Assembly: GCA_001929475.1 (NCBI GenBank)
Contig: LXFE01000332.1
Span: forward strand, 1 to 54,428
Length of the DNA: 54,428 bases
Reading direction: 5' to 3'
Source of the DNA: Neolecta irregularis DAH-3
Lineage: Eukaryota
The position numbers and the translations under genes are program-made. Shown piece after piece: positions 1 through 54,428 of the stretch (position 1 is the first letter of the stretch; every line of letters starts with the position of its first letter). The notes beneath the pieces are model-generated. The model ran no database searches. It had not been told where the DNA came from and was given only the letters and a program-made list of their open reading frames with translations.

Positions 1-773
1 GGCGGAGGCGTGGGCTGGAGCGCAGAGGGCACCGGCAGCGAGACCGGTTTCTTGAACAGGCGCTGGTCTTTCTCGCAGCGGTCCTGTGGTGTCTGTGGGC
101 GGTTTGTTGTCGATCGCGGGTAGTTTGATAGAGGTCGCGGGTAGTTTGATAGAGATCGCGGGCAGTCTATCGCAGGTTGCAGGCAGTCTATCGCAGCTTG
201 CGGGTTCTCAAGAACGACAGTGAGCTGGCCGGTGTGCAGAACAGCCGTGGGTGGAATAGTCTTGCGGCGCTTGGCAGGATGCGGGTTCGCAGGGCACGAA
301 GGACGGCGGGATCTGTTTTTGGTAAACTGGGGCTCGCAGGCGGGATCGATGGTCCAGTAGTTGCCCTTGCCCGGCTCGTCCTTGGGGCGCTCCACCTTGA
401 CAAAGGCCTTGTTGAGCGACAGATTATGCCGGATGCTGTTTTGCCAGCCAGACTCGGACGAGCGGTACCACGTAAACGTCGACGAGATCCACGCGTAAAT
501 GGCAGACAGAGTCAGACGCTTGCGGGGTGCTCGCAGAATAGCCATCGCAATGAGCGCCGCATAGCTGTATGGCGGCTTGTCTCCGTCGTCAAACAGCGCC
601 TCTGCGGCAGTGGCATTCGAATTGGTATTCGTACTAGCATTCGCATTCGCATTCACACTCGCACTCGGTGGAGCTAGCAGACAGGCGCGGCCATTGCGCT
701 CAACGAGCTCGGGCAGCGAGTGGGGCGGCGGGGAGGACGGCGGCGTGTGCTTCCGGGCAGGCGAGAGCATCAT
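1..773 (-). CDS. Forkhead-box transcription factor (Sep1/Hcm1-like), 3'-truncated by the window edge
   Basis: Manual minus-strand translation from ATG at 773 stays open to base 1. It contains [78 protein letters not shown], a canonical forkhead domain. Absent from the ORF track because there is no stop in the window. Confidence 0.93.
105..200 (-). repeat. Degenerate 21-nt coding tandem repeat in the forkhead gene
   Basis: Units such as gtcgcgggtagtttgatagag and gcaggcagtctatcgcag(g/c)tt encode [28 protein letters not shown]. Confidence 0.7.
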
Positions 774-859
774 CAAGAATGGCAGGCACCGAGGATGCCC
801 GGCCAGGTCGCGGCAGTAGCGAGCCACTTTAACCCGCAACGTCCGCCCCTGCCCTTGTG

Positions 860-1530
860 GAATGCGCCCCTTGGTGGTGGGTCTGTCTTGTCTGTCTGTC
901 CCTGTCCGTCTGCCTGCCTGTCTGGATGTCTGCCTGGATGTCTGTCTGTGTCTGGATGTATGCCCTCTGGCTCTTGTCTCGGAGGTGGGCTGTAGGTCAG
1001 GGCGTCTCTACTCTTACCTTCCTCGTCTCTTCTTCCTCTGTATCCTCCTCCTCCATCTCTCCTCCATCCTCCATGGCTCGTCTCCATCTCTCTCCTCTCT
1101 ATCTCCTGCTCCCTACCCCCTCCCTCCATCAGCCACACGCTACCCCGCCCCACTGCTAGCCTCACAAACATCCCCACCATCCCGGTACTATTCTTCTCCC
1201 TCAATCCTTCATTCCATCCCACAATTTATTCTCCTTACTCCCTTCAATTACCCCTTCGTGCCTTCCTTGCTTCCCCTCCCCATCTTTCTACATCCTACCC
1301 GTATATCGCTGCTGCTAATCATGTACATCTGCCTCTAATCAAATATATTATCACATACATCTACTCTAATCATATACATCATCACATGCATCTACTATAT
1401 TCCTTCACTTCAATATATGCACTTTCTCAATCCCCCTCCCTGGCATACACTTCTCCATACATCACTCCCTCAGCATATACCTCAGCATACATCATTCCTC
1501 AGTATATACACTTCAGCATACATCACCCCC
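860..1530. repeat. Pyrimidine-rich low-complexity intergenic region between the divergent forkhead and TAM41 genes
   Basis: ctgtctg/ctggatgt microrepeats, then CT-rich and catatac-rich tracts. The overlapping ORFs are compositional artefacts. Confidence 0.6.
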
Positions 1531-1532
1531 CA

Positions 1533-2877
1533 ATGCTCCATGCTCCCCTCCCTCCTTCTATATCGTCACTAAGAAAAGTAATCTTCTCACCCTCCCGTCT
1601 TTTATTCCCTCAGCCTCGCTTCTCATCAACAAATCTTCCCCCAGCAAACTGGGACTACGACTCAGATTCGTCCATTTCAGATATCCAAAAATTCAGCCAG
1701 TTGCCACCAAACTTGGGCTACAACCAACACATCCTTCTCGAAAATCAGGAATTCAAGGAAGAGTTGCGTCTCATCGTCAGACAGTTCAATGCCCCAATTC
1801 GTTATGCCTACGCTTATGGTTCCGCCGTCTTCAAACAAAAGGGTTACAAACATACCGTACCTTCTTTATCAAAAAATAACTCACTCTAGGAACCACCCGT
1901 AATCGATTTTATCTTTGCAGTTTCCCACGCCCAACACTGGCATTCACTCAACCTCACTCAATTCCCCCGTCACTATTCAGGCCTCGGGAAACTCGGTTCA
2001 GGAGCAGTCAGCTTTGTCCAAGACCGCTTGGGCGCAGGCGTGTACTTTAACCCATATGTTCAAATAAACGGCATGGTATGCCCTCTCAGTTCCACGGCTA
2101 ATGCAAGACAATCAAATATGGCGTCGTTAGTCTTGACCGCTTGGTCGACGATCTTTTGCATTGGGATACCCTCTATCTCGCCGGTCGCATGCACAAACCC
2201 ATAAAAATACTCCGAGATGAACCCCGAGTTCGACTGGCAAACCATATAAACCTAATATCGGCCCTCCGTGTCGCACTACTTCTTCTACCTGAAAATTTTG
2301 AAGAGCGAATGTTATTTCGTACAATTGCAGGGCTTTCGTACATGGGTTCTCCGCCCTTGCTTACACATCTAACATTACAGGCGATCCCCGAATGTGGTTG
2401 CCAGCAGAAAATCCAAATAAAGTCGAAAATATAATCGCCAAACAACTCTTAAATTTCAGGAGACTATATAATCCCCTGATTGATACTCTGCCGAATATCT
2501 CATACGTCTCGCCTCTACTTGCCAACGACACCGAAGGACGAACAATTCTCTCTCAAAACTTTGATCCGGTTCCGAGAGGAAACATCGTTCGTCGACTTCC
2601 AAAATCGTTTCGCGATCGCCTTTATTACGCTTACCAACGGAAATTTGACGGGGCCGTCGACCCTGCTGCAAACCCAGAAAGTCCAAGAATCGGAACAGTA
2701 TTCGATCAACGAATCGCAAATGATCCCGATCTCCCTCTGCAGGTATCGAAAACGGTAAAGGCGACTGTCAGTTTACCGAGCACTGTACAAAGTATCAAGG
2801 GTTTGGTGACTGCCGGTACCAGGAAAAGCTGCCTGTACCTTGGCGAAAAGATTAAAAAATGGAGAGGTTCAGGTTAG
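1533..2877 (+). CDS. TAM41: Mitochondrial phosphatidate cytidylyltransferase Tam41
   Basis: Exons 1533-1856, 1890-2075, 2108-2345, 2381-2877 (introns 33, 32, 35 nt). Motifs APIRYAYAYGSAVFKQ, IDFIFAV, GAGVYFNPY, IKYGVV, WDTLYLAGRMHKP, SYMGDPRM and ENPNKVENI. Presequence-like N-terminus. Confidence 0.95.
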
Positions 2878-2947
2878 TCGGTCGTTGGCGTTGGTATGTA
2901 TAAAAGGTGGGCTGGATAGATTATATTACGGTGTCATTTTGGTGATA

Positions 2948-3838
2948 CTATCTCTTCCTCAAGGCATCAAACCGTTTCTGCAGCTCGTTGTCGAAATCGC
3001 GTTCCGTCTTTATTTCGACCAATGGTACATGCACAGCAGGTGCAATCTCCTTTGGAATATGTACAAGAGGTCTCAGGTTCTCTGTACTCGGTGACGGCGG
3101 AGCTATAGCGATCGGACCATGCTGAAGATCGGCCGATTCTCGCAGCACACCTTCTTCAGAGTCGTCTTCCGAGTCGTCTCCATAGGGAATATCATATGTT
3201 CGAGCAATCTCAGTCAGATACCTATCCACAAGATCCAGATCAGGTGGATCAATCCGTAGTTTCACAAGAACCTCGAACGTTACACACGCGACAGTGACAA
3301 ATCTACCTTGGCGTTGACCTTTGATTCGCTGTTCCCAATAGCTCTGAGTGAAAACTCCTTTCCAAACCTTTGCATCAGTAACTCGCGCACCTGAAATTCA
3401 ACTCTGGGATAATAACCATTATACCGTTTGTAATTCTTTGACTTCTGTCTTGGTTGCACAATAAATAATTGTCTGAATCGCCTCTTCTAAGCCAATATCA
3501 CACTCCCTTTGATTCTGAAAATTAATTAATCCACCAGCAGACCATACCTCCAATAATCCAAACCTTGCCAACAGCAGCTCACACTATCCCTATTACCCAG
3601 GCTGCGCCAACAGGGAACGCACAAACAACTCTAGAATCTCGAGTAATTCAGTATTCACATCCTCTCGAATAACATTCTCCACTCGTATTTTCGCGCTCTC
3701 GAGTTTTCCTTTTTCCAAGAGTTGTGCAAGGTCCCTGCGCTGCTGCTTTGCCAGCGCAGATTTTTTCGACTGAAGGAGACGCAGACGGGTTATTGACAGA
3801 CGTAATTGAGCTTTGAGTCTACGGTGGAGTTGGTCCAT
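2948..3838 (-). CDS. IST1: ESCRT-III-like Vps4 regulator Ist1
   Basis: Five exons with 33-39 nt introns. LKAQLRLSITRLRLLQSKK...AKIRVENVIRED...LEILELFCELLLARFGLL, TEVKEL, and a C-terminal MIM1-like DNELQKRFDALRKR. Confidence 0.94.
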
Positions 3839-4126
3839 GAACCGTCGTCATCTTCACCAACGCGGTGATTACACGTAGACCTCGGGCTCAGGTGGAATCT
3901 ATGATAAAACAAATCGCCCTCTCGAAATTGATTGAATACTTGATATCCATGTATTTACCATCCACTTTGGATACGCGATCTTATCAAGGGATAAATGTAT
4001 CTTGATTTAAAAACCTTGAAACCCCGGGCTATCACTAGCTATTCACCCTGGTTTCAACTATATATATGTCCATCAACCTGGAATCGACAGAGGTCTTGAC
4101 GACACCGACAGAAGAGCTTTATCGGA

Positions 4127-7100
4127 ATGCAACAAAATCCAAGTACAATTCATCGTCCATTTTCATCCCTAAATCAACTTTACGAATTCATTTCTTCGAG
4201 AAAAGCTAAAAGGCTTTTAAAATGCGTTGTTGCTTATCTGTGTATCTTGATCCTTGCAGTGGTGCCCAGTACTATACATCGTCTAGGTCGATATCTATAC
4301 ATTGGTATCCATTTACACTTTTCTTTTACTTCGTAAATAACAACTCTCAGGGCACGTTGTAATTATTTACTTACACCCTGGCCGAACGATCGGTACAATG
4401 CTCGATCAAGTTGCTTTTACCGGTTTTGGAATATTATCTGGACTCGGAATTTCATATGTTGGCTGCATATTAAATGCCCTTGCGAATAAACGGGGTATTC
4501 GTGGCGAATGGATTGTTTTTAATCTTGTCATTTTGGTTTCTTTTGTTCATGGGTACCTTCGAAGCAGATCTTTGAAATATGCAAGTGGTGCTATATTAAT
4601 GAATACATTATGTATACTGGCTCTGGTATGATTTTCTATGTTTAATTGACTGGCTGATATCTTTCAGACGACGAATATTTATGGCAAGACGTTTCCGAAA
4701 GGACAGTTTCAACAGATTGTTTACCCGTCTTTATTAGCCATTGCCGTTGCTCTATTTTGCAACATTGCGATATTTCCAGAACAGAGTACAAGTAAACTTG
4801 GTATGAGTCATTTTTTAATAATGTTTTATAACGGGTATAGGAAACGTGCTTATCAAAAATTTTCAAAGAGCCCAGGAATCGTTGTCTGCATCTACTGATG
4901 TTCTTCTTCATCGTGGATCATCAGAGGTACCTTCTGACCCGGAAGAAGTACTCGGATTCCTACTTGAAAGGAAAACACAACTTCAACAAGCATTCGTCTC
5001 ATTTCAAAACGTCTACCATGATTCAATATACGAATTTTCTTATAGTTGTCTTTCTGTTAGGGATATGAAGTATATTAAATCGGAATTGAGACCACTTGTT
5101 GCGAGGATAAGTTCGCTTGTGGGTGCTTGTAAAGCAGCTCAAATAATGCTAAGTTGCGTCAAAAAATCCGATGGACGGCCAGAAAGTAGAGGAACAAGCT
5201 TCCAGTCAACACTGAAAAGGTACTTTTAACCCGAAAATAAAGAGCTACCCAACTAGACTTGAGAATCCTCTCTTGACATTGAAAACTTCAATGAATGATT
5301 CCCTGGACGCCATATCAAATGCAATTGGACTATTGTACAATGTAAAGATCCAAGAAGGTAGTACAAGAGTAATTCCACCTCAAAATCTAATAAAGTCGCT
5401 CTCGGGACAAGCTATTTCCCTCGGAAACTCAATTTACGACTTTGATCAAACTTCTCAAGGGGCATTGAAAGCCCTTGCTATGAACACCGTCTCTGATATA
5501 TGGACTCGAGAAGAAATTTCTCTGCTCAGTTCATTCATCGTAAACATAAGAGAAGCCTCGTAAGTTTTTACCTTTTACTTTGGGGAAATGCTTACTTGGG
5601 TTTAGAATTCATATTATTCACTGTGTGAAACAAACTGAAGATTTGGCTTTTCGTTATATGGAAAGAAAAGGAAGGGCGAGTATTTGGTTGCCACATTCTG
5701 AACGACTTGTTCCGCCACATATTCATAAATCCAAAGACCAATCTCGACCGACTTCAAGTTCGACAATGGGCCAGCGATCTCTTTACGATCATCAGAATTC
5801 TCTTGGAGTTGAAGATTGGTCATGGGATGTTCAAAAAGCTCTGACCAAAGAAAGCTGGGGACGCTTGTATCGTATGAGTATCTGGATCGATGACATCTGG
5901 CGGAAATTGTCAGAGAGCAATAATGTAAAGTTTGGCTTGAAGATAATGATTGGTGTCTCCCTCCTTATTTGGCCCGTCTTTGTTCCGCAATGGAACAGTT
6001 GGTGTGAAACGAATAAAGGTATCGACATATTTCATATCTGAATTGATCTAGAAATAGTTCAGTGGGCTTCAATTGGTCTTGTAAGGATCTCTACGATTTG
6101 CGTCTCTTATATTAGATTGTTGTAATTGATACTTCAATGGGCCAGACGACTACATCGTATGCTTACCGTGCTTGTGGAACTTTTCTCGGCGGCCTTTATG
6201 GCTGGGCAGTGTCCTCAATTCATCATGGCAATCCCTATGTGTTGACCACCTTGATTGGAATTGCCTGTGTTCCCTGCTTTTATTGTCGCATGTAACCTCC
6301 TTAAAGCACCGAACTGACAGTGTAGAATTGGTAAACAAACCTATAAAATAGAATTAATTCGTAGAACGTTCCAAAATTTCAAATCCCGGCACTTATTTTC
6401 AATATTACAATGGCTCTCGTTGCGGTATTTCCCTTATCTTTCATTCAGTTCATGAGGTCTAGTTGCCTTCATATTCGCAAAGTACATCAACCTCTGCACG
6501 AGATTTTTTCATACGACGTTCTGTGGGTATCGCAACTGGTATGGGTAGTTATTTTTGAGCAATCTCACCCACAAAGGCGGCTTATTCTCTATTTTATTGC
6601 ATTTCTTCTTATTCCCTGTTCGAGTAGGCTTGACATCTTGAGACAGGCCAGCTCACGTTAGGCGCGCGATAAACTTATTGCAGAGATCGGCCACTGTTTG
6701 TCGAATATTTGCAAAATGGAAGATTTCTTAATTAGTAGTTTGATGGAACGAGATGGTTCATTCACGCCTGTAGGATTACGTCCGTACAATTCTGCAAATA
6801 AGAAAGCGATCATGTCTTTAACAAAGGCTTCTGCTTTACGTATGGTCCTTTTCTTTTACTTTTTGATTGCCTAGTTATTGCTACCCGCACGGAACCAAGA
6901 GTGAAAGCACCGTTTCCTTCGAAAGAATTTGAACAAATCGTTTATAGTACATTATTTCCTTGAAACTCTATTGACTGATTCGATAGCTCTTCGAAAGATT
7001 ATTGAAAATTTTGACAATATTATTCAATTTCGTCTTAGTTACAGACTTCCTTCAAATGATGCATCAAGGGTCCGTTTTCCACGGCAAGGATTGATGTGAC

Positions 7101-7656
7101 CTTTTGATAGATTTTGCTCATGGCCGAGCGTAAAGAAGTTGCAGGATGTGTCATTTTATCGTTATACGTGTCACGCGAAGCGCTCTTGACGAAAATACCT
7201 TTACCGCAATGGCTTCCTAGCGTCCGTACATCACATCAAAGACTTCTCGAAGGCGTTCGTCAGAGGACTCGCTCTGAAACCGACTCGCCAATGGACGACG
7301 AAGAGATGAGTAAACTGAGAAATATCTGTTGGAATGCTACCACTGGAATATTTGAAGAGGTTTGTTTCCACCTTGAAATTTACCCTTAAATCCCACAGAT
7401 TATAGAGTATATCGAAGAACTTTTGGGACTTGTTCGGAGTCTTGTCGGTGATCATGAACTTTGCGCCCCGCCACTGACACGACCCATAACTCCGCAATCG
7501 ATTCATTCGAGATCCAGAACAATGCCGACCCTTGCTCGAATTCAAACTCTAGACGATAGACCTGGTAGTGGCATAACGCGTAGTTATAGTCACAGTGGAA
7601 GTATTGAAGTCATGCATAGGGTCCAATCAAGAAAACTATCAATGATTAAACAGTAG
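4127..7656 (+). CDS. Multi-pass membrane protein, aromatic acid exporter / FUSC-like (ArAE_2, Bre4-related) family
   Basis: About 17 exons join in frame. Motifs HPGRTIGTM, KFGLKIMIGVSLLIWPVF, RACGTFLGGLYGW, FPVRARDKL and EPRVKAPFP are typical of fungal ArAE_2/FUSC_2 proteins. The start may instead be ATG 4066 with an extra intron. Confidence 0.8.
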
Positions 7657-8128
7657 AGAGAGTCATATCCCGTATTAATTACTAGCACTTGGGGTAAAAG
7701 GATGCTCAAGAAGCTGGAGAAAACTCTGAAACTCTTATAAACACTTTCTTCTTCCCGCTTCCCCCTTCTATTTTAGACTTAAATACTAAAACAGCATACA
7801 CTTATAGTTTACATGTTTTTGGTGGCTTATAAATTTTGACACGCTTCATGCTCCTTTCGAATATCTGCTTGTCGAGGATATGTCTCAAGGATATGAGGAG
7901 GAAGAGTCTTCAAACGATCATGGAAATAAAAGATCGCAAGTTAGATAGAGAATGTGATGATGAGTATCCGCCTCTGATTGGTCTCCTGATATGATACTGA
8001 GTGGAAAGTAAGACGAGGAAAGCGTGCCCCAAGCTCATTTTATTGAGTGTACTAGATGTTGAGTAATTGATTGACGGGGTATTAAGCGTATTATCATTAC
8101 CATTCAACGCTGGATGAAAGGACTCCCA

Positions 8129-8680
8129 TTAACCAAGTCGTTCCAGATACTCCAATCGACCCATTACCACGCCTTTGTTCATTTCTTGAATTTCGCCTGC
8201 AAGAAACACCTCATCCAAGATACCATATACCTGAGATTATGTAAGAACCCCTGTAAATGAAGAGTACTTTGTAAAAGTTAAAGACCAGATCCAGTTCGCA
8301 GACGTTTCCAAAAAACTGATCTAAAATCTCGACAAAGAAGTGAATTGCTTCAAGATACGCCAATTCGTTGTCATTGGCGTCGACGCATATGCAGAAAAAT
8401 AGCCCCGCGTAACGACGGTATACTATCTTATGGTTTCGAAACTCCACAAAATTACTCTGATATTTCTGATCCCGCGTTGCAACTACTCGATGAACTTCCC
8501 CCTTAATTTTGATCTTTTCTGCGTCCTAAATTTTCAACAGGGGTTCATATGTCTAGTATTTCCTACCGTGTATGGTACATACCATTTTGAAAGGCGGGTC
8601 TTTCCTTGCCTATTTTGCACGAGAATGAATTGTATCCGTAGAAGAGTCAAAATAGGCTAGAAACAAGAATGAAATACCAT
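8129..8680 (-). CDS. APS2: AP-2 adaptor complex sigma subunit
   Basis: [20 protein letters not shown]...[78 protein letters not shown]. Three introns; the first has an unusual acceptor (see findings). Confidence 0.95.
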
Positions 8681-9005
8681 GCTAAGGCCTGCGAGCTCAC
8701 AGAGTTGGTCTCCAAGGTCGAGTTGCCTCACGTGGATAAATGAGCGAACTTATTCTTGTCGAATAACGCTTCACACAGCAATGACAGCAGTTTTGCATGA
8801 CATTTATGTTTCTGGCATATATCATATGCATCAAAGTATCCGTCTTCAAGAACTAGTGTATCCATGTTGAAATCTTTTACCATAATTTGATTCAAAATAT
8901 CAGCCAGGCTACGTCATGTAAAGTTGTAAGTCGAACGTTCCTCTATCGAAAGGCAGTCGTAAATCATTTATTTTAGCGCCTTTCATGCATTATTGCTCCC
9001 CATAA

Positions 9006-12000
9006 ATGGTCAAAAAAGACGGAAGGCAGAAACAGAAACTTGCCAAACCGGCTAGCAGCAGGTTTGACCAACCGGCTAAATATCGTTGAATACATTATAG
9101 TCGGGCACAAATAGGTGAATCGCCAAATCCATTATTATCAAGTCTTCTCGTCTCGTCAAGTCGATCTCCCACAGTAGAACTCGCCGACTTCTCAAAGCTT
9201 CCTCCAGAACTGCATGTAATTTTCAAGAACTTGACGAAAAAGGATGCAAAAACAAAATCAAGAGCACTCGACGAATTTTCTATCTGGCTCGAAAATCACA
9301 GAGACTACTCGGAAGAGACTTCAAAGACATGGGTATGTAGGCTCTTGTTATGATATTTTGAACCAACAGCTCTAGTTTCGAGTATACAATAAACTGGTCA
9401 TTGATGTGGAAAGAACTATCCGAATTCGTGTACACACAGTACATGGTATAGTCTGTAGAACTGCAGGCAAGCGGGCTTCGAAATATTTCAATGAATTCAT
9501 TGGAGCCTGGCTGACCACGACGAATGAAGTTGACTATGGAGTCTCCAAGGCCGCATTAGAAAGCTTCAAATTGGTATTCCCAGAATCGAGACGCACGGAT
9601 GTTTGGAAAGTATTCTCTGGACCTATACTCGATTATATTGTTCGTATCATCTGCTTTGAAACAGAGCAGACGCTAAGTATTATGGCTGATTTTGTGTACT
9701 CTGATAAATCAAGGTGATGAGAAATACACCACAAAGCAAGACGCCGAGGCAAAGTACTTTAGGATTGTTGTTAGCTGTCTCAGAACATTGTGTTATATGC
9801 TGGGTATGCCATTCTCGTATAATACTTCATTTAAGCTTGTCAGGAAATGTGGAAGATATCACACCCCAATATTCCAATTTCGTCAATGAATTGCTTTCGT
9901 CCAAGAAACTTCTTCAGTTGGCATTGCGTCCAGAAGGAATTCTTAAATCCCAGTTATTCAAATTCTTGCAGATTATCTTGAACTCGCATCGCCGTAGGTC
10001 TCCTGAATAATTATTCTTACACCTAGAATTAATTACTTCTCATTGTCAAACTTTGGCAGAGGAGATCCTAGCTCCATGTTTCAAATCCCCTCCTCTCGAT
10101 AGTTCAGTAGCAGATTTCATGGGAACTGTACTTCTGATCAGCAAAAGTATGACTAGTTTAAGTTCGTCTCTAACAGAAAGCCATTCCAGAGGTTTGGGCA
10201 TCATTGCCATCAGCCTCCCGGTTTCCTTCGCGGTTTAGCCGGTTATTAAAAAAGGCCAGTTACGGAACTGGTGCTGAATTTTGGTCAAGTTGCTCCTCTT
10301 TGATCCCGACCTTGCCGTTAATAGTATTACCTCGGGATATGAAGACGACAGAGGCAATACTGGAAGCTTCGTGGGAGGGAGTGAATCAAGAGATGATCGG
10401 ACACAAATTTGTAGCGCTCGAGAATTACTTCACGATGGCATACTGGTTCCACGACAATGTGCTTGACGATAAGAAAAATTGCGAAGTGATGTCCCATTTC
10501 ATACTCTCAAAGTTGGACGTGCTTTTATTTACATCAAGTCCTATAAGAGAAAACCATCACTCTGTTTTGTTCGCGAAAGTGATCGGGGTTATCAGTCAAA
10601 TCCGTAACGGAGTTCTGGACCTTGAATGGACCCATTTGGCTCATAGATTGCAGTTTGCAATGATGGAAGGGAAATCCAATGAGGTCTGCTCTCCAATTTC
10701 TTTGGCGGAATCCGGACAAAGGTTTATCGATGCCTTGACATCTTTCAATAATGATGCACTTGATTCAAGGCGTGTGGAACTCATATTGGGTACGCTTAGT
10801 ACCATCCGAAAACAGGAGGGTACTAAATGTTACTTGCAAATCAAAGCTAAAGAGACAGGGTCAACCATCGACAATATTAAGATTTTGAATGCAGCTGTAG
10901 CTCAGTTTCCTAAGGCTATTTTGAAAAGACCCGAGATTCATTCCGTACGAACTACTATATTCTAGTCTTACCACCAGGCGTTACAATCATTCGCACAGTA
11001 CGAAATTCCACAGCTTGTCTCGGTTGGGATTGCTAAGCTTGTAACACAGATTTTCATCAACATTCTTGAAGTTTATCAGCACGACCCGGACGCTAGCGCT
11101 AGTTTGAAGCCTACGTTAACATTACTACTGGCCTCAGAGCAAACCTCTGAAATTGTTTTAAATGGATTGCTTAATCGTTCTCTCAAAATCATAGACTCGG
11201 CGGATATCGATGCATTTGTTTCGCAAAAGCTCCAGAAAGATAACATATCGACGGAGGATTGGAATTTGATATGCGATATTATTACATGTCAAGGTGAACC
11301 ATTTATTGACTTTGCTGCTCATCATAAACAGATAATTCTTTAATACCTGATACAATTAACAATACTTTGTCGAAACTGGTGGCGAAACTCGATTCGAAAA
11401 CAGAAAACTCGGATGTCGTCGACAATACAGTCGATATTATTTCAAAAATGTTGAAAGTCAATGACAGAAACCTTCTCGAAGTGGTCATTAGCAATCCTGT
11501 CTCCGTACAGATCATAATGTTGTCCGCAAGGTATCGGTCACAAGGACCTTTGCAGGAATTCGGGGTTTCTTTAAATAACGCCCTTGAACTCATCCAGAAA
11601 CCGATACTTACTTTAAAGTTCTGGGCCGATGTGTTTTCACAATTGAAGAAAGCTCTGATAAACGTTGAATCTGAGGACCATGCATTGTAATGTCACCATA
11701 AAATGATCCATTGTTAATGCCTAAGGGAGCTGACCGATCAAGCCAAATATATACTAGACGCGCTCTCACCCGAACTGTTCTCACAAGTTTCATGTTTGGC
11801 CATACTGCAGTCAGATATTTGGAGGACTATTTACTCACTTGTCATGAAGGACTGCTCGCCTAGTTCAATCGCAGTCACGGACTCACTCTTGCTTCTGCCC
11901 TACTCATGCGATAATACTGGCGAAGGTACCACTCCGTATGACTCTTTTGGATATTCCGCATTTTTTAGAGTCTGCACGTATACCAAGGAACTTTTGACAA

Positions 12001-14324
12001 GTTTCCCAACAATAATGAAACATCTAGAAACATCTACTGCTGCATTGATCATAGAATATTTACTTCGCGCAAGTCAGATTGCTATCGATCAAGATCATTC
12101 AGGGCAAGATGCTGGTCTTTGGAGTGGAAATGAGTTGACTGGCTCCTCCTTCCTCCATGAATTTTCCCAAAAAATCACAAAAATAATATCTTCAATATTA
12201 CAGAAATCGGAATCGAAATCGGATCAATGGATATTGGATATATTACAAAGACGAATCGAACCGAAAGACATACCGGATCATCTGCTCTCCTCCCTTGTTA
12301 TGAGCACTCAAAACCATTCATATACAGGACTACTTTCTGCTAGAGTTTTACGATCCGTACTCAATACCTGTACCGCCGATCGTACGCACAACTATTTGAA
12401 CGTCTTGGAGAATTTTGACTTCCGACGGCCAACAAACGCGTTTCTTCAAGCCAGTTTACTGTCAGCATGCCTAAAGCCCTCCCAGTATCTCAATAAACTT
12501 GAGAATGAACTTGTAAGTGATATATCAGGCTCCTGCGATTCCCGAGATTTTACCACCAAGCTTGTATTTCTCAATATTGTACTTGCAGAGCAAGAAATTT
12601 CTGCAGTTCCACAACCCAGAAGAATAGTCCTTCTAAAAAAGGTTTTATCTATGGGGAGCCACAATACCATCGTCGCGCGTCTGGTAGTTCAGATGGTTCG
12701 GGGCGTAGATAGCATTTGCGGTCAACACTGGGATCTGATTTTCCACTGCTTGCAACAATGGATACAGGTCATCGATTCTTTCCGCTGGAAATTTTCTTAC
12801 TTGTAGACATGCATTGATGGTCCCAAGCACACATTACCGCTACGTTATGCAGTTTTGAAGCTGGTGGGAATTCTGAAATCCATCTACATCAAAAATGATG
12901 ACCTCGAAGATTTATGGAATGACGGCTTGCCCAAGATAGAACATAAATTGGTCACCATGCTCATTCAAACTCGAGGTCCAATATTAATAGGTTATACGTG
13001 CACTAATACAACCAGATTTTACAAGTCTTATCGAGCAACATTGCAACGATGCACTTGTGCAAACTCTTGATTTAGTCCGACCAGATAAATTATCAGAGGA
13101 TGACTACCTTGAAGTGTGTTACAATTTATTTTATCTCAATACTGATCTTGACCAGTTATATGGTCTTGTCACTCTTCCAAAACATTCTCCTTTCCAAAAA
13201 ACTTTCAATATTCTTGAAACCCAGATCAGATCACACAACTCGGACCTTGTTGTTCAACTTGCGTTGAATGAGGATGTTAATGCGTCGATACCGGGTCAGC
13301 TATTATCTCTTTTGATTCATCCTAGTGATGGCTGGGAGGCGGCTTGGTTCCTACTCTTCTTTTTCTTTGATAAGATTGTACCACCGCCATGCAGGTCTTT
13401 CTGATAGACTAGTCTTCCAATCTTCGGAGTAGATACTTGGAGATTCTGAGAAACGGAAGTTATGTCGACCTTCTGATGACTACTCTTTGCTCGCTATTCG
13501 AGCTCGACACAGACAGACCTTATTCGCCGACTCACGATGTTCTCAACGTCAGTATTTGGAATTGGAATGGAGACGAAAAAAAGCTCGGAGTTCGTTTATA
13601 TACCGAGGCAATGATTAGAATAGGGAGCTTAATCCGGTATGCATCATATGTAAAGAGAATTAATCATTCAGTGGTTGGTGGTCCGATTGCAAATCCAGAG
13701 GACTGACCGTATCCGTTGAAAAGTACCAACCTAGTGTAATCGGACTGATTTTGCAAGGTTTACGGAACGCCATATTTCACCACTTGTTATTGAACATGAA
13801 CTCGATGCTGTTCGTAGAGCACTAGACCAATATAGCTTTGAAGAAAACTTGCTGGTTCAGATTCGAAAAGCCGAAGTCAGTGCTATCTATCACCTCGATG
13901 AACATTACATGGCAATGCAGATGTCTCTTCCTCCGCAATATCCGCTTCTTCATATCGAAGTCAGTGGGCCCCAACGAGTCGGGGTCAAAGAATCTCAGTG
14001 GAGGGCATGGCTGCTGGCATCACAGGGAATGATCACAAGTCAATCCGGTTCTATCATAGATGCACTCAGTTTATTCGAGAAAAACGTCAGACTTCATTTC
14101 GAGGGTGTTCAAGAATGCGCAATCTGCTATAGTGTCCTTAGTATTGATGCACGAATGGTACCCGGAAAGAAATGCGCCCAATGTCGGGGAGTGTTCCACG
14201 CCGGGTGTCTTTATAAGGTATATCCTGAGCATTTCGCAAATCCTGATGATTGTAGTGGTTCAAAAGTTCTAATGCTTCCTCTTGCCCTCTTTGTAGAAGT
14301 AATTTTTCTTTTGCCAGTCGGTAA
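9006..14324 (+). CDS. RKR1: Listerin E3 ubiquitin ligase (ribosome quality control)
   Basis: About 18 exons. N-terminal VIFKNLTKKDAKTKSRAL motif, HEAT-like body, RWD-like segment (LPPQYPL...QWRAWLL) and a C-terminal RING ECAICYS...[29 protein letters not shown] completed across the last intron. TAA at 14322-14324. Confidence 0.93.
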
Positions 14325-15213
14325 ATCTTTCGTCACTTCAAGAATTTCAAGCTGCACAGTTTTCTGTACATGCGATTTTCCATTGTCTCTACGTGATTCA
14401 TATCTAGCACGCTTTCCAAAGTCTAACTCACCACATGTTAATATCTTCGAGTACGATCTGTGGGCACACGAAGGACATGTGGTTTCAGAGAAAACTTCGT
14501 AATTACACACTCTAGCGCAACGAAATTAGTTAGTGTTTACTATTACAAAGCCAATAGTTTCACATTGATGATAATGAATGGGTACTCAGATGTGAACTTA
14601 AAACCTAGACCTGACCATATTTAGTCTGCATTCTTTCAGCCTTTTGGTTAAGTACCCGGTAGTCTTCACATCACACCTGTCAAGATGTCTGTCCTATTGA
14701 AAGACATAGGGTAATTTATAAGCTCTCGAATTGTAGTTAAATACGAGACTAAATTAAAGCGATTAGAGATCGCTTGTATCTTCTGTCTTCGAGTGAAAGA
14801 CCACCAATGTATGGTGGCGGTATTTTTTCTCCTGGATTTTTAGGGTTTTATTCCCACTTGAAAATCTCAACTGGTCGTCTGCGGCGCACAGTCCACGAAT
14901 TGCTAGTCGATCTTTTAGTCTTCACGCTCCTTACCAACATATTCATCCAAGACCCTCGCTTCTTCTTGCCATCCAACTCAGACTGCCTATCCGGCCCGCT
15001 CTTCATTCTCTCCTCGAAGAACCCTACTTTCATTTAGCGCAGACCTTCATCACTCGTCGCGAATCGCCCAATATTTGAACCCAGTTGCATTTTCCTATCG
15101 TAGCAATTCGAATACCCCTCATTCGATTTCAAGAACCTTTCCCCATAGTAACCCGGTAGCGAAATATTTGATTTCTCTCCAAATTCCTGAGATTTTTATC
15201 ACAAACTGATCAA

Positions 15214-17014
15214 ATGATCGCCATTCTCACACTCATTTATCTTCTCGTTGGTTTTAACGATGCTCTACACCATCATCATCACAGCCGGGAAAATGGGCCA
15301 GAAATTGAGAAACGAGATAATACCTGCACATTTCAGAAACATGAGGATCTAGTCTTTGTTAGCCCCAACGGATGGGCTATGCCTCCAGATGTACTATGCA
15401 CATCTGGCACCTACTGCCCATACGCCTGTAGACAATCCTTGTTGTCATGGCAATGGGATCCCGCCGCAACTCGTTATGCCTACCCGGAGAGCATGCGAGG
15501 TGGAATCCACTGCAAGGCTGATGGAACCCTCGAACTACCGTTTCCAGACAGGCCTCTCTGTGGACCTGGTGTTGAAACACTCTCTTGTCACAATGATCAT
15601 ACAGAGCCTGTCACGTTCTGCCAGACTGTGTTACCAGGTGATGAGGTGTATACCTCTATTTACCATCTGATTAATATCTTAGGGTATGTATATTCCGTCT
15701 GTCATCGATGCAGGAAAAATAGGTAGTCTGGCAGTGCCTAATACTACATATTGGGCGAGAACTTCCGCTCATTACTATATCAATAGTCCAGGGGTTCCAA
15801 GAGAGATCGCCTGTATTTGGGGAGATGGCACTGAAGCAACGGGGAATTGGGCACCATTTGTCACCGGCGCCAATATGGATGATAACGGAAATACCTATTC
15901 GACACTCAGTTGGAATCCGATTTTCATCAGCGATGCAAGGCACGCCGGTAAACTCCCGGATTTCGGGGCAAGACTTGAATGCAATGGCCAAGGATGCCTC
16001 GGAATGCCTTGCTCAATCACGCCCAGTAAAGATGGATTCAATAAAGTGACATCGCCTGTAGCTTCAACTGGTGCTGGTGCTGCTGAGTTTTGTGTTGTGA
16101 CTGCGCCTCCAGGCTCTGCAGTGAAACTGGTGGTTTTCCACGACGATGGAGGCCGACGCACATCCATTTCAGTCTCTGCCTCAGCCTCAGTGTCGGGCTT
16201 AGTTGATGGGGTTTCGTCTAATATCAACATCAACACTCAATCTAAAGTTGGAAGCGATGCCAATGACCACACCAGATCTTCCAGTTCAAGCAAGACGCCA
16301 GTACCAGAGAATACCAAGTTAAAACCTCAAGTACGAAGAAATGAAACCAAACCCCGAAGTCAACTTGCGAATTCGGTTCCGTCATTGCAGTCTCAGGCTC
16401 CACCGCTGACGACGAACGCACCTTTAGCTCCATTGAATACCCCGGTTCCATCTTTAGCTCCATTGAACAACCCATCAGCACTTTCTGATCCTTTGTCTCC
16501 GTTTCACCCGTCGTTATCGTCTTCTGATTCTTCAGTTACCACGGATAAATCTCCAGAGGATGTGAATTCGCCAGTGCTGAACCAACAAGATATTTCCGCC
16601 TCGTCATCAAGCCTAGCTACTACTGTCTCGACAGTAGAAAATGTATTTCCGGGTCAGAAACTTGAGCCGGAATTTTCGCAGCAGCCTTTGGATACTCAAA
16701 ATTATAACATCAATGTTTCTCCATCTTCACTCGCCTCTGCGGAACCACCCACCGTTTCGAATCTTGAAATTCTACCACTGCCCCCCGTCACATATTCCGC
16801 CGCCCAGGCTGTAAGTTCTCCAGTTTTTGTTATGTATGGGGAGAATAAACAGAACATGAAAGACCTCAACGCAATACCGGCCAGAAACGCAACTTTAACT
16901 TCAAACAATGGTACCAAAGGAGTCGGAACCAAAACATCTGCCATGTTACGGATGGAGTTTCCCCGTTGTGTGTTCTTTCTTATCACTGCGTTGAGTGTAT
17001 CCTTGTTTTTCTAA
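15214..17014 (+). CDS. SUN-family (GH132, Adg3-like) cell-wall beta-glucosidase/glucanase, likely GPI-anchored
   Basis: Exons 15214-15645 and 15683-17014. Signal peptide, KR site, Cys-rich SUN domain (GWAMPPD, YCPYAC, GGIHC, FCQTVLPGDEGMYIP, AHYYINSPG, ACIWG, GNWAPF), S/T/P-rich linker and hydrophobic C-terminus. Confidence 0.9.
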
Positions 17015-17249
17015 CAGATTATGTTTCTATTTTTGACATTTCTTTTTAATTTGTAGTATTCTTTTGAATCTTTGATGAAAGACAAGTACGCCTTTCATCT
17101 TGTTCTTTTTCAGGAGATGAATCTTTTTTCACGTGGTATGTGGTAGTAATCTTTCAAGTCACCTTTGTATTACTCTCTATTGGAAATGTAATAAGCTTTC
17201 AATTTAACTCGCTGGAGAGAGGAATTGAATACCTTTTAGTCTTGATTTA

Positions 17250-17468
17250 GGGTGCGTTTTGTAGCACCCTCAGAATAATTTCATGATATCCGAAAAATTT
17301 CGCATATTTCTGAAAACCCGGTTTGCAGTCCCTCGCCAAATTTTACAAATCGCAATTCCTTACTAATGATCTCGCATCATAAAAAAATGAGCCTATTTTG
17401 TGATTGCAAGACGCGCCTGTCAACAAAAGGCTAGATCGGGCTAAAAATAGTGACCGCAAAACACACCC
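17250..17468. mobile_element. Putative MITE (PIF/Harbinger Tourist-like), about 219 bp
   Basis: Imperfect TIRs GGGTGCGTTTTGTAG (left) and the reverse complement of the right end GGGTGTGTTTTGCGG. Flanks TTA/TGA. Non-coding interior. Confidence 0.5.
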
Positions 17469-17678
17469 TGAATTGATGAATGCTTTTCCCAATCCCATTT
17501 TATAATTTGTCTTCAAAGAAAGGGTGATGACTATCGATATAGGTTAACTTGACGATTACCACAACAATGAAAATCAATATCAAATTCAAAACTTATGCTA
17601 GAGCAAGTATGAAACCCACAAGACAAAAATCAAAGCAAAACTCCAAATTATAGCCAAAATGCGGATGCAAAAACCAAA

Positions 17679-19561
17679 TCAACTCCGGAAATCCAAAAAC
17701 CCATTCCCAATTTCATACCTTCCCAATCGCTTTAATCGTGGTGTACAACTTGATATGAATCCAAGGATATCAATTCTAGGAGTAGCATTTAATAATAACG
17801 GGCCAAGATCCAATTCTACCAAACGAGGGAATCGAAGTGCGTGGCTTCGGGAATTGAGATTACCTAGATCAATTGGAAGACCGGATTCAGGAAGTTCTAG
17901 TTCCTCAAGTTTATCAAGATATTCTGCAATGCGGTCAAATGTGGTATCCGTAAGCTCCACCATATTCTTTGATTGTAATCGAAGAACGCGAAGGTTGGGT
18001 CGTGTTCGGACTGTATTTTGCATATGCACATCAGTAAGGGAAATCGAGAAACTAGATGTTGGTTGACCGTATCCTACAATGAGTGTATGTAGACCAGGAT
18101 TGAGTTGGGCAATATCAGGTATATCTATTCCAAGAAGGACGCCTTCTCTAGAGTTGACGCGTAAACTCTCTAGGGTTGTGCAGCGGAAGGTGGTTAGTAT
18201 CTCGAGGGCTCGCGTTCCATCATCAATTGAGACATCTAGATGTTTGATTGCACGAAGATATGGCATGACACGGGCGTAGGCGGTGTTATTGAAGGGTGCT
18301 GTTAAACTTTCAAGGGACTGAAAGGCTGCTCTAGGCATTTCTTCGGGGATATTGAGGTTCGTGATTTTACAACCGAGTTGCAAGATTTTCAGTGATGGTA
18401 ACGAAGCGAGTACTGAAAATACGGTAGAGGTCACGGAGAGTTGACTGCCACTTCCTGTAATACTGATATCTTCAAGCGAGGACGACGACACTCTGATCAT
18501 GTCTATGAGTAGATGATCTGAAGCTCGGTTGTCATGATGAAGTACGGCAAGGTGAAGAGTTTTTAGACTATGGCATTGATCAGTAATGATGCTTGCGATA
18601 AACCTGGTCTCTAGTGGAAATTTGAGGATGCGAAGTGAAGAGGGGAATAACTGTCGGACATGCTCACCACGAAGAGCTCTGGTCCTATCGTCTGAATAGA
18701 GCGTGTCCAGACGGGGAAAAGCAATGTTTTTAAGCAGTTTCAGGAAATGTACAATGTCCTCTCTGGAGACTTTGTCGAGATGGATAGCTTTTGCGACGGA
18801 AGCCTGCCGTCTTTGAACTTCTTCTGGACGCTGGATCCATTGTGAAACGTTCAGATGGAGAAACAAGTACGAATTGGCGATAGTGTTCCAGGTTTTGTTC
18901 ACTGCAGCAAGAATTCCGAGGGTTTTGGTATCGTTTTTGAAGTACTTGAAGACTTCACTGACAACTACTTCAGTTTGGAGTGCATGTGTTACGATCAACG
19001 AACTACCGGAGTTGGTTTTGATAATTGACGAGTCTGGAGAAGGGACATTTTTGAATCGAGGTTTATGGTAAGACTTTAGCTTTGTGTCCAAAAGGAGGCG
19101 CGAAGAGGTTGCTAATCTGTTAGGGGTGCGATTGAGTCATACTTACTGTGACGATAAACCAAGGAAGGAAAGCAGGGGGAATGATGAAAAGAGAGGGACA
19201 TTTCGCGGTGAGAGTATCGAGTTTTGTGGCATGCGCGAGATGCTGGCAAGGTATGGGGGCGGTCTGAGAGATGGCGGCCTGTGTTTGAGGCAGGAACGGA
19301 AGGAAAACGCAGGGCCTGATCCTTGAGGGGTCTCTTTGAGAGGGATTTTTTCCTTGCACGTGATATGTCTAGGGGACGCTTGAGGGAGCGGAGACGATTT
19401 CTGGTCGAGGGACAGAGTGGTTCTCCGGGAGAATCTTGGGAGGAGTGGTGAGGCAGACAAAGGCCTGAAGGCCACTCAATATGAAAGGGCTGGTGTTGCG
19501 GGGAGGTGACAGGGCTGTCTACGTGGACAAGAGGGGAGAAGAGGGTGCAGGGAGAAAACAT
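17679..19561 (-). CDS. F-box-like / leucine-rich-repeat protein with a low-complexity N-terminal exon
   Basis: Exon 19561-19147, 35-nt intron gtaagt...ctaacagattag (19146-19112), exon 19111-17679, all in frame. F-box-like EVVVSEVFKYF...LAAVNKTWNTIANSYLF followed by LxxLxL repeats (LPSLKILQL, RPNLRVLRL, FPRLVELDL). Confidence 0.75.
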
Positions 19562-19589
19562 GGATTGCGGGAGGGAGGGCGGGGAGGGG

Positions 19590-19597
19590 TCTTTATA
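19590..19597 (-). promoter_or_regulatory. Putative TATA box of the F-box/LRR gene
   Basis: TATAAAGA on the minus strand about 30 nt upstream of ATG 19561. Confidence 0.45.
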
Positions 19598-19919
19598 GGA
19601 CTGAGGGTCACGTGTTCCACCGCCACTGTCCCTATGATGGGCCCGTGGCTGTGCGTTCACTTTATGTCACTCCACCAGGCTTTCAGTCAAGCAGCCAATC
19701 TATTTCAGTCGGTTCACTGTCAGTCCCCTCCACCAGGCCTCGTCAATCCACTCCACTCGCCCTTGTCAGTCTCCTCTACCAGTCCATCCACCAGTCTGTC
19801 CGCTCCACCCTCTACTACCAGCCCACCACCAGTCCATCTACTCCAGCGGTCTGTCAGTCTGCTCCATCAGTATACTGCTGTCCCCATCGCTGACTGCTAT
19901 TTATGACCGAGTGGTGTTT

Positions 19920-20636
19920 ATGCACCGTCCTGCCAGAACCTGCCATCCACGCAACCTGCCGCTGCTCTTTCCTCCCGCATTCCCGCACTGGAAGCGTCTC
20001 CCCGCAGAACTCCACACCCGCGTCTTGGACTTTCTCGACAAGTCCGCCCTCGCCGCCCTTGCTCTTGCTATTCACGATCCCCTCATCGACGCATACATCC
20101 AGCATATAGACTCCAAACTCGCCCCCCACTCCTTCTCCTCCGCCCCCCTCGCAGACGCCATATGGGCAGGCATATCCACCGATCCGCTACACAGTGCACA
20201 GAAATACAGCTACTTTGTCCACGAGCTGGGTCGCTTCGAGTACCACTCACAGTCCCTTGGCCTGCGTGTACATATATCAAGCCGCATACAGAAGCGCCTG
20301 TTGCTTCCCGCCTGCCCCGAACGCGCACAAATTTCCCTCTACAACTTTCTCCAATTCCTCATCCACGGCGTCCGCCTAGGCGGAGTTGGCTGGCACATCT
20401 GCTGGTCGACAATGCTCTTTTTCGTTTGGAGCGTCGAATTAAGTACTCTGCAAACTGCATACACTCTCTTCAAAAGTACTTGGAAATACACTTGTATCAG
20501 AGAGACCGAGTATCCAATGAAGGAACTGTCAAATACTTTGAAAAATGTACTGAAATACGATTGGATAGGTACAGAACTCCGTTGCTTGGTTTTGGAGTTT
20601 GAAAACGCCGTAGAAATTGTTAAAACGGCGAAATGA
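19920..20636 (+). CDS. F-box-like protein of unknown function (intronless)
   Basis: ORF from ATG 19920. WKRLPAELHTRVLDFLDKSALAALAL matches the F-box LP.E...I...L pattern. The C-terminal part is unrecognised. Confidence 0.6.
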   Translation: MHRPARTCHPRNLPLLFPPAFPHWKRLPAELHTRVLDFLDKSALAALALAIHDPLIDAYIQHIDSKLAPHSFSSAPLADAIWAGISTDPLHSAQKYSYFVHELGRFEYHSQSLGLRVHISSRIQKRLLLPACPERAQISLYNFLQFLIHGVRLGGVGWHICWSTMLFFVWSVELSTLQTAYTLFKSTWKYTCIRETEYPMKELSNTLKNVLKYDWIGTELRCLVLEFENAVEIVKTAK

Positions 20637-20984
20637 GGATCATTTGGTTCAAGGAATGATTGAATATTACAATAATAAATTAGTTTAGGAAATGACCGAA
20701 TATTGTAGTTGTATTTTAGAGCATACACTATATCATTAACGCTGATGTGATTGGGATACAGATTATATTTTATGTATTTTAGAGAAATGCTATATCCATT
20801 ATGGATTTGATTGAATAATGACGCCATCACATCAATTGCGTATCTTTACATATCATGTTGAGTCTTGAAAGTAAAGAGTCTCATTCAAAAACATTTTAAG
20901 CTAGAAATATCCGCCCGTAATTCAATTTTTTCTTCTAATCCCAAAACTAGTAGATCTACGAATGCTGCTAATACACCCCTCACA

Positions 20985-21163
20985 ATGAAATTTCAACTTT
21001 TGCCTGTCGCAATTGGATTGGTATCAAGTCTTCCTATAGAACCTCGAATAAAACGAATTGAAGACAGAGTACGCTTCTTTATCTGAAAGTCTATTTGATA
21101 TTCAAGGTTCATTCATATAATGGTCGCCCCCAATGGTGCCCAAAGCAAATCGCCTTGCAGTAA
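20985..21163 (+). CDS. Candidate small secreted peptide precursor (46 aa)
   Basis: Good start context (cacaATG). Exon 20985-21068, 38-nt intron gtacgc...ttcaag, exon 21107-21163. Translates to MKFQLLPVAIGLVSSLPIEPRIKRIEDRVHSYNGRPQWCPKQIALQ, with a signal peptide and KR site. Confidence 0.4.
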
Positions 21164-21553
21164 TGAGAAAAGGGTGTCAAGAACGAACAAGGGGAAATTC
21201 TTTTTGTGCCAATGTTTTGCATTTCTATTTCTACGAGTAGAATTTTTAAAGGATTTATTCTCAAAGTATTTGGCATGTATTTTGTAACATGACTGTGGGG
21301 ACATAATCGCGCCCCACGATCCGACCGTACCGATCGTGACGCCCCAAACGGTTCAGGACCCATTGAAGGTGACGCCGGTTTTTGTCATCCAGAGTATGTG
21401 AATAGTTGTGTTAGGGTAACCCTGGTCTTAATTTTCATCGATAGGGGCAAATATAAAGGCAACGCAAGAAAAATTTGGGATAATAAGAATTTTGAAGCAG
21501 GACTTGGAGGCGGGTAAAAACAAGCCGGCGGCTCGGTATTTTTACAATTTATA

Positions 21554-22002
21554 TAGGTGCAATCCCGAATTCACTAAATAACCAAAATCGCTAATATAAA
21601 ATGATTTCTATCTGGCCATTTCTTTAGTTTGAGTAAGTATGTTGGCGGCTTAAAAATCTGTCAGTGCACCAAGTGCCAACCGCCCGATCGCCGGAGAAAT
21701 TTAAATAGCCCGCCGACCGGTGGGCGGACATATTTCTAAGCCGCCCGTCTTCCCCAAGAGATCTAATCGACCCACCTGGAGAGTGCTCTGGCAGGCTATT
21801 GGATCGTTTTTGAATCCGTTGAACTGTGGATTGATTGCCTTTTACTCCAAGTTCTGCTCGCACGATTACAGTGTGATCCCGATGATTCGTCGTGAACTTT
21901 GTGAGTATGTTGCACATACTTACGCCAACTAAAGAAATGGCCTGATAGAAATCATTTTATATTAGCAATTTTAGTTATTTAGTGAATTCGGGATTGCACA
22001 TT
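21554..22002. mobile_element. MITE with long (about 85 bp) terminal inverted repeats and TA flanks (Tc1/mariner-type)
   Basis: gtgcaatcccgaattcactaaataaccaaaatcgctaatataaaatgatttctatctggccatttctttagtt from 21557 pairs almost perfectly with 21927-21999. TA dinucleotides at 21552-21553 and 22003-22004. Confidence 0.85.
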
Positions 22003-23206
22003 TATTAATCCCGCGGGCCGGTGGTTTGACACACTGGAGATGGACGTGTAACACACAGGTCGATGCTGCCTGAAAATATGGTAGATCCGTTAGATTCTCG
22101 AGCAGTGTTTGGATAGTTGCAATAAAGAAAAGGAGCAGGTAATTGTTATTGTGATGTCTTCTACTTTCTTATCTGACGAAGGGGAAAAGTACCCAGCTAT
22201 ATACCCAGCGAGAGAAAGAGCCACATCAGCAGCCACATCAGTAAAAGAAAATGGATAAAAAAGGAATACATGAGTTCCCAAGCTCCCGTAAACTACCTAA
22301 GGCGACTCCCCAGTGCTCCGCATACTCCCGATGGCGAGGATACTCTGTGAAACGCGATTACCAAAAGTATGAAGTTTCCGACCAGTACGATAGGCTAGCG
22401 ATATGCGAGGGCGAGGAGGCAAGGTTTGACGGGGTTGGGGATAAACATTCAGTATTCAGGATGAGCGAATGAAGAGAAACGAAATCAGGCAGGTTATAGA
22501 TGATTATTCTGAAGGAGAATGGATAATTGAAAAAGGATTAAAGAGCGTTATAGTATGACTGACCGATTTTGGCGTGGATGAGTGAAGGAACGTGGTTTTG
22601 ATCATGCGTACCACAGACACAGAAAGAAAAAGTCAAGGTTTCTACTACTCTGTTTCGAAGCGTCATTTCTCCTCTTCTTTAAGCCCTGTTTTACTAACTA
22701 TTGGGAATAGAGATAATGACTCTTACCTACGATATCTATTCAAGAGTTATTTTCGTCTCATACATGTTATCTACCGACTTCTTTTCTCAGAATTGCACCA
22801 TTCACAAAACTTAGCTCCATCGCTCGGCAGCTTTAGCGGCTATCACTCTACGAGTCGTCATACCACAAAGGCCGCCGGTCCAAGAACAATAATTTTCTAG
22901 TCAATATTAGGGACAGACTTTGCACCAATCAAAAAAGAGCATGACGATCTAAACCCTTAGCTTCTGTATCGGCAAAATGACGACGAGCTTGTGCTTCCTA
23001 CTAGAGCGTCAAATCTGATATCGCAAAATCATGTTCCCATTCCCCGGACATAAGAAACAATTACTAACCGACGCTGTCTCTCTATTTAATATAGCAGAGC
23101 CACATAATTGCCAAAAGACTGTTTACCATTGTCAATTGTTGGGTAATCATATTACCTCTAAATTCAGTTTTTTACATCGTTTTTAGAACATAATTGCACG
23201 TCGGAA

Positions 23207-24211
23207 ATGGATTTCACATGCAGCTCACTCATCGATTCTCTTGTTCGTTGTCCTGATCTGATATTCAACTTTTACGCAAACATCAATCAATCCGAATTTT
23301 CTCAAATAGGTCAAACTTCGCGCCTTTTATACACTCTCGTAACACCTCTCTTATATCGGAAACCAATCCTGTACAGTAATTCTAAAGTACATTATTTCGC
23401 TACATGCCTTAATCGTCGTAATGGAGTGTTTGTCCGAGATTTAATCACCTCAGACGTCGTCGTAGAATCCGAAGATGCGCTTGAGGATATTTTCCGGGTA
23501 TTCCTTCTCTGTCCGCGACTCCATCATTTAAACTTGACCTGCATTCAATATCGTTGGGAAGTGGAATATTTCAACCATGTTTTAATGAGTGACGCACACT
23601 ATGCTCGTGAAGTGCTCAAGGTCACGTCTATTGCGATTACCAGTTACCTAAAATATACCAATGGCTCGAATTTCTCTACCGTAGACAATTGGCTCAAGAC
23701 GTTTCCGAATGTACGCGATGTTTCGATATTGCCGTCTCTCTCCAAATCGCCCGGTACCGATCTTCCTATAGCGATATTTAAGCAAATCTCGACTTATCAT
23801 GTCGAGACATTGCGACTGTCCCATCTTATTCCACAGAAAATATTAAACGAATTGTGCTCTATATTGCGTGAATACTGGCCGACGCTAAAGCGCCTGGATT
23901 TTTCAAAAGTCGATGTTTACGGAATCGGTTTATTGCTCTTATTTAAAACACAACAGCAGGTTCGCCAAGCTCGTCCGACTATCATCATCGAATTCCCATC
24001 CGTGAAAACGATCAGAGGTATTGAATTGTTTGGAAATAAATCATTTCTTGATACCTCCTTGCTCAAGTTTGCCATGGAAGAATTATCATTCGGTACGTCC
24101 GACTGTTTTCTACATGTTTCGAATATCTCGGCATACCGTGATTTCATTGAACTGCAGAATTTCGCAACACAAGATAAAGTGGAACTTGACTGTAAGCTAT
24201 TAGAAGTATGA
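23207..24211 (+). CDS. Divergent F-box-like / LRR-like protein (intronless)
   Basis: 334-aa ORF. QIGQTSRLLYTLVTPLLYRKPIL resembles the F-box C-terminal motif. LRR-like CPRLHHLNL, FPNVRDVSI and WPTLKRLDF. Confidence 0.65.
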   Translation: MDFTCSSLIDSLVRCPDLIFNFYANINQSEFSQIGQTSRLLYTLVTPLLYRKPILYSNSKVHYFATCLNRRNGVFVRDLITSDVVVESEDALEDIFRVFLLCPRLHHLNLTCIQYRWEVEYFNHVLMSDAHYAREVLKVTSIAITSYLKYTNGSNFSTVDNWLKTFPNVRDVSILPSLSKSPGTDLPIAIFKQISTYHVETLRLSHLIPQKILNELCSILREYWPTLKRLDFSKVDVYGIGLLLLFKTQQQVRQARPTIIIEFPSVKTIRGIELFGNKSFLDTSLLKFAMEELSFGTSDCFLHVSNISAYRDFIELQNFATQDKVELDCKLLEV

Positions 24212-24848
24212 TAAGACCAAGTGTTATAACTAGTCTAAGTAGACGTACTTGGCTAAGTATTTCCCCATTCTCGGCACTATATACTATTTACATCAAGCCT
24301 CATCAGCCGCCCTACCATTTCCGTCTTTGGCAAGGATATGCTTGAGTATATATCATCCTTACATTGATGGTGGTTGATTCAGATGTCGCAATTCTTCCCG
24401 ATCAAGTGTTGAAAACTGGTGAAGTCGGAATCCACCTCTATAATTCGAATAACAAGATTTCTTCAGTATATATGTGGATAGCTTGTGAAAATTTCAGTCA
24501 GCTTGAAACATACTTGATTTATATCAATATTCTTTTGTAAATTAGCTCTAGGGACTGTATCTCTTCCTTGGACTTGAAAATCTCTGGTTTCCCGGAAAAA
24601 AACCGTTTTTGAAACTGATGTCAAGTTTTACTAATTGAATATACCTTGTTGTGTTGAACAAAATACCGACGAATTGATCGAACCCCAAAATATAGGTGAA
24701 TGGCAAAGTGATTTCAATCAAAAAGCTCTTTAATGCATCAATTTTGGGATTAGATATATAGAAATTTAATCTAGAAACTTGTCCTCTTTCCATAGACTCC
24801 AGCCGATCAAAATATGTTGCCCCATTATTTATAGTTTAACCTAAAGCC

Positions 24849-25607
24849 TCAAACGACCTTTTCCCGGACTACAGATTTACAAAATAACTTATTCGCAAAT
24901 CTCCAAAACCAACCGCCGTGATTAGCATTACATATTGTTTTAAAATTTGTTACAGGAATCGATTCTGGAGTCCTAAAAATCATTTCAAATCTTTCAGCAT
25001 TTATCCCGATTCGGCCAACACCAGAATTCTCAATCTTGGGGAAATAGCGTTCGTCCGTGTGACAATCTTCCATTGTGACTACCATCGAAGAAGCCTGTAT
25101 CGACATGAATGATTTCAACATGTTGCCCGGAAGTACGGCATTTGTATTTTCGTCAATGGACGGCTGAACAAGCGGCAAACGTCTCGCTAAAAAGTCCCAA
25201 TCGATGTACGGTATCTTGGTCCAATAGTGTCTCTTCATAGTGATTTCGAAAATTGAAATCCCATTAGGCAATACTACATGGATCTGCACTACACCTTTCT
25301 GATCATCCCAATGAAACACGGCAAGTTCCTTTGGGATGCCCCAATTTCGACGACCGTTGATAACAGAATCCATCAAAGAAACGTAGATCTTGGTAATACG
25401 GTACGCAGGGCCACTCGAAGTTTGAAATCTTCCGGGAGAATATAATAATTCGTCATATGGGCCGCAAGGGGCGTCAAAGTATCTGATGAGGAGAAGGACA
25501 CCAAATCCTCCAATAAAAGTAGGGTCAGGATATTCTGTAGGAGCAAGAAGGTAAACAAAGGCATGACCTCGAAGGCTCCACGGAGCAGGATGATACGACA
25601 CAGACAT
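24849..25607 (-). CDS. Acetoacetate decarboxylase-like superfamily protein (intronless)
   Basis: PAPWSLRG, LIRYFDAPCGPYDELLYSPG, ITKIYVS and SVINGRRNWGIPKELAVF (Schiff-base Lys motif GR..WG.PK). A TATATAA element lies upstream near 25644-25650. Confidence 0.85.
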   Translation of the reverse strand: MSVSYHPAPWSLRGHAFVYLLAPTEYPDPTFIGGFGVLLLIRYFDAPCGPYDELLYSPGRFQTSSGPAYRITKIYVSLMDSVINGRRNWGIPKELAVFHWDDQKGVVQIHVVLPNGISIFEITMKRHYWTKIPYIDWDFLARRLPLVQPSIDENTNAVLPGNMLKSFMSIQASSMVVTMEDCHTDERYFPKIENSGVGRIGINAERFEMIFRTPESIPVTNFKTICNANHGGWFWRFANKLFCKSVVREKVV

Positions 25608-26429
25608 TGAATGATGAAAAAACCCAAGGAGATGAAGGTGCTTTATATATTTAGAAAAGCATCTTGTCGCAAAACTTCGTCAAATTGTAGAATCGTCAGC
25701 TTGCATGATCACACCCAACCGGAGACTCGAAAATGAGTCGATTTGCAAATTTTTCAAACTGAGCCACGATTCGGATGATCCGTCATTGCGACTCAGCCGC
25801 AATCGAATGTTCGGAGCACGCTCGCTTACACGGTTTGAGGTTCTAAAACGACGTGTTGAGATAAGGGGTTTGAGAAGTTATTAAGCTTGTGTGAACGAGC
25901 ATTTGAGCGTGGCCGTATCTAGGCCTTTTTCAAAATGTTTTGGGATTTGTGCCAGAGAATTGTAGAATGCATTATGTCATTCTATCTTGGACAGCATCTT
26001 TTGTTCCATATTTAGAGACTCGAGAATATTATTCGTTGATGGAATGGCTTGGCTCTCTATTAGCCAAAATAGAAATAACTATGTTATGTCAAATAGCAAG
26101 TATGATTCCCAGACGAACCGAAATGCATCAAACCCAATATGAAACTGAGCGTGATTCAAGGAACACGGAGTATGACACATTTGCATAAATAGATCGGTCA
26201 AGTGCGATTAAAATTAGAAACGGTAGGGCGGAAAAGCCACCTATCCGGCAGACATTCAAAATTTGGCAATCATAATGTGGCAGACACCTGGACAGGTTTC
26301 AATATTGCTCGGCGAAAGACAAATTAGATGGGCGGCGTCAAAGGGTGTTTCGCTCATTAGGGACCTACATACATCCTACTCGTATGCGAAAACATAGATT
26401 TCGGAAGGAGACTTAGGAACCAATCCAAA

Positions 26430-26856
26430 TCTATAGAGGAACAGAAACAGGGCCACGTACTATATCTTCTTTGTATACCAATCTAGATCGGTATCAGTTG
26501 ACTTCATTTGGCCCTTGACTACTCTACAATTTTATCGATCAAATCATCTCTTGTACAAATCATGGCAATCCAAAAGATGTGAAATAGCTGAAGTGGTCTA
26601 GCCGAGTCTTTAACGCTACGAATGACATAATATATAATAGCAAAGGGTCAATATTGATCAAACTTACACCATCAGTCTTCTATTTTCGCATCCCAACCTC
26701 AAGTCCTTTCAACGTGGTCTTCCCACTGCCACACATCAGCCACAGTGTTTATTATATAGTTTCAAGAGTCCCGTTACCATAAAAGTTTGTTGAGTTGTAT
26801 CGTGTTGCTAAAAGCGAATCAGCTATTCCAGCTAGCGGGAAGAGAATGGGCAGCAT
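26430..26856 (-). pseudogene. Possible decayed secreted-protein gene
   Basis: TATA-like element (about 26894-26900), then ATG 26856 giving MLPILFPLAGIADSLLATRYNSTNFYGNGTLETI-stop. Continues in a shifted frame with stops and a gtaagt...cgtag intron-like segment (26667-26616). Confidence 0.25.
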
Positions 26857-27850
26857 GATTAGCTAAACTCACAACCGCAAATTACCCTCGTTCTATATAG
26901 AAACAACAAATGCGAGGGGCTTGAGTGAATTGGATTCTACTAAACCTGACGATGAAGATAGGATTATTATAGCGTTGTCATTCCAGGCGATGCGGGTTTC
27001 AATCGGTATTTTGTAGCATGAGCTTCCAATGGAACCAGGAGGTTAAACGGCTGATGTGCAATTGTTTATTACAGTATAGCTTGACTTTGTTTAAATCTGT
27101 TTACAGTAGGGGTACGGACGCTACAGTAAAACGCGCCAGATGGCTAGGCTGTACTTGTGAGTATGTATACTGCACATTTGAATTTTGAATAGTCCTCCCG
27201 AATTTAATCACCCTCATCTTTTTAGACGATTAACACCTCAGGCCCATATTAATACATAACCCCAGAAAGTGCATCCTAGACTTTCCTGATTGTGTCATTT
27301 CACTTGAGTTTAGCTACATTACGAAGGAGAACATGGCAGCATGCAGTTGTAATTGTTTGAGAAGCACCTTTAATCAAGGAAATCGGAGGTCGCCTTCTCT
27401 GTTTTATTGAGGTAGGACAATAACATGGTGAGGGACAGGGCTGCGGTTTTCCTCAGGACCAAGCAAGAAGATTGCTCAATCTCTTTGAATTGAAAAGTAT
27501 TGTGACGACTTCAAATTATCAAGTTGACCCCTAGAGGCTGGAAAGAACATAAGTCGGAAAGAATCCGCCGCTTGTTAATGTGTTTTAGGTATTTAAGGGT
27601 CAATATTTTTCGACGATCTTTATTTTTTGTAATTGGCAAAGTCAGTTCATTAGATCTTGTAAGCGCTGAATCGGCCACCTTGATCTCTTTTTTTAACCTG
27701 AATTGCTATTCAGGCAGGCTCTATTTAACTCTCTACTGATATATCTAGAGGCTGTAGCCCTCATCATGTATTAAGGGATATCTCGTGTTCTCTGTCTAAG
27801 AAGCGACTTATATTGCTCATCAAATTGAACGGAAGTTAACTTGGCGAGAC

Positions 27851-28673
27851 ATGGAAACAGTATTTTATAAACCTGGCAATCATCCACTACATACTCTCGA
27901 CATATTTCCGGCGTCTATCAAGTCGGACTTCTGGGTCTTATTCTTGCATGGAGGAGCATGGTATGTTTCTCGGATTTCTTGTTGTTAGTGATTATAGGCG
28001 AGATCCTCAGTACACATCAGCCGGCGGACACTATCTTCTTTCGCACCTGTCAAATCGGTTCAATCGTGTAAGTATCAATTATCGACTTTCGCCAGAAGTT
28101 ACGCATCCCGGTCATATTAAGGATGTTTGCGCTTCAGTAAAATGGCTTAAACAAGAAAGAAGAATGACTCGTTTTATCGTCTGCGGGCATTCTGCTGGAG
28201 CAACGCTCGCGTTCCAATTAGCTGCGCAATTGCAGAAAGAGAAAGAAAACGGTGGATTGGTCGGAATTATCGGAGTTGGAGGGATTTACGACCTAAACGA
28301 GCTAGTCCAGGAGTATCCATCGTATGGCATCTTTGTTCGCAATGCATTTGGGGATGACGAACAAATTTGGAGGGAAGCTTCCCCTTCACAGTTTTATCGA
28401 CCTGTTTCGTCTGTTTCTGTCGGGTTGATACAAAGTAAAGATGATGAACTCCTCACCTGGAAACAGACAAAGTCAATGATGAAAGTTGTTCCTGATGCAA
28501 GAGTCGAGAGCATAACAGGTAGTCACCAAGGTGCATTAAGTACAGATATATATGTAGACGTTGTGACCACTATGATACGAAGCATTGTGTCATGCCCTCT
28601 TTTCATCCTCCTTTGGTTGATCGGCCTCTTCAATCAACTTTCCAACAAGCGCATACTTATTCTAGGCTTGTAA
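27851..28673 (+). CDS. BNA7: Kynurenine formamidase (alpha/beta hydrolase)
   Basis: Exons 27851-27960 and 27998-28673. LFLHGGAWRDP across a 37-nt intron, SINYRLSP, HPGHIKDV, CGHSAGATLAFQ, GIYDL, QSKDDELL and GSH. Confidence 0.88.
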
Positions 28674-29210
28674 GCCTCGTCAAACCTAGTGCAAAACATA
28701 CAGCAAAGTGATCCTCCCAATCATTGAGTGCCTTGATCTCCTCATCCGTAAGATCTTTCAGATCATCGATTGGATGATCTAACGGAGTAATCATATCTGG
28801 TTTTTGAGTTGGAAGGTTCTGCGGAACAAATACCCTCATCAAAACTGCCTTTCGACAGTCCCCTGCTGGCATCTCGTCCTGATAATTAGGCTGGCTCAGG
28901 GAGGATCTATACCAGCAAAATTCCCGTAAGGGCCAGATGGTCCGTAAAATGCGGCACCGGGTGTCACGTCGTATACATGTCCTTTCACTCCTATCAGAAT
29001 CTTCTTCTCGTCCTTCCCGTTGAACTTTGCTAGAGTTTGGGGGGTATAGTGTTTAAAAATCTGTGGCTCGACGGCTTCCGGAAAAACTACCTTCGCGGGA
29101 CGAATCTTGAGATAAAAGACATAGATAGCAAGGGCGATCAGAAAAAGATTTAATGGAGTCAAGTAGACAGGGAGTACGGTCGTCGCTACCGGTGGCGATT
29201 CTTGATCCAT
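28590..29210 (-). CDS. DAP1: Cytochrome b5-like heme/steroid-binding protein (MAPR/PGRMC family)
   Basis: Four exons. N-terminal TM helix, [66 protein letters not shown]. TGA at 28592-28590. Confidence 0.93.
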
Positions 29211-29580
29211 TGAGTGGTAAAGAATTGGTCCAGGTTTGAGATCCTGATGATCTCAGTGGCGTGGGAACTTCCATCCTGGTCATCAACCACACCTGATCAC
29301 CACAATTAGCTATTTCTTTATCAAATAGGTGTGACAATTCGTCCTGTAATCAAGCTGAAATATGCGGGCGGTCGATAGGGGTAGGAGGTTGTAAAGAACA
29401 ATGAGAAGTATATCAATGTATCTAAGCTGTCAAGATTAATTTGAAATGGCCACTCAATATATAAAATTAAGATTCCCCAAGAAGCGCTGCTTTCTTCATG
29501 TCAAAGTCAATCAGTAGCCAGACTCTGAATTTTAATGATTACAGATTTACGAGAAAATAAACCGTCTGATTTCAGAAGAA

Positions 29581-32090
29581 TCATGTTGCCATATCCATAG
29601 TTGCTTTATTTTTAGGCTCTTTTCGGGTCATGGAACCCTTGTCAATTTCTTCATCTTCAAGGCCTTCAAGAATTTTTCGCATGACTTCCAATCGTGACGA
29701 CTCGCCTAATTTAAATCGCATGCCGTCGAATGAGATTCCAATATTTGTGACCTCTCCTTCTAAGCGCGGGATTTTAGGATATCGTTGAGAAAAATGTGTA
29801 AGCAAGGTGAATTTTGCATTCATTCTCATGGTTAGTAGACAGGATAATTGAAACCTTACTGTCGTCCGATTTCCACTGCTTCAGAGGTCGTGGAATGTCG
29901 TTTTTCAACTGCTTCCGTTTTCAGATCGTCCTCGAGGGTTGCTTCGTGGATCAAAAGATCAGCACCCTGCCCGATTTCAACAAGCGCAGAACAAGGCATT
30001 GAGTCTCCGGAATAGACGATTTTCCACCCGGAGTCATGCGATATCGCAACACCATAAGCCCATGGACAGTGGTGAACTTGGCAAGTAACAACTTTTAAAG
30101 ACAACTGTGAAAAACAGGCGTTGATGTTACTATAATCAGCAGAGCGATCCAAGAAACATACTCTAGATGGATAGGGGTAGGTTTGTTAAATGAACTAGAT
30201 GTGAGCTAAGACACGTTTAACTTTGGGGAAACCTATGCAAATATCGAGATCTAATATCCTCTGCATTGATGAAACTTATGCGCGAAAGACAAATATCCTC
30301 CATTTCATTATACTCCCGCATCCAAAACATGAATCTTAATGGACCTAATATAAACAAGTTACCAGAAGGAACGAGTTGCATCCATTTTCGAATAATACCG
30401 ACTGCCCCTAGGTGATGATCTGCGTGAAGGTGTGATATCCATATCATTTTTATTGAACTTACGGCCGAATCAGCATGTGGACCGTACATTCGCTGCAATT
30501 GTCCAAGAGTACCTTCCCCAACGTCAAGGAGAATCCCATACGACGCTGTTCTGATCATTGTGCATGAGACTACAATTAATTGAAGAAACAGTGCAAGTTT
30601 ACCATTCCGATATTGACTAGGCATTGCCGAGCCACTGCCTACGCTGACAATTTCAATATCATGTGCATCAGAAGAACTCTTTATTGCCTCAACTTCTTCT
30701 CTAACTTTCTTGGCATCAATCCAAAATTGCTTAGGGATCCCTGAAAGCTTTTTATCTTGTTGAATATCTAGTGAATCGTAATCAAATGATGGCTCATATT
30801 CAGGGCTTTTGCATATTGTACGAGTTGGCTCAATTTTGTATAAATAACCGGCTTTGATCGATTCGTGGTCATTTAACGTTTCGGTCGAATAGCCTGAACA
30901 AAATTGCAAGGGAAAATTAGAGGGGGAAACTTGATTGAGTCGATACGTATGGCGAGCAGCACCGTTCAAAATAATTTTATTTACTCCATTGGAACATGAA
31001 CTTAGATGCTATAGAGTTAGACGACCAAGGTAATATCAAGTACCTGTGCATCCGGAAATTGTTCTCTCCACAATTTATATTCTGGATTATTCAAAACCTC
31101 AACTGGAGCCAGATGCACAATGTAGGCTGGGCGAAAGGTTCTCAACTGTTCGTTCTCGATCAAGCTTTTTATGTAGTGGGCGCTCGGACAATCGATGATG
31201 AATGTTGAATTTCCTTCTTTTTCCGGGCCCAATACCTCTTCAGGTCGAATAACAGTGCCATCATCGAGCGTGACAGATTCACCTCGACACAACATCCCTA
31301 ATTGTTCCCGTCTTGCGCCAAGGAGATTCGCCTTCTTGCCGTCAAGTTTTCCGCGCTTCGAATGAAATTTGATAATATAGTTATGTATAGTGGTATTGGG
31401 AGTAGTTGAGGGTAGTGAGGTAAACTGTGAGACCTTTCGATTCTTTGGCTCGCTAGAGTTGTGCATGTCATCTGACAATCTCCCATAAGTCTTATATACT
31501 ATGTCAAGTAGGGTTTGTCGATCATTCCCCGGAGTAGAGGATTGAGAGCGTGATCGTTTACGGCCAACAGCAGACGGAGACGAAGTAGACACAATCGGAA
31601 CAGGAATTATTGTGAGATGGTCGTCTGTAAAAACGGAGGGAGTGTCTGTGTACTCTTCGACGAGAAGGGGAAGCGAATTGCTCATGGTTAGTCCTGTGTA
31701 AACAAGAGACATGCTGGAAGATAAAATGCCGCGTCGAAGCTAGGAAATGTGTAATATTTCTACCACCGTGAATTCTCAGGCCCTGGCTCTTCATTCCGCT
31801 CTGCGCATCTCGCAGAGTCATCATCATGCCTATTATTAGTAGATTCGATTGAATGACAAGGGATTTGTAGTACCAGGCAAGCCGCCAATACAATCCCACG
31901 CGACTCTAGTCAAGAATGCTTCAGACATGCGCAAAACCCGAACTTTGTTAGCCATCAAGACTCGCTGGGAAGACTCTGAGCAGTTGAACAGATATCGTTT
32001 GGCCTCGTTATTGGAGTTGACGAGGAGCACTACCGCCGGTACCGCAATCTCAGCAGAGCGCGGCGCAGAAAACTGCAAATCCGCGTACAT
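29581..32090 (-). CDS. TRZ1: tRNase Z (long form), tRNA 3'-processing endonuclease
   Basis: Eight exons. [18 protein letters not shown], exosite RGKLDGKKA...[62 protein letters not shown] and [10 protein letters not shown]. Confidence 0.95.
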
Positions 32091-32584
32091 TCCGGCGGTT
32101 CGTGAAGACTGGAAGTAGCGAATAAACAGACGAGCAGCCAGCTCAAATCGATTTTTGCGTTCTAACGAGTGTAGCTCCGGAAAACTTCGCCCAGTTGCGA
32201 TTGCACAGATCACGTGAAGATAAAGATCTTTCGCGAGAAGATCTCAAACTGAAAGATGGATCAAAGCTTGATCCCGACCAGGAAATATTACAAGCCTCAC
32301 TCTCGATTTGAAATAATACTCTTGCCAGCGCTGAGACCTATGCAATCATTCAGGCCCTTTTCAATTCTTCTTAAAGAATCTCGCACTTTGAGATGATGTC
32401 AATAAATGGACGCGCGAGGTTTGAGAGACGGGCAAGGTACGCAACAGGAGAGGCGCGAGGCTGGAGAGGCGTGAGAGGCAGGCGAGATGGGAGATGTAAG
32501 GATATACCCTTTGGGTATATCTTACCAATATGACAAGGTGGCTTGACGGGAAGTATATAAAGGCGGTAGTTGGATATTCCAAGC

Positions 32585-33234
32585 CAGTGTTGGGACGGGC
32601 CAAAGCCCATGGGCTTTTCTAAGGGTCCGGACCGGCCCATGGACTGGCCAGGCCTAATATGTGACAACCATTTTGGGTGGTGGTGTTCAGGGCAGAGCAG
32701 GAATATGCTAAAAAGCAAATTACTGTATGATGTCTATAATTCTTTATATTTATTTAAATATTGGCAAGAAGGAACTGACAGGCGGGCGGGCAAGGTGGGC
32801 GGGCCAAATAGGCCAAACGGGTACGGGAGACGGGAAAGATGGGTGAGCCAGGCAGGAATGATGGAAGAGGCAAAAGAGATGGGCGGGCGAGGTGCGTGAG
32901 GAGGGCAGGACGGGCAGGATGCGCAGGACAGGCGGGAGAGACGGGAGAGGCGGGAGAGACGGGAGAGGCGGGAGAGACGGGAGAGACGGGAGAGGCTAGC
33001 GAGACTGGTTGGTGAGGCGGGCAGGCAATGCAGGTAGGAAGGCGGATATGGATGATACAGCCCAGGGGAAGGGCTGCCCAAATAGTATTATCTAATATCA
33101 CGTGAAAAGGCCCGTTTCGGCCGATGGGCCGCGCTTTTTTCTTGGCCCGGTCCCACGGGCTTTAAACCCATTTTTAAGCTCATGCGCGGGCTTTTCATGG
33201 GTCGGGCTAAGCCCATGGCCCGTCCCCAACGCTG
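32585..33234. mobile_element. Non-autonomous hAT DNA transposon, 650 bp
   Basis: TIRs CAGTGTTGGGACGGGCCA / reverse complement CAGCGTTGGGGACGGGCCA. Perfect 8-bp target-site duplication TTCCAAGC at 32577-32584 and 33235-33242. Many subterminal GGGC/GCCC motifs. Confidence 0.9.
32928..32998 (+). repeat. 9/18-nt tandem repeat (gggagaggc/gggagagac) inside the hAT element
   Basis: Direct reading: ggcgggagagacgggagaggcgggagagacgggagaggcgggagagacgggagagacgggagagg. Confidence 0.85.
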
Positions 33235-33550
33235 TTCCAAGCCAAGTACGAATACTTAGGCTAGTAATACACTTGGTCTTATCGTACTTCTACGCACATA
33301 GCTACAGGAGAGGCGCGCGAGGAGGACGAGATGGGAGAGGCAGGCGAGACGGGCTGGTGAGGCAGGTAGGAAAGCGGATAGGGAGGAGACATAGGAGGAG
33401 AAGGGCTAATCGTATTATTAACATGGAGTTTGATGACAGTGGCAGATTAGTTTATAGAAGCAGCGCTATGTTCATATAGAGGTGTGCTTGAAATAAAGTG
33501 GACATTTTGGTTGACGTGTGTTTTTGTGCTTGCATTGTGACAAGTGCAAG

Positions 33551-34366
33551 ATGACCCAACTCAAAATCCTCGTTTGGAACGTATGTTCTCCCTGAGATCC
33601 AGTGCTGAACCGGTAGGTTTGGAATCTTCCAGGAATTCTCACCGATGGATTTGGCAAATCTCGTCAAAGAGCTGCTAAAGTGTCTCCTTTACTTAATGAT
33701 TTCGATATAGTTATAGTCAACGAGTCCTTCATGCATCGTAACGAGCTTCTTTCAAAGACTATTCATCAATATCGCTATGAGTTGAATCGTGGAAAGAGTC
33801 TCGCAATTTTTAACGGTGGCGTCGTAATACTTTCAAAATACGCTATTGTTGAGAAGGCTGGTGAAGTCTATCATTCACGCACCCGCTGGGATCGATTCGC
33901 TGCAAAGGGGATTGCTTTCGTCCGTCTTGATGTGGATGGGATGATGCTGGATGTTTATGGGACCCATATGCAATCTGGGGACAAAAACTCAGAACAAGAG
34001 GCCCGCCTTGCCCAAGCTAGTCAAGTCGCCGAGTTCATCAAAAGGAATTCTTCACAAGACTCCAAGATTGTTTTTGGTGGGGATATCAATATGGGACCGG
34101 TACTGGATCCCACGTTCCAAAAGTTTAGTGCTCATTATACGGACGAGCAGGATGTACGAGCGCGGCATAAAGCCTATGAGACTTTGAAGACGAAGAGCGG
34201 ATTAGAGGACATTGTTAGCGAAGAACCCGAGTTTTTAGAGGACATCAATCGCTTCTTGGGAAGAAATCTTGGGGAAAAAAAGGTGACTTATCTCGGGCTG
34301 GAGCGTTGCGAGGACGGTTCTCGATTGAGCGACTCACAGTCTGTCCTTCTCACCATCACTATCTAA
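33551..34366 (+). CDS. Endonuclease/exonuclease/phosphatase (EEP) fold, sphingomyelinase-C-like enzyme
   Basis: Exons 33551-33580 and 33617-34366. MTQLKILVWNVWNLP, FDIVIVNESF, NGGVVILSKYAI, DRFAAKGI, YGTHMQS, ARLAQ, VFGGDIN and LSDSQ. Confidence 0.85.
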
Positions 34367-35663
34367 GGTACATGCATCTGCTATGATCTTGTGAAGACAT
34401 ACCTTTCATTGGCATTTGTACTCTGCGATAAAAGCTATTGCTACCGGTAATTTTAATAATCCAACCCACATTCCCTTTTGCAACTTTATTGTATTGGAGT
34501 TTTACATAATCATTTGCATGAAACGACTGCCACGTCTCCTCGGTTGTGGGGTTGTTCAAGTTTTCCTCAATAACAGATGACAGCTATCAAGATTATCCTA
34601 TTGGAATGTCGTCACCAAGTTTTCACAAGCCGAGTGATTCTCTCAAACATCGCTGATTGTCGGTCTTTTCAAAAAACCTCGAAAACAATGGTTTTCTTTG
34701 CTTGAAATATGAGCATGAAACCGGTATTCTATTTGATCTTTAATATTAAGTGAACAAAAATGATTGGGTTCATATCTTAGGAAGCTTCGCCAAACAGGAC
34801 AAATCTGAGTGACAGGGTTCAATTCAGAACCTTTTTTAAATAAAATACGGCAGCAATTTGTGTGGCCCAATCTCTAAATTTGAATACACCCTCGAGAATT
34901 GGACCATTTAGAGCCTGTAGTCTTGGCGATTCAAGCCCAAATAAGAGATCTGTCTTGTGCATGTTGCCCATATATGAATGATTCGCCCTTTACGCAATTG
35001 TTATTTTTATTTTCGATAGAATACCAGGAAATCGGTTATTTTGAACCCCATGCGTGGATGATTGAGAAAATAGATACTCGAAGACTTGCATTAGAATTTG
35101 GTTAGAATTTTGATCAAGCTGACCTAATTTGAGGCCCATAAGTTTCTTATTTCAAGCTGAATGAATCATTGATATAATCAATGTTGATCGACAAATTGTA
35201 AATACTTCTTGCGCAAGTATGCACTCCATTTATTAGCCAAAGCGATCAAGCTGCCATGGGTAATATGATTAAAGAATAATGATATCGATCTGCTTCGCAG
35301 TGATTCCTGGCTTATAGAATAAAAAAGTAGAAATAAATCTACAAACGGTGTAAGCGTATACCTCAATACTTACAAACGGTGATAAAAAAAGATTCAGGGG
35401 CCCTGAAGAGCGGATTATCAAGATCCAATTGACCAATCATATTTAACCAACCACATGTAATCAAAAATTGTCGAGAGTAATCGCCATACTTGAATATTGC
35501 CAAGGACCAATGTCGGGGAAAATACATGTGAGAAAAAGAGAAAAAGAGAGTGATTCTACCGATTAGTAAAGTGCCGAATCTATGCCCCTACTTTTTGCAC
35601 ATCGTCTCAAGACTAAGCGGGCGAAAGCCAGTCAGTACCGGCTTTCCCTATGACTTGCAAACA

Positions 35664-36344
35664 ATGTCCCGGATTATCTCGTTGGTGTCTGGCATTATTT
35701 CACTCGGGGTCATCTTGACTCAAATCCTGGTGATTTTACCTCAATGGAATCAACAAGATTTCCAAGTCGAGTTGAGCAGTTATGTTGTTTTGTCTATCGT
35801 ATATTTTCCCTTTGAGTCTGGGCTGATACTGATCATTTGGTCCAGGGTATAATTACCGCTGTTTCTTGTTGGTTTGCACTTGTATATACTTATACCTTTC
35901 TCACGATATCGACTATATCGTCTGTGATCATTTGGATATTTTTGGCTCTGTTTAATTTGGTTTTGACTGTGGTGAAGTTCAATTTCGCATGCACTGTATA
36001 TCGACCGGGAAGTTGGGACTGCTTCGATCTTTTGGGAAGGTGAACGATCTATCTTCCAAGATCTGACATTGAAAGGTCTTCTACATGTGTGTGGAAACTT
36101 CTTCCAGTATCATCCGAGATTTTGAGCTGTCGAGTTGGTTGTCGTGCAGCATATTCGGGCGTTGCGCTTTCGTGGATTCTGTCGTACCAACAATCCTCAG
36201 CATATCAAAGTTAACGTCAGTGTCTCTTTTGTAGCACAATGTGGCTTTATTTTCCGGGATTGGAGACGAACCGTTCAGCGAATACGGAATGAAAATGCCG
36301 AAATGGAGAGCCAGCCTATTAGTCTGCACTATTACATTACATAA
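35664..36344 (+). CDS. Small four-TM membrane protein (MARVEL/tetraspan-like), unknown function
   Basis: Four exons joined in frame by three 36-45 nt GT-AG introns. Four hydrophobic helices, with a Cys-rich loop between TM3 and TM4. Confidence 0.65.
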
Positions 36345-36752
36345 TCCTTGATTTTTGGTGGAATATATAAGAATGATAGGTGAGGTTTCGCCTTAGAGTT
36401 GGGTGATTCGTCAAGGTTGGAGTTAGATGGTAAAAGAAAGTTATTATACGGCTCATCCTCTTCTAGAATTAACATGGTCAAGAAACACTATTGTTCAGTT
36501 TTCTCCAAGAAAATTCAATCCTTGAAGTTTTTCCCTGTTGACAGATTAGAAACGGAGATTATTTGTAAGATATGTAATTGTTGGTATTTTTCGGTACTGA
36601 TGAGTGATACCAGCCATTATTGTATTTGATGTGTTGATTAAAGTTCGTTCCTTCAGACATCGAAATATTATTGAAAGATAAACTCCAGGTATATTACCTA
36701 TGAACCCACCCCACACATAACAAATCATGAAACACACGTAATAAGTCATAAA

Positions 36753-37582
36753 CTAGGTAGTTTCTTCCAAGGTCTGCGGGGAGCCTTGTATTTCTCTTAT
36801 GCGAGCAGCCTCGGCGGTCCAATCAATTCCCCCTTCCACAGAACCGACTATTTTGCCAACCATCATTTCTATGTATTCTTCGCGAGCATTTTGCGGGACT
36901 GCGATGTTTTCTTTTCGAAGTTTTTCAAGCAGGGATTTGAGGGTTGATACTTGATCTGCGAGAAATTCGGCGGTATCGGGGATTGGTGTAACTGTGTGTC
37001 AAGATAAATCTAGGTATGAGCAAACCTTTCTTTTGAACGGCGTCTGTTTGGAGGAAAGAAAGTTTAGCTGCGTGAGAGGAGATTTCTGCGAGATTTCGTC
37101 GCGAGACCTGCAGTTCGCGATGGAGTATGTTGCGCGTTCTATAAGCCTGGATTTAGTGGTTGTTGTGATAAGATATGTACCGAGGTTAGTTGATAACGCA
37201 ACTGTGCAGTCTTTGTGTCGATATCTTTGTCGATCAGAGAAAAATCCAGATCCTATGGTCAGAGGAGGACAGCATGGGCGGATACATTGTGATGGGCAAG
37301 TTTCATCCAGGGTTGGAGATCTGCGGGAATGTTGAAAATATTACGAAGAACATAGAGCTCGAACGCGTCAAAGTTCCTGTCGATGGCGTTTTCGAGGAGG
37401 GTTTCCAGTTGGTGAACGCCCTGGAGGGGATCGATTTCTATGTCTGCAACGAAGGCCTCGACATCGGGCATCATGCGGTAGAGGATGATGTGGACCGAGT
37501 TGATGATGTCATCGATGAAGGACAGCGGCGGGTACTCGAAGTGTTCCGTGAGCAGCTGGTATGCGGGAGAAGTGGTTGCCAT
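36753..37582 (-). CDS. MIS12: Kinetochore MIND complex subunit Mis12/Mtw1
   Basis: LLTEHFEYPPLSFIDDIINSV, GVHQLETLLENAIDRNFDAFELYVLRNIFNIP. Three introns. REEYIE motif near the C-terminus. TAG at 36755-36753. Confidence 0.93.
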
Positions 37583-37900
37583 ATCAGAAATATATAGAAT
37601 GCGATCAGGGATCAGGCGGGATGTATCAGTGATTAATGCAGATCAGATGTATCAATGATCAGATCAGATCAGGCACAACAGTGGATCAATTCAGATCAGA
37701 TGCAGCAGGGGAATCAGTTCAGACCAGGCTAAGCGATGAGCGGAGAACGGGTGCCTGTGGCTGCGGGTCTCGCTTGGCTCTCGCTTCTCTTCCCGCTCCC
37801 GCCGGTACTCCACCAACACTACTGCTACTCCTACTCCACCAATACTCCACCAATACTCCTCCTGCTCCTCCTGCTCCTGCTCCTCCATTCTCCCTCCTCC

Positions 37901-39566
37901 ATGTCCATGTCCATGTCCATGGCTGCATCCACCCATGCCCGTCCTGCGGTTGCAAGTCCCAGCGCCAGTTCGTCCGCCAGCAGCACCAAGCGCCGGCGCG
38001 CAGTCGACTGGGATTCCTTCTACCGCAATGGCCGCCCGCACCCGCACGAAGTCATCGTTCTCGACGCAGATCTTGACAACAACAATTCACCGCCGCCTCC
38101 CTCCCGCAAGCGCAAGCTCCCGCGCCCGCCCGTGCCGCCGCTGCCGCCCTCAAAGCGCCGCAAGCACGACAAGGTCCGCGATGTTTTTGTCGAACAGATC
38201 CCAGACGTAAACGTATCGCTCGCTCTTGACTCTGCTGATCAGTACAAGCCTTACCACGCGAGCAAGACCGTCGACGATGCCGAGGGCCACTACATCTTTG
38301 AGCCAAACCAGTTTTTTACCCAGCGATGCACTCTCCTCTCCTGCTCTCCGCTAACCCCCCGCAGACAAAATCGTCCAGCAGCTCGGCCAGGGCACCTTTG
38401 GCAAAGTCGTCCAGTGTCTCGATCTGCGCGCAAACAAACTCGTCGCCATAAAAGTCATCCGCAGCGTCCAGAAATACAGAGACGCCTCGCGCATAGAACT
38501 GCGCGTCCTCGACACCCTCCGCCAGCATGATCCCCTCAACGAACAGTACACTTACTTCTCCATCTCCTTTTTTTCTAATCCACAGCAACTGCATCCATTT
38601 CATCGCCTGCTTCGACTATAGAAACCATATCTGCATCGTCACAGAAATGCTCGGAATGAGCCTGTTTGATTTTCTCAAGGAAAACAAGTTTGCCCCGTTT
38701 CCCGCAAAACATATACAGCAATTTTCCAAACAGCTCTTCTCCTCAGTTTCTTGTACTCAATCTATCCCAAATACCCATCTCACACTTAGTTTTGCATGGG
38801 CTAAATCTCATCCATACAGACCTCAAACCTGAAAACATCCTCCTAGTAAGGAATGAATATCGTCGCCTCCCCTACAACGGGGTATCCACCTATCACTTTT
38901 TGGTCTCTTTCTGATATATTCAGCGCTCAAATATTACTGATCGCAGGGTGCTCGATTATACAGACATCAGGTTAATAGATTTCGGAAGCGCAACCTTCAA
39001 TGATGAATACCACAGCAGCGTCGTTTCAACGCGCCATTACCGCGCACCTGAAATAATATTAGGGAGCGGCTGGGCTTTTCCCTGCGATGTATGGAGTATC
39101 GGCTGTATTCTTCTTGAATTCTACACCGGAGACGCCCTTTTCCAGACCCACGATAACCTCGAACATCTCGCCATGATGGAAGCTTTTGCCGGTCGTTTTG
39201 ATGAGCGCTCCATTCGCTCCGCTAGGTTCCTTTACCCCCCCTTTCCTTTCATTTACTAAACAAGAGTTGTAGCAAATCTGGACAAAAATTCTTTCGTAAT
39301 GGACGTTTGGATTATCCCACCAGTGAAACTAGCAGGTCCAGCAGAAAGTACGTCAAAGGCATGAAAAAACTTTTGGTAGTATCTATTCTCCACCTCACTC
39401 TTAACCCTAACAGGACATGATATCCCCACGAAACGAACACAGCGACCAGTTCTATCGCTTACTAAAAAGTATATTCTCATATGACCAATCACGCAGAATG
39501 ACCGCTCTCGAAGGTCTTCATCATCCATATCATTCCATCCCGATCGAAGAATCCCTCGAAATATGA
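37901..39566 (+). CDS. lkh1: LAMMER (CLK-family) dual-specificity protein kinase
   Basis: [96 protein letters not shown] and EHLAMME. Start uncertain (in-frame ATGs from 37736 to 37919). Confidence 0.93.
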
Positions 39567-40121
39567 GATCTCAATCCTTTATTGTTTTATATTCTGTATA
39601 TCGTTTTTGTTCTTGTTTGTCCACCTTTTGGGAGCATTTTTGTAGCATTTTTCTTGTTGATAGATTCTGGGGGTAGAAGATGTATTCTCAAGGAGATATA
39701 GGTTCTTCTTGCCACAGTGCGAAAAAAGATGGATTTTGATTTCCCTCTGCCTGTGCTTTTTGGAGTAATTTTGATTTCAATAGATACGCACATGACGAGC
39801 CTAGGTAAACCTATAAAGTAAGAAATTCATAGATTTTAAGTAGAATTGGATTGTTATCGCACTTGAAATTGGATATAATAGAGCTGCTATTTGTAAGCAT
39901 ATGTATTGACTGCAGTTTTCCTCCTTGCTATTTGTGACCTTACTATGTGTGATTGTACTTGTCAAGTTGCAGTAAAAGTACCTTTTCTGGTATGCTGCTT
40001 TTTCAAAATTAACTCGAAGTCAAATCCTCTATAAAACATGATACAATCCCCTTTCAACCGATAAAGAATTGAAAAGCCGATACCCATAAATTGATGTTTC
40101 TGACCACCCAGTCCACCTTCA

Positions 40122-42060
40122 ATGTCCCTTTTTCGACGGCGGCAGACATCGAGTCCACAACGATGTTTCTATTGCAATCAGTACTCGAACCAACAGCCAG
40201 ACACACACGAATGGCTATGTCCACTCTGCGACGCTATTAACCATCTCGACCAGGTACATCTGAACAATACCTGGTAAACTAACTACGAGAATGGAGAAAT
40301 TGCAGACTATACTCCACCAGTTACTACACAGGATGGCAAGCCACGTTTGCCTTTACGTCCCAGTTATCCACCGCTGAACTCGCCATTCTGTCAGTCTTGT
40401 GCAAATAACCACACCGTTCTGGTCAATTCGCTCGCATCGTTCATCCCTGACGACTCGCACCCCGACTATCAGACTTATCTCGCTGCCTACCCTGCCTATC
40501 GAGCCCAACTGGAAGAGTTATACCCCCTTGTGTGTGGAGCATGTGCTCCTCAAGTCAAGGGCCGGCTTGATCGGAATAATTATATAGCAAAGGCTCGGGC
40601 ATTAGGTAACTGGCTCGAAAAATCGAATATCTCCACAGGGAAAAATAAAATGGCATGGGGAACACGTTTCAGAATTGTTTTGTGGTTTATTAAAGGTGCA
40701 CTCTGGTGCTCAACTATATTTCTTTTATTCGTGTTCTATATCTACGGTATACCCAACATCTTGTTGCAAGTTCTAATTTCTTTAAGGAATTGTGTACACT
40801 CCAGATCAGTTACGTTCGCATTACCCTTTCTTCACTATCGAAAAGATACTAGCTCTCGATTCGGGGTGTTTTATTCCTCTGCGGTCGTTTCTACGCCGTT
40901 ATCTGCCCTTGTCTTTTCTTTATAATTTCTGGCTATGTGCTTGGTATAAGGCTATACGAACTCCAAACGCGACTCTTTCAGGAACGAAAGAGTATCACGT
41001 AGGGATCCTTTTTTTTCTTGTACTTCTCACTGATTTATAGAAAATTCAGTGGTTACAATACATTTTTCGTCTGGTTTTCATATATTCATTCGACTACCCT
41101 TCTTCTGGGGTCAGTCTATTCTTCGTCTTATTCTCGTCTTTGGTATGAATCTTGCTGAATCTTTCTTGTATTAACTGAGAGGCACTGGTGTTTTCGTTTT
41201 ATTCTTTAAAAGTTGTTACACCTCCTAAAATCACACTTCAAGATTCCCATCCTACGAGTTTCGACGCTATAGTGGACGCAACTCTGTGCATTCCACCTAC
41301 TCTTGTCCTCCAGAAGCAAGATCACACTCTTCAGCAGAATATACGAGGTGATAACAATCGGTCACATCCGGTGCATTTTTCCCCTCGTCCGACATGGATT
41401 CCCCTCGACATTAAAACTCCTGCAAAGTCACCAAGCCCGTTTACTGCGTCGGTCCCTATACCACCTGCTCCCAGATCATCACTTACATCCTCTCAACCGA
41501 CGAGAAATAACAAACTGCCGCCCCTTCGCAATCCCGTTCTAAAGAACTCGGGTTTGTCTACCGGTATGTCTTTTACCATCTCTGAAGAACCTCGTTTTCA
41601 GTCACCTCTGGTCGATCCAACTAACAAAGCTCATTTGCCTCTTGCCCCTCAAAAGTTCTTCGCACCGGAAGAAGCGACCGGTCTTGAAAACTTATTTGCT
41701 CCTGCATTGAGGTTAGACGACGAGCCGTTAATTGTACAGGCTCTGAAGAATGTCAAGCGGCATCGGCCTTGTTGGATAGATATCTCGGCGTTCTTCTTCT
41801 GCACGATTGTTGGCATTTGGAAGCCTTTTGTCGGTTGGGCTGGACTTTGCATCATTGCCTCAATTCTCGGGACCGGCAGGCGACGCTTCGTCCAGATATT
41901 CTTGGCTGCAGTCATTTCAGTGGTAATTTGGTGTTTTCAGAAAATTATTTTTGTTTACGCGTCGGCTAGTATTAGTTTGGCGGTACTTTGCGGAATGGTT
42001 AGCTGGAGAATATGGGCCAGAGACCTGCAAAAACAACAACAGCGACGAAAAAAGCTTTGA
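40122..42060 (+). CDS. IMA1: Inner nuclear membrane protein Ima1 (Samp1/NET5 family)
   Basis: CFYCN...WLCPLCDAINHLDQNGEI, FCQSCANNH...LASFIPDDSHPDY...LEELYPLVCGAC (Ima1_N CxxC pairs), TM helices and PQKFFAPEEATGLENLF. Four introns. Confidence 0.9.
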
Positions 42061-43108
42061 TTTAGTCTACTGTTTTGTCTTGTTGGAATCTTGATCTATC
42101 ATTAGCCAAGATGATTGATTGACCTAGGATCTTGCTGATAACTGTTTCTTTCGAACCTGGGGGGCTGTGCACAATCCGCTAGGTCTAGAGCTTTGTTCCT
42201 AATAATATATAAACTGGGCTAATATCGAAATTGAAGCCACACGACTAGATATCTATTATTACAACAACTGCCTGCATATTATTCAAAGCAAGTGTACAAA
42301 GAGGAAATATATGGATGAAGTGCGCTTCACCCTTTGAAAATATGGACCGTTTGGCTAACTGGAACCGCAACATGCTAGTTCCACATAGGGATACTTGGAG
42401 CTAGATAATGTCTAGACGGAATATTTGTAATCCGTCATCCTGATGAATCAGATGCCAAATCAACACCTGCTAACCAATCTTTCTAGAGCGCAGTAACAAC
42501 GGCGTTGTATGTCTCGGCAATCGCGGGGTAGACATCGTTTCCCCGAAGTTTTCGGGCGTCATGTGGGGAAAAGTTTGCTATATTAAACGAGTCCAAGTCC
42601 AAAGATAACTCCCCAGCGGTGAAACAGCCCCGGCCGAAAATATTAATTGGAGCGACAGTACTACAATAGACTGGATTTGCGGTGCATTTTGTCTTGACTT
42701 GCTCAGTAACAGGCAAGATGCAAGGACCGGAAGGGGAATAACGGCCATCAGGAAAGACGTCATGAGAAGCGACTCTGGAATTCGATGCAACTGCCTGACA
42801 AAGAAAAACAAGTAACATTCTCGGGTTTCACCCGTGCCGATGGGCAAGGGGACAGGCGAGTCGGCTGTTCCAGGCCCTGAAGTCTCGGAAAATCGCGAGG
42901 CTTGGAATATAATTCCCCTGAGACTGTCAGTCGCTGCAAACTCCCAGGAGCGAATCGAAAACGGCTTTTAAAGTCGGCGGCATTCCCGGTGCTATGCCTG
43001 TCGATTACGTCCTTTTTTTTCTTTCGTTTTCTGCCGGGGTGTCGATATCGATATAAGATTTTTCCCTCTCGTCCTCTTTTCCTGCGACTCATCGATCTCC
43101 AATCGACA

Positions 43109-43416
43109 ATGTCGTCGTTGACTTCCCTTGTCTCGGGGTTTCTCTGTCCGGCAAAACCGTCAACCCCGCCTCTCGAGAATCAAGGTCATCATCGTTTGTC
43201 TACCACAGATTTCTCCTACCGGCTTGATCGTGGTAAGTTTTATTCTTATCCAATATATCTGAGTATCTAGAAGAAGGCAACTGGATTAGGGTTCCCGGCG
43301 AGCAGAGACTCATTCCATTGCCGCCTAATACCCAATTCATCGCCCGAATACCTGGTCGAAAACTAGTCGTCAAAATGCCAGGTGGAGAAATTCGTGAATT
43401 TTGGGTGCAAAAGTGA
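43109..43416 (+). CDS. Orphan 89-aa protein
   Basis: TATA-like atataag near 43051. Exon 43109-43232, consensus intron gtaagt...ctgag...ctag (43233-43270), exon 43271-43416. Total 270 nt, in frame, ending WIRVPGEQRLIPLPPNTQFIARIPGRKLVVKMPGGEIREFWVQK. Confidence 0.6.
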
Positions 43417-43551
43417 CATTGTTTCGTCGGCGTTTGTTCTGGATTGCTAATTTGAATTGGGGCTGGGAGTTGGGGCATTTTGAGAATTCAACAAATGTTT
43501 GGTGATCAAGATTTATTGTCAATATATAATCCAACTGAATAAACAAATCAT

Positions 43552-45729
43552 TTACCAATATCCAACTATGTCCTTGGTCTTGTTACTTTCATCATCATCA
43601 TCATCATCTTCTAGATCGTCTTCTGGTTCCTCATCGTATTTCCACCACTGAATCCCCGTATCCCCAAACACACCGAATTCTTCTTTCTCCTGCAGTTCCT
43701 GTTTTTGCGCCCAGGGTTCTTGACTCAGTTCCCACTCTTGCAACAGGTGGTCCTCAGTATCATAGCCCGAGTCATATTTCTTGATTCCCATGTGTCTTGG
43801 ATGTAGGAACACACCTTTCGTCTCTCGATTATAGAAACGCGCCAACCCGTGCGTCTTTAGCGGCAAGTAACTCCATACTTTATGCTCCCATCTGCGTTGA
43901 AGCACGTTAGCTGAACTAAATGGAAAATACAGGGTGCGAATAGTTTCGAAATCTCTTCCGTACCGTGCGATTCCACGCAACAAGGTATCTAACTCAATTT
44001 TTGTCCACTGGAGGTGATGATGTATCGGCTCCAACTTTGCTCGGTACCGACGCCATATGAGATTCGGACTTCTTCGAGGGACCATGTTGCAGATAAATCG
44101 CCAGTTTCCCGTGGCTGATCCGTACCGCTCAATAGCGAGGCATATACTTTTGTCTTCGTCACACGAAAAGGCTTTATTGCCTTTTCGAAGTGTGCCGTCT
44201 GAGCAATAGAGGTTGTAAAATCGCCAGCATAGAGATCCGATATTGGGTATTTTTTGGTATTTAGAATTATCAGATAGACCCTTTTTTGCAATTGTGTCGG
44301 CCCAAACGGTTTTAAAGACCGGGTAGATCTTTTCCCAGCACTCCTCAAGGTCGATAATGACATCCATGATTTCGTTGTGTATTGCTGACCATACGTTGAA
44401 GGGTTTAATTTTGCGAGGGGGAATCATGTGCGGCAACAACATGGGTTCACCGCTGGTTGAAGTTTTAAGTTGGAGACATTTTTGATATTCCCGTGAAGAA
44501 TAGAGATCCGCTGGAGCTTTTGCGCTTCTGATAAAGTCTCTAAAGGCGAAGACATCTGTTGATTTCTTATTTTCCTCGCCTGGATTTTGAAAAGGATGAT
44601 ATGAAAAGGAGGACGAAGCGGGATATTGAGAGTCCAAGAGACCTGTTCGTTTCCAGTCCCCGTAAGGGCTCCTCTCACCTTGCTTTTTTTTCGCTTTGAT
44701 AGGATGGCCAACAGGTTCAAGAGAAGGTGATTGTTCTTGAATATTCTGGGATGTCTCTATTTGTGTGTTGGATGAGGTTGGGTGAATTTGGGTATTGGTT
44801 TCCTTGAGGAAAGAATCGCGGAAGCGGGATGGATTCGTTATAAAATCATCCCTGGTTTGTCTCCAGTTATCGGCAGGATCTTGGTAATCAGATGATTGTT
44901 CACTTTGCGCACTGTGTGAAGGGATTGTGTGATCAGAGAGACTACGTTGGGATCTATTGAGAACTCTCCCATCAGAAAACGAATTGCGATAAGAAACGCG
45001 ATCGTGTTCATCAGATTGCCTTGGAGTATGGCGTTGATCTGTGGAGGACCAAGATGTATTTCTTTGTGTTCTTGCCGAGCCGTATGTGTTCTCTACTCGT
45101 TGGGGTGTATCGTGAGTTCTTGCATCAGAAAAAGAATTGCGATAAGAAACTCGATCATCATCAGATTGCCTTGGGGTATGGCGTTGATCTGCGGAGGACC
45201 AAGATGTATTTCTTTGTATTCTTGCCGAACTGTATGTGGTCTCTACTCGTTGGGGTGTATTGTGAGTTCTTGCATCAGAAAAAGAATTGCGATAAGAAAC
45301 TCGATCATCATCATCAGATTGCCTTGGGGTATGGCGTTGATCTGTGGAGGACCAAGATGTATTTCTTTGTATTCTTGCCGAACCGTATGTGTGCTCTGTT
45401 TGTTGGGGTGTAGTGCGACTTTTTTCACGAGAAAAAGAATTGTGGTAGCCCACTCCGTCGTCATTGGACTGCTGATGGGGCTGGTCTCGAAATGACCAGG
45501 TCGCCCCTCTTAGCGTTCTTACAGGATCATCGGAGCGACCGTGAGGCAATGGGTGGGATTTTTCGGCGAAGAAAGAATGTCGATAAGCAGAGCCGCCAGA
45601 AGGGCGGTCTTCGTTTCTTGTTGCGGGTTTTGGAATATTGTTGCGGGGCGGAGCAAGGGAGGGGAGGGATCGAGAGCACGCCGCGGCATGCAGCGGGCGA
45701 ATACAGGGCGCTCTGAGTGCAGCGGCCAT
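43552..45729 (-). CDS. Myb/SANT-repeat protein with an N-terminal tandem-repeat region (intronless)
   Basis: 725-aa ORF. Myb-like repeats FSCDEDKSICLAIERYG...WRFICNMVPRRSPNLIWRRY and WTKIELDTLLRGIARYGRDFETIR...LQRRW, plus an acidic tail. Confidence 0.82.
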   Translation of the reverse strand: MAAALRAPCIRPLHAAACSRSLPSLAPPRNNIPKPATRNEDRPSGGSAYRHSFFAEKSHPLPHGRSDDPVRTLRGATWSFRDQPHQQSNDDGVGYHNSFSREKSRTTPQQTEHTYGSARIQRNTSWSSTDQRHTPRQSDDDDRVSYRNSFSDARTHNTPQRVETTYSSARIQRNTSWSSADQRHTPRQSDDDRVSYRNSFSDARTHDTPQRVENTYGSARTQRNTSWSSTDQRHTPRQSDEHDRVSYRNSFSDGRVLNRSQRSLSDHTIPSHSAQSEQSSDYQDPADNWRQTRDDFITNPSRFRDSFLKETNTQIHPTSSNTQIETSQNIQEQSPSLEPVGHPIKAKKKQGERSPYGDWKRTGLLDSQYPASSSFSYHPFQNPGEENKKSTDVFAFRDFIRSAKAPADLYSSREYQKCLQLKTSTSGEPMLLPHMIPPRKIKPFNVWSAIHNEIMDVIIDLEECWEKIYPVFKTVWADTIAKKGLSDNSKYQKIPNIGSLCWRFYNLYCSDGTLRKGNKAFSCDEDKSICLAIERYGSATGNWRFICNMVPRRSPNLIWRRYRAKLEPIHHHLQWTKIELDTLLRGIARYGRDFETIRTLYFPFSSANVLQRRWEHKVWSYLPLKTHGLARFYNRETKGVFLHPRHMGIKKYDSGYDTEDHLLQEWELSQEPWAQKQELQEKEEFGVFGDTGIQWWKYDEEPEDDLEDDDDDDESNKTKDIVGYW
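44965..45460. repeat. Coding minisatellite, 150-153 nt unit, about 3.3 copies
   Basis: The anchor catcagaaaa(a)gaattg recurs at about 44970, 45123, 45273 and 45426. It encodes YGSARIQRNTSWSSTDQRHTPRQSDDDRVSYRNSFSDAR repeats. Confidence 0.92.
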
Positions 45730-45827
45730 GTAGTAGAGTAGAGTTTGAATGACAGAAGCAACGGAGTTTGAATTAGTTAATAACGGGTGGAGGATTAAGT
45801 ATCCGCCAGCGGGCCAGGAACCCGCAA

Positions 45828-47054
45828 ATGAACCACCAACTAATCCAGGCCCACCGCCATCTCCATCTCCAGATCACCCGTCGCCTTGCGCATATCGGCA
45901 CTGGTATTGGTGCTGCTGTTCCGGCTGCAGGTGCGCGCCGTCTCGTCTCGACGACTCGATCAGCGAGCGATTTTGAGGCAGACTATTTTGCCCGCCCACC
46001 ACTGCCCGTCAACACCATCATCAAGTTTGTACCCCAGCAGGAAGCATGGGTTGTTGAGCGCATGGGCATCTCGCATTTATTCTGCACGCCTGCTAATTTC
46101 CAGGCAAATTCCACAAAATCTTGTCGCCCGGTCTTGCTATCCTGCTGCCCGTCCTCGACCGTGTCCGCTACGTAAAGTCCCTCAAGGAAATCGCAATGGA
46201 GATCCCCAGCCAGGCTGCAATCACGCTCGACAATGTGACCCTTGACATCGACGGTGTTCTCTATATCCGAATAACCGACCCGTTCAAGGCCTCTTACGGC
46301 GTCGAGGACGCTGAATACGCAGTGTCCCAACTCGCCCAGACCACCATGCGCTCAGAAATAGGGCAGTTGTCACTCGACGCAGTACTGAAAGAACGGTACG
46401 TGCTCTCTCCCCACCTGATCTCGTCTAATTCCTAGTCAGCAACTAAATCTCAACATCTCCGAAGCCATCAACGAAGCCGCTATAGACTGGGGCGTCAAAT
46501 GTCTCCGCTACGAAATCAGAGACATCCGTCCCCCAAAGGTTGCCAATTCACTCGTCCTGACTGATTCGTAGAACGTCCTTCAAGCTATGCACCAGCAAGT
46601 CTCTGCAGAACGTTCCAAACGAGCCTTGATCCTCGAATCCGAAGGCTCCCGCCAATCCGCCATCAACCGTGCTGAAGGCCAAAAACAATCCGTAATCCTC
46701 TCTTCTGAAGCCGTTAAAACAGAAACAATAAATCGTGCCCAAGCTGATGCCCAGGCCATCCTCCTCAGAGCCGAAGCCACAGCCTGCGGAATTGAACTCG
46801 TTTCAAAAGTCTTGAAAACACAGGCTGCCATAGATGCCGTTGGCTTGACTGTTGCCGAAAAATACGTAGAGGCGTTTGGTAACCTGGCAAGACAGGGAAC
46901 AACCCTTGTTATTCCTGCCGGTCTGGCCGACGTCGGCGGAATGGTAGCTTCATCCTTGGGCATCTTTCAAAAGGTGAAAGAGGGTCTAAATGTCGCTTCT
47001 CCTCAACAAAAGATTCAAGCCTTTGCTGACAATAATGAACAGAAGACTGAATGA
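45828..47054 (+). CDS. Stomatin-like protein 2 (SPFH/Band-7), mitochondrial
   Basis: NTIIKFVPQQEAWVVERMGKFHKILSPGL, SQAAITLDNV, AVSQLAQTTMRSEIG, WGVKCLRYEIRDI, QVSAERSKRALILESEG and VAEKYVEAFGNLA. Three introns, the first GC-AG. Confidence 0.94.
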
Positions 47055-47323
47055 TCTTTGGTACGGTTGCGGTATGTACAGAATGACGACTTTGCTATGA
47101 TGGATTTCCTTGTTAATACGTTGGAGCCTATGTACAGACAGAATACAAATCCCAACTCGATTTCCTACTCGTCTCCCCAAAGGTCCCCTCTACAACGTCC
47201 CGTAACCTTGATGGAAAACATCATTCCCACAACATATAGGCCCATGGACAACTGCAGTCTTTGTCATTTACACCGCTAGCGGTATTTCAACTCTTATACA
47301 TGAGCCCTTGAAAAGCTACATGA

Positions 47324-48018
47324 CTAATCTCTCTTGTTAGCTACACGCAGGCACGTATCATCCCCATTTTGATTGCCCGCTTGACAGTTCTCCCTCAAAC
47401 TACATTTCGCATCCGCTCCATAATTAACTCCTATCATTTTTTTCCCATCATTCGACTTATCAAGGGCAATATTCTTCTCCAGCTTTGTTTGGTGATCTTT
47501 GATTGCTGCTACATCAACTTGCCCTTGCGCTTTCTTGATGTCGAGAACGGTCAATTCAAGTTTTCCGACTAGTGAGAATCTAACAACACTCAGACCTTAC
47601 AATTTGAGGACTTTATTTGCTATAAGTCCCCCATAAAGCTCATCATACTTCGGATCCCCGCTTTTCAAGCTTCTATAGTAGTGTTAACAGACATACGAGA
47701 ATAGCAAGATACTTCAACAGCGGAACAAAGCACGAGGTTTCGGCTTCTTCAGCATTCAACCGCTCCTGGTGGATCACCTGAATATCCTCTTGCGACATTT
47801 CCGCAAAGTTTGCCGGGTTAAGATCTACGTCAGCCACCAATAATCCCCTGTGTTATCTTACCTGGAGGTAAAGCAGCCTTGGCTGCTTCTTCAGCATTAC
47901 CAGCTGTACCACAGGAAATTGACATCTCGTTGAATGTTCTTAATGTGAAGGTAGACTGTTTTTGAACCGGCGCAGCCGTGGTAAATGAGTAGATAAAAAG
48001 GACGCTTAAGAATTGCAT
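47324..48018 (-). CDS. Fungal small secreted protein (SIS.G.AGNA / NKVLKL / NIALD family)
   Basis: Signal peptide MQFLSVLFIYSFTTAAP. Four exons. Motifs FNEMSISCGTAGNA, RLNAEEAET, ANKVLKL, KLEKNIALDK. The third intron has an unusual acceptor. Confidence 0.8.
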
Positions 48019-49028
48019 CTTGGCTCTCGAGGATTATTGGAAAGAGATCTGAATAACCGACAAAAGACGAGACGGCCAGCGCAATTGAAAAAGAATAATG
48101 ACATCAATAAGGTGCTCTTTTGCGAGTTTAAATAACCATTTCGGAAGTTGTGTGCCCCGTAAAAACGATCCAGGCGATCTCTAACCTGCACGTACCCATA
48201 TTTGTAATAACAAACTTGACCCGTTAACTGAAACCGTTGCAAAGTTTTAAACTACCGAAGAGGTTGCTCAAGTTTGCCCCCCTTGTCGCATCATGTTATC
48301 CCTGAATCAACAAGGTCCTGGTAGTTTTCCATCAAGTCTTGCTACTACCCGAGCAACTGCACCAGCAGGCTAATCCCACAATTCCTGAAATTGTGTATGC
48401 TAATAGAAGCGAGGATTGTTCCCTTCTAGCTGGTTCCTGAACTCAAATTCCCTTTCAACGATATTAAAACGACCCGCTTTGGCCAATGTCGGTGTAGTGT
48501 ATCTTCTCCCCCTAAAGTCTTTCACTAGGTGAGGATGATCTAAATGCCACTTTATTCACACACTATAAAATGGACTTTTTGCTTCCAGTATCGAAGAGAA
48601 CAAACTAGTGAATTGATCTGTTTCAATGCGTATAAATTTCAAAGAGGCCCAGGAAGCTGGCCAGCCCAGCCCGGCGCGTCATTCAATTGCCTAAAGAGGG
48701 GTTTTAGTGAAACAGCATGACAATCGTCAAGCTGAACTACAGCCTAGGAATAAAGAATGTTTCACTAGAAATAGTGATCATGTGAAGAATTCGAGGGCCT
48801 CCACGTCCAGACAAGAGACTTGCTCAATATGAAATGAAACTAAATAGGGGGAATAACATTTACATTTCACGACTTGAGAAGGGTTAAAGTTAGAGATGAC
48901 ATTGTCTGGTATAGTTTCGTTGTTTTCCTTATAACCAGATAGTGATCCAATGGTCTTTCGCATCCTTAGTCATTATTCATTCTGCTTTTAGCCATTTCGA
49001 ATTTTATAGTCACCTAGAATAGTAAATT

Positions 49029-49700
49029 CTAGTGGTATTCCGCTTCAGGTAGAAAGAAACACATAGCTCTGAACACACAAAGCTGAAAAAATGCATCGTT
49101 GCCTGCATTCCCCATTTTCTCAAGAGTAAAATATCTCATGACATCCTCCTCGGGCCCGTCGAACCACTCCTGACAGATACTTTTTAAATTTCGAAAATGT
49201 CTCAACTGATTTGTCACGCGATCGAGTTTCATGACATCGTAGTTTCGTAATCCGGATAAATCAATTCGTAGTTCATCGAATCGATCGATGTCGTGCTTTC
49301 CATGAAATGTAACAAGACGGACTCGATCGCCCCAATTTGACAACAACTCGCTAATAGCAGTTCGTGCACGATTTAACTGACAGCGATAACTCCTCCCAAA
49401 CCGAAAATAGCACGACTTGTCTTCGTAGTACGAATTATAGCGTGGTTTATTTGAATTGATTATAAAATGACGGGTCTTGAAATTCCAGGTCGACGGTGGG
49501 AGAATGTTCAAGTAGGAAGTGTCGACATAAGAGAGGCCGATTTCGAGAAGCCGTGGGGGTTGGCCCGCGATACTGTCCGACCACTTTGTATTTAAAGAGA
49601 CGAAGACGACATCGCGGTCTTCCCAGTCAGCTCTCGCTCTGCCGAGAGCCGAGAGAGATGAATTCTGAGAAGCATGTCTATATTTTGCCGGAGGAGACAT
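49029..49700 (-). CDS. Gfd2/YDR514C/QIP-like DEDDh RNase H-fold protein, catalytic residues degenerate
   Basis: VVFVSLNTKW, LLEIGLS, RHFII, F.FGRS, LVTFHGKHDI and GNAGNDAFF follow the layout of the QDE-2-interacting-protein-like exonuclease domain. Start uncertain. Confidence 0.72.
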   Translation of the reverse strand: MSPPAKYRHASQNSSLSALGRARADWEDRDVVFVSLNTKWSDSIAGQPPRLLEIGLSYVDTSYLNILPPSTWNFKTRHFIINSNKPRYNSYYEDKSCYFRFGRSYRCQLNRARTAISELLSNWGDRVRLVTFHGKHDIDRFDELRIDLSGLRNYDVMKLDRVTNQLRHFRNLKSICQEWFDGPEEDVMRYFTLEKMGNAGNDAFFQLCVFRAMCFFLPEAEYH

Positions 49701-50091
49701 CTGGGTGGAACGATGCAACGACGTTGGTGGACTTGATTTCAAGTCCAAGCCAGTTTTTAAGGCAGAGGCAAAACCTGATAATAAACAGAGATTATCTTCT
49801 ATACATAAAACAGAGATAATTCACGCCGCGTCCTCCATTCTGACTGAATATCTTGACCTAGCACTCGGATTATTAATTTCTAGTCAAACACAGTCAAACA
49901 CATATATCAAGAGAAAACAATCTAAGGACCACAAGGTTGACGTAATATATCCGCCTTCTACTTCTTTTGGAGCAGAGAGAAGGTTTAAGATCCCATGATT
50001 GGATAAGTGAATAACCCGTTGGTTCCTTGTGTCAACCCTGGCTAAATATGGAAAAGGCCATTTGTCGAATCTTAACCACCGATAAACGTTG

Positions 50092-51560
50092 ATGCCCATC
50101 GGTATTCGACGCATCAACAATACATCACATCACCCAAATGATCGAATCGCCTTTATAAAGCCGCTTGTTCCGATATCGCCCATCGCGGAAGATTATCTCA
50201 AACGCATTGCAGCTATAGTATACCCTTTGATGAAGAATCATGGAATGGACATAATGAGTCTCAATGAATTCGAACCCAACAGGGAATTTCTGGGCCGGTA
50301 ACTCGAAAACCTTCAAGGTTTAATTCCTAAGACTGTTAGAAATTGGAATGCGGGAGAGTGTGTAGAGTTGGTTTTAAAGGATCTGACTGGCAACTGGTTA
50401 CCTTTTAGATTTGTATGCTCTTGTGGGGGGATATGCAGTCTAACCAATTTTTTCTAGGTTCTGAAGTATGCATTAACAAGTTGGAGCTGTCTCATTGAGT
50501 AGTACGATGCTACACGAATTATCTCATATTCAGTATGCATATCAGCTTCTATTTCTTATTAAACGAAAGGGTAATGTCGCATTCGAAAGCGTTTTGGAAT
50601 TTCTATCATGTTTTACGTTCGGAAATGAAAATTCTACTTGATAAGGGCTATACTGGAGAAGGAATCTATGCTCGCGGACATTCGCTTTCGTCGAATGAGA
50701 CATCCGACCATTCCCTTCTTGGTTCCGATATTCCTCAGGTTGTTTGCGGTGGAGTTTATAAAAGGAGTAGAAAGCGGAAGAAGAAGATAAAAGATACCAC
50801 CGGAATCCAACTTGGTGCCGATGAAGATATGAGAAGAGGGATGGAAGGGAAAAGTCATTCCGCCAAGGTCAACCGCCAGGATATACAAAACTTCGTACTG
50901 ACAGATGCAGCCTAGAGTCGCAAAGAGCAAGCGCGGGCGAGATTTAAGGGCTGCCGCCGCCGAAATGAGAGGCCTGGAGGCAGAAATTGAACGAGAGAAT
51001 GAAGAGGATGTCTCTGAAAGGTACGATTTGACTGTGCATGATTTACATGATTTAGGGTCGTTGATGAACAAGATCAGATTAACAAGATGCGAGATGAGAT
51101 GCGAGATATTCTGCGCGGAATGGAACCAAACAAATGTATTCGAGTTGGAAGTGATGTTTGGGATCTTGAAACCTCTCCACTCAAGGGGGACTGCTCAAGA
51201 AATGGAACCGGTTCAATATCTAATCAAGGAACCACGATTTCTATTACGGAGAAGGCAAACAGTCTCTTGAAGCCGGAACAAACACAGAACATCAAACCTG
51301 ACAAGCTTAGTTCTCAAATCAGGGAACCGTCAAAATTATCTCCGATGACTACTTTAGGCACGGCTGTGTCGTGTCATATATGCACAACGCTTCATCAACA
51401 GCCAGTTCCCATGATTTGTTCAATATGCAGTTGCGTATTACGACCAATCATTTCCAAATGTTTCATATGGCAGTGCAAAAATTCCCATTGTCAAAGTATC
51501 GGCTATTTTAATCATATTGATATCGGGGGCTGTGGACTTTGTGGCTCACTGAAGAGGTAG
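50092..51560 (+). CDS. WSS1: WLM-domain (Wss1-like) metalloprotease with C-terminal Cys clusters
   Basis: LKRIAAIVYPLMKNHG, LNEFEPNREFLGRNWNAGECVELVLK, TMLHELSH, HSKAFW, GYTGEG, PRVAKSKRGRDLRAAAA and C-terminal CxxC pairs. Six introns. Confidence 0.85.
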
Positions 51561-51778
51561 AATATATTGAATTCTGTTGAATAGCTGGGCCCGGATTTGA
51601 CCATTTTCTATTCAAATGACTGGAGGGAAGCGAATTGAGTAGTTACTTTTAGGGTTACCGTGACATAAGCTCGAGAGTAGTGAAGCCCAACGTTTTCAAA
51701 GTCCGACGTTGAACATTAAATCCAATCCTTGCTGATTGGGGTCGCTGTCCGCGCTACATTAAACTTGCAAAATCCAAG

Positions 51779-54099
51779 ATGGGCGACCGTAATCTTTATT
51801 CCCATTATCTGTCTGAGTTTTAGGAGGACCTCCACGTGTGAAGAACAAGGCGCCTAATCCTATTCAAATCACAGCAGAACAAGTACGTCTACGAATTTAC
51901 TAAATGTAATTTGGCAAGCTCCTTCGGGAAGCGTTCGAGCGCCGAGAACCAGAGCTTCAAATCCCAAAGCATCGCATTAGCGATCTAGAAGAAGTGTGTT
52001 TCGTTCCCGTGATTATCAAATCTGACTATCAGCTTCAAGAATTCCAGTCACGAAAACGAAGAGAGTTCGAAGATGGCATTCGTCGAAATCGTCTGCAGAT
52101 GGGAAATTGGAAGCGTTATGCTCAGTTTGAAGTCGAGCAGAATGAATTTGCCAGAGCACGATCAGTGTTTGAAAGAGCTCTAGATGTCACATATCAAGAT
52201 ATTCCCCTTTGGTTGGCATACATAGATATGGAGATGAAAAGTCGGAATATCCAACATGCAAGGAATCTTCTGGATCGTGCCGTCACCCTTCTTCCTAGAG
52301 TCGATAAATTTTGGTACAAGTATATCCTTCCGCAAAAGAAAATTGTGCTGATTCTCATAGATATGTTTACTTAGAGGAAACTCTTGGTAATATCGCTGGC
52401 ACTCGACAAGTTTTTGAAAGATGGACTATGTGGGAACCAGATGAAGACGCGTGGAGTGCATATATAAAAATGGAAAAGAGGTACGGTGAATACGGACTCG
52501 CACGAACGATTTTTGAAAAATTCACGATAGTTCACCCAGAGCCCAAAAATTGGATCAAATGGGCGAGATTCGAAGACGATTATGGAACACCAGGTATCTC
52601 ATGTCCTATGACTTCTTACCAATCAGTAGAAAACGTACGCGAAGTTTTCACTCTAGCCATTGACACGCTTGGAGATGAATTCATGGATGAGAAGGTATTC
52701 ATAGCCTACGCCCGCTTCGAAGCGAAGCAAAAAGAATACGAACGAGCCCGTGTGGTCTACAAATATGCACTAGACCGTTTACCTCGAAGTAAAGCCGCTT
52801 CATTATACCGACATTATACAACCTTTGAAAAACAATTTGGCGACACAGACGGTATTGAAGATGTTATTTTAACTAAACGTCGGCTTGCATACGAATCAGA
52901 AATCAAAGACAACCCCAAAAACTTCGATATTTGGTTTGATCTCACACGACTGGAAGAGACTGCTGGAGATGTAACGCGAGTTCGGGAAACTTATGAACGT
53001 GCAATAGCGCAATTACCGCCAAGTCAAGAAAAGAAACATTGGAGGCGGTATATTTACTTATGGCTTAATTACGCCGTTTACGAAGAACTCGAAACAAACG
53101 ATTATCAACGTGCGCGCGAGATTTATCGGGCTTGTATAAAGTTGGTTCCACACAAGATTTTCACGTTTGCAAAGGTGTGGATCGCGTTTGCCTTATTTGA
53201 AATTAGGCGTTTGGATGTATCGGGTGCAAGGAAAATCTTGGGACAAGCAATTGGCATGTGTCCCAAAGAGCGGTTGTTTAAAGGATATGTTGATCTCGAA
53301 ACCCAGGTTTCACCATCTAAGAGATTATGCTAACTATGGTAGCTACGAGAATTTGACAGGTGTCGGATATTGTATCAAAAATATCTCATGTTTCGGCCAG
53401 AGAATTGTTCAGCTTGGATCAAATATGCTGAACTCGAACGGATGCTAGGAGATCTCGATCTTGCTCGACATATTTATGAGCTTGGTCTCAAAATGGAAGA
53501 ACTCGACATGCCCGAGCTCTTATGGAAGGCCTACATTGACTTTGAGTTTGAAGAGGAAGAGTACGATTGTTGTCGGACCTTGTACGAAAGACTCCTCGAA
53601 AAGACTTCCCATGTTAAAGTTTGGATCTCCTTTGCACGCTTTGAAATCAGTCTCGACCTTGAGGATGACAAGGAACGTGCCGAAAACGTTTTCAAGAGAG
53701 CAGAAAAGGAATTTAAAGAGCAGGGGCTAAAGGAAGAGGTATGTTTAGGTGTTTCTGGATATGTTTAATTTATTGTAGAGGGTTGTTCTCATGGAGGCTT
53801 GGCATAAATTTGAACAAGAATGTGGAACACCAGCTGATGTTGTCGAAATCGAGAAACGAATGCCGAAGACTATTTCTAAGAGGCAAAGATTGGATGATGG
53901 TACTTTTGAAGAAGTATGCTTTCCATTTATCTGATGAAATCTGATATTTTAGTATTACGACTACATCTTCCCGATGGATGAAGGTGATCAGCAATCAAAG
54001 ATGTCTAAATTGATGGACGCTGCTGCTGCTTGGAAAGAGAATATGAGAAAGAAACAGGAATCCAGAGCTACTGCTCAGAGTTCGGGCGGTATAAAATAA
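51779..54099 (+). CDS. CLF1: Pre-mRNA splicing factor Clf1/Syf3/Cwf4 (crooked neck), HAT repeats
   Basis: [98 protein letters not shown] and EEYYDYIFP. About 9 exons. TAA at 54097-54099. Confidence 0.96.
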
Positions 54100-54389
54100 T
54101 AATTTACTACATGTACACCATATTAACAAACACTCACTGTACTCCATAAAAGATAATTACTGCTGGTGAAGAATTCCACTCCAATGTAGGCGAGGAATCC
54201 AGATCTATGTCTGCTCGTGAGAAGCCTGTACAATTTAACAGCTTATCCGGGAAGCTTTATTGATAGTCATCAACGATTAGAGTTGTCATGATCGAGGACA
54301 TATGACCGTTGATAGGGCAGCGATGATTCATCTCCGGTATTTTAACATCTCTAGACCTATATTCAGCGTTCCTAACCGACTGGACCAAA

Positions 54390-54428
54390 TAGACGGTCCA
54401 AGTAGACGGTCCAAGTAGACCAGACCAG
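54390..54428. repeat. Short 13-nt tandem repeat (tagacggtccaag) at the window end
   Basis: tagacggtccaag-tagacggtccaag-tagac-cagaccag. Confidence 0.55.

Follow-up and report, generated by a model that had tools for sequence, protein, structure and literature searches.

We describe a predicted AP-2 sigma gene of Neolecta irregularis DAH-3 which appears to carry, directly behind its start codon, a 42-nt intron that begins with GT and ends with GG. The gene was located by frame reading and homology on the minus strand at 8128-8680 of a contig of 54,428 nt, which was analysed in its whole length and is called the window below. We regard as established the bases, the reading frame, the colinear alignment to solved AP-2 sigma and the agreement of the 42 nt with the local intron shape; from these we infer the use of the GG site. 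Thus, we tentatively favor a genuine short U2-type intron, the GG acceptor of which is still used, perhaps inefficiently.

Structure and identity of the gene

The features of the gene are collected in Table 1. On the minus strand the ATG at 8680-8678 is followed by GTATTTCATTCTTGTTTCTAGCCTATTTTGACTCTTCTACGG (8677-8636, 42 nt, GT...GG), and ATA CAA TTC ATT CTC, i.e. IQFIL, continues from 8635. Exon 3 was used to assign the gene to a family. It is 80-92% identical to fungal AP-2 sigma proteins of several phyla among the 120 matches listed, all of which carry the domain PF01217 (Clat_adaptor_s) and most of which, where named, are called AP-2 sigma or AP17. Comparison with the PDB gave an E-value of 2.7e-36 for AP-2 sigma, while the values for the sigma subunits of AP-1, AP-4 and AP-3 were 5e-24, 1e-16 and 2e-15, respectively. 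The alignment of exon 2 begins at residue 2 of the solved AP-2, AP-1 and AP-4 sigma chains. As judged from these alignments, the gene belongs to the AP-2 sigma family, with clearly weaker likeness to the sigma subunits of AP-1, AP-4 and AP-3. A preliminary description of this DNA had recognised an AP sigma subunit, which agrees with the alignment of exons 2 and 3 to solved AP-2 sigma chains.

Table 1. Positions of the parts of the AP-2 sigma gene in the window
Feature	Position	Strand	Remarks
Start codon ATG, the entire coding part of exon 1	8678..8680	-	Directly 5' of GTATTT; sole ATG on the same strand between 8681-8795 and exon 2
Candidate intron 1, GT...CGG, 42 nt (favored)	8636..8677	-	When it is excised, M precedes IQFIL, in register with residues 1-2 of solved AP-2 sigma; length inside the range (33-49 nt) of the 29 reference introns
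Alternative interval, GT...AG, 21 nt (disfavored)	8657..8677	-	12 nt below the shortest of 29 reference introns
Branch-like motif TTGAC	8646..8650	-	A at 8647; 11 nt from A to intron end
Exon 2, 23 residues	8567..8635	-	Aligns with residues 2-23 of PDB AP-2 sigma chains
Predicted intron 2, GT-AG, 41 nt	8526..8566	-	Read from the sequence; required for the in-frame joining of exons 2 and 3
Exon 3, 86 codons (P0001)	8268..8525	-	Aligns with residues 25-109 of PDB AP-2 sigma; covered by a contig of run X2
Intron 3, GT-AG, 37 nt	8231..8267	-	37 nt skipped in a contig of run X2 (joint 8227/8265, cut +3, i.e. 8228-8264)
Exon 4, coding part including stop TAA (8130-8128)	8128..8230	-	Covered by a contig of run X2
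3' UTR intron, GT-AG, 49 nt	8052..8100	-	Begins 27 nt past the stop codon; skipped in a contig of run X2

Exons 2 to 4 cover the approximately 142 residues of AP-2 sigma colinearly, i.e. residues 2-23, residues 25-109 and the C-terminus. Residue 1 comes into the correct register, with Met directly before I2-x-F-I-L, only when the GG site serves as the acceptor. The remaining 142 codons of the gene are intact and highly conserved.

The interval begins with GTATTT and finishes with CTACGG. Without splicing, the frame from the ATG at 8680 runs into TAG. A sequence scan found no ATG on the sigma strand between 8681 and 8795. The single AG within the 42 nt is located at 8658-8657; its use results in the 21-nt alternative and inserts the seven residues PILTLLR. 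The preliminary description had claimed the TAG, the lack of another in-frame ATG, the CGG end, the 21-nt alternative with its seven residues and a TTGAC branch-like motif shortly upstream of the CGG, and the sequence agrees with it.

As a side observation, the stretch TTCATTCTTGT within the interval (8663-8673) is a 10-of-11 copy of TTCATTCTCGT in exon 2 (8619-8629, codons F-I-L-V), 44 nt downstream. Such a likeness may indicate an origin of the intron by duplication or may be due to chance. Shuffled sequences reached the score in 181 of 5000, 112 of 3000 and 133 of 3000 cases, about 4%, and the likeness does not extend any further. We considered it too weak to support a duplication as the source of the intron.

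Introns of the window

We compared the interval with 29 introns of the window, comprising 7 of the Clf1 gene and 19 of the listerin gene, both obtained by mapping of public proteins to the DNA, and 3 of the sigma gene. The public Clf1 protein matches the window exactly across eight exons, and that of listerin, P0363, shows 100% identity to it. Three of the 29, namely listerin 9062-9100, sigma intron 3 and the 49-nt 3' UTR intron, were seen directly as skips in contigs of run X2. All 29 are GT-AG introns; however, 26 were derived from public models, the building rules of which are not visible, and a pipeline that admits canonical borders only would bar any other end than AG from the set. Their length was 33 to 49 nt with a median of 38 nt. 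Position -3 was occupied by T in 15, by C in 9, by A in 5 and by G in none of the 29. A strict yTnAy motif was located 6 to 14 nt from the 3' end in 20 of the 29, while such a motif was present in 16% of random 42-mers. An AG upstream of the one used was found in 21 of the 29, i.e. an internal AG 5' of the branch motif is normal locally.

Chaining of open reading frames ab initio was too ambiguous a source of further introns and was used solely for two candidates of 32 nt (2076-2107 and 43566-43535), which are unverified. The minimum of 32 nt quoted in the preliminary description equals these two, but among the reference introns the minimum was 33 nt.

The 42-nt interval shares its properties with these introns up to the last two bases. 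GTATTT is a typical 5' site by local standards: 22 of the 29 introns have A at +3, and 14 have T at +4. The C at -3 occurs likewise in nearly a third of the set (9/29). Both the length of 42 nt and the position of TTGAC, 11 nt from the end, lie within the local ranges, and two reference introns have the same spacing of 11 nt from branch motif to end. The final 21 nt contain 71% pyrimidines, a proportion that only 0.85% of 2233 exon 21-mers reached; as a point against the 42-nt reading, it is also higher than at all 11 intron ends compared. The interval terminates with GG instead of the canonical AG, and this last dinucleotide is its sole departure from the pattern of the 29 reference introns. 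Yet, strings starting with GTA, 33 to 49 nt long, with a branch motif and a Y-GG end occurred 118 times in the window as compared to 132 strings with a Y-AG end. Because the former are about as common by chance as the latter, the likeness to an intron by itself has little weight, and it is reading frame, homology and the absence of another start that carry the case.

Three details of the reference introns were recorded in addition. Listerin intron 8 (10945-10977, plus strand, 33 nt) contains an in-frame TAG at nt 21, followed by a CTTAC branch motif and a CAG acceptor 12 nt on. The public model bypasses the TAG at nt 21 and takes the 33-nt form; both forms are in frame, and the layout is the same as that of the sigma candidate. 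Listerin intron 6 (10147-10180, plus strand) ends with ...CTAACAGAAAG, where the public model bypasses a CAG 2 nt past the branch A for an AAG 4 nt later. This choice hints at a minimum distance from branch point to acceptor in Neolecta. The reference introns at 52320-52360 and 14218-14255, both on the plus strand, share their first nine bases, GTATATCCT, which Clf1 intron 3 continues with GTATATCCTTCC. From its third base on, GTATATCCT resembles ATATCCTT, a 5' site of the U12-type. Without a matching branch site these two U12-like 5' ends are probably due to chance.

The N-terminus in relatives

We surveyed the N-terminus of the protein in 80 metagenomic fungal loci, many of them near-duplicates and most of them Pezizomycotina-like. 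None is close to Neolecta; in the conserved exon they are at most 92% identical, i.e. no nearer than the distant fungi of the protein matches. The N-terminal motif [IL]xF[IV]L was found in 74 of the 80 loci, with a Met 0 residues before it in 21 and 1 residue before it in 53, and was not found in the other 6. Among the 120 protein models listed, 49 begin with M and carry the motif at an offset of 1 (33 models), 2 (15 models) or 4 (one model). The motif is preceded by three residues at most in every relative surveyed. The seven-residue insert that the 21-nt reading entails was present in none of the 74 loci and in none of the 49 models. An intron straight after the ATG was not seen in any of the 74 metagenomic loci with the motif; hence the statement of the preliminary description that such an intron is common in sigma genes did not hold in this sample.

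Genomic and cDNA-like reads

In the Logan assembly of DNA run X1, a contig with a mean word depth of 405 agrees with every base of the window from 7600 to 9300, and no variant is listed. X1 is the sole DNA run that holds the stretch fully and, as it may be the source run of the assembly, is not an independent sample. Nevertheless, the agreement rules out that the GG bases are an artefact of a single assembler. The preliminary description had named an assembly error for CAG as a possible refutation, and the re-assembly of X1 yielded the same CGG.

A search for sequencing runs that contain the stretch listed no RNA run. Run X2 is marked 'DNA?', yet three short GT-AG intervals are missing from its contigs, each on the proper strand: 8052-8100, 8228-8264 (cut +3) and 9060-9098 (cut +2). 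X2 therefore behaves like a transcriptome or cDNA assembly. Its contigs cover the listerin gene as well as sigma exons 3 and 4, which are correctly joined. They do not cover 8527-8935, so that introns 1 and 2 lie outside, and no transcript across the junction of intron 1 was seen among the X2 contigs. The contig of exons 3 and 4 begins exactly at 8526, a base that is common to the ends of exon 2, exon 1 and intron 2. We read this start as a fork of the assembly graph, where the reads continue upstream in more than one way; drawn from one study, this reading carries no weight. At its other side, an X2 contig of 1518 nt extends more than 1.1 kb beyond the 49-nt 3' UTR intron (7600-8051 compared) into a region where the longest frames are on the plus strand. 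This extension suggests a long 3' UTR or overlapping convergent transcripts.

Use of the GG site and alternative readings

If the 42 nt at 8677-8636 are a true U2-type intron with GG as its last two bases, the spliceosome would pair with the 5' site GTATTT, use the A of TTGAC as the branch point and cut 11 nt past it between CGG and ATA. The 3' cut would be fixed by the distance from the branch point because there is no AG between the latter and the conserved exon. Joining of the ATG to 8635 places M directly before the residues of exon 2, and the product would be a normal protein, M-IQFIL..., possibly made at lower efficiency. Intron length, position of the branch motif and colinearity with the conserved N-terminus favor the 42-nt form over the 21-nt form. 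That all 29 reference introns end with AG argues against use of the GG site, as does the rarity of GT-GG wherever such introns were counted (0.04%). The AG ends also speak for the rival which we take most seriously, though we consider it less likely: a recent and real A-to-G change at -2 in the sequenced individual would have crippled an ordinary GT-AG intron. The transcript would then be retained, mis-spliced to the next AG or deprived of exon 2, and little or no normal sigma would be made, while the rest of the gene would be intact since the change is young. The next AG past the branch motif is AAT AG/G inside exon 2, which is out of frame. A change of A to G at -2 is known to destroy splicing, as reported for SLC26A4 c.919-2A>G (PMC8987850), where the same base was changed at the same intron position, use of the site was abolished and the exon was skipped. 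Changes from AG to GG also occur at otherwise normal introns, an example being an intron of BANP, described as GT-GG in most vertebrates and as GT-AG in fishes (PMC4176328). By a rough estimate, the frequency per intron of splice-site lesions in a wild isolate and that of working GT-GG introns are similar, so that both priors lie at about 1e-4 to 1e-3. Against a lesion speak the intactness and the high conservation of the other 142 codons, with exon 3 reaching 92% identity to its counterparts in several fungal phyla, and the presence of properly joined exons 3 and 4 in the cDNA-like X2 contigs. AP-2 is of importance to the polar growth of filamentous ascomycetes, and selection should therefore act against a null allele. 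As the rest of the gene is intact and highly conserved, use of GG is favored, but only by a small margin. The dilemma stated in the preliminary description, that splicing must be non-standard whether the 42-nt or the 21-nt form is excised, is real, and the local evidence favors the 42 nt. Its list of ordinary ways out, however, contained the assembly error only; a damaging A-to-G change is a priori about as likely as a working GT-GG intron, and use of the GG site is the conditional part of the claim.

The other readings were judged improbable to various degrees. Excision of the 21 nt 8677-8657, which would yield a protein with PILTLLR added, is the only GT-AG solution that uses the ATG at 8680 in frame, and TTCAT formally is a yTnAy motif, 13 nt from the AG. 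However, this interval is 12 nt shorter than the 33 nt of the shortest reference intron, and the sole A that could serve as its branch point is 7 nt away from the 5' end, where 5' site and branch site would overlap. In local introns of the minimum length of 33 nt, with the motif 7 nt before the 3' end, this distance is approximately 25 nt. The 21 nt it would add to the coding sequence are, at 71% pyrimidine, unlike exons, none of the relatives surveyed carries the insert, and an in-frame 21-nt option of the same shape is unused by the public listerin model. In sum, we regard the 21-nt form as improbable. Even smaller is the chance of a base error in an ordinary intron with a true CAG end. It would be the simplest explanation, and the only run that fully holds the stretch may be the source of the assembly; against it, the separate Logan assembly of X1 gives the same bases at the depth stated above and without a listed variant. 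We rate another start just as low, be it an upstream coding exon that is spliced onto the acceptor ctAG or translation of the unspliced messenger from a non-AUG codon behind the TAG (ATT, TTG or ATA), either of which the preliminary description had offered as a refutation. Farther upstream, 14 donors (GT or GC) come with an in-frame ATG and could be joined to the acceptor at 8657, e.g. ATG/GTAAAA at 8883/8880. But these donors need introns of 70 to 224 nt in contrast to the 33 to 49 nt of all 29 local introns, every upstream exon adds PILTLLR plus foreign residues that were seen in no relative, and an X2 contig of the listerin gene on the opposite strand begins at 8936, which leaves little space for an upstream exon. 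Near-cognate starts behind an upstream frame of 7 codons would be very inefficient, which counts against the non-AUG start. An intron of the U12-type, which is spliced by the minor spliceosome and belongs to a class that tolerates GT-GG ends, is the least probable reading and hardly to be expected here. The consensus of this type is RTATCCTT for the 5' site and TCCTTRAC for the branch site, and the spacing of 11 nt from branch point to end would suit the class. The 5' end of the interval, GTATTTCA, matches the consensus GTATCCTT in the first 4 of 8 bases only, and ATTTTGAC matches TCCTTRAC in 5 of 8, i.e. neither the 5' site nor the branch site of the 42-nt interval is U12-like by this consensus. 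GT-GG recurs as a non-canonical border of U12-type introns; for human and mouse, 8 such introns were listed (PMC1557818, Table 2). They share the terminal dinucleotides and the short distance from branch point to end with the Neolecta candidate but differ by their 5' site and branch consensus. A pan-eukaryote survey reported the minor spliceosome to be absent from Ascomycota and found no convincing minor introns there (bioRxiv 10.1101/2022.09.24.509304). An Rfam search of the window gave no match at all, snRNAs included.

Relation to known GT-GG introns

GT-GG introns are already documented in fungi, and the Neolecta candidate, if real, joins that rare class. The manually curated annotation of Ganoderma lingzhi is reported to contain 38 GT-GG introns, 0.041%, which places this type third after GC-AG and GT-AC among the rare borders; the same paper states that poorly recognised non-canonical sites harm gene prediction (PMC11590231). 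An RNA-seq study of Fusarium graminearum lists GT-GG among the non-canonical sites and describes Sanger confirmation for seven genes with non-canonical sites (PMC3577648). These rare U2-type introns resemble the Neolecta candidate in having a GT start and a GG end in an otherwise ordinary short intron. They are backed by transcripts, whereas the Neolecta candidate is known from DNA sequence alone. Furthermore, the latter directly follows the start codon, so that missing it removes the whole gene model and does not just alter it, unlike the cases in G. lingzhi and F. graminearum. The BANP intron has a GG 3' site in common with the candidate; it is AG in related lineages, and the GG form is described as spliced and conserved (PMC4176328). 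BANP differs in being a vertebrate intron of another architecture. The main text of the Neolecta genome paper, which has its methods in supplements, does not contain the words 'intron', 'splice' or 'RNA-seq' (PMC5309816), and PMC8476143 mentions Neolecta in the methods only.

If the GG site is used, the locus shows in a clean form how a minimal intron with its branch point 11 nt from the cut can have a GG acceptor. It would be useful to study how far the choice of a 3' site depends on AG when the distance from branch point to end is short. If GG is not used, a conserved gene of trafficking bears a natural lesion of its splice site here. The very short introns of Neolecta, with the branch point 6 to 14 nt from the 3' end, may even allow the distance to set the 3' cut so that ends other than AG are tolerated in general. 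The GT-GG intron would in that case belong to a whole class hidden by GT-AG-only models, and conserved genes, AP-2 sigma among them, would wrongly appear to be absent from the published proteome; we mention this as a speculation with little probability.

The missing public model and the gene neighborhood

Searches of proteins of 47-151 and of 152-2000 residues yielded no public protein model that holds sigma exon 3 at more than 92% identity. The protein collection is clustered at 90% identity, and the whole sigma protein is about 83% identical to P0004, which represents the largest near cluster; therefore it should not be hidden within that cluster. The public models of Clf1 and listerin from the same contig are present in the collection. 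Thus AP-2 sigma seems to be unannotated in the public gene set of Neolecta. Because the only ATG directly precedes the 42-nt interval, a missing sigma model is what a predictor restricted to canonical borders would give, though the building of the public models is not visible. The GG end may accordingly explain the absent model. Comparisons of gene presence could then wrongly score AP-2 sigma as lost in a key early-diverging filamentous ascomycete.

As to the neighborhood, the Clf1 reading frame is located at 52308-53330 and has Pre-mRNA-splicing factor CLF1 of Neolecta irregularis DAH-3 as its best match. Neighboring frames gave Pfam matches to listerin, a SUN-family protein, Tam41, a forkhead protein, Ima1 and stomatin (Band_7). 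The sigma and listerin genes are divergent neighbors with 325 nt between their start codons (8681-9005). Fused public models that combine PF01217 with listerin domains exist in Orbilia, Arthrobotrys and Dactylellina (P0280, P0281, P0283 and P0285), which suggests that the adjacency of the sigma and listerin genes is old within the Ascomycota.

What the first reader, a model, noticed from the sequence alone, without database searches (positions are those of the whole stretch)
47565..47600. Second, independent CGG 3' splice site in the small secreted protein gene
Seen: AAT AAA GTC CTC AAA TT|gtaaggtctgagtgttgttagattctcactagtcgg|A AAA CTT GAA TTG ACC GTT CTC GAC. A 36-nt intron with a consensus donor and a CTCAC branch-like motif ending in CGG gives NKVLKLKLELTVLDI. 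From recollection of the family, this aligns without a gap to NKVLKL-x-x-E-x-x-V-L-x-I. The nearby TAG, 4 nt earlier, causes a frameshift and immediate TGA. The upstream TTAG gives a 21-nt intron plus 5 extra residues. Two CGG cases in 54 kb suggest that this spliceosome picks the acceptor by distance from the branch point and tolerates non-AG ends. This is the best candidate here for an undescribed system.
Basis: partly seen in the sequence, partly recalled or inferred. Interest (0 to 1): 0.8.

Follow-up and report, generated by a model that had tools for sequence, protein, structure and literature searches.

The report
Short fungal intron ending GG, not AG
A small secreted-protein gene of the fungus Neolecta irregularis contains a typical 36-base intron that ends in GG instead of AG; it is either a rare but already documented GT-GG intron or a freshly broken splice site, not evidence of a new splicing system.

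Summary
On the minus strand, 47600-47565 is a 36-nt stretch with GTAAGG at its 5' end, CTCAC 8 nt from its 3' end, and CGG at the end. It separates two same-frame ORFs and holds one TAA.

The window is a whole contig of Neolecta irregularis DAH-3. GenBank's model of this gene (83 aa) stops at that TAA.

Homology requires removal of exactly these 36 nt. In 129 of 129 motif copies from 123 family members, Ala lies 12 residues after NKVLKL with no gap, and only the 36-nt excision reproduces this. No GT-AG, GC-AG or AT-AC pair does. The 21-nt alternative inserts 5 residues into a confidently predicted helix.

In length and signal spacing the element matches nine verified neighbouring introns (35-41 nt, three of exactly 36 nt). 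All nine end in AG.

The only other ORF-supported CGG candidate I found (4801-4834) has an in-frame canonical TAG 6 nt downstream. GT-GG introns are a documented rare class.

No reads could be obtained, so whether splicing occurs is open. My odds: functional GT-GG intron about 0.45, recent acceptor-loss allele about 0.38, base error about 0.08.

The parts
47324..48018 (-). Four-exon gene for a fungal small secreted protein (about 193 aa if the 36 nt are excised). GenBank model NEOLI_000884 covers only Met28 to the in-intron TAA (83 aa).
   Evidence: The spliced product matches a family profile over positions 3-148 of 150 at 130.9 bits.
47862..48018 (-). Exon 1. The ATG is at 48018-48016, followed by a hydrophobic N-terminus (likely signal peptide, not tested with a predictor). 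Ends in phase 1.
47825..47861 (-). Intron 1: 37 nt, GTAAGA...CTGAC...TAG, with the branch-like A 5 nt from the 3' end.
   Evidence: P0006 and the profile alignment are ungapped across the junction.
47713..47824 (-). Exon 2.
47673..47712 (-). Intron 2: 40 nt, GTATCT...TTAAC...TAG, with the branch-like A 11 nt from the 3' end.
   Evidence: The junction is present in annotated protein P0006.
47601..47672 (-). Exon 3. Ends in phase 2 straight after the family's invariant NKVLKL motif.
47565..47600 (-). Candidate intron 3: 36 nt, 5' GTAAGG, 3' CGG. This is the finding.
47597..47599 (-). In-frame TAA inside the candidate intron. It is the stop codon of the GenBank model.
47572..47576 (-). CTCAC branch-like motif. 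Its A at 47573 is 28 nt from the 5' end and 8 nt from the 3' end of the candidate intron.
   Evidence: Same spacing as CLF1 intron 5 (27 and 9 nt).
47569..47571 (-). TAG 4 nt after the branch-like A. Using it gives a 32-nt intron, a frameshift and an early TGA.
47565..47567 (-). CGG at the position of the acceptor. The G at 47566 sits where every verified neighbouring intron has A.
47324..47564 (-). Exon 4: 79 full codons plus the stop at 47326-47324. It carries the conserved C-terminal helices of the family and a 33-aa Cys-containing tail not seen in the relatives I looked at.
   Evidence: (exon 4 adds about 54 bits to the profile score).

Best explanation
The 36 nt at 47600-47565 (minus strand) are the third intron of a Neolecta irregularis gene for a conserved fungal small secreted protein. 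In every respect but one it is an ordinary intron of this genome: a GT donor, a branch-like CTCAC 28 nt in and 8 nt from the end, and the modal local length of 36 nt. The exception is that the last two bases are GG, one transition away from AG. I think it most likely that the U2-type spliceosome still removes it, as a rare GT-GG intron and perhaps inefficiently. The final G can still pair with the 5' G in the second step, and the nearby TAG lies too close to the branch point to compete well. The result would be a 193-aa protein in exact register with its family. Shown: the anatomy, the homology requirement and the lack of any canonical alternative. Inferred: that splicing at GG really happens.
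For: (1) Ex3 and ex4 are in one frame with a single TAA between them. (2) The 36-nt-excised product scores 130.9 bits against a profile of 9 family domain copies, with no gap at the junction. The 21-nt option scores 123.3, retention 114.8 and TAG use 76.4. (3) In 129 of 129 NKVLKL copies from 122 of the 123 relatives examined, Ala is at +12 ungapped and Ile is at +9 in 120 of 129. The 123rd protein, with NKVLKH, also has Ala at +12. The excised product has E+3, L+7, I+9, K+10, A+12, Q+13 and G+14. (4) No GT-AG, GC-AG or AT-AC pair within about 60 nt keeps both the motif and the spacing. (5) The junction lies inside a helix (residues 132-162 of relative P0007, pLDDT above 96), so insertions are unlikely to be tolerated. 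(6) Nine verified introns of the contig are 35-41 nt, three of them exactly 36 nt, with the branch-like A 5-11 nt from the 3' end where a motif is found (8 of 9). (7) Exon 4 is intact and is as well conserved per aligned position as exons 1-3: about 54 bits over 46 positions against 76 bits over about 100. (8) GT-GG introns are documented. Ganoderma lingzhi has 38 of about 92,100 introns of this type, the third commonest non-canonical type (PMC11590231, passages). A Fusarium graminearum list of non-canonical sites includes GT-GG, and seven such genes were Sanger-confirmed (PMC3577648, passage). Human BANP has a GT-GG intron conserved in vertebrates, with AG in fish (PMC4176328, passage).
Against: There is no transcript evidence of any kind. 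All 9 verified neighbouring introns end in AG, 8 of them in TAG, so this genome shows no general tolerance of non-AG ends. A sequence-preferred TAG lies 4 nt upstream, and intron 1 of the same gene uses an AG only 5 nt from its branch-like A, so mis-splicing to the TAG is plausible. The annotators, who had RNA data (PMC5309816, passages), ended the model at the in-intron TAA. That is what intron retention would give, although pipelines restricted to canonical sites would do the same. A single A-to-G change is also exactly what a young null allele looks like. My estimate that functional GT-GG introns are about as common per genome as such null alleles rests on other species and rough reasoning, not on Neolecta data.
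Confidence: 0.45

Rival explanations
1. Recent loss of the acceptor. An ancestral CAG acceptor mutated to CGG, and the intron is now retained (stop at the TAA, as in the 83-aa GenBank model) or mis-spliced to the TAG or to a downstream AG (frameshift). In this isolate the gene would then be a young pseudogene or null allele that encodes a protein without the conserved C-terminal helices.
For: It is one transition away from a canonical acceptor at the expected distance from the branch motif. 9 of 9 verified neighbouring introns need AG. The deposited model stops at the in-intron TAA. The material was field-collected fruiting bodies, so segregating null alleles are possible (PMC5309816, passages). 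Dispensable secreted-protein genes are often lost; this last point is general knowledge and was not tested here.
Against: There is no second lesion anywhere. The start codon, both other introns, 79 exon-4 codons and all family-invariant residues are intact, and exon 4 is at least as conserved per position as the rest. The event would therefore have to be very recent. Such AG-to-GG null alleles are expected to be no commoner per genome than real GT-GG introns (rates, my inference).
Confidence: 0.38
2. Base-call or consensus error, or a minor allele taken into the assembly. The true common sequence would have CAG, and the intron would be fully canonical.
For: A single base makes the whole anomaly. 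The assembly is a fragmented short-contig draft (N50 16 kb) from pooled field material (PMC5309816, passage).
Against: Coverage is stated as 199-fold. At any plausible consensus error rate, the expected number of errors falling on the A of an acceptor AG genome-wide is well below one (my estimate).
Confidence: 0.08
3. An ultra-short 21-nt GT-AG intron (47600-47580) is removed, giving a protein with five extra residues after NKVLKL.
For: It is canonical at both ends and in frame. It still scores 123.3 bits.
Against: It is 12 nt shorter than the shortest ORF- or homology-supported intron seen in the contig (33 nt). Its only branch-like A would lie 11 nt from the donor. It moves the invariant Ala from +12 to +17, against 129 of 129 relatives, inside a confident helix. 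The one look-alike, a 21-nt GT...TAG at 10945-10965, is better read as a 33-nt intron with TCTTAC and CAG downstream.
Confidence: 0.02
4. Splicing at the TAG (32 nt) followed by a +1 ribosomal slip on the A-run, or stop-codon read-through of a retained intron, restores the downstream frame.
For: An AAAA run follows the CGG.
Against: The slip product would put the invariant Ala at +13, and read-through would insert 12 residues. Both break the 129-of-129 register. Each also needs a second rare event.
Confidence: 0.02

Closest known systems
Minor non-canonical GT-GG U2-type introns (Ganoderma lingzhi, Fusarium graminearum, human BANP)
   Same: GT donor and GG at the 3' end, with otherwise U2-like signals. 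The site is one base from AG, as in BANP, where fish have AG.
   Different: Those cases have transcript support, and this one has none. Here the intron is only 36 nt long and a competing TAG lies 4 nt upstream.
Ordinary short GT-AG introns of Neolecta irregularis (the seven CLF1 introns and introns 1 and 2 of this gene)
   Same: Same length class (35-41 nt, three of exactly 36), a GT[AT]... donor, a YTNAY-type branch motif 5-11 nt from the end, and frequent internal stops.
   Different: The last two bases are GG. All nine comparators end in AG (8 TAG, 1 AAG).
Splice-acceptor -2 A>G loss-of-function alleles (for example human SLC26A4 c.919-2A>G; abstract seen in the listing)
   Same: The same single-base change at the same position of the acceptor.
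   Different: In that case mis-splicing is demonstrated. Here the outcome is unknown, and in such a short intron exon skipping is less likely than retention or a cryptic AG (inference).
Fungal 'small secreted protein' family with the NKVLKL motif (Orbiliales, Agaricomycetes, Tremellales, Pyricularia, Trichoderma, Melampsora; no Pfam entry)
   Same: Profile match over 146 positions, all invariant motif residues present, a signal-peptide-like N-terminus and a helical core.
   Different: The Neolecta protein has K and L where most relatives have T and G at +1 and +2. It has Cys where relatives have Asp in the SDG motif, and a 33-aa C-terminal tail with three Cys. The family's function is unknown, and there was no Foldseek match in the PDB at E <= 0.001.

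Membership tests
U2-type spliceosomal intron (canonical GT-AG) | GT at the 5' end with a GTRNG-like extension | tested here: met
   GTAAGG at 47600-47595. GTAAGG is also the donor of the ORF-supported intron 29825-29859.
U2-type spliceosomal intron (canonical GT-AG) | Branch-point motif at the local distance from both ends | tested here: met
   The A of CTCAC is 28 nt from the donor and 8 nt from the end. CLF1 intron 5 has 27 and 9, and intron 4 has 25 and 11. The motif is read from sequence only; the branch itself was not mapped.
U2-type spliceosomal intron (canonical GT-AG) | AG at the 3' end | tested here: not met
   It ends in CGG. 9 of 9 verified neighbouring introns end in AG.
U2-type spliceosomal intron (canonical GT-AG) | Excision restores a reading frame collinear with homologues | tested here: met
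Minor non-canonical GT-GG intron | GT...GG termini with otherwise U2-like signals and no canonical alternative | tested here: met
Minor non-canonical GT-GG intron | Spliced junction observed in RNA | not testable with these tools
   No run was listed and no genome is held. Two metagenome scans found nothing.
U12-type (minor spliceosome) intron | Donor [AG]TATCCTT and branch TCCTTAAC near the 3' end (consensus recalled from the literature) | tested here: not met
   The donor is GTAAGGTC and there is no TCCTTAAC-like motif.
Unitary pseudogene / null allele by splice-site loss | A disabling change at an essential splice base | tested here: inconclusive
   G replaces the expected A at 47566, but GG acceptors can function.
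Unitary pseudogene / null allele by splice-site loss | Further lesions or relaxed conservation downstream | tested here: not met
   Exon 4 has no stop or frameshift and contributes about 54 bits over 46 profile positions.
Fungal NKVLKL small secreted protein family | Profile match and invariant residues (NKVLKL, Ala at +12) | tested here: met
   130.9 bits, E 7e-42 in a four-sequence search.

The most novel reading that the evidence does not exclude
In Neolecta, with its very short introns (35-41 nt), the second-step site would be set mainly by a fixed distance of about 7-11 nt from the branch point. AGs that lie too close are ignored. A G at the last position alone would suffice, so NG acceptors would be used at an appreciable rate genome-wide and current annotations would truncate those genes.
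Probability: 0.06. Interest if true: 0.6.

Novelty: new member of a known kind. Interest (0 to 1): 0.27.

Why it matters
If the GG site is used, this adds a clean, homology-anchored GT-GG intron in an early-diverging ascomycete with very short introns. It would be a convenient natural substrate for asking how far the second step of splicing depends on the -2 adenine when the branch-to-acceptor distance is fixed. In either case the deposited gene model (83 aa, no signal peptide, no C-terminal helices) is wrong or incomplete. Canonical-only pipelines will truncate such genes. If the site is dead, this is just a young null allele of a dispensable secreted-protein gene.

Tried and rejected
- Transcript evidence: the look-up of sequencing runs on 46500-48100, kind rna, listed no RNA holder.
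- Whole genome: none is held for this window. Only CLF1 lies in the window.
- Relatives' genomic loci: the search for related loci with alignment A1 in metagenome contigs gave 297 pattern matches, none confirmed. An exact 29-nt exon-3 pattern in metagenome contigs gave 0 matches. Intron-position conservation in relatives and a second Neolecta sequence therefore remain unseen.
- Pfam gave no family for any exon.
- The 36-mer is not a repeat; the best other match in the window has 15 mismatches.
- The CGG-ended candidate at 50860-50898 (-) lies antisense to a WLM-domain gene and was dropped. The one at 40530-40574 lies inside an uninterrupted ORF, and those at 47813-47861 and 47801-47861 are displaced by the canonical 37-nt intron 1, whose junction is in the annotated protein.
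- My ORF-pair scan for junctions lacking a canonical intron was too noisy to use. Of four LTN1 junctions it flagged, three have canonical GT-AG introns with weak donors (GTGAAC, GTCATC, GTCCAA), and the fourth (13672-13760) I left unresolved.
- Fold search of the family model in the PDB gave nothing at E <= 0.001, only generic helical bundles.
- P0001 (782 aa, repetitive) looked like a chance low-complexity hit. It was left out of all counts, as was P0006, which is the window's own protein.
- Earlier-findings look-ups returned nothing.
- Supplementary methods of PMC5309816 (assembly and annotation pipeline) were not seen. They may say how the 83-aa model was made.

Full report
**What is there.** The finding lies on the minus strand. 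A four-exon gene starts at the ATG at 48018.
- Exon 1 is 48018-47862.
- Intron 1 is 47861-47825 (37 nt, GTAAGA...CTGAC...TAG).
- Exon 2 is 47824-47713.
- Intron 2 is 47712-47673 (40 nt, GTATCT...TTAAC...TAG).
- Exon 3 is 47672-47601.
- The questioned 36 nt are 47600-47565.
- The last ORF is 47564-47324.

Exon 3 and the last ORF are in the same frame, separated by one TAA at 47599-47597. The 36 nt begin with GTAAGG, carry CTCAC with its A 28 nt in and 8 nt from the end, then TAG, and end in CGG. That includes the frameshift and TGA if the TAG is used, and the 21-nt in-frame option ending at 47580.

**Source.** A search of 1.84 billion representative proteins returned a protein 100% identical over the part of the query it covers. 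It is 83 aa long and comes from a 54,428-nt contig. Two tools name it as hypothetical protein NEOLI_000884 of Neolecta irregularis DAH-3. That model splices introns 1 and 2 as above, starts at the second Met and stops at the TAA inside the 36 nt. The genome paper states a 14.5-Mb assembly at 199-fold coverage with N50 16 kb, made from DNA and RNA of field-collected fruiting bodies (PMC5309816, passages only). Its supplementary methods were not available to me.

**Does homology need the 36 nt removed?** Yes.
- The first search gave 7 hits at E <= 0.001. I set aside one repetitive 782-aa protein as spurious. The others are fungal secreted proteins, with Melampsora P0007 the closest.
- A pairwise-style alignment with P0007 opens a gap of exactly 12 columns over the 36 nt.
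- I built a profile from 9 domain copies of 5 relatives and scored four products. The 36-nt-excised product scored 130.9 bits with no gap at the junction. The 21-nt option scored 123.3 with a 5-residue insertion. Retention scored 114.8, and TAG use scored 76.4.
- A profile search then found 483 family members at E <= 0.001 among 4,404 candidates, of which 120 were listed.
- I examined 123 relatives, meaning all fetched except the spurious hit and the window's own protein. Of these, 122 carry NKVLKL, giving 129 copies in all. In ungapped register Ala is at +12 in 129 of 129, Ile at +9 in 120, Gln or Lys at +13 in 121, and Glu at +3 in 83. The one protein with NKVLKH also has Ala at +12.
- The 36-nt-excised product has E+3, L+7, I+9, K+10, A+12, Q+13 and G+14. 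The 21-nt product puts the Ala at +17.
- An AlphaFold model of P0007 with 92 aligned relatives (mean pLDDT 85.7, above 96 over residues 50-195) places the junction inside helix 132-162.

**Is there a canonical way out?** No. I enumerated every GT-AG, GC-AG and AT-AC pair that spans the TAA between 47660 and 47500 (15-120 nt). The only in-frame product that keeps NKVLKL is the 21-nt one. Every other pair deletes the motif or shifts the frame. Sliding the 36-nt window by one base gives the same protein, but with TA...GA ends. Other shifts create a stop or destroy the motif (my reading). GT...GG is therefore the only sensible boundary.

**Is it like this genome's introns?** Yes, apart from the GG.
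- The neighbouring CLF1 (crooked neck) gene served as a control. Its annotated protein P0126 (685 aa) is reproduced exactly by seven introns of 35, 36, 41, 36, 36, 40 and 39 nt.
- Six of these junctions are ungapped against nine orthologues. The first lies beside a one-residue N-terminal length difference.
- Together with introns 1 and 2 of the target gene, that makes 9 checked introns. All are GT-AG (8 TAG, 1 AAG). Where a YTNAY-type motif is found (8 of 9), its A lies 5-11 nt from the 3' end.
- ORF-supported introns elsewhere in the contig are 33-52 nt long. In two of them (10147-10180 and 19112-19146) an AG 3 nt after a CTAAC motif is bypassed for one 7-8 nt away.
- The target's geometry (28 + 8 = 36) is therefore modal. 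The 36-mer is unique in the window.

**The wider claim.**
- The only other credible CGG-ended candidate I could find is 4801-4834 (+) in an ArAE_2 transporter gene. A canonical TATAG six bases on (4801-4840, 40 nt) is equally in frame. It leaves four rather than six extra residues against the Pfam profile spacing.
- A loose ORF-joining scan gives as many candidates for most end dinucleotides as for AG: 122 for AG against 72-141 for the others. ORF joining alone therefore proves nothing.
- With 9 of 9 verified introns ending in AG, I see no sign of a general relaxation of the AG rule in this contig.

**Known precedent.** GT-GG is a documented minor class.
- In the manually curated Ganoderma lingzhi annotation it accounts for 38 of about 92,100 introns (0.041%), the third commonest non-canonical type (PMC11590231, abstract and Table 1 passage).
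- It is listed among the non-canonical sites found in Fusarium graminearum, where seven genes with such sites were Sanger-confirmed (PMC3577648, passage).
- The human BANP GT-GG intron is conserved across vertebrates, with AG in fish (PMC4176328, passage).
- A survey of 130 fungal and 489 animal genomes concludes that the 3' site is more flexible than the 5' site (PMC7072748, passages).

**Weighing.** That the 36 nt are, or very recently were, an intron of this gene I hold at about 0.9. What happens to the RNA is open.
- For real GT-GG splicing: the downstream exon is intact and is at least as conserved per position as the upstream ones. There is no second lesion. Published rates suggest about one to eight GT-GG introns in a genome with some 20,000 introns (the extrapolation and the intron number are mine).
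- For a young null allele: the change is a single transition. Every checked neighbour needs AG. A TAG, the locally preferred acceptor triplet, sits 4 nt upstream, while intron 1 uses an AG at 5 nt. The deposited model ends where a retained intron would end it.
- A base error is unlikely at 199-fold coverage but cannot be excluded.
- My odds are 0.45 for GT-GG splicing, 0.38 for a null allele, 0.08 for a base error, and 0.02 each for the 21-nt intron and for slip or read-through.

**Verdict.** But it is one GG-ended intron of a known rare kind, or a broken one, and not a new splicing system. Interest is modest. The practical yield is a corrected gene model and a well-defined RT-PCR test.

Noticed in passing
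window 51779-54099 (+): Pre-mRNA splicing factor CLF1 (crooked neck), 685 aa, with seven introns of 35-41 nt. Three of them are exactly 36 nt, so they are in frame. The exon model reproduces the annotated protein exactly.
   Followed up: yes
window 52594-52629 (+): CLF1 intron 4 ends in a tandem CAGTAG. Orthologue alignment is ungapped only if the distal TAG is used, so the first AG after the CTTAC motif (8 nt away) seems to be passed over, or both are used as NAGNAG isoforms.
   Followed up: partly
window 10945-10977 (+), and 9994-10026 (+): Two 33-nt in-frame introns in the listerin (LTN1) gene, the shortest seen in the contig. The first contains a TAG 21 nt from the donor that mimics a 21-nt intron.
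   Followed up: partly
window 10147-10180 (+) and 19112-19146 (-): CTAACAG: an AG 3 nt after the branch-like A does not fit the flanking ORFs, whereas an AG 7-8 nt away does. This suggests a minimum branch-to-acceptor distance.
   Followed up: partly
window 47324-48018 (-): The deposited model NEOLI_000884 (83 aa) starts at the second Met, so it lacks the hydrophobic N-terminus, and it stops inside intron 3. The family-collinear product would be about 193 aa.
   Followed up: yes
window 45082-45437: Three look-alike units about 150 nt apart (starting near 45082, 45232 and 45385) showed up in the intron scan. They lie inside the 773-codon Myb-domain ORF on the opposite strand (43555-45873), so the protein probably holds a roughly 50-aa tandem repeat.
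   Followed up: no
window 1-2000, 18000-20000, 32000-34000: Stretches of raised G+C (0.50-0.54 against about 0.42) with strong GC skew and long overlapping ORFs on both strands. Coding strand and content were not worked out.
   Followed up: no
window 13672-13760 (+): After the 35-nt intron 13637-13671 in LTN1, the frame that stays open differs from the long downstream ORF starting at 13735. A further short intron must lie near 13745, but I did not resolve it.
   Followed up: no
proteins P0005, P0007-P0125: The NKVLKL small secreted protein family is widespread in fungi (483 hits) and has no Pfam entry. It has a confidently predicted helical fold with no PDB match at E <= 0.001. One member is labelled Klebsiella pneumoniae on a 652-nt contig, which is probably contamination.
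   Followed up: partly
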